In this document: positions 1 through 32,000 of the stretch, in pieces
Layout of the letters: each line of letters opens with the position of its first letter
How positions within the stretch are numbered: position 1 is the first letter of the stretch
Source of the DNA: Moraxella nasovis
Lineage (GTDB): Bacteria; Pseudomonadota; Gammaproteobacteria; Pseudomonadales; Moraxellaceae
Direction: 5' to 3'
Length of the DNA stretch: 32,000 nucleotides
Assembly: GCF_022701215.1 (NCBI RefSeq)
Contig: NZ_CP089976.1
Span: forward strand, 1,500,001-1,532,000
Position numbers and translations under genes: made by a program
The notes under the pieces: generated by a model
Database searches by the model: none
Told to the model about the DNA's origin: nothing
Seen by the model: only the letters and a program-made list of their open reading frames with translations

Positions 1-2
1 CT

Positions 3-134
3 CGTGGTGTGGTTGTCGATCATCGTGGTGCACCAAATGCGATGGCGACAGGTTCTGTGTTTGCTTGTAATGTCAAGCTATTAAAGCCGCTTATGCAGCT
101 TGTGATACCGACATGGGAAAACGCCTTAGGTTAA
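3..134 (+). CDS. 3' end of an unidentified CDS (partial, continues upstream of window)
   Basis: Frame 2 is open from the window edge to TAA at 132-134 (..VVVDHRGAPNAMATGSVFACNVKLLKPLMQLVIPTWENALG*). A hairpin plus T-run follows. Product not recognised. Confidence 0.4.
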   Translation, partial: RGVVVDHRGAPNAMATGSVFACNVKLLKPLMQLVIPTWENALG

Positions 135-164
135 ACCGCTGGCTATATTTGATTGATAATACAT

Positions 165-195
165 AAAAATCCGCTCCTATGTGAGCGGTTTTTTT
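165..195 (+). terminator. Rho-independent terminator (A-run on the other side, possibly bidirectional)
   Basis: ccgctc-ctatgt-gagcgg hairpin at 171-188, followed by ttttttt at 189-195. Confidence 0.6.
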
Positions 196-458
196 ATGCG
201 ATGGCTTATTTGTCAATCGTCATGATAAAGTGATGAAGTTTGTTGGTGTGCTTATTATTTAGCTGTATTTTGCATCATAAACGCTAAAGATGGTTTGGTG
301 TGTTTTCTCCTTAAAACATCAAATAAGAAACATCTGTTTACACTTTATTGGGAAAAATCCCAAAAATTTCTTGTGAACGATTGTTAACTTGGTTAAACTT
401 GACTACAAGTTAGGTAAGCGATAAGCGAACCCCACCAAGCCCATTTAAGGAGATTGCC

Positions 459-593
459 ATGACGAAGAAAACACACTTTGAGATGAATATATTATCCCAA
501 GGACAAGAAAAACCAATCACAAGCGAGATGATCGCTAAAGTACTAGAAAAGCTTGCCAAAGCCCATCGTCTGTCTTTATCAAAAGTTGCCTAA
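459..593 (+). CDS. Small hypothetical protein (44 aa)
   Basis: ATG at 459 is preceded by taaggag (SD). Translation is MTKKTHFEMNILSQGQEKPITSEMIAKVLEKLAKAHRLSLSKVA*. It is below the ORF-track cutoff and no family was recognised. Confidence 0.4.
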   Translation: MTKKTHFEMNILSQGQEKPITSEMIAKVLEKLAKAHRLSLSKVA

Positions 594-631
594 ATTAAAA
601 GTTGCCTAAGTTGTGATGGTCAAATGATACA

Positions 632-2044
632 TTAGTTGACCTGATTATGGTCTGATCTACTCATGGTTTGACTTAAATAGGCATTGTGAACCAAAGAGGT
701 GAGTTCTTGTATCTCTGTTTCAATAAAGTCTAACAGACCATCAATATTTGGCAAGACAGAATGACAAGCTGTAATGCCAAAATCAATCCTATCTTGGAAG
801 TTTGTAAACGTAATGTTTAGTGCTTGCCCATCAAATAACACAGAGGTAGGGTAGGCTTCTGTTAGCTTAGCCCCGTTTAGATATAGCGTTTCTTTAGGTC
901 CTGGGACGTTTGAGATGATTAGGTTGAATGCCTGTTTTCTAGGGAAAAGCCCTGTGGCTAAGTTAATTCCTGCCCAGCCGTATGCCACCGCACTATAGTT
1001 GATGGTTTGGGCTTGACTCATGCGTGAAAAACGTGCTTTACCCAAGCCAATGCTGTCTTTGATGATTTGGAGTCTGTCTTTTGGGTTTGATTTGTGCGTG
1101 CCAAGGTTGGCTAATAAAAAAGAGATTTGATTGCCAACAGCACTATCGTCAGCACGCAAGCTTATCGGTACAAAGGCGATGAGTGGCTTTTTGGGTAAGG
1201 CGTTTTGGGATAATAAATACCGTCTTAATGCACCCGAACAGATTGCTAATATAATATCATTGGTTGTCACATCGCAGGCTTTGGCGATTTTGACGATACC
1301 ATCTTTTGCAAAAGAGCGAACAAACAACTTGCGAGAGCCGTCAATGCGTTGATTAAGCATGGATTTTGGTGCATCAAAGGTGCTGATAAAGTAGGGGTTT
1401 TTGCGGTTTTTGGTGTCTTCTATAAGCTGTCTACATACAGGGACAATTGTGCCAAATTGCTCTTTGACAATCTGTAAAGCTGGCTTATGGATAGGTAAGA
1501 TGGCATCAATTTGGTTGCGGTAGCGAGTGGATAGACACCAAAATGGTGTATCCGACACCTGCGTTGGCGAATTAGACAGCGACATGGTGAGTAGTCGCAT
1601 GGCGGCAATACCATCTGCTAAAGCGTGATGAATTTTGATATAAATGCCAAATCTAGCAGGTAGTCCTTCTGCTAAAGGTGCAAGACCTTCAATGAAATGC
1701 ATTTCCCACAGGGGCTTTGACTTATCTAGCTTGCGTTCATGTTCAGATGAGATGTAGTTCATCAGTTCAATTTCGCCACTTGGCTTAGGCAGGGCGACAT
1801 GATAAAAGTGATGATCTATATCAAATTGATCATCTGTTTTCCAAAAGGCTAAGTGGCTAAGAACTTGGTTGAATGGAAATTTTGGCTGGCCGTTGCTTGA
1901 TCGGATATGGTCAATGAGAGTGCTTATAAAATCATCACCTGCATTAGCTGGTAATTCAAAAATGCAAAGCCCTGCCACGTGCATAGGCTGTTTACGACTT
2001 TCAAGCAATAAAAAAAGAGCATCAATGACATTTAAAACACGCAC
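632..2044 (-). CDS. Wax ester synthase / diacylglycerol acyltransferase (WS/DGAT family)
   Basis: 470-aa ORF with the HHxxxDG acyltransferase motif (KIHHALADGIAAM). Overall WS/DGAT-like layout, typical of Moraxellaceae. Confidence 0.85.
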   Translation of the reverse strand: MRVLNVIDALFLLLESRKQPMHVAGLCIFELPANAGDDFISTLIDHIRSSNGQPKFPFNQVLSHLAFWKTDDQFDIDHHFYHVALPKPSGEIELMNYISSEHERKLDKSKPLWEMHFIEGLAPLAEGLPARFGIYIKIHHALADGIAAMRLLTMSLSNSPTQVSDTPFWCLSTRYRNQIDAILPIHKPALQIVKEQFGTIVPVCRQLIEDTKNRKNPYFISTFDAPKSMLNQRIDGSRKLFVRSFAKDGIVKIAKACDVTTNDIILAICSGALRRYLLSQNALPKKPLIAFVPISLRADDSAVGNQISFLLANLGTHKSNPKDRLQIIKDSIGLGKARFSRMSQAQTINYSAVAYGWAGINLATGLFPRKQAFNLIISNVPGPKETLYLNGAKLTEAYPTSVLFDGQALNITFTNFQDRIDFGITACHSVLPNIDGLLDFIETEIQELTSLVHNAYLSQTMSRSDHNQVN

Positions 2045-2104
2045 AAAATTTCCTTAATATCGCCAATGAGATGGGAAGATGAATATATGATTTATACAAC
2101 CGTA

Positions 2105-2911
2105 TTACTGAAAAAAGTAGCCAGTTTGCGGTGAGCTTGCCACTGCCATTTTGCGTGTTGGCATTCGCCCTGCCAAGAATGCTTGACGACCTGCATGAAT
2201 GGCGTTTTTCATGGCGTGTGCCATCAAGACAGGGTTTTGGGCATGGGCGATGGCGGAGTTCATCAGTACGCCATCACAGCCTAACTCCATGGCGATGGTA
2301 GCGTCAGACGCTGTGCCGACACCTGCATCTACCAAGATGGGTACGTTGGCATTCTCAATGATTAAGCTTAATGTGTGGCGATTTAATAAACCCAATCCTG
2401 AACCAATGAGACTGCCTAGGGGCATGACTGCCACACAGCCCATGTCTTCTAGCTCTTTGGCGATGATGGGGTCATCTGAGGTATAGACCATCACATCAAA
2501 GCCATCGTCAATCAGCACACGAGCAGCAATCAAGGTTTCGCTCACGTTGGGGTAGAGTGTTTTTTCATCGCCCAAAACTTCAAGCTTTACCAAATTATGC
2601 CCATCTAATAATTCTCGTGCCAGCTGACAGGTGCGTATGGCACTATCGGCATCAAAACACCCAGCGGTATTAGGCAAAATGGTGTACTGCTTGGGCGAGA
2701 TGACATCTAATAAGTTAGGCTCGCCTTGATGTTGACCGATATTGGTACGGCGAATGGCGACAGTAACAATTTGACTGCCACTTGCTTTGATGGCTTCGCC
2801 TGTTTGGGAAAGATTTTGATATTTGCCTGTACCAACCAATAGGCGAGATGAAAAAGTGCGAGAACCTATGGTCAGCGTGTCATTTTGTAGGGGGTTGTCT
2901 GATGTGGTCAT
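2105..2911 (-). CDS. thiG: Thiazole synthase ThiG
   Basis: Strong ThiG-like sequence (LLVGTGKY.., [27 protein letters not shown]). Start placed at the internal ATG at 2911 (MTTSDNPL..), which gives a typical ~268 aa. Confidence 0.9.
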
Positions 2912-3189
2912 GTAATTGCCCTTGTTGGCATAATGGACAGTAGATTTGTGATAGTATAGCAAATTTTGTCATAAAATTTTACTAAAATTTAGGATTTGTG
3001 TGGTGAAATAAAAATAAACGACGTGCTAGATTGGTCTTAAATCTTGCGTCATTTTTCTCAATATGTCAAGCTGATTATAGGTAAGATGTAGTTAAAACGA
3101 ATTTTTTGTCCTTAATTTTTTATCTTTAATAAAGATGAAAGTTTGTCTTATTATCAGGCTTTGGTGGTGTTTGGGGTGTGTTGTCGCCC

Positions 3190-3237
3190 TTGCCAAAATC
3201 TTGTCATGAATGGCTATCACAAATCTATATCAATCAT
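3190..3237 (-). pseudogene. Truncated doc (first ~16 codons, frameshifted)
   Basis: Aligns by eye with 12149-12196 (doc 5' end). It has a 1-nt deletion that creates a stop (MIDIDL*), and homology ends near 3190. Confidence 0.6.
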
Positions 3238-3368
3238 TTATCTGTTAATGCTTTAATCTTTTTTTTGTGGGTACTCATAACACGTTTGGCGGAATTTAAA
3301 ATTACTCGTTTTCCTGCTTCGCCTGTTAGGTGCATAATAACTGGTTTGGTGTTGGTGGGTTTGCTCAT
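3234..3368 (-). CDS. 44-aa putative antitoxin, second copy (orphan)
   Basis: Translation is MSKPTNTKPVIMHLTGEAGKRVILNSAKRVMSTHKKKIKALTDK*, about 90% identical to the 12193-12327 product. Its stop overlaps the ATG of the doc remnant (ATGA). Confidence 0.55.
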   Translation of the reverse strand: MSKPTNTKPVIMHLTGEAGKRVILNSAKRVMSTHKKKIKALTDK

Positions 3369-3386
3369 GGTGTTTTTCCTTGATTG

Positions 3387-3608
3387 TTAAGCTAAATCCG
3401 CCATTAGCTCGTCCAATGTATCAAATTTTACGCCTTTGCCGCTTGTTAATTCGTCTATCGCTTGGCGCGTCTCATCATTTGGTGTATAGGTAAATTGTAG
3501 GGCTTTTTCATAAGCACTATTTAGCACAAACTGCTCCACGCTCACGCTTTGGTGGTGGGCGATATGGGCGAAAATTTGGGCGATTTGCGGTGGCGAATCT
3601 AAAATCAT
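3387..3608 (-). CDS. RelB/DinJ-like antitoxin (73 aa), no cognate toxin in window
   Basis: The C-terminal TPNDETRQAIDELTSGKGVKFDTLDELMADLA resembles the DinJ/RelB C-terminal region. The N-terminus is compatible with a ribbon-helix-helix fold. Family assignment is from memory of these motifs. Confidence 0.5.
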   Translation of the reverse strand: MILDSPPQIAQIFAHIAHHQSVSVEQFVLNSAYEKALQFTYTPNDETRQAIDELTSGKGVKFDTLDELMADLA

Positions 3609-3644
3609 CTTGTGATCCTGTTAAATGCGTTCTTACCGCCTTAA

Positions 3645-3673
3645 ATTGTAGTAAACTAATAACCTAATGACAA
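3645..3673 (-). promoter_or_regulatory. Sigma70-like promoter of the remnant TA operon
   Basis: The minus strand reads TTGTCA-17 nt-TACAAT. The same arrangement is found at 12381-12409. Confidence 0.5.
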
Positions 3674-3789
3674 TAAAACCAATCTATGCCAAGCCATCGG
3701 CGGTTTAATGGCGTGGGAAATAAGGTGTCTTTATGATAAAGACGCCCATAAAAGACAGTTATACCAAAAGTGGTAACATAACAGGCAAG

Positions 3790-4049
3790 GGCGTGGGTGT
3801 CCTATCGACTCACGCCTTGCCATTTTGGCGGTTTCGCTTCCGTGCGTCTGCTAGGCTGATAAATGGATATTGTCCAAGGTTGGTATTTTGTTGTTTACTA
3901 AGATAGCGATAAGCAACTACTCATGATTGAACGCCTGTATATCTTACCCATAATTGCAAGTCGTTCATGTCGCTGTATTTGTCTGGGCGTGTGCGGGGTT
4001 ATTTGTCGGAGGGTTTTAGTTTTTTAATAGCGGTATCGGTTAAAGCCAT
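3790..4049 (-). pseudogene. Tyrosine integrase N-terminal fragment (frameshifted, truncated)
   Basis: The minus strand from ATG 4049 gives MALTDTAIKKLKPSDK*, then ..PDKYSDMNDLQLWVRYTGVQS.. and ..GQYPFISLADARKRN.. in other frames. These parallel MSLTDTALKRLKPSEK..PDKISDGNGLMVLIRHSGTKS..GKYPMISLAQARSEN of the intact integrase. Confidence 0.65.
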
Positions 4050-4147
4050 GAATGATAAGTTTTGGGCGTGCATTTGTTGGCACTATAATAAATGAACTAC
4101 AATACCAACAAAATTCATGGATTGCAATCCATCATCATGGATGCATA

Positions 4148-4229
4148 CAGACAACAAAACCGCCAAAACCCCATAAAACAAAAAGGTTGTCGGACAATGT
4201 CGGACAACCTTAGAGTAGAATATGGGGTG
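4148..4229 (+). repeat. 82-bp direct repeat (left copy), attL-side boundary of the main island
   Basis: 78/82 identical by eye to 16054-16135. It ends in tggggtg, which matches the last 7 nt of tRNA-His. A degenerate pseudo-tRNA 3' end continues to about 4245. It contains a copy of the hairpin terminator (4185-4209). Confidence 0.85.
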
Positions 4230-4296
4230 TAATGAACTTCACACATTTATTGTAAGTTATTGTATTTATTTAATATTTTATTTTAAATTTTTAATT

Positions 4297-4320
4297 ATAC
4301 CGTAAAATATACCGTAATTT
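4297..4320 (+). promoter_or_regulatory. Putative arm-type integrase binding sites (left arm)
   Basis: ATACCGTAA-aat-ATACCGTAA is the same 24-nt string as at 15996-16020 next to int. The function is inferred. Confidence 0.45.
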
Positions 4321-4762
4321 TACAAAGCAACCCCCATTTTTGATTAAATTTTAACCATTTTTAGCCCACTTCCTAACGATTGACAGCAGCCAATAAAAAG
4401 CGGTTATGGGTGTCAGATTTTCGCCTATTTGTGTAATTTTATGTAACTTTGTTTCAATGGATATTTTCGGAGAAAATTCCCAAACAAAAAATTTTTTTTA
4501 TGCGTGGGAAAAGGGGCGGTGTCCACTGGACGGGCTTTGTAATTTATCGCACACCCCCCGAACGGTGGGCGTGTTTTTTGTGGTGGGATTGGGCTTGATG
4601 GTGGGCGGTGCTTATGGATTGCCTGTTAATTGGTAAATGGGCTTGATATGGGGCGGGTGGTGGCATTCTAATGATAAAAGCCCCATCGTGTCGCCTTAAA
4701 TCTAGGTATTGCGTACTTTTCTATCATCACGCCATCAATGCACCGTATTACAACACTGCTAC

Positions 4763-5037
4763 AACATTAAAATAATTCAATTAATAATAAAACTTGATGA
4801 ATAAAATTTAATTTACCCTTTGTTTTTTTTATTTTTTTACCCTAAAAACCGTCCAAATTATCCAAATTATGAAAAAATACCCCTGTAAGCCTTACTACAT
4901 AAGGGCTTATAATTTGGATTTAAAATCCAAATGAAAACCAAATTATAAATATCTAAGCCAAATATTAAGCCCTTATCATCGTGCAAGCCTTTAATATCAA
5001 GGGGTTCATAATTTGGATAATGATTTTATAATTTGGA
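4763..5037 (+). repeat. Iteron-rich ~275-bp inverted repeat, left copy (IR-L)
   Basis: Reverse complement of 13514-13788, roughly 90-93% identical by eye. It holds 8 or more TCCAAAT/ATTTGGA heptamers and a perfect 21-nt palindrome, atttggatttaaaatccaaat, at 4914-4934. Confidence 0.85.
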
Positions 5038-5090
5038 TTGGTTGGATTGTTTGGGTAGTGTGTCAGCTGTGCCAAAGATTTAATGATGGG

Positions 5091-5330
5091 CAGGCGTGGG
5101 CGGTGGTTCACGCCTGCACTTTTGGCGGTGTTTTTTTTTGATATGGTGGATAGTAGGGCGGATTTGTTGCCATATTTGCCCCATTTTGGGGGTTTTTAGC
5201 GTGGTTTGGGGTTTAGGTGGTGTTATCCCCTTGCCAAATGCTAAAAGGGCTATTTGGGGTGTTTTAGGGCGTGAATAATGGGCAATAAAAAAACAAGGGG
5301 TATTTTGCCCCTTGTTATGGTGTGCTCGAT
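5091..5330 (+). repeat. Dispersed mosaic G/T-rich element, copy A
   Basis: Shares these modules with copies at 7857, 10640, 12490 and 14450: caggcgtg..cacgcctg hairpin, ttcacgcctgcacttttggcggtg box (5107-5130), gatttgttgccatatttgccccattttgggggtttttagcgtgg core, and a terminator. Confidence 0.8.
5286..5320 (-). terminator. Rho-independent terminator after the primase operon
   Basis: caagggg-tattttg-ccccttg hairpin at 5294-5314, with a T-run on the minus strand (A-run at 5286-5293 on plus). Identical hairpins lie at 10877-10897 and 13310-13330. Confidence 0.7.
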
Positions 5331-5341
5331 ATAGTTGGGAG

Positions 5342-7570
5342 TTAAGCGGTTAATAATATGGGGTTAAGTTCTATCACTCGTTTGGTGCGTCTATAACTTG
5401 GCATATCGACAAGGCAAACATAATTACCGTCGCTAAGTGTTTCTAAGGCGTTATCTAGCACCTGCACGGCTCGCAAATCTTTGGGTAGTGCTTGTTGTAG
5501 GCTTGAATAAAAAAACCTACCTACACCGTGATTGCTTGGCTTATAGGCGTTCTTGATAAGCCATTGTAATAATCGCTCTGCGTCTGTAATGTCGGTTACT
5601 ATCTCGCTATATCTGCGACGCTCCGCCATGGAATATTCAACGATTTTAATCGCCCCTAATATATCCGCTTCATCAATCGCACGACTACCCTTAAACCAAG
5701 CAAACAAGGTGGCAATGCGTGTGGCATTCTCTACCATGCGTGAAGCGTAAGCCTTGTAGTGTTCATTGATGCCGCCTTTGGTTTGGCTAACTTCTACCGC
5801 TTGCCAAAACTTTTCAGCGATAGCCAAGGCGGGGGCTTGCCATGCCATTTTTTTACGTTTTGCCCCTAGCTCTGGCAATGATAAAAAGTTATGGCATTTT
5901 TTCCAATAGGTTTGTAATGTGGGGTCATGCTCTGGGCTGTCTTTTATCAGCTGTCTTATACCCCTGTTATCAGGTGGAAAGGCAAATAAACAACGTGGTA
6001 ATAAGCCTTGATTGTTTAATTTAATGTCATTTAGGGCTGGTTTTAAGGCGACTTCTTGGGCGGATAAAAATAACGTCAAACGCACGTCATAGGCGGCTTG
6101 TGCGTTGCCATTGCTTATCGTGATACGTTCAGCTTTGCCGTGGCTGTATATGTCGCATAACGCACCAATAGAAGCCCCTGCCGTTTCTGATTTTAAACTT
6201 GCCCCTTCAAGTAAATTTGCCCCTTCGTCTATGGTGTAGCTGGCGTTTAAATAATTGCCATCGGTAAAGCCTTGCATGATTTTTTGAATTGAACCGCTCC
6301 CAAACATTGCCCTAGGGTCTTTGGGTAGGTGGTTTTGGTTTTTAAAGGCGGTCATCTCTTTTTTGGTTTTGCCCGCCATTTCATTTTCATAGCTTATTTT
6401 ATTTTCCATAAAGTCTTGATAGCTTTGTTTTTCATGGTCGTTAATGGCTTTGTGGGTAATTTTGATGGTTTGGGTTTTACCGCTCCCACTTTCGCCCTGT
6501 ACCATAAGATATAGGCTTGATGGGTTGTAGCCTTGGCTTAGGTAGGGTGCGTCTATGAACCCTTGTCCAATATGACTGATTGCACCTAGCACCCCAAAAC
6601 TCGCCATAGATAACGGCACTTGCCCATAATAGGCGGTGCGTTCTATTACATGGGCTAGGTCTTTTGGGAATGCGTCAAGTGGGAAAGGCGTTTCTACGTT
6701 TTTTACTTCATCAAATGGGATAAGCTCGCCCCATTTTTCGCTGTCTTTGGCGTTGTCGCCTGTGCTTGTGGTGGTGCTTTTGGCGGTCGTGCTGGCGTGA
6801 ATGCTGGTTAAATCATCGTTATTATTCACGCCTGCACTTTTGGCGTGATAGGCTTGTGCGTCCAAGCGTGGCAAGCCAAGGATTTTATCAATGATATGGC
6901 GGTCATCGTTGCCTTGTTGTCTTAAAATCTCTATATAATCAAATACATCAAAACCCTTTGGCATGATTTGGCTGGTGCTGGCGTGATACTCTTTGGCTAA
7001 TGTATCCACGTCTATCACGTCCACGCTTACACCCATCTCGTGTAGGCGTTGTGATAGCTCTGTTTGCCATTTGTCGCCCACATCGTCATAATCACGCCAT
7101 AACACCACATGACAGCCCATAAGGGGCGTTAAATCGGTGGTTTTTAGGCTCGTACTTGCTCCGCTTGTGGTGGCGGTTATGCCAAAGTTAGTTAATGCGT
7201 CTGCACATTTTTCGCCTTCCACAAAATACACCTTAGCAGGTTTTGGCATGGTGTTTTTATCCAGTAGGGGCAAATTATACAAAGGCTTTTTACCGTCTAT
7301 AAAGCGTGCTTTTGGTTCGCCCACATGAAAACCGCTGTTATCGTGATACATGGGCTTAATCCATTTATTGCCATCTTTGGCAAATCTAGGCTTAAAATAC
7401 AGTAAATGACCGTCTTTGTCGGTGTAGGCGTGAACGCCCCTAAAGTGGGCTTTTAGGTTAAAATTTAGCCCCTTAAACTGTCTATCACTTGCCATTAAAT
7501 GATTAAAAAGGGCTTGGATAAACTCAAAACTTAGTAAATCTTTCACACTAAGGCGGTTTTGCGTGTTCAT
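5342..7570 (-). CDS. Toprim-domain primase fused to a DUF3987-like P-loop NTPase (replicative primase/helicase of the island)
   Basis: The N-terminal Toprim signature is VYFVEGEKCADAL ... LWRDYDDVGD. A Thr/Ser/Asn-rich linker follows. The C-terminal Walker A is GESGSGKT, in a YfjI/DUF3987-like region. Confidence 0.8.
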   Translation of the reverse strand: MNTQNRLSVKDLLSFEFIQALFNHLMASDRQFKGLNFNLKAHFRGVHAYTDKDGHLLYFKPRFAKDGNKWIKPMYHDNSGFHVGEPKARFIDGKKPLYNLPLLDKNTMPKPAKVYFVEGEKCADALTNFGITATTSGASTSLKTTDLTPLMGCHVVLWRDYDDVGDKWQTELSQRLHEMGVSVDVIDVDTLAKEYHASTSQIMPKGFDVFDYIEILRQQGNDDRHIIDKILGLPRLDAQAYHAKSAGVNNNDDLTSIHASTTAKSTTTSTGDNAKDSEKWGELIPFDEVKNVETPFPLDAFPKDLAHVIERTAYYGQVPLSMASFGVLGAISHIGQGFIDAPYLSQGYNPSSLYLMVQGESGSGKTQTIKITHKAINDHEKQSYQDFMENKISYENEMAGKTKKEMTAFKNQNHLPKDPRAMFGSGSIQKIMQGFTDGNYLNASYTIDEGANLLEGASLKSETAGASIGALCDIYSHGKAERITISNGNAQAAYDVRLTLFLSAQEVALKPALNDIKLNNQGLLPRCLFAFPPDNRGIRQLIKDSPEHDPTLQTYWKKCHNFLSLPELGAKRKKMAWQAPALAIAEKFWQAVEVSQTKGGINEHYKAYASRMVENATRIATLFAWFKGSRAIDEADILGAIKIVEYSMAERRRYSEIVTDITDAERLLQWLIKNAYKPSNHGVGRFFYSSLQQALPKDLRAVQVLDNALETLSDGNYVCLVDMPSYRRTKRVIELNPILLTA

Positions 7571-7596
7571 TTGTCTTGTTTTCCTGTTATCTTATC

Positions 7597-8157
7597 TTAA
7601 ATATCTAAATTCAAATCACGGCAAGCGGTCAAAAAGTCGCAATTATGATAACGCTGGTAAAAATCAAGCACATCGCCACCACTCGCCCCACACCCAAAAC
7701 AAAAAAACGCCCCTGTTTGGCGGTTAATACTTAGGCTTGGTGTTTTGTCGCCATGAAATACGCATTTTACGTTAGTTTGATTGCCTTTTAGGGCAATGCC
7801 ATAACGTGCGTAAAAGCTCACTGGGTCGGGTTTATTGTCCGTGTTCATGCGTTTTTGTGGGCGGTTTTGGCTTGCATTGCTATAGGGCAAATGATAAGGC
7901 GGATTTGTCGCCATATTTGCCCCATTTTGGGGGTTTTTAGCGTGGTTTTGGGCGTGGGTGGTGTTACCCCCTTGATGGGGGTTAAACGTGCCATTTTGGG
8001 CGGTTTTGGCGGTCGTGCTGGCGTGAGTGTTGTTATTTGAACAGTTGTCCACGCCTGCACTATTTGCCCCATTTGTCGCCCTGTCGGTGGTGGGCTTTTG
8101 TGAACCAAACAAGCCTTGATTAAAAAATGATGGTCTTTTAAAGAATGAATGGCTCAC
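7597..8157 (-). CDS. CHC2 zinc-finger primase-like protein with a low-complexity N-terminal extension
   Basis: The C-terminal CVFHGDKTPSLSINRQTGAFFCFGCGASGGDVLDF is a DnaG-type CHC2 finger. GTG 8157 is preceded by the SD AAGGGGGT. An alternative start at ATG 7848 would give an 83-aa finger-only protein. Confidence 0.75.
   Translation of the reverse strand: MSHSFFKRPSFFNQGLFGSQKPTTDRATNGANSAGVDNCSNNNTHASTTAKTAQNGTFNPHQGGNTTHAQNHAKNPQNGANMATNPPYHLPYSNASQNRPQKRMNTDNKPDPVSFYARYGIALKGNQTNVKCVFHGDKTPSLSINRQTGAFFCFGCGASGGDVLDFYQRYHNCDFLTACRDLNLDI
7857..8075 (+). repeat. Dispersed mosaic element, copy E (lies inside the long form of the zinc-finger ORF)
   Basis: Shares ttgcattgctatagggcaaatgataaggcg.atttgtc.cc.tatttgccccattttggg with copy D, and ccccttgatgggggttaaacgtgccattttgggcg with copy C. 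Confidence 0.75.
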
Positions 8158-8187
8158 GTTACCCCCTTGTTGTGCTTGATGATTGGT

Positions 8188-8568
8188 TTAGCCGTCTGAT
8201 ATGCTCACGGTCTTAATGAATGCTTGTGCGGTCGGTAAGCTATTAGCATAATGCTGGGCTTGGGTCTCATCATCAAAATAATGACAAGCCATAACAAAAT
8301 GCTTAGGCTTACCAGTACCGAACATCACGCCATTTGGGATAAATGGGGCAATGTCTTTAAAACTTACATGATTGCACGGCTGGAAAGGCGGTTTATTGCC
8401 ATCGTTGCCATTATTGATAAATCTTGTATGCTTATAGCCTGTAATGTCGGCGTTGGGATAATCTAGCTTGACTTGTTCAAGAAATACCAAGGCACTTTCT
8501 TTGTTGGCGAACTCTTTGTAAATCCGTGGATTGTTACAGCTTATTGAATAGTAGATAACTTCAATCAT
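8188..8568 (-). CDS. Hypothetical protein (126 aa)
   Basis: Long ORF translationally coupled to the upstream gene (ATGA overlap, SD AAAGGGGGTG). No family recognised. Confidence 0.6.
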   Translation of the reverse strand: MIEVIYYSISCNNPRIYKEFANKESALVFLEQVKLDYPNADITGYKHTRFINNGNDGNKPPFQPCNHVSFKDIAPFIPNGVMFGTGKPKHFVMACHYFDDETQAQHYANSLPTAQAFIKTVSISDG

Positions 8569-8819
8569 TTTACACCCCCTTTGGTGGTATTATTGACGGC
8601 TGGCGTGTCGGCGGTTAATCGCTCTAAGGCTTGGTTAAGTTCTGTTTGGGCGGTCTCTACTGCTTGCCATATCAGCATTATCATGGCTTTAGTGCGGTCT
8701 AGCTCTGTACCCGTATCCATGCCATGATACAGAAAATAAACCCCCGCTAATGCGTCATCTAGGGCGTTTTTTGCGTCTTCTATGTCAAATAAAACATTGC
8801 TATGGTTATTAAGGCTCAT
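8565..8819 (-). CDS. Hypothetical protein (84 aa)
   Basis: ATGA overlap at both ends and SD AAAGGGGGTG. No family recognised. Confidence 0.6.
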   Translation of the reverse strand: MSLNNHSNVLFDIEDAKNALDDALAGVYFLYHGMDTGTELDRTKAMIMLIWQAVETAQTELNQALERLTADTPAVNNTTKGGVK

Positions 8820-9352
8820 TTTGCACCCCCTTTAATTGCGTTTAAAATGCGTTTTAAGGCACTTTTAGGCTTAGGTGGTGCATAGGTAGCACAAGGGGCG
8901 TTATCAAGCGATTTTAGGGCGTGTATGGCGTTATAAATGGCATTGGCACGCTCACAATAGCCGTTAAAGGGTTCTTGGGCGTGTAGCTCATTATAGCGGT
9001 GGTATTCGTCTGTTAAGACGGTTAGGGAATGGGATAAAATAGATTGGTTCATGTTGTAGTTACCTTTCGAAGTTTTGGAAAACACCCCAAAAATAGGGTG
9101 GGCTGGAAGTTCGAAAACCGCTACAACAACGGCGTGTGGTATTGGGTATTTCCACACCTTCCAACCCATAAGAAAGGCAACCGACAAAAAAGCGGTTAAA
9201 TTCTGATAGGCATAAAAAATCCAAGTATTTCGCCCTTGGTTGGCGGTTGTAAAGCAGTTTTCGACGCTGCGGGCGATATTCTGCAATACTGCTTGAATTT
9301 TATCAAGTGATAAAATTTCATCAAAAATACGTTTAATGTGAATTAAATTCAT
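8816..9352 (-). CDS. Hypothetical protein (178 aa; start uncertain)
   Basis: A 178-codon open frame in AT-rich DNA. ATG 9352 lacks an obvious SD. The internal ATG at 9052 (MNQSILSH..) is an alternative start. Confidence 0.5.
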   Translation of the reverse strand: MNLIHIKRIFDEILSLDKIQAVLQNIARSVENCFTTANQGRNTWIFYAYQNLTAFLSVAFLMGWKVWKYPIPHAVVVAVFELPAHPIFGVFSKTSKGNYNMNQSILSHSLTVLTDEYHRYNELHAQEPFNGYCERANAIYNAIHALKSLDNAPCATYAPPKPKSALKRILNAIKGGAK

Positions 9353-9436
9353 GCTATAATCTATCCATCTTGTTATCTTACCTAAACCGCTTTATCTGTC
9401 ATGGATAAGGCGGTTTTTGTATGGTAGGTGTGGCGG

Positions 9437-9655
9437 TTATTGTATGCTATCGCTTTCGTCTGCAAGCTCTTGTAAAATTTCGTGCTTGATGGCGTGAATG
9501 TCGCTCATCATGCCTTGGCAAATATGACGCATTTTTTTAATGCGTTTTTCGTGTTTGGATAGTTTTTTATCAAATCTTGCCAAAGTCTTGATAACATCGC
9601 TTAAATTCTCATCGCAAATTTTGGCGGTGCGTTGGGTGCTGGTGTTTTGTTCCAT
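9437..9655 (-). CDS. Hypothetical protein (72 aa, predicted helical and charged)
   Basis: ORF with SD aaagga upstream. An imperfect hairpin follows at about 9389-9417. Confidence 0.5.
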   Translation of the reverse strand: MEQNTSTQRTAKICDENLSDVIKTLARFDKKLSKHEKRIKKMRHICQGMMSDIHAIKHEILQELADESDSIQ

Positions 9656-9717
9656 GGTGGTTTCCTTTGGTTTTGGCTTGGTTAAAATGGGTTTGGGTTC
9701 TTAAAGTCTATTGGTGC

Positions 9718-9918
9718 TTATTTTTTACCAGTCCAATAGCCCCATTTTTGCATGGTATCTGTACCCCATATAAGCATATTCATATAACCATAGCCCGCTT
9801 TTTCGTTTAGTTTTACTAGCCTATTCCAAAAAGCATTTTCGCTTAGGCGTTTACCTGCTTTGGTGTAGGGTGTGATTTCGTGCATTTCTTGACGTGCTTT
9901 TTGCATTTTTGGGGTCAT
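9718..9918 (-). CDS. Hypothetical protein (66 aa)
   Basis: Tightly packed after 9920-10213, with SD aaggtaag. No family recognised. Confidence 0.5.
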   Translation of the reverse strand: MTPKMQKARQEMHEITPYTKAGKRLSENAFWNRLVKLNEKAGYGYMNMLIWGTDTMQKWGYWTGKK

Positions 9919-9919
9919 G

Positions 9920-10213
9920 TTACTTACCTTTTTTGGTGGTTTTGGTTTTGGGTTTATTTAAAATCTCTTCACGAAGTGCCATAGCTTTTACTTTGTCTTT
10001 GATGAAGTAGCGTTTAAAGCGTGAATTTTCGGTTTCGTGCCATTGCCAATCAATGATAAAACCTAGCTTTTTAAGCTCTGCAATACGGCTTGATAGGCTG
10101 ACCACGTTTAGCACGTTTACGGCATATAGGACGTGTACACCGTCGCCGTCTAGCATGGCTTGTAGTACTTGCCATTTTTGGCGGTTTTTGTGGGCGTGGG
10201 TAATGGGTATCAT
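9920..10213 (-). CDS. Putative winged-helix DNA-binding protein (97 aa)
   Basis: Strong SD (aaggag). The segment VVSLSSRIAELKKLGFIIDWQW resembles the HTH_39-type winged helix common in P4-like islands. Assignment is from memory of the motif. Confidence 0.5.
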   Translation of the reverse strand: MIPITHAHKNRQKWQVLQAMLDGDGVHVLYAVNVLNVVSLSSRIAELKKLGFIIDWQWHETENSRFKRYFIKDKVKAMALREEILNKPKTKTTKKGK

Positions 10214-10241
10214 GGTTTAACTCCTTATGGTCTGTTTGGGC

Positions 10242-10493
10242 TTATTGTTTGGCTTTGGGTTGGTATTGTGCCAAGTCGTCTGCACTTTCAAGGTTATCTA
10301 ACCACGCCAAAACATCGCTATTACGCCATGCACTCATGCTAGTAGATAGCTTGATGGGTTTTGGGAATTTGCCTTGTTTTATCCAGCCGTAAATCGTGGA
10401 TTTGGACAGCCCCACCATCTTGCAGACCTTATCAATACGGCTAATGCCTTTGGGGTGGAAAGTATCGTTTTGGGTTTGGGTGGTTTTGGTCAT
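10242..10493 (-). CDS. alpA: AlpA-family transcriptional regulator / excisionase-like (83 aa)
   Basis: ISRIDKVCKMVGLSKSTIYGWIKQGKFPKPIKLSTSMSAWRNSDVLAWL matches the AlpA/MerR-type HTH signature. The start is taken at ATG 10493, which has the SD ggag. Confidence 0.85.
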   Translation of the reverse strand: MTKTTQTQNDTFHPKGISRIDKVCKMVGLSKSTIYGWIKQGKFPKPIKLSTSMSAWRNSDVLAWLDNLESADDLAQYQPKAKQ

Positions 10494-10544
10494 TGGTTTA
10501 CTCCGTATGTGTTCATTTGGGCTTTGTCGCACTGTAAATAAGTT

Positions 10545-10573
10545 GCGTGCGAAAATTATAGGCGTGTACGAAA
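10545..10573 (-). promoter_or_regulatory. Candidate promoter of the alpA-to-primase operon
   Basis: The minus strand reads TTGTTG-17 nt-TATAAT, about 50 nt upstream of alpA. Confidence 0.45.
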
Positions 10574-10639
10574 ATAACAACAACGCAATACCCTGCTATC
10601 TGTACACTTAGGGGGGGTATCTATAAAAACGGAGTTTTA

Positions 10640-10925
10640 GGCGGTTAATGCAAAAAGGGCGAAACAGCAGGCGTGGGCGGTGTGTTTTTATCGTTCACGC
10701 CTGCACTTTTGGCGGTGTTGTTGTGATATGGTGGATAGTGGGGCGGATTTGTTGCCATATTTGCCCCCTTTTGGGGGTTTTTAGCGTGGTTTGGGTGGTG
10801 GGTGGTGTTACCCCTTGCCAAATGCCAAAAGGGTTATTTGGGGTGTTTTAGGGCGTGAATAATGGGCAATAAAAAACAAGGGGAATTTTGCCCCTTGTTT
10901 TGGTGTTGGTGTTGGTGGTGCGTGG
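10640..10925 (+). repeat. Dispersed mosaic element, copy B
   Basis: Near-colinear with copy A. The box is at 10694-10717 and the hairpin halves at 10668-10675 and 10696-10703. Confidence 0.8.
10870..10903 (-). terminator. Rho-independent terminator after the 267-aa gene
   Basis: caagggg-aattttg-ccccttg hairpin at 10877-10897. T-runs are present on both strands. Confidence 0.7.
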
Positions 10926-11729
10926 TTATTTGTCTTTTTGGGCTTTATGGGCTTTATGGGCTTTATGGGCTTCCCTTAATGTGCCATATATCCATTCATA
11001 TTTCTTGTTTTCTAGGTTGTCATGTATAAAAACATATTCGGCGGTTTGTGTGAAGTTAAAGCCCTTATCCTGCATGATTTTTAGGTATCTTTGTCCTAAT
11101 TGCTTTCTTTCTTGGCGGTGTGGTTCTGTTGCTTTTAGGGCGTTTTGTCGTCCTTGTTCGCTTTGTACTTGGCGGTGTATGTCTTCTTTGGTTTTATCGT
11201 CAATCATACCTAGCGTTAAAATTCTATCTTGTGGCAAGCCATGTAGATACTGCACACCGCCTAGCACTTTCAAGGCGTGATTTTTGAGTAAATGGGCGTA
11301 AAAGGGCTTTTTGCGGTCGTGGTAAATCTGTGCAAATTGCTTAAATACCAAATGCAATGTTACCATCTCAACCGCTCTTTGTCTGACCGCTGGCGGTGGT
11401 AGCTCTATATTTGGGTTAGCCTTGGCAAGGCAATAAAAAAGGTGGTCTATGGCGGTGCTAGGTGGTGTATTGGTGCGTATGTGGTTAAATAGGCGGGGGA
11501 ATTGATAGCCTTTGGTTTCTTGTTGTAGTTTTTGACAAATGGCGTGAATGTCTGTAATACAAGCGTGGCAATTTTGCCAAAATTCATCGAAATGACTAAA
11601 ATTGCCAAAAAATGAAAAGGCAATTTCTGCAAAATCTTGTTTACTCACGCCCATACCAATATCAAAAAAATCACCAAGTTTAAGGGAGTTAAATTCTTTG
11701 GCTAGTGCTTGAAATGTTTTGTTGTTCAT
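10926..11729 (-). CDS. Hypothetical cargo protein (267 aa from ATG 11729; 272 aa from ATG 11744)
   Basis: Long ORF with the SD aagg before ATG 11729. The C-terminus carries an (AHK)x3 repeat. No domain recognised. Confidence 0.65.
   Translation of the reverse strand: MNNKTFQALAKEFNSLKLGDFFDIGMGVSKQDFAEIAFSFFGNFSHFDEFWQNCHACITDIHAICQKLQQETKGYQFPRLFNHIRTNTPPSTAIDHLFYCLAKANPNIELPPPAVRQRAVEMVTLHLVFKQFAQIYHDRKKPFYAHLLKNHALKVLGGVQYLHGLPQDRILTLGMIDDKTKEDIHRQVQSEQGRQNALKATEPHRQERKQLGQRYLKIMQDKGFNFTQTAEYVFIHDNLENKKYEWIYGTLREAHKAHKAHKAQKDK
10940..10971 (+). repeat. Tandem 9-bp repeat gggctttat x3 (plus a partial copy)
   Basis: Seen directly. It encodes the AHKAHKAHK tail on the minus strand. Only two units are present in the orphan copy at 13361-13382. 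Confidence 0.85.
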
Positions 11730-11783
11730 CTCATACCTTACCATACCTTAAAAAAGATAGCAGGCGTGGCGGTCTAAGGTATG

Positions 11784-11805
11784 AAAAATAACCGCCTTTC
11801 GGTTA
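11784..11805 (-). terminator. Weak hairpin/T-run downstream of doc
   Basis: taaccg-ccttt-cggtta hairpin with a T-run on the minus strand. The stem is short. Confidence 0.35.
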
Positions 11806-11830
11806 ATTACTCCTAGCCTGCTAAAAGGGT

Positions 11831-12196
11831 TTAAACTGTTAAATCTTTTAAAATATCTGCAAGGTGGGTATAATTCATTTCACTGCTTGCCACTTTTACC
11901 ATCAAATCATCTAATCCGCTATTGGGGGCAATGTTAATACCTTGCATATCCAAATAAGTTAACATAACCACAAGGGCGGTTCTTTTATTGCCATCATTAA
12001 AGGCGTGTGCTTTGGCTAATGCTACGGCATAAAATGCCCCTATCAAATATACATTATCCAATGGCTCATAACTCATTTGATTGTCAATGCGTGATAAGCA
12101 ACTTTCAAGGCTTGCCATGCTTGCAATGCCCTTTAAGCCTTTTTCATTTGCCAAAATCTCGTCATGAATGGCTATCACAAAATGTATATCAATCAT
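11831..12196 (-). CDS. doc: Doc (death-on-curing) / Fic-family toxin
   Basis: 121 aa with the Doc-type Fic motif HAFNDGNKRTA. Confidence 0.85.
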   Translation of the reverse strand: MIDIHFVIAIHDEILANEKGLKGIASMASLESCLSRIDNQMSYEPLDNVYLIGAFYAVALAKAHAFNDGNKRTALVVMLTYLDMQGINIAPNSGLDDLMVKVASSEMNYTHLADILKDLTV

Positions 12197-12327
12197 TTAT
12201 CCGCCAATGCCTTAATTTCTTTTTTATGGGTATTCATAACACGTTTGGCAGAGTTTAAAATTACTCGTTTTCCTGCTTCACCTGTTAAGTGCATAATAAC
12301 TGGCTTGGTGTTGGTGGGTTTACTCAT
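12193..12327 (-). CDS. 44-aa putative antitoxin partner of Doc
   Basis: Translation is MSKPTNTKPVIMHLTGEAGKRVILNSAKRVMNTHKKEIKALADK*. Its stop overlaps the doc ATG (ATGA). It is not in the ORF track (<60 aa) and not recognisably Phd-like. Confidence 0.6.
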   Translation of the reverse strand: MSKPTNTKPVIMHLTGEAGKRVILNSAKRVMNTHKKEIKALADK

Positions 12328-12380
12328 GGTGTTTTGTTATCCTGTTAAAATTACGCTCGTATTTGTTTGGATTGCTTGAA

Positions 12381-12409
12381 ATTGTAGCAAACTAATAATC
12401 CAATGACAA
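12381..12409 (-). promoter_or_regulatory. Sigma70-like promoter of the antitoxin-doc operon
   Basis: The minus strand reads TTGTCA-17 nt-TACAAT. Confidence 0.55.
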
Positions 12410-12489
12410 TAAAAACCAATCCATGCCAAGCCATAGGCGGTTAATATGGTGTGGGGAAATAAGCTATTGTTATCACAACAATACCTACA

Positions 12490-12720
12490 AAAGGCGGTTA
12501 ATGCAAAAAGGGCGAAATGGCAGGCGTGGGCGGTGTGTTTTATCGTTCACGCCTGCACTTTTGGCGGTGTTTTTTTGATATGGTGGATAGTGGGCGTATT
12601 TGTCGCCGTATTTGCCCCATTTTGGGGGTTTTTAGCGTGGTTTGGGGTTTAGGTGGTGTTACCCCCCTTGATGGGGGTTAAACGTGCCATTTTGGGCGTT
12701 TTGGTGCGTTTTGATTGCGT
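12490..12720 (+). repeat. Dispersed mosaic element, copy C
   Basis: The box is at 12546-12569 and the hairpin halves at 12521-12528 and 12548-12555. The right end matches copy E rather than copies A and B. Confidence 0.8.
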
Positions 12721-12821
12721 TTTATAATTTTATGAAGTGCAAGGGTTGGATTTTGAATAATTTTCGGATAATAAAAAAGCCAAATTTTTAATATAATTTT
12801 TATGCAAAATGTATAAATTGA

Positions 12822-12850
12822 TTGACTTATAAGGTAGTTTAGAATATAAT
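12822..12850 (+). promoter_or_regulatory. Near-consensus sigma70 promoter
   Basis: TTGACT (12822-12827), a 17-nt spacer, then TATAAT (12845-12850). Confidence 0.65.
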
Positions 12851-12943
12851 ATAAACAACAAGGCAAGAGTTGCAGCTCTTGCCTTGTAGGCGGTAGATTG
12901 TTCATGCAATCTATTAAACCCACCAGTAGAAGGAGTAAAAGCG

Positions 12944-13009
12944 ATGAAGACTTTATTAAAAATCGCAATTATCCTTGTGTTATGTATCTTACTAAAATCT
13001 AGCAGTTAA
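12944..13009 (+). CDS. 21-aa hydrophobic peptide (type I toxin-like or leader peptide)
   Basis: Translation is MKTLLKIAIILVLCILLKSSS*. The SD aggag lies 8 nt upstream. The 5' UTR holds an 11-bp-stem hairpin (12859-12886). Confidence 0.5.
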   Translation: MKTLLKIAIILVLCILLKSSS

Positions 13010-13089
13010 GTCAAGCCATAGCACAACGACCGCCCTAGTGGTATCGGGGCGGTTCGCTACTAAGTGGAATATTTGAACAAGGTTAAATC

Positions 13090-13302
13090 ATGCCAAAAAT
13101 TATCAATACACCAAAAACACGCCTACAAATCCAAAAAGACAGCGATACCAAGCGGGGTATTAAGTCCATAGGTTTTAAAGTGCCTATTGAGTTTGCAAAC
13201 CGTCTTGATGAACTTGCCAAGCAAACAGGCAAAACTAAAAACATCATTATCATGGAGGCGGTGGAGCTATGGCAAGCCAACCATGCTAATAATGGGCAAT
13301 AA
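13090..13302 (+). CDS. Ribbon-helix-helix (CopG/Arc-like) DNA-binding protein (70 aa)
   Basis: IGFKVPIEFANRLDELAKQTGKTKNIIIMEAVELW fits the beta-alpha-alpha RHH pattern. It is co-oriented with the small peptide ORF. Confidence 0.6.
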   Translation: MPKIINTPKTRLQIQKDSDTKRGIKSIGFKVPIEFANRLDELAKQTGKTKNIIIMEAVELWQANHANNGQ

Positions 13303-13385
13303 AAAAAAACAAGGGGTATTTTGCCCCTTGTTATGGTGTTGGTGGTGCGTGGTTATTTGTCTTTATGGGCTTTATGGGCTTATTC
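13290..13385 (+). repeat. Orphan copy of the terminator plus 3'-end block of the 267-aa gene
   Basis: Aligns by eye with 10861-10975. It includes the hairpin at 13310-13330, ggtggtgcgtggttatttgtct, and two gggctttat units. Only about 8 terminal codons remain before an in-frame stop. Confidence 0.75.
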
Positions 13386-13513
13386 CCATGCTATCAAGCC
13401 ATTTTGTAACGCTCATTACCGCCCCTTTGTCGGTGTTTGGGCTTGCCTTGATAGTATCATTTTATAGTATCAAATGATGATACTAAATGCCAACCCTTTA
13501 CCAATTCCCACCG

Positions 13514-13788
13514 TCCAAATTATAAAACCATTATCCAAATGATGAAACCCTTGATATTAAAGGCTTTCATGATGAATAAGGGTTAATATTTGGATTAAAT
13601 ATTTATAATTTGGGTTTCATTTGGATTTTAAATCCAAATTATAAGCCCTTATGTAGCAAGGCTTACAGGGGTATTTTTCCATAATTTGGATAATTTGGAC
13701 GGTTTTTAGGGTAAAAAATAAAAAAAAATAAGGGGTAAATTAAATTTTATTCATCAAGTTTTATTATTGATTGAATTATTTTAATGTT
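13514..13788 (-). repeat. Iteron-rich ~275-bp inverted repeat, right copy (IR-R)
   Basis: Reverse complement of 4763-5037. Confidence 0.85.
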
Positions 13789-13919
13789 TTGTGCTATGTC
13801 AATACATAATAATAAAAAAGTACGCAACGCCCACACTTAACCGCCCATCATGTCGCCATTTAATAAAATAGGGTCATGCTGGGCAAGGCGTGGCGGTGTA
13901 GTGGTGGCTTTTACTGAAA

Positions 13920-14220
13920 ATTTAGTAAACGCCCACGATTTTTTACAATTTACCGCCAAAAGTACAGGCGTGAACCGTGAATAAATATAAATAATCATAT
14001 AAAAATTAGTATCGCTTAATAATAAAAAATTTCGCCCCGCAAAGACGGCAAAAAATCTAAATCACGCTACTAAAAAACACAACAAGCCAACCGCCAAAAA
14101 AACACTCCGCCCTTTGGCTCAAAAATGGGCAAAAGTCCGCCCACGCCAGCACCGCCAAAAAGCGATGATAGGGCGGTAAAATCACAAGGGCAAAAGGCAA
14201 GGGAAAAACACCAAAACAGA
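13920..14220 (-). repeat. Partial inverted copy (F) of the mosaic element (C/A-rich on the plus strand)
   Basis: accgccaaaagtacaggcgtgaac at 13951-13974 is the reverse complement of the 24-nt box with 1 mismatch. Box fragments such as cgcccacgcc and caccgccaaaa follow. The similarity is patchy. Confidence 0.5.
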
Positions 14221-14400
14221 CAAGGATTATTTAATAATATAAATAATAATTAAATAATATATTTATTATTTTTATTTAATTTGGGGGTTTTCTCGCGCGC
14301 GTGCGTGATGGCAAATTTTTATATATGTAATAATATAACATAACATATATTATATTAAATAATAATATATTTATGTTATATTTTATTTATTATTATTTTA
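14221..14400. other. AT-rich block with an alternating CG core (candidate DNA-unwinding element or origin)
   Basis: Two stretches of almost pure A/T (14228-14280 and 14318-14400) flank ttctcgcgcgcgtgcgtgatgg. A 12-bp inverted repeat, aatataacataa / ttatgttatatt, lies at 14332-14343 and 14371-14382. Confidence 0.45.
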
Positions 14401-14449
14401 TGGTTTTTTATGGGGGCTTTGTGATTTGTTGGGGTGTTTGCCTTGATTT

Positions 14450-14630
14450 GTGGGCGTGGGCGGTGTTTTGTTGGTTCACGCCTGCACTTTTGGTGGTGGT
14501 GTTGTGGTATGTCGGTGGTTTTGGTTTGCATTGCTATAGGGCAAATGATAAGGCGTATTTGTCACCGTATTTGCCCCATTTTGGGTTAAATATCAAAAAG
14601 GGGCGAAATGGCAGGCGTGGCGGTCATTGC
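14450..14630 (+). repeat. Dispersed mosaic element, copy D (overlaps the integrase stop codon)
   Basis: The box is at 14475-14498. It shares the ttgcattgctatagggcaaatgataaggcg module with copy E. Confidence 0.75.
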
Positions 14631-15967
14631 ATTCCTTTGATTTCTAATAGCTCCGCTTGGTGCGTGGCAAGCTCGCCATGCAAAATTGCACCATTTTTAT
14701 AAATCCGCCCTAAAAATAACGCCAAATCATCGCTTGAACCATCGGCAGTTAGACGCTTTCGGTAGGTGCTAAAATCTCCGTCTTTGATTTCATCGACAAT
14801 ATCCGCCCATTCTTTCATCATCTGCATTCTTTTGGGTATCATGTCGGCGTGGTTGTAGGCTCGTTCGGTCTTATCCTTGCTAACGTGTGCCAACTGCAAT
14901 TCAATGGCTTTGGGGTTGTACTGCATTTCATAAAGGGACGTACTAGCCAAACCACGAAAGCCGTGCCCTGTCATTTTGTCTTTGTAGCCCATGCGTTTTA
15001 GGGCGGTGGTTAGGGCGTTGGGCGATAGGGTTTCACGCTGTTTACTGCGATTGCTAAAAAACACAAATTCATCATGTAACCGCCATTCTTTAATTGTTTG
15101 CAAAATCTCTATTACTTGTGGGGCAAGCGGTACAACGTGCGTATTACGGCATTTCATGCGTTCGGGCGGTATCGTCCAAAGGCAAGTATTAAAATCAATT
15201 TCCACCCATCGCATACCAAACAGCTCATTAGTTCGCACGAAAGTATAAGCCATCACATAAAACGCATATTTGGTTAATGGCTCTAAATTGGCGTTGTCAA
15301 TGTCTGCTAGTAGCTTTGGTAGCTCGGTAATTTTTATGCGGGGGTAATTAGTTTGTTTGTGTTCAACCAATGATTTATGAATACCCCTTGGAATGGGATT
15401 TAATAGATTTGGGGCAAGCCCTTTAATGATGGTGTGTTCAAATATCGCACTTATCCAGCTTACCGCCTTATGTGCCATGTTGGTTTTGCCATTTAATGCC
15501 AAGCGGTCATGCACCGCTAGCACGTCCGATAATTTGACGTGATAAATGTTCATATTTCCCAAAATGGGCTTGATATGGTTTTTGTAGGCGTTGCTGTCTC
15601 GTTTAAAGGTGGCAGGGTTAATGCGTTTTTCTTGGTGCTGTAGCCATATTTGGGCGAAATGGTCAAAGTCTAGGGTGTCTTTTTGCTTGGCTTTTTGGCG
15701 TTCGTCTTTGGGGTTTATGCCTTGGCTTGCCAGTTCACGAATGCGGATATTTTCGCTTCGTGCTTGTGCTAGGCTTATCATGGGATACTTGCCTATGGTA
15801 ATTTCTTGTGTTTTGCCATTAAAAGAATAGGCACTAATAAATGACTTTGTTCCACTATGCCTAATCAGTACCATCAAGCCGTTACCGTCTGAAATTTTAT
15901 CGGGGCGGTTGGCGGTGCATTTTTCGCTAGGTTTTAGGCGTTTTAGGGCGGTATCTGTCAGGCTCAT
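14624..15967 (-). CDS. int: P4-type tyrosine integrase (DUF4102 arm-binding N-terminus plus phage integrase catalytic domain)
   Basis: 447 aa. The N-terminus is MSLTDTALKRLKP..DGNGLMVLIRHSGTKSF. Catalytic-region motifs are HGFRGLASTSLYE and LAHVSKDKTERAYNH. It lies adjacent to a tRNA. Confidence 0.92.
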   Translation of the reverse strand: MSLTDTALKRLKPSEKCTANRPDKISDGNGLMVLIRHSGTKSFISAYSFNGKTQEITIGKYPMISLAQARSENIRIRELASQGINPKDERQKAKQKDTLDFDHFAQIWLQHQEKRINPATFKRDSNAYKNHIKPILGNMNIYHVKLSDVLAVHDRLALNGKTNMAHKAVSWISAIFEHTIIKGLAPNLLNPIPRGIHKSLVEHKQTNYPRIKITELPKLLADIDNANLEPLTKYAFYVMAYTFVRTNELFGMRWVEIDFNTCLWTIPPERMKCRNTHVVPLAPQVIEILQTIKEWRLHDEFVFFSNRSKQRETLSPNALTTALKRMGYKDKMTGHGFRGLASTSLYEMQYNPKAIELQLAHVSKDKTERAYNHADMIPKRMQMMKEWADIVDEIKDGDFSTYRKRLTADGSSDDLALFLGRIYKNGAILHGELATHQAELLEIKGMQ

Positions 15968-16020
15968 TTACGGTATAATTTAAAATTGAACTCATATACC
16001 GTAAAATATACCGTAATTTT
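15968..16020 (+). promoter_or_regulatory. Putative arm-type integrase sites (int-proximal arm)
   Basis: One inverted copy, ttacggtat (15968-15976), plus ATACCGTAA x2 (15996-16016). Confidence 0.45.
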
Positions 16021-16053
16021 TCATAGATTGCAATAAACCAATACGGACTAATG

Positions 16054-16135
16054 CAGACAACAAAACCGCCAAAACCCCACAAAATAAAAAGGTTGTCGGA
16101 CAATGTCGGACAACCTTAGAATAAAATATGGGGTG
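16054..16135 (+). repeat. 82-bp direct repeat (right copy), overlapping the tRNA-His 3' end
   Basis: 78/82 identical by eye to 4148-4229. Confidence 0.85.
16081..16115 (-). terminator. Rho-independent terminator downstream of tRNA-His (carried on the island end)
   Basis: ggttgtc-ggacaatgtcg-gacaacc hairpin at 16091-16115, with a T-run on the minus strand (16081-16090). Confidence 0.6.
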
Positions 16136-16205
16136 AGTAATGGGACTTGAACCCACGACAACCGGAATCACAATCCGGGGCTCTACCAACTGAGCTATAC
16201 CCACC
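16129..16205 (-). tRNA. tRNA-His (GTG)
   Basis: Folded by hand as a cloverleaf: extra G-1, anticodon loop TTGTGAT, T-arm GGTTCAAGTCC, encoded CCA. Confidence 0.9.
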
Positions 16206-16223
16206 ATAAAAAAATCAGGCAAA

Positions 16224-16300
16224 TGGCGCGCCTGGCAGGATTCGAACCTGCGACCACCCGCTTAGAAGGCGGATGCTCTATCCAACTGAGCTACAGGCGC
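16224..16300 (-). tRNA. tRNA-Arg (TCT)
   Basis: Acceptor gcgcctg/caggcgc, anticodon loop CTTCTAA, T-arm GGTTCGAATCC, encoded CCA. Confidence 0.88.
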
Positions 16301-16374
16301 TCTAGTGGTTAAATGCTGATACTGTAAATCAATATAAACATTACCAACAAAAAAAGCCGTCAAGGCCTTAAAAA

Positions 16375-16451
<77 letters not shown>

Positions 16452-16503
16452 AATTTACAACGTGTTTGCGATTTATTCATCACCGTATGTCGTTGTGGTG
16501 CGT

Positions 16504-16532
16504 ATGATACAAGTAAGAGCCTAATGTGTCAA
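16504..16532 (-). promoter_or_regulatory. Promoter of the tRNA Pro-Arg-His operon
   Basis: The minus strand reads TTGACA-17 nt-TATCAT, about 50 nt upstream of tRNA-Pro. Confidence 0.55.
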
Positions 16533-16593
16533 CAGCTTATTTCTATAAATTTTGATAAATTTTATAAGTTATTGATTTTATTTAACTTATTAT

Positions 16594-16902
16594 TTATGCT
16601 TCTTCGATAATTGGCATGCCAGCAGCTTTTGCACCCCTTGTTCCGCCCGTTAGGTGGATGATTTTGCGATTTGGCTGTAATTCATCTAGTAATGCACATG
16701 CTCTTTTTGCCTTAGTACCACCACCGCATAGCACATAAATATCGCCTGTGGTCTGGGCAAGTAGCGTGTCATTTAGCGTATCAATTGGGTGGTTGATGGC
16801 GTATTGAATATGCCCTGTAGCATAGCTTTTAGCGTCTCTGACGTCCCAAATATTTAGCTCTTGGCTTGGCGTGAAGTCAGTAATGGCAAGTTTTGTAATC
16901 AT
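16594..16902 (-). CDS. Single-domain rhodanese-like sulfurtransferase
   Basis: 102 aa with an active-site loop of CGGGTKAKRA type (Cys-X4-Arg). Confidence 0.75.
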   Translation of the reverse strand: MITKLAITDFTPSQELNIWDVRDAKSYATGHIQYAINHPIDTLNDTLLAQTTGDIYVLCGGGTKAKRACALLDELQPNRKIIHLTGGTRGAKAAGMPIIEEA

Positions 16903-17040
16903 AATACACCTAAAAACATCTACGATAAAAGCTTATCTTAGCAAATTTTTTGGTATCGGTAAAATATTTATCATCAAAGCAACTTGCCAATACACATCAA
17001 AAAACGGTATGATGCAAGACTTCTATTATGCATATTTATC

Positions 17041-17634
17041 ATGAATATTTATTCTAAATCTAAAGCTGCCAATGTATTAAATCGCTGCTCATGGTGCGGT
17101 AGCGACCCCATTTACCAAGCTTATCATGATTATGAGTGGGGGAAACCTATCTTTGATGATCAAAAGCTGTTTGCCTTATTATGTCTTGAGAGTATGCAAG
17201 CAGGCTTAAGCTGGATTACGATTTTAAAACGTAAAGAAGCGTTATATCGGGCGTTTGATGGGTTTAATCCGTTGATTTTGGCAGCTTATGATGAGTCAAA
17301 GATAAATGCACTTAAAGATGACGCCACCATTATCCGCCATGCAGGTAAGATTTATGCGATGGTTGGCAATGCCAAAGCCTATCTGAAGATTAGCAAACAG
17401 CAAAGCTTTAGCGAGTATGTCTGGGGTATTGTCAAAAAGCACCAAGGTCAAGCACCGCTTGATCGTATGCCTAAGTGTGAAAGTGAGATTCCAACCCAGA
17501 CAAAGGCGAGTATCGCCTTATCTAAGCAGCTTAAAAAGGACGGATTTAAGTTTGTGGGTCCAACCATCTGCTATGCTTTCATGCAGGCTTGTGGTATGGT
17601 AAATGACCATGTGCAATCGTGCAATTTTCGTTAG
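17041..17634 (+). CDS. tag: DNA-3-methyladenine glycosylase I
   Basis: CSWCGSDPIYQAYHDYEWGKP...LESMQAGLSWITILKRKE is a typical Tag sequence. The start is set at ATG 17041. Confidence 0.88.
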   Translation: MNIYSKSKAANVLNRCSWCGSDPIYQAYHDYEWGKPIFDDQKLFALLCLESMQAGLSWITILKRKEALYRAFDGFNPLILAAYDESKINALKDDATIIRHAGKIYAMVGNAKAYLKISKQQSFSEYVWGIVKKHQGQAPLDRMPKCESEIPTQTKASIALSKQLKKDGFKFVGPTICYAFMQACGMVNDHVQSCNFR

Positions 17635-17651
17635 TGATTTAGGTGGCTTAG

Positions 17652-18653
17652 ATGCTTAGTGTGGTGTTTTATGTTCTACTGTGTATTGCTTTATTAATCG
17701 CATGCACTGCGGTGTGGGTAAATATGCCATTTGGGCTGATAAGCTATGCAATCATTGGCTTGGCGGTGCTAATAATGGCAGCAATAAGCCTAAAGTCATT
17801 TTACTTTAGCAGGCAAGCGGCTTGGGTTGGCGTGATAGTTGTTGCCGCAGTCTTAGCGTGGCTTATATCTTTACGCCCTAGTAATGATAGGATTTGGAGT
17901 GATGATGTTGCACGCATTGTCAATTATGAACGCAATTTACATAATCCAAATCTCATCACCATTCACCATGTCAGAAACTTTAACTGGCGTAGCGAAGAAG
18001 ATTACGATATACGCTGGGATACAAGGCAATACAACTTAGATCAGCTTGACACGATGGATTTGGTATTGTCTATTTGGGACAATGAGAATATCGCTCATAC
18101 GCTTGTGACATTTGGCTTTACAGATGGTCAATATGTGGCGTTTTCTGTTGAGATTCGTAAAGAGCAAGGTGAGCAGTTTTCAGCAATCGGTGGCTTTTTT
18201 CGAAAATATGAACTAGCCATCATCGCTGCTGATGAAAAAGACATCATCTACACTCGCAGCAATATCCGAAAAGAAAAAGTTTATCTTTATCCGATATCTT
18301 ATGATAAAGCTAAAATGCGAGAGCTATTTTTGACGTACCTTAGACAAGGCGATAAATTAAATCATCAGCCAAGGTGGTACAACACGCTTATTAGTAATTG
18401 CACCACTGTCATTTATCAGTTGGTACAGCGAATCGATCCTGCGATCAAGCGTATACCTATGGATTATCGTATTTTGGTCTCAGGGCGGCTGCCATCGTAT
18501 CTGATAGAAGAAGGGATTATTAGACCATCTTTACCTGCGGATGAATGGAAAAAATTGGCATACATCAACCCAAAAGTTGCAGATTATGATGAGCATAATC
18601 CCATTTCATCTGATAGCTTTTCAAGCGTAATCCGAGAAGGTTTGCCGCGTTAA
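17652..18653 (+). CDS. DUF4105 (Lnb N-terminal-like) membrane protein
   Basis: N-terminal TM helices followed by the PSNDRIWSDDV...HVRNFNWRSEEDY...FSVEIRKEQGE pattern, which I recall from the DUF4105 family. SD aggtgg. Confidence 0.55.
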   Translation: MLSVVFYVLLCIALLIACTAVWVNMPFGLISYAIIGLAVLIMAAISLKSFYFSRQAAWVGVIVVAAVLAWLISLRPSNDRIWSDDVARIVNYERNLHNPNLITIHHVRNFNWRSEEDYDIRWDTRQYNLDQLDTMDLVLSIWDNENIAHTLVTFGFTDGQYVAFSVEIRKEQGEQFSAIGGFFRKYELAIIAADEKDIIYTRSNIRKEKVYLYPISYDKAKMRELFLTYLRQGDKLNHQPRWYNTLISNCTTVIYQLVQRIDPAIKRIPMDYRILVSGRLPSYLIEEGIIRPSLPADEWKKLAYINPKVADYDEHNPISSDSFSSVIREGLPR

Positions 18654-18664
18654 CTAAAGTTTTA

Positions 18665-19237
18665 TTATTCCTTATTATCTTGGCTATCTTGGATTGTGTC
18701 TAATGAAGACTTTGGCTGTAATACGTCTTTTAGTTTTTGTTCATTGATTTTGCGAACTTGTTGAATCTGTTTGGAGATTTCTTCATCGATTGCTTCTGCT
18801 TGTTTTTGGGCTTCTAAAGCGGCAATCTGATCGTCATTAAAAGAATGAGCTTGGGTGGCGATATTTTTAGGCGACTGGCTAGGCTGTGTATTGATTATCG
18901 GTGATGGTTTAACCTTTGATGCAGGCTTAGTGTCTTTCATGGCTTTAGTTTCATCAGGTGATGGATTTTCATCTGCCTTTGATGGTGCGTCATCATCGTT
19001 GCTATTTTGGGCTGTGTCTGCACTAGCACTTTGCAAGGCTGTTTCTTTGGGCATAGCAGGGTTTGCTTTTGTTAGGATGACAGCTTGTGGGGCTGGAGTT
19101 GGAGTGTTGCGTGATTGATGATGCAGATACAATCCGCCTAAAATAATAGGGTTTAAAACAAGTAAGGCAATCAGCACTTTGGTGTGCCAAGCTAAAGTAG
19201 CTGTTTGTTTTTGTTCGGTATTTGGATAATTTGACAT
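18665..19237 (-). CDS. Membrane-anchored low-complexity hypothetical protein (190 aa)
   Basis: One N-terminal TM segment, a Pro/Ser/Ala/Asp-rich middle region and a charged helical C-terminus. Confidence 0.5.
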   Translation of the reverse strand: MSNYPNTEQKQTATLAWHTKVLIALLVLNPIILGGLYLHHQSRNTPTPAPQAVILTKANPAMPKETALQSASADTAQNSNDDDAPSKADENPSPDETKAMKDTKPASKVKPSPIINTQPSQSPKNIATQAHSFNDDQIAALEAQKQAEAIDEEISKQIQQVRKINEQKLKDVLQPKSSLDTIQDSQDNKE

Positions 19238-19297
19238 AATGCGTTACGGTATTTATTTATCGTTAAGTGTGGATTAGGCTAAAAAGTTATGGTCTGC

Positions 19298-21076
19298 TTA
19301 GGTCAGCTGCCACATTGCCTTATCTAAGATAAGTAGATGCTGAGCGTGGTGCCGAACTAGTGTTGAACGATGTCCAACGCTAATAATGGTAGTGCTAGGC
19401 AGATGACGTCTTAGCGTGCGATAAAGTAGGTCTTCTAGACCTTCATCTAAGCTTGCACTGGCTTCATCTAAAAAAGCGACAGCTGGCTTATGCAGTAATA
19501 AGCGTGCGAAGGCTAGGCGTTGCTGCTCCCCTAAAGATAGCGTATATGACCAGTTATTTTCTTGATAAAGCTGGGCTGCTAGATAAGACATACACACCAT
19601 ATCAAGCAGAGCTGTAAGATTTGCTGTTTGGTCGTCATGTGGGGTAGCGTGCGGATAGTATAAGGCATCAATGAGTCTGCCTTGGGGTAAATAGGGTTTT
19701 TGGGATAAAAACAGCGTGTCATTTGGTCGCTGAATACTGCCAGTTGAATACTGCCAAAGTCCAGCCACTGTCTTAAGTAAGGTGGTCTTTCCTGATCCTG
19801 ACTTGCCTTGTATGAGTAGGCTTAAGCCTTGGGGTAGTCTAAGATTGAGAGTCTCAATGAGCGTTTTGCCCGTAGGTGATTTTATGGTTACATCATCAAA
19901 TATTACATCGGTGTCATGATATGTAAGCTGTAGCTGTGTCGGCTTTTGACTGTTTTTAATGGCATGATTAAAACCTGTTAAGCGATCGAGCGTGGTTTGG
20001 TATTCGGCAATTGTATCGTAGGCATTTCGAAAAAATGACAGACTATCATGTAATCTGCCAAACACTTGAACCGTTTGCATAAGATCGCCAAGATTGATTT
20101 GCTTTGAGAAAAAACGATTCGCTTGGATAAGTAAGGGAAAAACCATAGATATCTGCGATGCAATCAGATTAAAACCTGAGAACTTTAGTGTGCGATACAC
20201 GATTGCCCACATATTTTGGATAACATGATTAAACTGACGATATAACAGCGTCTTTTCCACTCGCTCCCCAGCATAAAAGGCAATGCTTTCTGCATATTCT
20301 CTCACCCGAATAAGTGAGTAGCGGTAGTTTGCACCTAGTTTTTCATTGTCAAAGTTTAAGTTGATAAGCGGTCTGCCAAGCCAAAAGGCGATAATACTCG
20401 CTAACAACACATATAAAAACACCAAAAACACCATCATGTGTGGCACATTAACGCCCAGCACGCTCATCTCTCCTGATAAATCCCAAAGCAGTAATGTATA
20501 AGAGACGATAGAAGTTACCGCACTGATAACCCCTGTGGCAAGTGCTAGAGAGCTTTTGACGTATAGCTGAACATCTTGCTGTATGCGTTGGTCTGGGTTA
20601 TCAAGCTCATTATGGATCTGCTGAGTCTTATAGTAAGCCTGATTGGCAAGCCATTTATCAAGTAAATATCCATTTAGCCACTTAATCCAACCAATGCTAA
20701 ACCGCTGCTGCATATAATAAGCCAAAAGTGCATTTATTACAGCAGCACTAGCAATAAAACAAAACACGATCATCTGTTGCCAAAAGACAGTGGCGTCTAA
20801 TGCTTCAAGTGATGCGTACATGGTGTTATACCAGTTTGAATAAATCAAACTAATGCGTACTTCAATCAAGGTTAGCATCACAATGAACACAAAAAATAAG
20901 ATTGGCTTAACACTTCGCTGTGGTGATAAATAACCCTGTGCCATCTCCCAAAATTGACTACCCCAACGCGTTGTTTTAATCAGTATGTACATTGAAATGC
21001 CAAAGACCACAGCAGTAAGGCTAAGCGATTTCAAGATCCATAAAGCGGATGTAATGAGTTCTTGAGACCAGTCCAT
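19298..21076 (-). CDS. ABC transporter, fused permease/ATPase (YddA / ABCD-like)
   Basis: Walker A GKSGSGKTT, signature LSLGEQQRLAFAR, Walker B AFLDEAS, and an N-terminal multi-TM domain. The start is set at ATG 21076 because the longer ORF runs into the tRNA terminator. Confidence 0.8.
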   Translation of the reverse strand: MDWSQELITSALWILKSLSLTAVVFGISMYILIKTTRWGSQFWEMAQGYLSPQRSVKPILFFVFIVMLTLIEVRISLIYSNWYNTMYASLEALDATVFWQQMIVFCFIASAAVINALLAYYMQQRFSIGWIKWLNGYLLDKWLANQAYYKTQQIHNELDNPDQRIQQDVQLYVKSSLALATGVISAVTSIVSYTLLLWDLSGEMSVLGVNVPHMMVFLVFLYVLLASIIAFWLGRPLINLNFDNEKLGANYRYSLIRVREYAESIAFYAGERVEKTLLYRQFNHVIQNMWAIVYRTLKFSGFNLIASQISMVFPLLIQANRFFSKQINLGDLMQTVQVFGRLHDSLSFFRNAYDTIAEYQTTLDRLTGFNHAIKNSQKPTQLQLTYHDTDVIFDDVTIKSPTGKTLIETLNLRLPQGLSLLIQGKSGSGKTTLLKTVAGLWQYSTGSIQRPNDTLFLSQKPYLPQGRLIDALYYPHATPHDDQTANLTALLDMVCMSYLAAQLYQENNWSYTLSLGEQQRLAFARLLLHKPAVAFLDEASASLDEGLEDLLYRTLRRHLPSTTIISVGHRSTLVRHHAQHLLILDKAMWQLT

Positions 21077-21147
21077 AAGTGTCTGTTGATTGTTATACTT
21101 GGGGTATATTTTAGCACAAAATAACAGTGGCTTTGGTTGAACCAATA

Positions 21148-21177
21148 ACAAAAAAGCCACTTAATCATAAGTGGCTT
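21148..21177 (-). terminator. Rho-independent terminator of the tRNA Lys-Lys-Asn cluster
   Basis: aagccactta-atca-taagtggctt hairpin at 21154-21177, with a T-run on the minus strand. Confidence 0.7.
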
Positions 21178-21199
21178 AATGTTGCTAATTAGCAAAATA

Positions 21200-21275
21200 T
21201 GGCTCCCCAACCTGGGCTCGAACCAGGGACACACGGATTAACAGTCCGATGCTCTACCAACTGAGCTATTGGGGA
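21200..21275 (-). tRNA. tRNA-Asn (GTT)
   Basis: Acceptor tccccaa/ttgggga, anticodon loop CTGTTAA, encoded CCA. Confidence 0.88.
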
Positions 21276-21279
21276 ATGA

Positions 21280-21355
21280 TGGTGGGTCGTGCAGGATTCG
21301 AACCTGCGACCAATTGATTAAAAGTCAACTGCTCTACCAACTGAGCTAACGACCC
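21280..21355 (-). tRNA. tRNA-Lys (TTT)
   Basis: Acceptor gggtcgt/acgaccc, anticodon loop CTTTTAA, encoded CCA. Confidence 0.88.
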
Positions 21356-21436
21356 GATTTGTGCTGTATTATACTAGATAATCTCAACTTTGCAAGCATT
21401 TTTTTTAAAATTTATTCATGCTTTGAATTAGGATAA

Positions 21437-21512
21437 TGGTGGGTCGTGCAGGATTCGAACCTGCGACCAATTGATTAAAAGTCAACTGCTCTACCAACTG
21501 AGCTAACGACCC
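21437..21512 (-). tRNA. tRNA-Lys (TTT), identical second copy
   Basis: Same 76-nt sequence as 21280-21355. Confidence 0.88.
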
Positions 21513-21665
21513 TTATCGCTAATGTGGTGCGTATTATACAGCAAATTTTTATCTTTGCAAGTGGTTTTTGTAAGTTTTTATCAAATTATCAGTATCAACT
21601 CATCAATATCAACTTAAACAACATAAGCGATTAACTTAGCTTTTCGTTTATGGCAAATCTGGGTG

Positions 21666-23750
21666 TCAGTGATGAGCCAAAGCGTCCACAGGGTTTAGTT
21701 TTGACGCATTGCGAGCAGGTAAAAAGCCAAATACCACGCCGATGAGCGTAGAGCAGACGAACGCCACCACGATGGATAGGGGTGAATAGACGACCCCAAC
21801 GCTGTCGCCCCCAAAATGATTGACCAATGTACCAATGCCAAAGGCAAGAGCGATACCAAGCGTCCCACCAAGCAGGCATACGAGTACCGCTTCTATCAAA
21901 AACTGTCCCAAAATATCCGACTGTCTTGCCCCAACCGCCATACGCACGCCGATTTCGCTTGTGCGTTCGGTAACAGAGACGAGCATGATGTTCATGACAC
22001 CAATACCGCCTACGATGAGCGAGATGATGGCGATGGACGAAATGAGTGCGGTTAAAGCGTTGGTGGTGGATTGTACGGTTTTTTTGATACTGTCTAAATT
22101 AAAAGTATCAAAATCATCTGTACCATGCCGAGTTTTTAACAAATCAAAAATGGCGGTCTCAGCGATGTCAGATGGTGTGTCTTCATCAACCAAGACGACA
22201 AAGCGGTCAATCGTGCTTTTGCCAAGCATGCGATACATGACGGTGGTGTAGGGCATATAGACGGTGGGATTGTTAGATGTGCTGGCAAAGAACGATGTCT
22301 GCTCGCCAAGCACGCCGACAATGCGAGCGGGTATGTTGCCAACTTGTAGTATTTGCCCTACAGGATTGCCTTCACCATTAAAATAGCTTTTGTAGGCGTT
22401 TTGGTCAATGATGATGTCTTGGGCTGATGTGGCAATGCTCGTATCATCAAAGCCTTGTCCCATGGCAAGCTTCTCCCCAGTTACTTGCAGATAATCCTTG
22501 CCGATGCCATTGACTGTGCCTGAGATGTCTTGGTTTTTGTAGCGTATGGAAGTGCTCACGTCCACTTGCGGACTGACCGACAAGGCATAAGGCTGGCTTG
22601 CGACCGCTTCTGCATCTGCGATGGTCAGGTTTGCCCTCCCAAAGCGTCTTCTGGGGTCGTCAGCAGGATAGCCGTCTAGTACTGTGATGGTATTGGTGCC
22701 TAGGGCGTTGATTTCGGCTAGGATTTTGGCTTGTGAGCCTTGTCCCAGCCCCACGATAGACACCACAGAAGCAATGCCGATGATGATGCCAAGCATGGTG
22801 AGTAGGGTTCTCATTTTGTGGGCTTTCATGGCGTAGATGGACATTTTGAAGGCTTCATTGAGTCTATCTAGCCATGCCCAAAAAGGACTTTTGGTGCTAA
22901 AAGTATTTTTGCTGATGGCTGTTTGTGTATTGAAACCTTGTGCGTTAATGTCATCGGTGTCGTTTGGATTGGTAAAGTCAGTTAAATTGGTTGGGTTGGT
23001 GTGTTGATTGTGTGCGTGATTGATATAATAATCAGCAATAATTCGTCCGTCTTTTAGTTCAATCACCCGCTCGGCTTGTTTGGCAAGATTGGGGTCGTGC
23101 GTTACCATGATGATGGTATGCCCTTTGTCTTTGAGATTATGCAAAATAGACATCACTTCATTGCCAGAGCCACTATCTAATGCCCCTGTCGGCTCGTCCG
23201 CTAGGATAATGTCGCCACCATTCATCAAAGCCCGTGCGATAGAGACACGTTGCTGTTGTCCACCTGAGAGCTGATTGGGGCGGTTTTGGGTTTTGTCGCC
23301 AAGCCCAAGCTGGGTGAGTAAGTTTGTTGCTCGCTTGCGTCTTTTGGTGCTATCCATGCCTGCATAGACGGCAGGAATGCTCACATTATCCAAAGCGTTG
23401 ATGTCGCCAAGCAAGTGATAACGCTGAAAAATAAAGCCGAAATGCTCACGGCGAAGTTTGGCAAGTTCGCTGGTATTCATTTCGTTTACCGATTTACCAA
23501 AAATAGTATAATCGCCACTTGTGGCTTTATCAAGACAGCCTAGTATGTTCATGAGTGTGGATTTGCCAGAGCCTGACTGACCGATGATGGCAACCATCTC
23601 ACCTTGATAAAGTGTTAAATCAATACCATGCAAGATGCGTATTGTGTTATCGCCTGCCACAAATTCTTTCACCAAATTTTGTATTTCAAGGAGCGGAATT
23701 TTGTGCTTGGCATGGCTATTTTGGTCATTGGTGTTATGGGGGATTGTCAT
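21666..23750 (-). CDS. macB: Macrolide export ATP-binding/permease protein MacB
   Basis: N-terminal ABC domain (GQSGSGKST, LSGGQQQRVSIARAL, ILADEPTGALD) fused to a C-terminal FtsX-type permease. It lies downstream of macA. Confidence 0.88.
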   Translation of the reverse strand: MTIPHNTNDQNSHAKHKIPLLEIQNLVKEFVAGDNTIRILHGIDLTLYQGEMVAIIGQSGSGKSTLMNILGCLDKATSGDYTIFGKSVNEMNTSELAKLRREHFGFIFQRYHLLGDINALDNVSIPAVYAGMDSTKRRKRATNLLTQLGLGDKTQNRPNQLSGGQQQRVSIARALMNGGDIILADEPTGALDSGSGNEVMSILHNLKDKGHTIIMVTHDPNLAKQAERVIELKDGRIIADYYINHAHNQHTNPTNLTDFTNPNDTDDINAQGFNTQTAISKNTFSTKSPFWAWLDRLNEAFKMSIYAMKAHKMRTLLTMLGIIIGIASVVSIVGLGQGSQAKILAEINALGTNTITVLDGYPADDPRRRFGRANLTIADAEAVASQPYALSVSPQVDVSTSIRYKNQDISGTVNGIGKDYLQVTGEKLAMGQGFDDTSIATSAQDIIIDQNAYKSYFNGEGNPVGQILQVGNIPARIVGVLGEQTSFFASTSNNPTVYMPYTTVMYRMLGKSTIDRFVVLVDEDTPSDIAETAIFDLLKTRHGTDDFDTFNLDSIKKTVQSTTNALTALISSIAIISLIVGGIGVMNIMLVSVTERTSEIGVRMAVGARQSDILGQFLIEAVLVCLLGGTLGIALAFGIGTLVNHFGGDSVGVVYSPLSIVVAFVCSTLIGVVFGFLPARNASKLNPVDALAHH

Positions 23751-23774
23751 AGTTATTCTTATCTTGTCATCTTA

Positions 23775-25079
23775 TCATGAGCGGTTTTTGCGTGGGTTGT
23801 GGTCGGTGTCGTCTGATGTCTTTTCACCGATGACGATTTTATCGCCAACGCTCAATCCAGATTTTATCTCGGCATTGATGCGGTTATTTAGACCGACTTC
23901 TACTGGCACGGCTTTGGCTTGTCCATCTGTCCCAATGACACGCACGCTGTATTTGCCGTTTTCATTGACAAGAGCAGATGATGGTATGGTCAAGACGTTC
24001 TGAACACGGTCTTTGATGATGGCAACTTGGGTGGTCATGTTGATTCTAAATTTGCGTTCGTTATTATCCACGTCCAGATAGCCAATATAATATACCGCAC
24101 CGCCATCATTGGATTGTGATTCTGGCTCTATGCCTGTCAAGGTGGCATTGTATTGTGTGTCTGGCTCGCCGATGATGCTAAACTTGGCAGGCATACCCAC
24201 TTTGACATGAATCACGTCCGCTTCGGAGATTTGTACTTTGATGCGTATTTTGCTCAAATCCGTGATGGTAACGATGGTGGGGGCGGACTGATTGGCATTG
24301 ACGGTGGTGCCTTCTTCTTGGTTGATGTGGCTGACCATGCCGTCCATCGGTGCAACAATGGTGGTGTGGTTTAGATTTTCTTGGGAAGTAGATAGCTCAT
24401 TTTTGGCTTTATTGATGTTCGCCTGCTGGCTTTTGATGCTGGCGTGGGCGGTCGCCACGTCATTTTTGGCGTTTTGGATATTGGCGTGGGCAATCTCCAC
24501 ATTCGCCTGTGCCACTTCTAAGGCAATTTTGGCATCGTCATAATCTTGACGGCTCACGGCATCAATCTTGACAAGATGATTCATGCGATCAAAAAACTGC
24601 TTGGCTTTGTTTAGTTCGCTAAGTCTTGCCTTTAAGGTAGCTTCTTGGCTTGCCACCGTCCCTTGACTGCTTGCCAGACTTGCTGTCGCTTGGGCAAGAC
24701 CTGCTTGGGCTTGTTCTAAGGTTGCCTTGGCATTGGATAGGGCGTTTTTTTGTTCCACTTGGCTGATTTGGGCAATTAAGTCGCCTTTTTTGACTTCATC
24801 GCCTACTTTGACATACAGCTTGATGACACGCCCTGAGACTTCTGAGCCGACATCTACGCTTTGGATTGGCTTGACTTTGCCTGATGCCATGACCGTGCTT
24901 TCAATGTCGCCCATCACAGCGTCAGCGGTCAGGTAGGACGGCGGTGTGGGTTTGGGTTTCAAAAAGGCATAAGCGATGGCAACAAGGGCCAAGACAGCGA
25001 TGGTAATCATTGCCCATTTTGGCAAACGTGGCGATGATTTGGGTTTGTTATGTTTGGTTGATTTATTTTTGGTAAGCAT
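23775..25079 (-). CDS. macA: MacA periplasmic adaptor (HlyD/RND-MFP family)
   Basis: N-terminal TM anchor, long coiled-coil hairpin and beta-barrel regions. It lies immediately upstream of macB. Confidence 0.82.
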   Translation of the reverse strand: MLTKNKSTKHNKPKSSPRLPKWAMITIAVLALVAIAYAFLKPKPTPPSYLTADAVMGDIESTVMASGKVKPIQSVDVGSEVSGRVIKLYVKVGDEVKKGDLIAQISQVEQKNALSNAKATLEQAQAGLAQATASLASSQGTVASQEATLKARLSELNKAKQFFDRMNHLVKIDAVSRQDYDDAKIALEVAQANVEIAHANIQNAKNDVATAHASIKSQQANINKAKNELSTSQENLNHTTIVAPMDGMVSHINQEEGTTVNANQSAPTIVTITDLSKIRIKVQISEADVIHVKVGMPAKFSIIGEPDTQYNATLTGIEPESQSNDGGAVYYIGYLDVDNNERKFRINMTTQVAIIKDRVQNVLTIPSSALVNENGKYSVRVIGTDGQAKAVPVEVGLNNRINAEIKSGLSVGDKIVIGEKTSDDTDHNPRKNRS

Positions 25080-25230
25080 AGTAAATATAATGAGTTGTTA
25101 GAATAAAATGGAGTGTACTAAACCTTTATAACATAACACTTTTTATAAAAGAAAAATAAAGTGCTTTGAAGTGCTTTGCGTGAAAATAGCTATCTGACCA
25201 CTTACTCATTAAGAATTAAGTGGTCGGATG

Positions 25231-25307
25231 TTTTTTCTTAAAAAAAACATGCAATTACCCTAATTTTTAATGGGTATTTTTCATTGCAACTATAAAAGCA
25301 GGTGCAC
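25231..25307 (+). repeat. Right-half copy of a small interspersed (MITE-like) repeat
   Basis: About 80 nt aligns by eye with 29908-29987 (..gcaattaccct.atttttaatggg.atttttcattgcaa..aaaag.ag..). Confidence 0.6.
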
Positions 25308-25443
25308 TTTGGTTATTTTAGCAAAAATTTTATAAAAAATGTTGTTATAAAATAACTATAATATAAGAGCTTATGGGAAGAGGTATTATCACGTTATAAT
25401 TTATTATCACGTCATAATAAAGATACAAGCGTTTGTATATAAA

Positions 25444-26445
25444 CTACGCTTTGTTCATCAAATCAATTTTGCACACCGCCAAGCACAGTTTTTTAAGCCC
25501 ATGCCACACATCATCATCAGATACGCCCTTAATCATTTTATCAAGTTCATATACTTGGCTAAGCCATTGCTCGCTTCGCCCTTGACTGCGGTGGGCAGTA
25601 TTTATATAAAGGTGGGTTTTGTTTGACCAAATGCCAAGCTCGCTAGGGTTTTTGCCTGCTTGGATTTGTAAAATGAGCCGTATGTCTTTGGCAATCGCCC
25701 ACAGCACAAGGCTTGGGGCGGTGTCGGTGTTTTTTAGATGAGTTAGGATTTGTAAGGTTTTGGTGGCATGGCCACCAATAACTGCGTCTGATAGGTTAAA
25801 TACGCTAAATTCAGCACCATCTATTAGGCAGTCCATCAGCACCTGTGCATCAATGACGGCGGTATCTGATAAGGATAAACGCCACAGATTTTGATATGCC
25901 ACGAGAAGATTTTGTTCAGTGTGCGTCATCAGCAGTTGCCACGCATCAGGCGTAAGCGAAATATTTAAGCGGTCTGCTTGTAGCCTTAACAATTCGCCAC
26001 GCATTTTTTCATCATATAGATTGCCATCAATCAGCAATCCGACTTGATCAAATAGTTTTAAGGATTTTGTGCTAAGAGATTTCTTATCTTGCTTTTGGCT
26101 GTGCCATAGCAGATGGTGGGGGGTGTCTTTGGCGATGTGCGTTAAGGTGTCAATCGCCTGTTTGTCAGGCTTGTGATTGCCTGATACGATGATGGCACTC
26201 GTGTCGCCAAACAAGCTGAGCGTGTCAAGTTCATTGATGACATCGCTCCATGATTTGGCAGATGACAGCTCAATGCGTTTGATGGTCTGGTCATGCACCT
26301 GCCAAATAGGGCGGCAAGCGTCAATGAGCCACTGGCTGATTAACGGCTCATCTGAATGTATGAACCAAAACCCCTGCAAGGGCTGATGATGAGCAGGGTT
26401 GGTGCTGTGTAGCTGTTTGAATAAAGAGATGAAACGTTGCTGCAT
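25444..26445 (-). CDS. holA: DNA polymerase III subunit delta
   Basis: 333 aa in the conserved leuS-lptE-holA order. It has a holA-like central region (FSVFNLSDAVIGGHATKTLQIL..LVLWAIAKDIRL). Confidence 0.78.
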   Translation of the reverse strand: MQQRFISLFKQLHSTNPAHHQPLQGFWFIHSDEPLISQWLIDACRPIWQVHDQTIKRIELSSAKSWSDVINELDTLSLFGDTSAIIVSGNHKPDKQAIDTLTHIAKDTPHHLLWHSQKQDKKSLSTKSLKLFDQVGLLIDGNLYDEKMRGELLRLQADRLNISLTPDAWQLLMTHTEQNLLVAYQNLWRLSLSDTAVIDAQVLMDCLIDGAEFSVFNLSDAVIGGHATKTLQILTHLKNTDTAPSLVLWAIAKDIRLILQIQAGKNPSELGIWSNKTHLYINTAHRSQGRSEQWLSQVYELDKMIKGVSDDDVWHGLKKLCLAVCKIDLMNKA

Positions 26446-26954
26446 TAAGAGTTCTTTTTTGGATAATTTATTCTGGCATAATACTGCTCGGCAATACGCT
26501 CGGCAAGTCGCTCATATAGCCAAGTTTTGGTTTTCTCGCCTTGTTGGTCAAGGGTTATGACACTCGCTTCGTTGTACTGATAGCTTTGTTCAACTTGTAT
26601 GGGGGTGCGGTAAGTCGCCTTGTCTATGGTGTAGCTGACATCTGCCATCAGCACCAGACGCACTTCGGTCAAGGTACCTACCAAATCATAGCGATGTAGG
26701 CGGACGTTGCTTATCTTGATGGTGTTATTAGATTCTGAATGCTCTTTGATGCCAAGCAGTTGTAGGTGCTTGGCTAGGGGCTTATTTAGAGCCAAAGCGA
26801 GCGGATTGTTCTGATTGTCTTCTAGTACAACCGCTGTGCTTGGATTGGTGGGGGTGATGACATGGTGATGATTGCTACCACGCAGGGTAAAGCCACAAGC
26901 ACTTAGGCTTGTCGCTAATACCACTAGGGCGAGTGTTAGGGGTTTTTTTGTCAT
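26445..26954 (-). CDS. lptE: LPS-assembly lipoprotein LptE
   Basis: Lipobox LSAC-GF, 169 aa, located between leuS and holA. Confidence 0.78.
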   Translation of the reverse strand: MTKKPLTLALVVLATSLSACGFTLRGSNHHHVITPTNPSTAVVLEDNQNNPLALALNKPLAKHLQLLGIKEHSESNNTIKISNVRLHRYDLVGTLTEVRLVLMADVSYTIDKATYRTPIQVEQSYQYNEASVITLDQQGEKTKTWLYERLAERIAEQYYARINYPKKNS

Positions 26955-26957
26955 ATG

Positions 26958-29567
26958 TTAACCTGCAACCACAAAACTGACCAGTTTGTTTGGCACAACG
27001 ATGGCTTTTTTGATGTCGCCTGTCAAGAACTTATCCACACCCTCTGCTTGTTTGGCAAGTAAAATCAGCGTGTCATTATCTAGCCCTGTTGCCACGTCCA
27101 TTTTGCCACGTACCTTACCATTGACTTGCACCACCATGGTGATGGTTTCGTTCGTCAATGCGTCTTCGTCTAGGCTTGGAAATGCGATGTTTTGGCTATC
27201 AAAACCAAGCTGTTCTAATAGATACTCACCAACGTGTGGGGCATATAATGACAGCATGGATAGTAGGGCAATCAAGGCTTCGTGCTTGACGGTCAAATCA
27301 TCAGCACACGCCACATCAAAGGCGAAAATCTCATTGGCAAGCTCCATCAAAGATGACACAGGGGTGTTCAATGCCAAATGTTCGCCAAGACTGACATCAA
27401 TTTTGGCAATCGTCTCGTGGGTTTTACGGCGTAAATCTTTGGCGGTTTTTGATAGAGTTGCCGTATCGATATTACTAACATCAAGAGCCGTTTTTTCCAC
27501 ACCTTGAATATTCGCCAAGTGTTCGCTTGCGATTCGCCATACTTTTTTGACAAAATTATGCGGACCCTTTAAGGCGGCATCCGACCATTCAAGCGTCTGG
27601 TCAGCAGGGGCGGTAAATAGGGTGTATAAACGCACGGTATCAGCACCGTATTCATTGATGATTGTTTGGGGGTCAATGCCGTTATTTTTGGATTTGCTCA
27701 TTTTCTCAATTTTGCCAATGACCACAGGCAGACCATCGGCGATTAACGTGGCTTTATCGCCATTGACGGACACTTCATGTGGAAAATAATAGGTCTTTGA
27801 GCCATCAAGGTTTTCACGATAAAACGTCCCTGCCAAGACCATGCCTTGGGCAAGTAGGTTGGTAAAGGGTTCATCGCCACTGACCAAGCCTTCATCACGC
27901 ATCACTTTATGGAAAAAGCGTGCGTACAATAAATGCAGTACCGCATGCTCAACACCGCCCACATATTGATCAACCGCAAGCCACTTGTCAGCACCAGCAC
28001 GACCGACCATCTGCTTGTCGTTGTGGGGCGTGGTGAAACGCTGAGCATACCAACTGCTCTCCACAAAAGTATCAAAGGTGTCGGTCTCACGCTCGGCAGG
28101 CTGACCGCATTTGGGGCAGGTGCAGTTGATAAATTCTGGCATATTTTTTAGTGGATTACCACGCCCATCAGGGACGACATCGGTGGGCAGTACCACAGGC
28201 AAATCTGACTCATTCACAGGCACGGTGCCACAGTATTCGCAGTTAATCATCGGAATCGGACAGCCCCAATACCGCTGACGAGACACCCCCCAATCACGCA
28301 GGCGATATTGGGTGGTGATTTTACCTTTATCGCCAAGCAGTTCGGCAATCTTGGTGGTGGCCTCACCTTTATTTAGACCATCAAGTACGCCAGAGTGGAT
28401 ACAAACGCCATTTTCTTTGTCGGCATACCAATCTTGCCAAGCGGTATCATCATAGCTTTGTCCTTGTATATCAATGACTTGCTTGATGGGTAACTGATAT
28501 TTTTTGGCAAATTCAAAATCACGCTCATCATGAGCAGGTACTGCCATCACCGCCCCAGAACCATAACTCATCAGCACATAATTAGCCACCCAAATCGGCA
28601 CAGCTTCCCCTGTGATGGGGTGCTTGGCAGTCAGACCTGTATCCATGCCTACTTTTTCGGCTTTGGCAAGGTCTGCTTCTGCCACAGAGCCTTGCTTGCA
28701 TTGTGTGCAAAATTGAGCGATGGCTTCGTTGTGGCGAGCGGCGTATTGAGCCAGTGGGTGTTCGGCGGCGACCGCCAAATAAGTAACGCCCAAAAGCGTG
28801 TCAGGGCGAGTGGTGAAGACGTTGAGTTCATCTGTTTGACCGTCAAGCTCATAGTCAAATGCCACTTCCATGCCATAGCTTTTGCCAATCCAGTTATTTT
28901 GCATGGACAGCACTTGCTTGGGCCATTTGCCTTCTAGGGTGTGTAGGTCATTAAGGAGTTCATCGGCATAATCGGTGATTTTAAAATAATACATCGGAAT
29001 ATCACGTTTTTCTACCAATGCCCCAGAACGCCAACCACGACCGTCCACGACCTGCTCATTGGCAAGCACGGTATTATCCACAGGATCCCAGTTTACGGTG
29101 GCAAGTTTTTTGTAGACCAAGCCTTTTTTGTATAATTGCAAAAACAGCCATTGCTCCCACTGGTAATATTCTGGCGTGCAAGTGGCAAATTCACGAGACC
29201 AGTCAATGGACAATCCAAGCGATTTGAGCTGTTCGCGCATATTGGCGATGTTGGCAAAAGTCCATTTGGCAGGGGCGACGTTGTTGGCGATGGCGGCATT
29301 TTCAGCAGGCAGACCAAAAGCGTCCCAACCCATCGGTTGCATGACATCATAGCCTTTTTGGCGATAATAACGGCTCAACACGTCCGTGATGGCGTAGTTG
29401 CGGACATGACCCATGTGCAGTTTTCCGCTAGGATAAGGAAACATGGAGAGCATATAACGTGTCGGCTTGCCGTTGTCGTTATTGTTGGTGTGGTAGCGTT
29501 TGTCGGTGTCCCATTTGGCTTGTTGGGCAGATTCTAAGGTGTGAAAATTGTACTCTGGTAGGCTCAT
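26958..29567 (-). CDS. leuS: Leucine--tRNA ligase
   Basis: 869 aa with the HIGH motif ([13 protein letters not shown]) and the KMSKS motif. Confidence 0.95.
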
Positions 29568-29793
29568 GATAATAACTCAAATGATAAACTAAAATCGCAA
29601 TGAAAATATAAAAGATGGCTTGGTATTATACCTAATTTTTGTTGGGGCGTGTTAAACTTTTATATGTCATATATCAGGACGTGTCTGCTCTTTATCACAC
29701 TTTTGCAATTAAAAATCATTTAATAATATGCCTTAGCCGTAAATGTGATGGTTTTGAATTTGGTAAAAATTTCAAAATAAAAATGCTATAATT

Positions 29794-29988
29794 GGGGCGT
29801 GCCTGCCCTTTGTAACACTTCTTACAAAATAAAAAATTATTTGATAATTATTTTGGGTGTTTCTCTTCGTCAAAAACCTTAACCGATATAATAAGTATCG
29901 CTTGTAAGTTTTTTCCTTGAAAAACGTGCGATTACCCTTATTTTTAATGGGCATTTTTCATTGCAAATACAAAAGGCAGACACGCCCT
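29794..29988 (+). repeat. MITE-like element with ~17-bp imperfect terminal inverted repeats
   Basis: The left end gggcgtgcctgcccttt matches the reverse complement of the right end gggcgtgtctgcctttt at 15/17. An extra left-half copy lies at 29677-29727 and a right-half copy at 25231-25307. Confidence 0.55.
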
Positions 29989-30049
29989 AAGCATATTTTA
30001 ATTTGTAGGTTTTAATTTTGATAAATTTAGGTTTAAATAGGAGCGTGCT

Positions 30050-30418
30050 ATGCTGACGATTTATGGCATAAAAAACTGTAACACCATGAAAAAAGCCTTT
30101 GATTTTTTGAATGCACATGGGGTGGCTTATGAGTTTTTTGATTATAAAAAACAAGTTTTATCACAAGATAAGTTTGATGATTTTGTACAAATTTTTGGCA
30201 GTCAAGTGATTAACAAACAAGGCACAACCTACCGCAAATTTGATGATAACACCAAAGCGACACTTGAAACTTGCAACACCTCCGCCATGTATGAGATTAT
30301 CAAGGATAATCCAAGCGTATTAAAGCGTCCGATTGTATTGGGCAAAATTGGCAATGCTGATGTGGCACTCATTGGATTTGATGAACAAAAATACACACAG
30401 ACATTCACGCAAAGTTAA
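30050..30418 (+). CDS. ArsC/Spx-family protein (YffB-like)
   Basis: MLTIYGIKNCNTMKKA.. is the N-terminal signature of the ArsC/YffB family. 122 aa, with the SD aggag. Confidence 0.8.
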   Translation: MLTIYGIKNCNTMKKAFDFLNAHGVAYEFFDYKKQVLSQDKFDDFVQIFGSQVINKQGTTYRKFDDNTKATLETCNTSAMYEIIKDNPSVLKRPIVLGKIGNADVALIGFDEQKYTQTFTQS

Positions 30419-30738
30419 GCATAAAGTCAAACACAAAGTCAAACATAACATCAAAGTCTAAGGGCAGATAAATGATGTGATTTGGCTTTTGTTTCTTTCG
30501 TTAGTCATTTATAAGATATGTTTTTCTTATGTAAATTTACTTGCAAATCCCTAACTTTTATTGCAGAATAAAGTACCCAATCGTTGATGATTCGGATTTT
30601 TGGATATTGATTGACCAAATCTGAATTTTTGATATTTGTAAGTCAATCAAGACTAGCTAGGATAACCGATCGTTAACTTTGGGTAAATTTTGACAGCTGT
30701 TAATCAGTTCGTTGTTTATTATTTTTAAGGAAAATGAT

Positions 30739-31494
30739 ATGAAATTATCACAATCAAGTCTATCTGTGGCGGTGTTATCTACGGCAGTTTTGGCATTGAC
30801 AGCGTGTAGTAGTGGCGGTCATAGCTCTTCTACTACCGTTACTAAAACCACAACCGTACCAAGCACCATCACAGGTGTCAATACCACCCCTACCAAGGCG
30901 GACGCAGCACAGTCAAACACTGCAAATAACCCAACTACTGCCAAATTTCAAGGCGGCAGCTACGTCGTTCAAGGCAAATCAGTAACATCAAAAACCTTAG
31001 GTACTGATGACATCAACAACTTAGTGATTGATGGCAAAAGCTTTCCGATTGCCTTTTCTGGTATCAATGCAGGTGGTTTCACCAATATTAATGGCGATAT
31101 CACAAGTGGCAACCATGTAAGTCATGTTAAATATGGCGTCAAAAATGATTCAGGCAAAAAATACTATTTCTATCAAGGTCAGCGTACTACCAATATGCCA
31201 ACCACTGGCATAGCTACCTATAAAGGTCGTGCGGTAGTGGGTAATGGTAGTGATGGTACTTCTAATTTCACAGTAAACTTTGCCGATAAAACCTTAGCGG
31301 GCGTCATTACAGATAAGAGCTTGACTGGCGGTAGCTTGGCATTGTCAGCCAACATCAAGGGTAATACTTTTGCTGGCAACAAAAATGGCGTACAGACCGA
31401 AGGTGCGTTCTTTGGTGATAATGCCGCAGAATTGGCAGGCATCTATCAAGGCAAGGGTGCGATTGGTGCTTTTGGGGCGAAAAAATCTCAATAA
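30739..31494 (+). CDS. Surface lipoprotein with a TbpB-like beta-barrel (handle) domain
   Basis: Lipobox LTAC-SSGG. The C-terminus ATYKGRAVG..FTVNFADKTLAGVI..GNTFAG..GAFFGDNAAELAGIY is typical of TbpB/fHbp-like, Slam-dependent lipoproteins. The start is set at ATG 30739, which has the SD aagga. Confidence 0.75.
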   Translation: MKLSQSSLSVAVLSTAVLALTACSSGGHSSSTTVTKTTTVPSTITGVNTTPTKADAAQSNTANNPTTAKFQGGSYVVQGKSVTSKTLGTDDINNLVIDGKSFPIAFSGINAGGFTNINGDITSGNHVSHVKYGVKNDSGKKYYFYQGQRTTNMPTTGIATYKGRAVVGNGSDGTSNFTVNFADKTLAGVITDKSLTGGSLALSANIKGNTFAGNKNGVQTEGAFFGDNAAELAGIYQGKGAIGAFGAKKSQ

Positions 31495-31522
31495 ACCCAT
31501 TTAAGCTAAACTAGCCATAAAC

Positions 31523-31556
31523 AAAAAAACAGTCTGTCATCAGGCTGTTTTTTGTT
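31523..31556. terminator. Bidirectional rho-independent terminator between the convergent lipoprotein and argB genes
   Basis: aacagtctg-tcat-caggctgtt hairpin, flanked by an A-run and a T-run. Confidence 0.7.
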
Positions 31557-31634
31557 TTGGTTCAATGACAAATGGCAAGTAGTTGAATGATGAAATTAAC
31601 TCATCAGTCTTTTAAAACCATCTATTTTTTAAAA

Positions 31635-32000
<366 letters not shown>

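Follow-up and report, generated by a model that had tools for sequence, protein, structure and literature searches.

A pair of long inverted repeats in the Moraxella nasovis genome represents, on balance probably, two copies of an iteron-type replication origin, duplicated and inverted, that serve the replication proteins of the island in which they lie and are kept as a pair. The island is small (~12 kb), phage-satellite-like and adjoins a tRNA-His gene; the stretch of DNA analysed around it, 32 kb in length, is called the window. An origin function for the pair had been suggested by a sequence-only reading, and comparison supports it well through the iteron anatomy of the arms, the position of one arm, which is that of the origin in phage-inducible chromosomal islands (PICIs), and short repeats that are specific to the island and alike in both arms. 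One origin beside the replication gene is the arrangement described for small phage satellites and islands like them, and the conserved pair of this clade is unusual. The features of the island are listed in Table 1.

Table 1. Features of the M. nasovis island, its borders and its two arms (window coordinates).
Feature	Position	Strand	Second copy or mirror	Strand	Remark
Attachment direct repeat, 116 nt	4114-4229	+	16020-16135		right copy overlaps tRNA-His 3' end
tRNA-His	16129-16204	-			
ATACCGTAAAATATACCGTAATTTT repeat	4299-4323	+	15996-16020		candidate integrase arm-type sites
Tyrosine integrase (int)	14624-15967	-			with arm-binding domain
AlpA-family regulator / excisionase	10242-10583	-			
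Primase-helicase, 742 aa	5342-7570	-			DnaG-type catalytic core, DUF3987 helicase-like domain, predicted C-terminal winged helix
CHC2 zinc-ribbon protein, DnaG type, separate	7597-8157	-			real start possibly further downstream
Primase-side (left) arm	4763-5037	+ (outer to inner)			~300 bp beyond primase-helicase stop; candidate ancestral origin
Integrase-side (right) arm			13514-13788	- (outer to inner)	between CopG-like gene and int 3' end
Outer box TTGCGTACTT	4709-4718	+	13818-13827	-	inside the outward-similarity stretch 4696-4727
AT-rich block	4763-4845		13706-13788		85.5% AT (window average 58%); candidate unwinding region
Two direct repeats TCCAAATTA, 9 bp apart	4852-4869	+	13683-13700	-	
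Invariant dyad TGTAAGCCTT-N4-CAnAAGGG	4884-4905	+	13646-13667	-	
21-nt palindrome atttggatttaaaatccaaat	4912-4932		13619-13639		opposed repeats ATTTGGA / TCCAAAT
Two inner-end repeats, opposite orientation, 20 bp apart	5010-5037	-	13514-13541	+	

The two arms align over 275 nt without a gap and are 93% complementary, with 19 mismatches and longest perfect runs of 42, 39 and 36 nt, which agrees with the ~275 bp and 90-93% first estimated by eye. Weaker similarity outside the arms, also proposed at that stage, was found over 32 nt at 78% (4696-4727 against 13809-13840), and the pair does enclose all sizeable island ORFs except int. This is the sole long inverted repeat in the window; beside it, a single pair reaches 40 nt (40 nt at 70%). 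The arms are ~8.5 kb apart, and both are located between convergent gene ends or beyond a gene end, outside promoter regions.

Judged by its sequence, each arm is organised like an iteron-type origin and combines an AT-rich block, repeat pairs, a dyad and opposed repeats. The palindrome, with 10-nt arms round one central base, was confirmed in both copies and is followed by ACCAAAT (4937) and GCCAAAT (4957). The earlier count of at least eight heptamers per arm holds for NCCAAAT, of which each arm has eight, and not for exact TCCAAAT, which occurs six times in the left arm and seven times in the right; these 13 are part of 19 copies in the window, where 8.5 would be expected. The nested pair ataagggcttat / taagcccttat is perfect in the left arm only, its second member being mutated in the right. 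All 19 arm mismatches lie outside the CCAAAT cores, which cover 48 nt and would be expected to contain 3.3 of them (P ~0.03). A DnaA box was absent from the arms of the related islands, and the window's only near-matches are parts of the repeats themselves. The ATACCGTAAAATATACCGTAATTTT sites near the island ends differ from the repeats within the arms, and end-proximal repeats analogous to them are present in two related islands, L001 and L008.

Islands of M. bovis, M. bovoculi and M. oculi possess an inverted pair at the same two positions. Conservation of both copies had been named as a check, and both are kept in all four related islands found (L001 and L010, 128 nt at 89%; L008, 321 nt at 97%; L009, 288 nt at 92%), with the integrase-side position matching in every one. 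The pair is kept though the primases of these islands are just 57-59% identical to that of the window, and L008 and L009 occupy a different tRNA site and encode integrases just 56% identical to the window's. A common order was displayed by the ten arms compared: a box, an AT-rich stretch, two direct repeats, the invariant dyad and two repeats, followed by a ~100-nt spacer and two to three opposed repeats ~20 bp apart. The box, TTGCGTRCTT, is kept at the outer edge of all ten, the dyad core is identical across every arm of all four related islands, and the 20-bp spacing of the inner opposed repeats recurs in L008, L009 and L001. The primase side of L005, a close relative, carries no dyad and only two repeats with the box, and thus at least one island lives with a reduced copy or has decayed to one.

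Between islands the short repeat varies, but the two arms of any one island have it in identical form. It is TCCAAATTA in the window, TCTAAGTTATTC in M. bovis and TGCTAAGTTATTC in M. bovoculi and M. oculi, three natural variants that are one or two bases apart. In the proteins compared, repeat type tracks primase similarity rather than integrase similarity: M. bovis and M. bovoculi, with primases 74.6% identical, have integrases at 59%, and the window and M. bovis show the reverse (primase 57%, integrase 75.8%). This makes the primase-helicase a candidate reader of the arm repeats, to which it would bind. The N-terminal domain of its structural model matches the DnaG catalytic core (E ~7e-5), and residues 661-742 are predicted to form helix-strand-helix-helix-strand-strand, a winged helix, in a prediction from a shallow alignment with mean pLDDT of 61.6 and weak fold matches (E 0.4-0.6). 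The C-terminal residues group by repeat type, a pattern inseparable from shared ancestry. The variants lend themselves to swaps between repeat and primase, and natural controls are available in the single-origin relatives.

Single modules were found in two such relatives, both more distant than the four related islands. Another Moraxella island, L012, has eleven GTTCCCKAT repeats directly after its primase-helicase gene (9399-9745) and none elsewhere, and the Psychrobacter plasmid pA37P2 (NZ_MN657074.1) has one module directly after its DUF3987 gene (9232-9442), with the same layout as the arms and repeat pairs 9 bp apart. The plasmid also resembles the island in its gene content, with integrase and HTH genes and a DUF3987 gene whose product is 40% identical across the helicase portion; unlike the island, it is a free circular replicon on which repM and the 22-bp repeats of repM are also present, and its primase-linked module is single. 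Because L012 and pA37P2 manage with a single module, the second copy was probably a later addition in one clade and is not needed for this replicon type. In M. bovis the spacer on the integrase side is not rich in AT, so the two copies are possibly non-equivalent.

These observations also bear on an alternative that we consider unlikely, in which the integrase-side arm is a copy-number control locus that titrates the initiator or handcuffs the working origin on the primase side. Restraint by a second cluster has a plasmid precedent in incA of P1 and incC of F, and it conforms to the same repeat in both clusters, to replication of the single-module relatives without a second array, and to M. 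bovis, where extra repeats flank an AT-rich stretch on the primase side only. However, a pure titration site needs neither an AT-rich block nor a dyad, and the window and M. bovoculi duplicate the whole module at 93-97% with both included; moreover, a satellite that is induced for a replication burst has little obvious use for restraint. Among plasmids, two initiator-binding clusters are known from P1 (incC/incA), F (ori2/incC) and R6K (gamma with alpha/beta). They share with the island a distant second cluster of the same repeat, and initiator-mediated pairing is plausible for both, but their second cluster is a bare repeat array flanking rep and not a full inverted origin 8.5 kb off.

Compared with one another, arms inside one island are 93-97% identical, whereas those of different lineages can be aligned over only ~76-300 nt at 64-77%. 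In the four-way comparison of M. bovoculi and M. oculi, 11 sites were concerted, none orthologous and none cross, and by these site patterns the two arms of an island evolve together. Since the second inverted copy has been kept through deep divergence and kept alike, it presumably does something; possible roles are cooperative initiation, strand-specific starts, copy control and recombination-driven amplification. Exchange between the arms is also what would be expected if they served recombination, either as a switch that flips the segment or by fork reversal leading to double rolling-circle amplification and concatemers for packaging, for which the yeast 2-micron plasmid is the model. The perfect runs of 36-42 nt suffice for occasional homologous recombination, and occasional inversion may occur because the arms exchange sequence over evolutionary time. 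The inversion of the 8.5-kb segment that had been envisaged nevertheless found no support in gene order, as int and the primase gene are co-directional in five of five islands, which represent three independent lineages, and have the same directions in L012 and pA37P2. Invertible segments of the Hin/Gin/Fim type have a dedicated invertase and arms of 9-30 nt and occur in both orientations; here the arms are 275 nt, the five islands are all alike, and no serine invertase or second tyrosine recombinase was found among the island ORFs. Arms that are 3-11% diverged are also a poor substrate for frequent exchange, and recombination leaves the island-specific repeats and the common origin anatomy unexplained. 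We therefore regard a recombination function as very unlikely.

There is a similarly slight chance that the arms are arrays for other DNA binding, as a packaging signal for a helper terminase, a partition site or operators of a regulator. Short-repeat arrays also characterise centromeres and the accessory sites of pac/cos, a CopG-like gene adjoins the right arm, and a promoter-like TTGACA-16-AATAAT is present at the outer edge of that arm. However, the left arm has no conserved counterpart of this site, the CopG-like gene is missing from related islands that retain the pair, and the arms have no match in phage records; a plasmid and another island carry the same module behind the primase-helicase gene, and plasmid origins share its dyad. 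Least credible of all is that the arms delimit a nested transposable unit as its terminal inverted repeats, or that they are a neutral duplication yet to decay. Long inverted repeats do bracket a gene set, and direct repeats (150 nt and 92 nt) flank the primase-side modules of L008 and L009. However, the island ORFs include no transposase, the flanks outside the arms differ and are not direct repeats (no target-site duplication), with similarity fading gradually to the box, and the pair persists across islands with primases just 57% identical. The M. bovis spacer has diverged with repeats and dyad kept, which argues for selection rather than neutrality.

The origin reading places the island near the PICIs, for which we took an integrase, an AlpA-type regulator, a primase or replication initiator, an element of 7-20 kb and its own attachment site as defining. 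The window has int, alpA and the primase-helicase on ~12 kb between direct repeats at tRNA-His, and shares with SaPIs, EcCICFT073 and other Gram-negative members this gene set, its single reading direction and its location beside a tRNA gene. In phage-inducible islands a tested origin lies immediately 3' of rep, its AT-rich region being flanked by two sets of repeats (PMC6092414); the left arm, past the primase-helicase stop and with opposed repeats and an AT block, corresponds to it by sequence. The island differs from PICIs, which are described with one origin, in the second inverted copy beside int, conserved in the clade, and in that no capsid-remodelling, terminase or packaging gene was recognised among its ORFs with Pfam and PHROGs. 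Hits in the two scans were confined to int, AlpA, wHTH, Doc, zinc ribbon and TOPRIM-DUF3987, and a 272-aa island protein gave no family match. PICIs are also induced by a helper phage, in whose particles they are packaged; no close relative of the island was present in IMG/VR viral contigs.

In P4, the alpha primase-helicase binds ori and crr, the latter being two direct 120-bp repeats with a layout different from ori. The island resembles P4 in having two separated clusters of one short repeat on a small integrative satellite (eight NCCAAAT per arm, 8.5 kb apart, and likewise in the four related islands) and in encoding a primase-helicase of its own, whose C-terminal DNA-binding domain is here predicted. 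In contrast to P4, both of its sites are near-identical whole modules, inverted, and its helicase is of the DUF3987 and not the alpha type. Of the core features of P4-like satellites, which further include a P2-like helper cos, the genes sid, psu, delta and epsilon were not found among the island ORFs with Pfam and PHROGs. The single-module relatives suggest that a P4-type requirement in cis for both sites is not general.

Under the preferred reading of duplicated origin modules, the replication proteins would be the split DnaG-like primase and the DUF3987 helicase with its C-terminal winged helix. The ancestral origin would be the copy just beyond the primase-helicase gene, as in PICIs, and the int-side copy would have arisen by inverted duplication within the clade of the window, M. 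bovis, M. bovoculi and M. oculi islands, to be retained by selection and kept like its partner by gene conversion. On the excised circle the modules would lie ~2.8 kb apart, flanking int and attP, and the initiator would bind the island-specific repeats of both. The initiator would either bridge the two modules as cooperating sites, or each module would be a start site for one strand. What the comparison shows is the anatomy of the arms, their conservation and concerted evolution, and their likeness to origins of relatives; binding of the repeats by the primase-helicase, firing or cooperation of both copies and the reason for keeping two are inferred.

The dyad connects the islands to plasmid origins. 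An exact copy was found upstream of the Rep_3 genes of L224 and L233, between AT-rich repeats and 22-bp repeats, in an origin region that matches 43 plasmids of Acinetobacter, Moraxella and Psychrobacter; no wider sequence match was found between arms and plasmids. Rep_3 (RepM/Aci-type) origins of Moraxellaceae plasmids resemble the arms in having AT-rich repeats, a dyad and then repeats ~20-22 bp apart, but they go with a Rep_3 gene, to which the island ORFs gave no match, and with three to five direct repeats of 22 bp, where those of the island are 9-13 nt, so that the likeness is confined to the dyad and the general layout; in the Rep_3 plasmid pACICU1 another sequence stands in place of the dyad. 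The recurrence points to a shared, apparently undescribed origin component. As a hairpin the dyad is weak (-4 to -8 kcal/mol), and 4-100 of 200 shuffled sequences fold equally well or better. A bolder and rather improbable reading makes it an undescribed strand-specific start or loading signal common to Rep_3 plasmid origins and primase-helicase satellites. Origins or strand-specific priming signals that occur twice and inverted, one per strand, are known from herpes simplex virus, with oriS inside the inverted repeats flanking its short unique segment, and from ssiA/ssiB of RSF1010; their replication proteins and scales are unrelated to those of the island, and the likeness is an analogy only. 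If that reading were true, the inverted second origin would give each strand one start signal, and the primase-helicase could carry out continuous synthesis of both strands from two fixed starts, as with ssiA/ssiB, so that replication would not depend on the host lagging-strand machinery while the helper infects.

Exact alignment confirmed the inverted repeat that the sequence-only reading had proposed: the left arm is the reverse complement of the right arm over 275 nt without gaps, with 19 mismatches and a longest mismatch-free run of 42 nt. The weaker outward similarity was also recovered, in two stretches sharing the outer box TTGCGTACTT. Only one other inverted pair of at least 40 nt is present in the 32-kb window (40 nt at 70%). 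The exact heptamer TCCAAAT has 6 copies in the left arm and 7 in the right, together 13 of the 19 in the window, where 8.5 are expected by chance; the count of at least eight heptamers per arm holds with a free first base (8 per arm), not for the exact heptamer. The 21-nt palindrome is in both arms as described, and the nested inverted pair is perfect in the left arm, not in the right.

The island spans about 12 kb between direct repeats, and all of its genes are on the minus strand except one small CopG-like gene. The left arm begins about 300 bp beyond the stop of the primase-helicase gene and the right arm is flanked by the CopG-like gene on one side and the 3' end of int on the other, so the pair surrounds every island gene but int, in agreement with the earlier claim. 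The 272-aa protein of conserved position, considered as a hidden Rep, gave no homologues by word search, and is only 12-44% identical to its positional counterparts in related islands.

Related islands were found by a primase-helicase profile search of genome contigs, where a single-protein search gave none. The island resides in a Moraxella host, and the closest primase homologues (57-59% identity) come from M. bovis, M. bovoculi and M. oculi, and every full-length relative found possesses the inverted pair at the same two places. The M. bovoculi and M. oculi islands are located at tRNA-Arg with an integrase only 56% identical to that of the window, so the pair accompanies the replication genes and not a particular integration module. 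No comparable inverted pair was detected outside the Moraxella clade by self-BLAST of 140 other TOPRIM-bearing loci, and no related island in IMG/VR, in which the primase profile search gave only distant TOPRIM matches (28-43%).

Features of the window and of related loci, with positions numbered within each sequence
Feature	Sequence	Position	Strand	Remark
Left (primase-side) arm	window	4763-5037
Right (integrase-side) arm	window	13514-13788
Outward similarity	window	4696-4727 / 13809-13840
Flanking direct repeat	window	4114-4229 / 16020-16135		116 nt, 3' end of tRNA-His
Integrase (int)	window	14624-15967	minus
Doc toxin	window island		minus
272-aa protein	window island		minus	no family assigned
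AlpA	window island		minus
Small winged-helix protein	window island		minus
CHC2 zinc-ribbon protein	window	7597-8157	minus
TOPRIM-DUF3987 primase-helicase	window	5342-7570	minus	742 aa
Inverted arms	M. bovis L001	5842-5969 / 12400-12527		128 nt, 89%
Inverted arms	M. bovis L010			second strain, same island; 128 nt, 89%
Inverted arms	M. bovoculi L008	3650-3970 / 12397-12717		321 nt, 97%
Inverted arms	M. oculi L009	3732-4019 / 12342-12629		288 nt, 92%
Direct repeats around primase-side module	L008	12225-12374 / 12698-12847		150 nt, 99%
Direct repeats around primase-side module	L009	12224-12315 / 12664-12755		92 nt, 92%
Reduced primase-side module	L005	6280-6345
Contig ends inside arms	L002	20-41, 6566-6587
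Single module	pA37P2	9232-9442
Exact dyad	L224	4860-4881
Exact dyad	L233	2624-2645
Sequence at dyad position	pACICU1 (L300)	1555-1585
9-mer sites	window	5090, 5109, 6827, 8050, 10667, 10696, 11760, 12520, 12548, 14477, 14611		span 5090-14619
9-mer dyads	window	5090/5109, 10667/10696, 12520/12548
Direct modules, about 200 nt	window	5060-5290, 7800-8030, 10640-10870, 12495-12725, 14440-14640
Terminators	window	5292-5316, 10875-10901, 13308-13332
Tandem ATACCGTAA	window	4299-4323, 15996-16020
Tandem 8-9-mer pairs, direct	L001	3907-3932 / 12861-12886
Tandem 8-9-mer pairs, direct	L008	1781-1809 / 13194-13222
phd-doc junction and upstream, outside island	window	3221-3376 + 3638-3678
phd-doc junction and upstream, inside island	window	12180-12335 + 12374-12414
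Antitoxin-like ORF	window	3387-3608		73 aa

When the ten arms were aligned, a shared plan emerged. Starting at the island end and moving inward, each arm comprises a box TTGCGTRCTT; a variable stretch, usually AT-rich (85.5% AT at window 4763-4845); CCCyAAAA; a pair of short repeats in direct orientation, 9 bp apart; an invariant dyad TGTAAGCCTT-N4-CAnAAGGG; two further repeats; a spacer of about 100 nt; and 2-3 opposed repeats about 20 bp apart. The short repeat is TCCAAATTA in the window, TCTAAGTTATTC in M. bovis, and TGCTAAGTTATTC in M. bovoculi and M. oculi, and both arms of each island have the identical type. No DnaA boxes were found in the arms besides the repeats themselves. The M. bovis arms retain the repeats and the dyad with their long spacers diverged, and the 48 nt of CCAAAT cores contain none of the 19 mismatches between the window arms, where 3.3 would be expected (calculated P about 0.03). 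Both observations point to selection on putative protein-binding sites.

In L005, a metagenome island with a primase 59% identical, two TCTAAGTTATTC repeats and the box follow the primase gene without dyad or opposed repeats, so that the primase-side module is either reduced or decayed; the contig does not include the integrase side. The primase-side modules of L008 and L009 are flanked by direct repeats that each end in the outer box, as if a unit of 440-473 bp had been partly duplicated in tandem. Moreover, a 6606-nt Logan short-read contig of the M. bovis island (L002) starts and stops inside the two arms. Assemblies break at the repeat, and draft genomes may therefore hide or misorient the segment.

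The type of the repeats follows the primase-helicase rather than the integrase, as judged from sequence comparison. The primase-helicases of the window and M. bovis are 57% identical and those of M. bovis and M. bovoculi 74.6%, whereas the integrases are 75.8% and 59% identical, respectively; the repeats differ at two positions between the window and M. bovis and are nearly identical between M. bovis and M. bovoculi. An AlphaFold prediction for the primase-helicase reached only partial confidence (mean pLDDT 61.6). In it, the first 250 residues match the catalytic core of DnaG (E about 7e-5), and the last 80 form a predicted winged helix (pLDDT 70-80) with weak matches to winged-helix regulators. 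Residues of this winged helix cluster by repeat type, a pattern inseparable from common ancestry. Given the co-variation and the predicted C-terminal winged helix, the primase-helicase is likely to read the repeats.

When arms were compared with one another, the two arms of one island were 93-97% identical (89-97% for the pairs in the table), and between lineages arms could be aligned over only about 76-300 nt, with 64-77% identity. The islands of M. bovoculi and M. oculi share 93% identity over their full length, and in 305 ungapped columns of their four arms 11 sites are concerted, with the arms of each island agreeing and the islands differing, against 0 sites tracking arm position and 0 cross sites. 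This is the signature of gene conversion between the arms; that they recombine over evolutionary time is clear. The sequence-only reading had further suggested that the repeats could permit inversion of the 8.5-kb segment. This was not supported: int and the primase gene are co-directional in five of five islands and in both single-module relatives, and no invertase was found in the island. The shared orientation is weak evidence against inversion, as it comes from only three independent lineages and from assembled sequences.

Two more distant relatives possess a single module. In the Moraxella island L012 (TOPRIM part of the primase about 41% identical), 11 GTTCCCKAT repeats form one cluster directly 3' of the primase-helicase gene, around an AT-rich stretch, and none is near int. 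The circular Psychrobacter plasmid pA37P2 (NZ_MN657074.1, 10,345 bp) encodes a DUF3987 helicase 40% identical over the helicase part, together with an arm-type integrase, antiterminator Q, an HTH protein and a separate RepM iteron replicon; its make-up resembles that of an excised island that has fused with a plasmid replicon or been captured by one. Its one module directly follows the DUF3987 gene and displays the same layout, with repeat pairs around a hairpin. In phage-inducible chromosomal islands, the tested origin likewise lies 3' of the replication gene and has an AT-rich region surrounded by two sets of repeats (PMC6092414); this is exactly the position of the primase-side arm in the window. 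Since all of these follow the replication gene, the primase-side arm is probably the ancestral origin; the integrase-side arm would be its derived inverted duplicate in one clade.

A duplicated, inverted origin is the best-supported reading of the pair on sequence grounds. In the excised circle about 2.8 kb would separate the two modules, which would flank int and attP. The second copy might be kept for cooperation through initiator bridging, by analogy with P4 ori/crr or the R6K origins; as an independent start, one per strand; for negative control by handcuffing-type pairing, as in P1 or F; or for recombination-driven amplification. A pure titration site is less favoured than an active second origin, because the AT-rich block and the dyad were duplicated along with the repeats. 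The integrase-side spacer of M. bovis is less AT-rich and the primase-side element of L005 is reduced, so it should not be assumed that the two copies are equivalent or that both are essential. A neutral duplicate was rejected, as the pair is kept in islands with a primase only 57% identical. Promoter or operator arrays were rejected because both window arms are at gene 3' ends, with the sole good promoter-like match in one arm. Integrase arm sites were also rejected, being at odds with the distance of the repeats from the ends and with a repeat type that does not track the integrase, and separate end-proximal repeats suit that role. The lack of any real BLAST match of the arms in plasmid collections argues against a recent plasmid origin, and in phage collections against a helper cos/pac site; transposon ends were dismissed for want of a transposase or target-site duplication.

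The island belongs to the broad int-alpA-primase kind of satellite, and the candidate new feature, by sequence, is a conserved, co-evolving inverted second origin. The literature searched contained no account of the Moraxella islands, nor of satellites with inverted paired origins. The natural repeat variants and single-origin relatives make the mechanism readily testable.

The dyad pattern gave many matches in viral and metagenome contigs with mixed neighbouring genes; it has 17 fixed bases, about 100 chance matches are expected, and some of the matches are probably chance. A total of 76 of 99 matches are outside ORFs, the unspecified flanking bases are biased, and about a quarter sit among local arrays of other, element-specific short repeats. 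Only this subset is informative, such as the Rep_3 plasmids. At two loci (L224 and L233) the exact dyad is flanked by three AT-rich repeats on one side and 3-4 22-bp repeats on the other, upstream of a Rep_3 initiator gene, in an origin region that matches 43 plasmids from Acinetobacter, Moraxella and Psychrobacter; at this position of pACICU1 there is instead another sequence that could form a hairpin. The dyad hairpin is weak, no covariation was found in its flanks by a flank-swap test, and no Rfam family covers the arms or the dyad at 20 other loci. The dyad looks like a sequence-specific component of origins. The form yTGTAAGCCTT-N4-CAyAAGGG(T/C)T recurs in many environmental contigs, mostly intergenic; the metagenome or viral loci with it include L220, L162, L239 and L247.

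Several other repeats were noted in the island. The 9-mer CACGCCTGC / GCAGGCGTG has 11 copies inside the island and one in the remaining 20 kb (0.17 expected), and 8-15 copies in each related island (L001, L004, L008-L012), and is absent from pA37P2. Some copies are within coding sequence, at the same spot in the primase linker and the zinc-ribbon gene. A regulator acting across the island may bind the 9-mer. Five direct copies of a module of about 200 nt contain a GCAGGCGTG..CACGCCTGC dyad. For leftward transcription they lie upstream of alpA, phd-doc and the zinc-ribbon/primase genes, and also upstream of the two inverted arms, at distances of 23 nt (left) and about 600 nt (right); they may be repeated promoter/operator cassettes. 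A palindromic terminator, AACAAGGGG(N7)CCCCTTGTT plus a T run, follows the primase, 272-aa and CopG-like genes in three copies. Each island bears a tandem pair of 8-9-mers that recurs in direct orientation near the other end (ATACCGTAA twice in the window, and similar pairs in L001 and L008); these pairs are likely integrase arm-type sites of attP. A second copy of the phd-doc junction and upstream region (88-90% identical), just left of the attachment repeat and adjoining the antitoxin-like ORF, may be what is left of a former tandem island there.

Follow-up and report, generated by a model that had tools for sequence, protein, structure and literature searches.

A G/T-rich cassette of ~200 bp is present in five direct copies (A, E, B, C and D) in a small island of the integrase–AlpA–primase type inserted at tRNA-His in Moraxella nasovis. 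This five-copy mosaic repeat is real. What is conserved across the island family, however, is the 9-mer GCAGGCGTG, overlooked in the original prediction, and not the long element. Because the cassettes carry this family-marking 9-mer, they are most plausibly DNA-level control sites. To judge from their sequences, the copies could be paralogous, non-autonomous, cis-acting DNA cassettes of the island replication module, iteron/crr-like and spread by gene conversion, a reading that we favor tentatively and rate somewhat short of probable.

Copies and modules of the cassette

The window (the whole stretch of 32,000 nt analysed) contains an island with PICMI/P4-like gene content. The island genes are on the minus strand and the G/T-rich strand of the cassette is the plus strand (copy A). 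The relevant features are as follows.

4696–5046, unstranded: left arm of a 350-nt inverted duplication, 86% to its partner at 13506–13840
5085–5335, plus: copy A, with the inverted 9-mer pair (5090–5098/5109–5117), box c (5107–5130), d1 (5139–5154), core (5162–5204), f1 (5227–5261) and a bidirectional terminator (5294–5314)
5342–7570, minus: Toprim + DUF3987 primase-helicase, 742 aa
6773–6848, plus: partial copy within the primase-helicase ORF, with module h (6782–6800), box c (6825–6848) and the 9-mer (6827–6835)
7597–8157, minus: CHC2 zinc-ribbon (DnaG-type) primase subunit, 186 aa, GTG start, AAGGGGG ribosome-binding site
7846–8075, plus: copy E, with d2 (7872–7901), core (7903–7945), f2 (7968–8002), h (8008–8026) and the 9-mer (8050–8058)
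10639–10925, plus: copy B, with module a (10639–10664), the 9-mer pair (10667–10675/10696–10704), box c, d1 (10724–10739), core (10747–10789), f1 (10811–10845) and the terminator (10877–10897)
11760–11768, plus: solitary GCAGGCGTG, 16 nt upstream of the start of the 272-aa gene
12492–12720, plus: copy C, with a (12492–12517), the 9-mer pair (12520–12528/12548–12556), box c, d1 (12576–12591), core (12598–12640) and f2 (12664–12698)
13090–13302, plus: RHH gene, its 3' end within the next feature
13288–13381, plus: chimeric fragment, the right end of B (terminator at 13310–13330) joined to the 3' end of a 272-aa-type gene
13506–13840, unstranded: right arm of the inverted duplication, partner of 4696–5046
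13951–13976, minus: inverted box c of 24–25 nt, one mismatch in the 9-mer, 96% similarity (blastn)
14444–14626, plus: copy D, with a degenerate left arm (14450–14465), box c (14475–14498), d2 (14526–14555), truncated core (14557–14585), a-like module (14597–14609) and the 9-mer (14611–14619), 5 nt beyond the int stop codon

A blastn self-comparison recovered the five direct copies within a few bases of their predicted positions, with identities of 89% over 244 nt for A–B (E 1e-73), 85% over 220 nt for B–C, 89% over 129 nt for C–E, 92% over 76 nt for E–D and 79% over 128 nt for A–E. The copies clearly exceed shuffled sequence: Smith-Waterman z values among the five range from 8.3 (A–D) to 62 (A–B), and the observed scores were reached by none of the 200 dinucleotide-preserving shuffles. 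All copies are confined to one orientation. Every sub-module of the predicted mosaic was located exactly, namely the 24-nt box, GCAGGCGTGGGCGGTG, the alternatives d1/d2, the core, the alternatives f1/f2 and the caagggg..ccccttg terminator; the inverted repeat, predicted to have a spacer of 10–20 nt, has spacers of 10, 20 and 19 nt. Several modules are identical between copies: d2 in E and D (30/30), f2 in C and E (35/35), and h in E and the primase gene (19/19).

The count of five direct copies stands, but the partial copy at 6773–6848 and the fragment at 13288–13381 had been missed; similarly, A and B do end in the terminator, but its extra occurrence at 13310–13330 had escaped notice. The gene end in the chimeric fragment is 98% identical to 10907–10954. 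Of the patchy inverted copy F proposed at 13920–14220, only the box at 13951–13976 is significant; as a cassette copy, the rest has a noise-level profile score (E 0.009). This region flanks the inverted duplication.

As proposed, four copies lie at module boundaries. Copy A is past the primase stop and terminator, 45 nt from the left arm of the inverted duplication, which is dense in ATAATTTGGAT iterons and origin/crr-like. Copy B separates the 272-aa gene (stop at 10926) from the alpA operon (alpA start at 10583), copy C is flanked by the divergent promoters of two operons, Doc toxin and peptide-RHH (promoter-like sites at 12409–12381, minus, and 12822–12850, plus), and copy D begins 5 nt past the int stop. 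A promoter scan found no sigma-70-like promoter inside the copies.

In agreement with the original prediction, the element is neither a CRISPR, given its irregular kilobase-scale spacing, nor an integron attC, with no IntI and no R''/R' consensus, and it matched no Rfam family. Its restriction to the island also held for the sequences searched: no copy lies in the chromosome that flanks the island within the window (~20 kb), the long element had no match in species-representative genomes, IMG/VR, phages, plasmids or related islands, and the core had none in GTDB (one genome per species). Among the islands examined, the cassette is multiplied in this one only.

Translated copies and the phased core

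Copy E lies within the alpA-to-primase operon, as originally described, but is not intergenic: it falls entirely within the ORF at 7597–8157 and encodes the disordered, low-complexity linker of the zinc-ribbon subunit. We consider it coding because the N-terminal motif of this ORF (M..H..F.RP.FF) is kept in 12 homologues and the NCBI annotation also gives 186 aa. Among relatives of this protein, the N-terminal motif and the zinc ribbon are conserved and the linker is hypervariable. The partial copy at 6773–6848 is read as ..AKSAGVNNN..HASTTAK.. and forms an insertion in the inter-domain linker of the primase-helicase compared with its homologues, so that the linkers of both replication proteins carry cassette sequence.

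The core spans ~60 bp and comprises five T-tracts in helical phase and three ~11-nt (C/A)AAAT..GG.G sub-repeats. The T-tract spacing in A, B, C and E is 12, 9, 9 and 12 nt (mean 10.5), and this phasing suggests intrinsically bent DNA. The 35-nt core AACCACGCTAAAAACNCCCAAAATGGGGCAAATA recurs with 33/35 matches, every third codon position among them, in the zinc-ribbon linker of the Moraxella marmotae island L241, whereas the two zinc-ribbon proteins are only 41% identical; judged by this alignment, the core is conserved at the DNA level where the protein is not. The L226–L231 family shows a weak core match at the same linker position (E 0.059). Both GCAGGCGTG and the 35-nt core are older than the long element.

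The 9-mer across Moraxella islands

An exact GCAGGCGTG was found in 10/10 Moraxella islands of the int–AlpA–primase kind examined, and it is the top-ranked k-mer shared among the islands. Six islands (54 kb) contain 51 exact copies versus 0.15 expected, and only 28 one-mismatch variants; the density is about 0.94 per kb in islands compared with about 0.06 per kb in sampled chromosome. The window has 12 copies versus 0.21 expected, 11 of them within the island, and the islands of M. ovis and M. marmotae each have 11 per ~11 kb. Between the M. bovoculi and M. oculi islands, which are 91–96% identical, 11/11 sites are kept, and the solitary site at 11760–11768 is matched in position and flanks in locus L011. 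The 9-mer occurs in both orientations and is scattered across the whole island, including the int-proximal cargo, with no origin-like clustering. In 8/8 clustered islands it is found together with the genes for the zinc-ribbon and Toprim-DUF3987 proteins; a Psychrobacter plasmid-borne island with the helicase and no zinc-ribbon gene lacks it.

Inside ORFs, GCAGGCGTG is mostly read as Thr-Pro-Ala (13/17) or Ala-Gly-Val (8/12), and the zinc-ribbon linker carries it in either orientation. Its retention in ORFs, and in either orientation in this linker, points to selection that would act on the DNA, not on the peptide.

Possible roles of the cassette

Under the replication reading that we favor, each cassette would consist of an inverted GCAGGCGTG pair, forming a 9-bp hairpin or two monomer sites, the bent ~60-bp core and variable flanks. 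Copy E would be the home copy, embedded in linker-coding sequence, from which four intergenic sites received a cassette and the primase-helicase linker part of one, with patchy gene conversion keeping the copies alike. The zinc-ribbon subunit and/or the primase-helicase may bind the cassettes, which would then serve as origin-auxiliary or copy-control arrays, and the hairpins would incidentally end transcription at module ends. Among the roles originally proposed, primase or regulator binding arrays fit best, given the core DNA conserved in a distant zinc-ribbon linker, with binding presumed. The closest parallels are P4 ori/crr, where type I iterons are bound by the alpha primase-helicase, and plasmid iteron or copy-control arrays: shared features are a small integrative satellite-type replicon with its own primase-helicase, short asymmetric sites in both orientations, repeated ~100–200-bp blocks kilobases apart (here with a putative cis action on replication) and, in M. 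nasovis, a duplicated iteron-rich region. Unlike in P4, the candidate binders are the DUF3987/Toprim and separate zinc-ribbon proteins, whose homology to alpha would be conjectural; the 9-mer is spread through the whole island and into ORFs, and islands whose replication proteins differ widely share it unchanged.

Several observations sit uneasily with replication cassettes. The 9-mer is invariant although the island primase-helicases are 35–59% identical and the AT-rich iterons differ, which is unusual for initiator–iteron pairs, and the helicase C-terminal domain does not track its presence. Also to be noted are its dispersal, the multiplication in a single island, the recombinational instability to be expected of five 200-bp direct repeats, the fact that copy E is not AT-rich, and the strand-polarised, low-level chromosomal 9-mers (10:0), which an island-encoded binder does not explain. 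In lambda, Zahn and Blattner reportedly placed the origin, with its phased A/T tracts (bent DNA), within the stretch of gene O that codes for a flexible inter-domain linker, a location resembling that of copy E. Unlike the lambda origin, E contains no adjacent AT-rich unwinding element, its host gene encodes a primase zinc-ribbon subunit rather than an initiator, and the cassette has four extra intergenic copies.

The copies could, rather improbably in our estimate, be antisense small-RNA genes. An extended -10 TGATATGGT, identical in A, B and C, would start a ~45-nt plus-strand RNA ~8 nt downstream, ending at the hairpin GCCCCATTTTGGGGG followed by TTTTT (5155–5199, 10741–10785 and 12592–12636) and nearly fully complementary to the E segment of the zinc-ribbon/primase mRNA; its targets would be D and E, d2 would serve as a second promoter module, and the outcome would be a countertranscript- or P4 CI RNA-like shutdown of the replication genes for immunity or copy control. 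A terminator-like hairpin and T-run is present on the plus strand of A, B, C and E and retained, in shifted register, in L241, and the alignment is invariant over precisely the putative transcript, with d1/d2 interchanging upstream and f1/f2 downstream. The predicted duplex with E mRNA (-81 to -84 kcal/mol versus about -30 for shuffles) is trivial given the homology. As in P4 immunity (CI RNA, seqA/seqC) and plasmid countertranscripts, short repeats lie in the transcript leading to the primase gene, and these islands use structured RNAs, encoding an sRNA-Xcc1 family RNA of C4/CI-like shape in the same operon. However, this RNA has no significant complementarity to the cassette, and its closing stem varies between islands whereas GCAGGCGTG does not. 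The lack of a -35 element, the empty promoter scan, the missing conserved final T of the -10 in the d2 candidates, conservation that runs on for ~15 nt after the T-run (AGCGTGGTT), more than a terminator requires, and the 9-mers in ORFs in both orientations all speak against such genes. Also unlikely, and slightly more so, is that only GCAGGCGTG is active, as a density-selected Chi-like or uptake/packaging word, with the cassettes as mere vehicles that put a pair of it, in opposite orientations, between modules. The word is G-rich and ends in GCGTG, like known Chi sites. As with DUS/USS and Chi, an exact 9-mer, outnumbering all its one-mismatch variants, is hugely over-represented at about 1 per kb in both orientations, forms inverted pairs just past stop codons and is tolerated in ORFs in particular, benign frames. 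The word could protect linear DNA after injection, or concatemers from rolling-circle replication, against RecBCD-type nucleases. Concatemeric replication and packaging with random ends are known from PICMI satellites, whose core genes are the same (PMC10803314). The nasovis-clade chromosome contains ten copies in 110 kb versus ~0.5 expected, all on the G-rich strand, but the bovis-clade chromosome has none in 63 kb despite 10–15 per bovis-clade island; by strand difference the word ranks just 88th of 68,579 9-mers, in a small sample whose regions are orthologous and not independent. Moreover, GCAGGCGTG exceeds every known Chi in length, is far less dense in the chromosome than USS/DUS, being concentrated in mobile islands, and leaves the conserved bent core unexplained.

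We give least weight to RNA-level punctuation, in which the cassettes would be transcribed spacers: their hairpins would stop or insulate transcription in either direction and stabilise the mRNA upstream, and their C-rich, G-poor sense strand would load Rho. This strand has 33–36% C and 14–18% G (C/G ratio 1.8–2.6), folding is better than in shuffles for both strands (z -3.6 and -3.8), A and B end in strong bidirectional terminators, and each of A, B and D comes right after a stop codon. The cassettes resemble enterobacterial BIME/REP as extragenic mosaics of a palindromic unit and alternative linking motifs, hairpin-forming, recombination-prone and located at gene ends; unlike these, they are not genome-wide as far as the flanks and the GTDB search (core, one genome per species) go, lie in one orientation, have no RAYT transposase and include a translated copy. 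Copy C, between divergent promoters, is not behind a gene, translation of E and of the primase fragment excludes Rho loading or termination there, solitary 9-mers in ORFs form no hairpin, and DNA-level conservation in a distant linker is unexpected for a terminator.

PICMI satellites share the minimal set of int, alpA and DUF3987 primase, the absence of capsid genes and a size of about 12 kb (PMC10803314). Unlike these, the M. nasovis island is at tRNA-His rather than fis, in a different host family, and has a separate zinc-ribbon gene and repeats of a kind not reported for PICMI.

Functionless recombination scars or linkers that remain from exchange among related islands, serve as its substrates and stay similar through gene conversion seem scarcely more plausible than punctuation. 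At a background identity of 91–96%, the 9-mer is kept at 11/11 sites (chance for all eleven about 0.002), the core is conserved across deep divergence and the 9-mer is maintained in ORFs in benign frames; selection therefore appears to be at work. In favor of such scars, exactly identical modules occur in otherwise diverged copies, the chimeric fragment joins an element end to the RHH gene, and homology-block ends lie nearer to GCAGGCGTG than random positions (median 120 versus 278 nt, in a confounded comparison). In the L226–L231 family, one 106-nt hairpin element and a 74-aa gene form a presence/absence difference bounded exactly by two element copies; together with the identical modules, this indel lends some support to the original suggestion of boundary sequences that promote exchange.

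Island and cassette architecture

The cassettes, five direct G/T-rich copies of ~200 bp denoted A to E, lie within an island of ~11.8 kb that adjoins tRNA-His (16129-16204) and carries nearly all of its genes on the minus strand. The features of the island are the following:

4114-4229 and 16020-16135, direct repeats at the island ends, 87% identical
4296-4321 and 15995-16020, direct repeats at the island ends, 100% identical
5342-7570, minus strand, Toprim + DUF3987 primase-helicase, 742 aa
7597-8157, minus strand, CHC2 zinc-ribbon protein
9075-9166, minus strand, RNA of the sRNA-Xcc1 family (RF02221), within a mechanical ORF (8816-9352) in the alpA-to-primase operon
9920-10213, winged-helix protein
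10242-10583, AlpA
10926-11744, 272-aa protein
14624-15967, P4-type integrase with Arm-DNA-bind_3
further genes of the island: Doc toxin with a 44-aa partner, and small ORFs

Among described island types, the closest is the PICMI satellite, with int, alpA and a DUF3987 primase (PMC10803314); the M. nasovis island possesses this PICMI/PICI-type core and contains no structural genes. Both the primase-helicase and the leucyl-tRNA synthetase of the window are 100% identical to M. nasovis proteins.

The repeat that had been predicted from the sequence is real: in self-blastn comparisons, A and B are 89% identical over 244 nt, B and C 85% over 220 nt, C and E 89% over 129 nt, E and D 92% over 76 nt, and A and E 79% over 128 nt. 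The question raised with the original prediction, whether the copies are no more alike than shuffled G/T-rich sequence, is answered by the shuffling test, all ten pairs of copies yielding local-alignment scores above every one of 200 dinucleotide-preserving shuffles (z of 8.3 to 62). Each of the sub-modules named in that prediction was recovered at its exact coordinates, and the pattern is truly mosaic: module d1 is present in A, B and C, and its alternative d2 in E and D (30/30 nt identical); f1 is present in A and B, and f2 in C and E (35/35 identical); an additional module, h, is identical (19/19) between E and the primase gene. The caagggg..ccccttg hairpin is a bidirectional terminator, strong on the gene strand but weaker on the opposite one, and occurs for a third time at 13310-13330.

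Copy E lies inside the alpA-to-primase operon, as had been proposed, and is moreover coding, being wholly translated within ORF 7597-8157, which starts with a GTG behind AAGGGGG and for which the NCBI annotation gives the same 186-aa product. The first ~25 residues of this protein (M..H..F.RP.FF.Q..F) are kept in the zinc-ribbon proteins of related islands, and E encodes the low-complexity linker that joins this N-terminal motif to the zinc-ribbon. A cassette fragment at 6773-6848 is likewise translated, as part of the linker that connects the Toprim and helicase portions of the primase, where it is an insertion compared to the homologues. A coding origin for copies A to D is rejected because the reading frame of E contains stop codons in A, C and D.

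The sixth, inverted copy (F) that had been claimed does not hold up: the match is limited to the 24-25-nt box at 13951-13976 (96%), and the copy profile scores the remainder at noise. This region adjoins an inverted duplication of 350 nt (4696-5046 / 13506-13840, 86% identical) with many ATAATTTGGAT iterons in either orientation; the duplicated segments are an origin/crr-like pair that brackets most of the island. The iteron pairs differ in related islands, for example, in locus L001 (5943-6124 / 12261-12446), and the M. marmotae island (L241) contains tandem 462-nt repeats with GGGGAAAAT runs. The segment 13288-13381 duplicates the right end of B together with the 3' end of the 272-aa gene, and the RHH gene terminates within it.

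The conserved core and the 9-nt word

The five copies share an invariant centre, GATTTGTYRCCRTATTTGCCCCNTTTTGGG, which is extended by GGTTTTTAGCGTGG in all copies except D; D stops after TTTTGGG. The T-tracts of the core start 12, 9, 9 and 12 nt apart (mean 10.5 nt), a phasing that is the signature of intrinsically bent DNA, so that a bend is predicted here; on the antisense strand, the core reads as a small hairpin followed by a T-run. Outside the window, a search with the copy profile identified a single strong relative, within the linker of the zinc-ribbon gene of the M. marmotae island, where 33 of 35 nt are identical, all third codon positions included, at only 41% identity between the zinc-ribbon proteins. 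The second island family (loci L226-L231) shows a weak match at the same place (E 0.059). Together, the strong and the weak match make the zinc-ribbon linker look like the ancestral home of the core, which, among the islands compared, is multiplied in M. nasovis only.

The long element appears to be private to the M. nasovis island. It is absent from the related islands of M. bovis, M. bovoculi, M. oculi, M. ovis and M. marmotae, from those in Logan assemblies and from the L226-L231 family; blastn against phage and plasmid collections returned no matches; and blastn and nhmmer searches of 240 fetched loci detected only the hairpin module and the linker core of L241 and L228. REP and BIME elements typically number hundreds of extragenic copies across a host chromosome; for the present element, no copies are present in the window flanks (~20 kb, the coverage of M. 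nasovis outside the island), and the 29-nt core pattern has no match among the GTDB representatives (one genome per species, for species other than M. nasovis) or in IMG/VR. No copy has an Rfam 15 match, whether at the gathering score or with E<=1, and neither a described repeat class or RNA family nor a paper matching the element was found.

The stems of the inverted repeat within the cassette are an exact, non-palindromic 9-nt word, GCAGGCGTG, which also occurs outside the cassettes. The word occurs 12 times in the window, compared to 0.21 occurrences expected, and 11 of the 12 are within the island. It is the top-ranked k-mer common to six Moraxella islands, which in 54 kb contain 51 exact copies against 0.15 expected, with all 27 one-mismatch variants combined contributing only 28 copies in the same islands. 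The M. ovis and M. marmotae islands carry 11 copies each per ~11 kb, and the L226-L231 family, with a primase-helicase that is only 35% identical, carries 9 to 17 per 8-11-kb locus and includes a 106-nt intergenic hairpin element. None were found in the loci of primase relatives outside Moraxellaceae or in a Psychrobacter plasmid-borne island. The literature search yielded nothing relevant on this word or on a Moraxella uptake sequence.

Both orientations of the 9-mer occur, and close pairs, spaced by 10-26 nt, always directly follow a stop codon; in four islands, a copy lies 5-8 nt past the int stop codon or overlaps it. The predominant readings within ORFs are Thr-Pro-Ala (13/17) and Ala-Gly-Val (8/12). 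Islands differ in the orientation that the word takes in the zinc-ribbon linker, which favours selection at the DNA level over selection on the peptide. An alignment of the M. bovoculi island with that of M. oculi (91-96% identical) shows no change at any of the 11 aligned sites, and the chance of all eleven surviving at ~94% identity is ~0.002. A secondary word, GGCGGTTA(AT), is also enriched in islands, is partly encoded by the conserved zinc-ribbon INRQ motif and lies 10-25 nt from the 9-mer in several islands.

Known classes and alternative readings

As had been proposed, the element is neither a CRISPR, with copies of 180-290 nt at spacings of 2741, 2844 and 1851 nt rather than evenly spaced direct repeats of 28-37 nt, nor an integron attC: the integrase is of the P4 type rather than IntI, no RYYYAAC or GTTRRRY core sites are visible, and the R''/L''-L'/R' sites have no counterpart in the sequence. 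It is not a MITE either, for which terminal inverted repeats and a target-site duplication would be expected, given that the ends of the copy alignment are ragged and differ between copies and that the sole inverted repeat is internal. The alternating palindromes of REP and BIME elements are not seen, all cassette copies and units being in a single orientation, although one 9-bp inverted pair per copy and the alternative modules d1/d2 and f1/f2 are BIME-like. The 9-mer itself resembles DUS/USS as an exact word that occurs in both orientations, forms inverted pairs behind genes and is frame-biased in ORFs, but the chromosome-wide density of DUS/USS (~1/kb) far exceeds that of the 9-mer, with 10 copies in 173.5 kb. 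In kind, the element resembles iteron/crr arrays, BIMEs and USS/Chi-type words; it differs from them in a combination of features, being private to a satellite-like island, running partly through protein linkers and built on an exact, family-wide 9-mer.

It is a reasonable possibility, albeit short of a probable one, that the cassettes are a cis element of the island replication module; the replication proteins would, we infer, bind the cassettes and affect replication. The closest analogies are the P4 ori/crr, plasmid iteron arrays and the lambda ori, which sits in the linker-coding part of gene O. Pointing to such a role are the nucleotide-level conservation inside a replication gene, the predicted bent DNA, the fragments in the linkers of both replication proteins, the closeness of A to the iteron-rich duplication, and the joint presence of the 9-mer, the zinc-ribbon gene and the Toprim-DUF3987 gene in 8/8 clustered islands. 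Against this reading, the 9-mer is dispersed over the whole island and does not co-vary with the replication proteins as iterons and the P4 crr do: it is identical across islands whose primase-helicases share 35-59% identity, and the AT-rich iterons differ between islands. The C-terminal domain of the helicase was rejected as the reader of the 9-mer inasmuch as it does not track the presence of the word: the Psychrobacter island lacks the 9-mer but has a homologous domain, and in locus L012 the word is present but the domain divergent. The cassettes might instead specify an antisense RNA, a 45-nt transcript of A, B and C that would complement E in the zinc-ribbon/primase mRNA and would end at the hairpin and T-run. 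This reading explains the invariant core alongside the alternative upstream and downstream modules, and an identical extended -10 element (TGATATGGT) is present in A, B and C ~8 nt upstream of the would-be RNA; however, the promoters are weak and the conservation extends beyond the T-run.

Alternatively, the cassettes could be carriers of a Chi/USS-like word selected for its density. The evidence comes from the chromosomes: in a sample of 173.5 kb from eight Moraxella genomes, the 9-mer is found 10 times (0.058/kb compared to ~0.94/kb in the islands), and all 10 copies are from the nasovis clade (loci L233, L236, L237 and L239, and position 31692 of the window), where ~0.5 would be expected, and present the G-rich form on the G-rich strand, lying within genes of either orientation. 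This polarity is Chi/KOPS-like, in a small sample of orthologous regions in which the 9-mer ranks only 88th by strand difference. Chi is expected to be over-represented and strand-skewed in every recognising host; here, the nasovis clade shows a 10:0 skew, and 63 kb of bovis-clade chromosome contain no copies. Possibly, though more unlikely than not, the 9-mer is a mobile-element-owned 'self' word of a whole family of Moraxella int-alpA-primase islands that follows the population logic of USS and Chi, the cassettes being its amplified carriers; it would be maintained at ~1 copy/kb in both orientations, within genes too, where it runs through disordered linkers as Thr-Pro-Ala or Ala-Gly-Val; and its putative reader, a conserved factor, could be a zinc-ribbon primase with sequence specificity, a system of nuclease protection or a packaging protein of a helper phage. 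No Moraxella helper phage, a possible origin of the word, was found in the phage collection. A role in REP/BIME-like RNA punctuation is in line with a C/G ratio of 1.8-2.6 on the sense strand and with both strands folding better than shuffles, although the position of C between divergent promoters and the translation of E speak against it. Finally, the copies could be recombination debris, as suggested by the exact identity of modules between copies, by an element-plus-gene indel that falls exactly between two element copies in the L226-L231 family, and by homology-block ends that are closer to 9-mers than random positions (a confounded comparison); the signs of purifying selection argue against such an origin.

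If the cassettes and the 9-mer are replication recognition sites, they would represent a rare cis replication signal written through protein-coding linkers and would hint at a primase subunit that recognises a long sequence. Should the 9-mer be a Chi/USS-like, element-owned word, it would show that satellites can evolve their own genome-wide 'self' signal. Either way, the 9-mer is a simple computational marker of an unannotated family of Moraxella islands that occur in livestock pathogens (M. bovis, M. bovoculi and M. ovis), and supplies concrete oligonucleotides for binding, priming and protection assays.

Small RNA and other island elements

The sRNA-Xcc1-like RNA consists of a closing stem and two hairpins and has its own terminator in the window. 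Relatives were identified in L008 (8071-8154), L228 (5382-5465) and L226 (7324-7407 and 7726-7809) with scores of 53.5-56 bits, above the gathering score, and in L001 (8622-8708) and L004 (4506-4589) with 50-51 bits; the score in the window is 32 bits. The 'protein family' common to all islands is probably this sRNA region read as protein. In Xylella islands, tandem sRNA-Xcc1 copies adjoin C4/isrK RNAs (PMC12189769). Pairing of this RNA with the cassette or the 9-mer was considered and rejected: only 13-nt terminator-like matches were detected (E 0.39), and the closing stem varies between islands whereas the 9-mer does not. Upstream of the sRNA region, L004, L008, L011 and L012 share a conserved stretch that reads ENISL..GVLSQN..AVTPN..NWLF..ILQNKPIGEY, is tandemly duplicated in L012 (5807-6133 and 6136-6504) and has no counterpart among protein families; possibly, it is a further non-coding element.

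In the second island family, L228, L229 and L231 (ERZ1023418, ERZ1023471 and ERZ1023409) are 8-9-kb contigs with 400-712x coverage, compared to 17-124x for large contigs with the same element, indicative of a multicopy or extrachromosomal state. In this family, a 74-aa gene is variably present and is flanked by one or two copies of the 106-nt hairpin element.

Repeats of TACCGTAA at both ends of the M. nasovis island (4114-4321 and 15995-16135) resemble integrase arm-type sites; the 9-mers, located kilobases away, were rejected as such sites. Upstream of the RHH gene, the plus strand of 12822-13009 contains a strong promoter-like sequence (TTGACT-17-TATAAT), then a hairpin of 12 bp at 12858-12887 and a hydrophobic ORF of 21 aa, MKTLLKIAIILVLCILLKSSS, and looks like a type I toxin. 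The hexamer GGCGGT is strand-biased within the island (4230-16020), with 48 occurrences on the plus strand and 10 on the minus strand, the respective counts in the 19.6 kb of flanks being 14 and 8. In the M. ovis island (L240, 3346-3480), ~15 tandem copies of the 9-nt CCAGCCATT directly follow the integrase gene.

Follow-up and report, generated by a model that had tools for sequence, protein, structure and literature searches.

What purpose would a hairpin-forming repeat serve when it is embedded in frame within two neighboring replication genes of a mobile island? Such a repeat was recognized in the window (the whole 32,000-nucleotide stretch of DNA analyzed here) from Moraxella nasovis, and the first-pass annotation proposed that its in-gene copies may be cis-acting replication or priming sites tolerated in disordered coding regions, by analogy with the origin in lambda gene O, or else that the repeat has been exapted as coding sequence. 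The window carries a ~12-kb PICI-like satellite island with an integrase, alpA, a free-standing CHC2 zinc-ribbon gene and a DUF3987 primase-helicase. This combination of int, alpA and a primase/replication gene within ~10-15 kb, bounded by att repeats, is that of Gram-negative-type PICIs. The left direct repeat of the island (4114-4229) is 87% identical to the right one (16020-16135), which adjoins tRNA-His, and both repeats are att-like. Encoded on the minus strand are the tyrosine integrase Int (14624-15967), an AlpA-family regulator/excisionase (10242-10583), the 742-aa primase-helicase (5342-7570), whose N-terminal region matches phage DNA-primase families in addition to DUF3987, and the 186-aa CHC2 zinc-ribbon protein (7597-8157, GTG start), whose conserved N-terminal peptide is followed by a disordered linker and then by the Zn ribbon at residues ~114-186. 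No capsid, terminase or redirection genes were recognized by Pfam/PHROGs in the ten island ORFs scanned, the primase alignment had no match when searched against PDB sequences, and a literature search on Moraxella PICIs or on the 9-mer described below found nothing relevant.

The two genes share the 23-mer TTTTGGCGGTCGTGCTGGCGTGA, which occurs exactly twice (6778-6800 and 8004-8026) and for which shuffles gave 0 matches; the first-pass annotation had placed the first copy correctly, with the second copy and the segment given as 8049-8061 each one base off. The inverted repeats that it described are present, GGCGTGAA (6794-6801) pairing with TTCACGCC (6825-6832) in the primase and GGCGTG (8020-8025) with CACGCC (8050-8055) in the zinc-finger ORF, and the peptides are as it gave them, the primase-helicase of 742 aa containing HAKSAGVNNNDDLTSIHASTTAKS and the zinc-finger ORF of 186 aa containing NSAGVDNCSNNNTHASTTAKTAQ. 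All six occurrences of CACGCCTGCAC lie on the plus strand and within the island. Box P (6773-6850, minus strand) lies in frame in the primase-helicase, within the linker between its domains (aa 242-265, AGVNNNDDLTSIHASTTAK); its sense strand carries GCAGGCGTG and then CACGCCAGC, with a loop of 27 nt between them. The zinc-finger ORF has its box in the N-terminal linker (7999-8070, minus strand, AGVDNCSNNNTHASTTAK), likewise with GCAGGCGTG and CACGCCAGC, here separated by a 24-nt loop. When the two boxes are compared (78% overall identity over 67 nt), the arms are identical at 23/23 and 15/17 positions and the loops have diverged, which argues against chance and against a recent duplication of the whole box.

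An unbiased k-mer scan of six related Moraxella islands ranks GCAGGCGTG/CACGCCTGC first among shared 9-mers, with 51 copies across their 55 kb versus 3 in 47 kb of flanks (four species). Enrichment is confined to Moraxella island loci: each of L001-L011 has 3-15 copies, and nearly all of the other loci retrieved have one copy or none; the ~19 kb of flank in the M. nasovis window contains only two occurrences of AGGCGTG. A reading of the word as Chi or as a DNA-uptake sequence was rejected because the flanks, ~47 kb from four species, lack it. The sequences immediately around individual copies are not conserved, and the conserved unit is the 9-bp word itself, not the hairpin. M. nasovis has the word mostly as an inverted pair, dispersed across ~10 kb of the island in intergenic and coding DNA, with each in-gene copy in a disordered linker or tail, a placement seen again in the primase and zinc-finger linkers of related islands; most related islands have it singly and partnerless. 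Its 15-mer form on the sense strand is ACCGCCACGCCTGCC. Uniform strand polarity was not found, copies being biased in M. bovis and L004 and mixed in L007 and L199. Pattern scans of viral contigs gave one match to a 17-mer, unrelated and GC-rich, and more than 120 single chance matches to the 15-mer. The AlpA binding element of P. aeruginosa, GGGACG (PMC9371919), was considered as a source of the word and is unrelated.

Translation of the zinc-finger extension from GTG 8157, as originally proposed, is borne out by conservation of the N-terminal motif M..H..NRPLF..N.FF, by the conserved first ~20 residues of the extension across 12 homologues, and by the NCBI annotation of the same 186-aa protein. 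A start at ATG 7848 was rejected because the conserved N-terminal motif lies upstream of it and no Shine-Dalgarno sequence precedes 7848. Both box-bearing segments do fall in linkers that are hypervariable in length and sequence, and the zinc-finger linker is predicted to be disordered: mean pLDDT in the AlphaFold model is below 50 in each 10-residue block of residues 1-130, and secondary structure first appears only from residue 112 on.

The extension also proved to contain a copy of a repeat element of ~200 nt, 7856-8009 matching intergenic copies C (93% over 113 nt) and D (92% over 76 nt). This copy, E (7843-8078), is translated as zinc-finger residues ~28-105 in an open, stop-free frame, and the others, likewise on the minus strand, are A (5080-5330), intergenic after the terminator of the primase gene with a box at 5090-5117 and a 10-nt loop; B (10640-10910), intergenic upstream of alpA; C (12490-12710); and D (14440-14624), which adds an exact 15-mer, GGCAGGCGTGGCGGT, at 14610-14624, abutting the int stop codon. 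The inverted repeat CATACCTTA/TAAGGTATG brackets a lone 15-mer word with one mismatch (11759-11773, minus strand), which lies a short way upstream of ORF 10926-11744; locus L010 keeps this site. On the plus strand, an inverted half-box (13952-13976), 96% complementary to 5105-5129, belongs to the int-side arm of a large inverted repeat. In the DNA examined, the body of the element does not occur outside this island. Blastn against phage and plasmid collections gave no match, and Rfam (E-value mode, 3000-16500) held no family for the element, its non-tRNA matches being sub-threshold only (E 0.005-0.9, including a weak sRNA-Xcc1). Nor does the element have the many genome-dispersed copies, conserved at full length, of REP, MITE or RPE-like repeats; the part shared among copies is the 9-mer, and its flanks are unrelated. 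Insertion of an intergenic element into the zinc-finger gene is an explanation weakened by the presence of an 18-nt core of the linker, described below, in distant zinc-finger linkers.

Comparison with synonymous-codon shuffles places the word in coding sequence 7-20 fold above expectation in three islands. For the window, 6 in-CDS words, a count that includes the CACGCCAGC variant, compare with 0.86 in the shuffles (reached in 0/500), and the two perfect 9-mers alone compare with 0.31 (reached in 10/500); L001 has 5 versus 0.26 and L004 has 6 versus 0.28, each reached in 0/500. The first-pass annotation had asked whether homologues keep these peptides and not the nucleotides; the opposite is seen, and the constraint looks DNA-level, not protein-level. 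The primase linkers of M. bovis and L004 contain GCAGGCGTGA, 15 nt and then CACGCC, and between their arms identical residues share a codon in 6/6 cases (57% gene-wide), with 0/5 conserved in the loop. In the primase linker, ACCGCCACGCCTGCC is present exactly in L199 and with one mismatch in L200; these two loci are the M. marmotae island and an island of an uncultured Moraxella. The 18-nt core CCCAAAATGGGGCAAATA (7914-7931, minus strand, peptide PQNGAN) recurs without a mismatch in the L199 and L200 zinc-finger linkers, and shared residues there use the same codon in 10/10 cases versus 19/37 in the Zn-ribbon domain; these codon-identity statistics are modest (p about 0.001-0.03), since the lineages are few and partly non-independent. 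The core contains AAAATGGGG, the iteron of the origin-like arrays of L199 and L200, and in L199 inverted intergenic copies of the zinc-finger-linker segment lie on either side of the iteron array. Not every lineage has the in-gene boxes: M. bovoculi- and M. oculi-type genes have the CACGCC hexamer only, and L077 has none. A 21-nt deletion in one M. bovis strain removed the second arm of the zinc-finger box, and individual copies are therefore dispensable. Also counting against selection on the in-gene copies, A/C-rich low-complexity linkers can yield CACGCC-type words by slippage, of which the L076 primase linker may be an example.

The best origin candidate lies at 4763-5052, an AT-rich segment (26% GC; 0.265 over 4800-4999) with six iterons ATCCAAATTAT (0-1 mismatch) in both orientations, at 4851+, 4860+, 4909-, 4936+, 5008- and 5028-. 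The iteron array (4851-5038) lies 3' of the primase-helicase gene, ~300 nt from its stop codon (5342). A second, inverted iteron/AT-rich module, 93% identical, is located on the int side (13514-13788), and equivalent arrays occur in M. bovis, M. marmotae and the uncultured Moraxella island, those of L199 and L200 being downstream of the helicase gene, like that of M. bovis. Iterons of SaPI origins flank an AT-rich center immediately 3' of rep (PMC9371898). Here too, the rep/helicase ORF is followed directly by at least six short iterons, at least two per side of an AT-rich center and in opposed directions. This SaPI-type iteron/AT-rich array at 4851-5038 is most likely the origin proper, and the in-gene words and boxes are probably not a replication origin.

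We give an about even chance to the in-gene boxes being auxiliary cis-acting sites, their 9-bp word selected as DNA and tolerated in disordered linkers, with the origin elsewhere at 4851-5038. The two boxes would then be in-frame translated copies of an island-specific cis-acting repeat, and selection would act on the 9-bp word at the DNA level across the Moraxella satellite family, in intergenic and coding sequence alike. The words are putative binding sites for a conserved island-encoded protein, which may be a replication/priming factor or a global regulator; to this set of sites the in-gene copies would belong as auxiliary members. The zinc-finger linker of M. nasovis would additionally hold the body of the repeat, including the 18-nt core that matches the M. 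marmotae-type origin-like iteron. The sequence features, the evidence of translation and the statistics of DNA-level constraint are direct results of the analysis; protein binding, and any role in replication, we infer.

Neutral or selfish exaptation, whereby the repeat spread in the island and landed in frame in two disordered linkers with no cis function, is possible but rather unlikely. Amplification of the element body in M. nasovis only is what this explanation would predict, as are the hypervariability of the linkers, the indel polymorphism that takes one arm from an M. bovis strain and the absence of boxes from some lineages. Copy E, moreover, looks adapted to translation: copies A and C have TAA where copy E has CAC, in the frame matching that of the zinc-finger gene, and the Cys codon TGC is replaced by AGC in both in-gene copies. 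To this extent the suggestion of exaptation as coding sequence was partly right. A 9-bp word with unrelated flanks is not spreadable by transposition, and the excess over synonymous shuffles in three islands, the synonymous positions kept between proteins only ~38% identical, and the near-identical arms around diverged loops in the M. nasovis boxes all count against a history without cis function. A further proposal, distinct from exaptation, which we hold only tentatively and consider unlikely, is that in this family of Moraxella satellites replication cis-sites are dispersed and embedded in genes instead of forming a single origin, a 9-15-bp word and an origin-iteron-like 18-mer in the disordered linkers of both split-primase subunits serving as binding or priming sites for the island's own replication machinery. 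The free-standing Zn ribbon, the most conserved module, could in that case read the word.

It is improbable that the primase-helicase binds the in-gene boxes as the origin itself or as an indispensable part of one. Precedents exist, the lambda origin being located in gene O. That of N15 lies within repA, which encodes a primase-helicase-initiator (PMC4165912), and RepA resembles the island protein in being a primase-helicase. The analogy holds insofar as cis-acting repeats lie in a part of a replication gene that is translated and poorly conserved; further in its favor, the 18-nt core of the zinc-finger linker matches the L199/L200 iteron, the word belongs to each iteron unit in L199 and L200, and the L076 primase linker has four direct CACGCCAGC copies in three frames. 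It fails in M. nasovis because each gene has one inverted pair, with neither an iteron cluster nor an adjoining AT-rich stretch (GC 0.42-0.51 over 6600-8199). The word is moreover spread over the whole island, a separate origin candidate exists, and four lineages have the canonical iteron/AT-rich array just 3' of the gene. The sites of an initiator normally co-vary with it, yet the word is identical between lineages with different origin-like iterons.

A signal acting through structure, in RNA or single-stranded DNA, such as a terminator on the antisense (plus) strand, an mRNA stabilizer or a single-strand priming signal, is still more improbable. Folded as single-stranded DNA, the boxes reach -7 to -15 kcal/mol, with z of -3.0 to -4.3 in 6/7 and -2.2 for copy D. 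On the plus strand ACTTTTGG follows each box, four element copies hold a second small hairpin and then a T run (CCCCATTTTGGGGGTTTTT), and both arms of a remnant box (3784-3822) carry matching insertions. Against this reading, in 7/7 listed variant boxes the arm changes lower pairing and none is compensatory, the word is mostly without a partner in related islands, and no Rfam families match. Intrinsic terminators, with a GC-rich stem, a loop of 3-8 nt and a T run straight after it, were rejected because the loops here are too long (10-42 nt); the T run is short and the boxes were not called by a terminator scan. A protein-level short linear motif common to both primase subunits, AGV(N/D)...HASTTAK, is very doubtful, for although the same frame gives the same peptide in both proteins and AGVN...HA recurs in both M. 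bovis linkers, that of the zinc-finger protein and that of the primase, the same DNA is untranslated in at least four intergenic copies, the word is read in several other frames across genes (e.g. TPA, RQ) and synonymous sites are conserved.

The auxiliary cis-acting sites that we favor can be set beside several known systems. The SaPI/PICI replication module shares with the island an integrase, alpA and a primase-helicase, as well as lineage-specific iterons in a two-orientation array around an AT-rich center directly downstream of the helicase gene (PMC9371898). The Moraxella module differs in its DUF3987-type helicase and split primase, the Zn ribbon being a separate protein, in a second iteron module on the int side that makes a long inverted repeat with the first, and in the family-wide 9-bp word that is dispersed and also lies inside genes. 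Satellite phage P4 has two separated cis regions, ori and crr, with iterons for the alpha protein. Like the island, P4 has two iteron-bearing modules several kb apart and encodes its own primase-helicase, but the island copies form a long inverted repeat, and neither sequence homology nor demonstrated protein homology links the island to P4 alpha. Rickettsia palindromic elements are in-frame palindromic repeat insertions in genes; they too are both intergenic and in frame, translated as an extra peptide. The M. nasovis repeat, in the DNA examined, is found within one ~12-kb island and not genome-wide, and unlike those elements its conserved part is only 9-18 bp, with synonymous sites conserved between divergent islands. 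A dispersed operator set of a global plasmid regulator, such as the KorB sites of IncP plasmids, is comparable to the ~10 copies of one short site, intergenic and intragenic, over this mobile element; the island word differs in being asymmetric and only sometimes paired, and its cognate regulator is putative.

These islands constitute a previously undescribed PICI-like satellite family in Moraxella, with members in M. bovis, M. bovoculi and M. ovis, which are pathogens of livestock. Three traits make it recognizable: a searchable sequence signature, a split primase and a two-copy inverted origin-like module. If the word is functional, it would represent dual coding, a DNA signal kept by selection within protein-coding sequence, and disordered linkers would serve as a mobile element's storage place for cis-acting sites.

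Direct repeats of 116 nt at 4114-4229 and 16020-16135 (87% mutual identity) delimit the ~12-kb island, the right one adjoining tRNA-His. The island's reverse-strand genes specify a tyrosine integrase (14624-15967), an AlpA-family protein (10242-10583), a winged-helix protein, a CHC2 zinc-ribbon protein (7597-8157, the zinc-finger protein below), several ORFs without a family match, and a primase-helicase (5342-7570) with matches to phage DNA-primase families in its N-terminal part and DUF3987 as its C-terminal part; this 742-aa product has an identical match in Moraxella nasovis. This gene set is that of a Gram-negative PICI-like satellite, and of the ten ORFs scanned, none was recognised as a packaging gene. 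Positions 3000-4114, to the left of the att repeat, hold the remnant of a second related island, where 3221-3376 is 90% identical to 12180-12335, which resembles a toxin-antitoxin (TA) module. Other features include a weak Rfam match to sRNA-Xcc1 (9093-9166, reverse strand, within ORF 8816-9352; 32 bits, gathering score 53, E = 0.02) and a fourfold 9-nt tandem repeat, GGGCTTTAT (10938-10972), encoding the KAHKAHKAH tail of ORF 10926-11744, with two further units (13360-13381) after a terminator at 13306-13332. Three places in the island (5292-5316, 10878-10895 and 13308-13332) share one terminator hairpin, AACAAGGGGCAAAAT(A/T)CCCCTTGTT with a T run after it, and its first two copies form the upstream ends of copies A and B of a ~200-nt repeat element.

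Intergenic copies of this element lie at about 5080-5330, 10640-10910, 12490-12710 and 14440-14624, with an inverted half-box at 13952-13976. The first-pass annotation had placed the element's hairpin box in frame within both the primase-helicase and zinc-finger genes, as an identical 23-mer followed by an inverted arm. The 23-mer does occur as two exact copies (0 expected by chance), at 6778-6800 and at 8004-8026, the second one base away from its original assignment, and the inverted repeats and translated peptides of both segments were recovered as described. The zinc-finger extension (7856-8009) is indeed a copy of the intergenic repeat, matching copy C at 93% over 113 nt and copy D at 92% over 76 nt. 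This translated copy, E, contains zero stops in the zinc-finger frame, and the matching frame of copies A and C reads TAA where E reads CAC. Translation of the extension from GTG 8157, also proposed at first pass, is supported by the 186-aa product in the NCBI annotation and by homologues of 153-233 aa found in M. bovis, M. bovoculi, M. oculi, M. ovis and several metagenomic assemblies; read from this start, the M. nasovis protein has their N-terminal motif, M..H..NRPLF..N.FF. The Shine-Dalgarno region of the gene (8159-8170; sense CAAGGGGGTAAC) recurs exactly in copy E (7964-7975) and with one additional base in copy C (12659-12671), so the "strong SD" may itself be repeat-derived. Alignment of the homologues places a hypervariable low-complexity linker between the N-terminal motif and the Zn ribbon, and an AlphaFold model of the zinc-finger protein shows no secondary structure ahead of residue 112, with mean pLDDT below 50 in all 10-residue blocks of residues 1-130. 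The primase-helicase box is an insertion of 12-19 residues where the aligned proteins vary most, after the primase-like N-terminal half and before the DUF3987 part.

Related islands were compared from M. bovis (L001, L009), M. bovoculi (L007), M. oculi (L008), M. marmotae (L199), uncultured Moraxella (L200, L010, L011) and SRA assemblies (L004, L076-78). The ~200-nt element body was found in M. nasovis only. The 9-bp word CACGCCTGC/GCAGGCGTG was the first-ranked shared 9-mer in an unbiased k-mer scan, with 51 copies in 55 kb of island DNA vs 3 in 47 kb of flanks. Its enrichment is limited to Moraxella island loci, nearly all other fetched loci holding 0 or 1 copy, and the flanks of individual copies are unrelated to one another. 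A 15-mer form, ACCGCCACGCCTGCC, has exact copies in M. bovis (5), M. nasovis (1) and M. marmotae (1). At 11745-11810, a single word upstream of a 272-aa ORF is flanked by an inverted repeat, CATACCTTA...TAAGGTATG, in a site that looks like an operator; a near-identical version occurs in a Moraxellaceae MAG (L010, ~7212-7270).

Neutral exaptation of the repeat as coding sequence is the first-ranked rival explanation. In 500 synonymous-codon shuffles of annotated coding sequence, each preserving the protein and its codon usage, the observed counts were rarely or never reached: 6 vs 0.86 in the window with the CACGCCAGC variant included (0/500), 2 vs 0.31 for its two perfect 9-mers alone (10/500), 5 vs 0.26 in L001 (0/500) and 6 vs 0.28 in L004 (0/500). 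In M. nasovis each of the six in-gene copies falls within a linker, variable loop or C-terminal tail, and four largely independent lineages carry the word in the primase interdomain linker: as a pair in M. nasovis, as GCAGGCGTGA, 15 nt and CACGCC in M. bovis and L004, as four CACGCCAGC in three frames in L076, and as ACCGCCACGCCTG(C/T) in L199 and L200. Between M. bovis and L004, whose primases are 77% identical overall, the box arms use the same codon at 6/6 residues (57% gene-wide), whereas 5/5 loop residues differ. The two M. nasovis boxes have near-identical arms (23/23 and 15/17) and diverged loops, which argues that the arms are constrained. Comparative and codon-level evidence thus backs the first-pass proposal of cis-acting DNA tolerated in disordered coding regions. 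The L076 cluster (linker of 189-2369) places its four CACGCCAGC inside about 60 nt and could be iteron-like or a product of slippage. In M. bovis, a 21-nt in-frame indel separates the zinc-finger linkers of two strains (L001 9529-9990 vs L009 9511-9951), and the deletion removes the box's CACGCC arm in one.

A true in-gene origin, proposed by analogy with lambda O, is not supported: GC content around the in-gene boxes reveals no AT-rich neighbour, and a SaPI-type array lies 3' of the primase-helicase gene. There, ~300 nt beyond the stop codon, an AT-rich module (26% GC) carries ATCCAAATTAT six times (0-1 mismatch), two per outer side and mutually facing, and a second copy forms a 275-nt inverted repeat at 13514-13788. 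Equivalent layouts occur in M. bovis (iterons TCTAAGTTAT) and in M. marmotae and L200 (iterons GGGGAAAAT), and the layout is that of the published SaPI origin architecture (PMC9371898). The iteron/AT-rich module 3' of the primase-helicase gene is most likely the origin, with initiation expected at 4851-5038 and possibly also at 13513-13700. Iterons vary between lineages whereas the 9-bp word is constant, which makes it unlikely that the lineage-specific origin-binding domain reads the word. Four island lineages share a two-arm layout, resembling P4 ori/crr, in which an inverted repeat of 128-283 nt (89-100% identical, lineage-specific iterons) pairs an arm 3' of the primase-helicase gene with one on the integrase side: 4763-5037/13514-13788 in the window, 5842-5969/12400-12527 in L001, 4245-4989/12840-13122 in L199 and 5789-6033/13205-13449 in L200.

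The strongest support for the first-pass idea of replication-related cis sequences embedded in these genes comes from an 18-nt core, CCCAAAATGGGGCAAATA, which four M. nasovis copies and the zinc-finger linkers of L199 and L200 contain exactly. Zinc-finger proteins just 34-38% identical overall have counterparts of the M. nasovis linker peptide AKNPQNGANM, and codons around the core are the same at 10/10 identical residues vs 19/37 in the Zn-ribbon domain. The core as found in L199 and L200 includes AAAATGGGG, the iteron of those islands' origin-like arrays. In L199, inverted intergenic copies of the linker segment flank the iteron array on both sides, and every 462-nt iteron unit terminates in the 9-bp word.

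A structural hairpin role could be read from the folding of the boxes as single-stranded DNA (z mostly -3 to -4) and from a remnant box (3784-3822; GGCAAGGGCGTG...CACGCCTTGCC) with matching A/T insertions in both arms. Inverted word pairs are common in M. nasovis only, other islands having mostly single copies. Base pairing in itself is poorly supported, as 7/7 listed variant boxes lose pairing, none compensates, and loop length spans 10-42 nt. The conserved unit is the 9-bp word and not the hairpin. Selection for a peptide motif, which the box peptide common to both proteins might suggest, sits poorly with a word translated in differing frames as HAS, TPA and RQ. The in-gene boxes are best explained as candidate auxiliary members of an island-specific system of dispersed words, for which we infer roles in binding or replication from sequence throughout.
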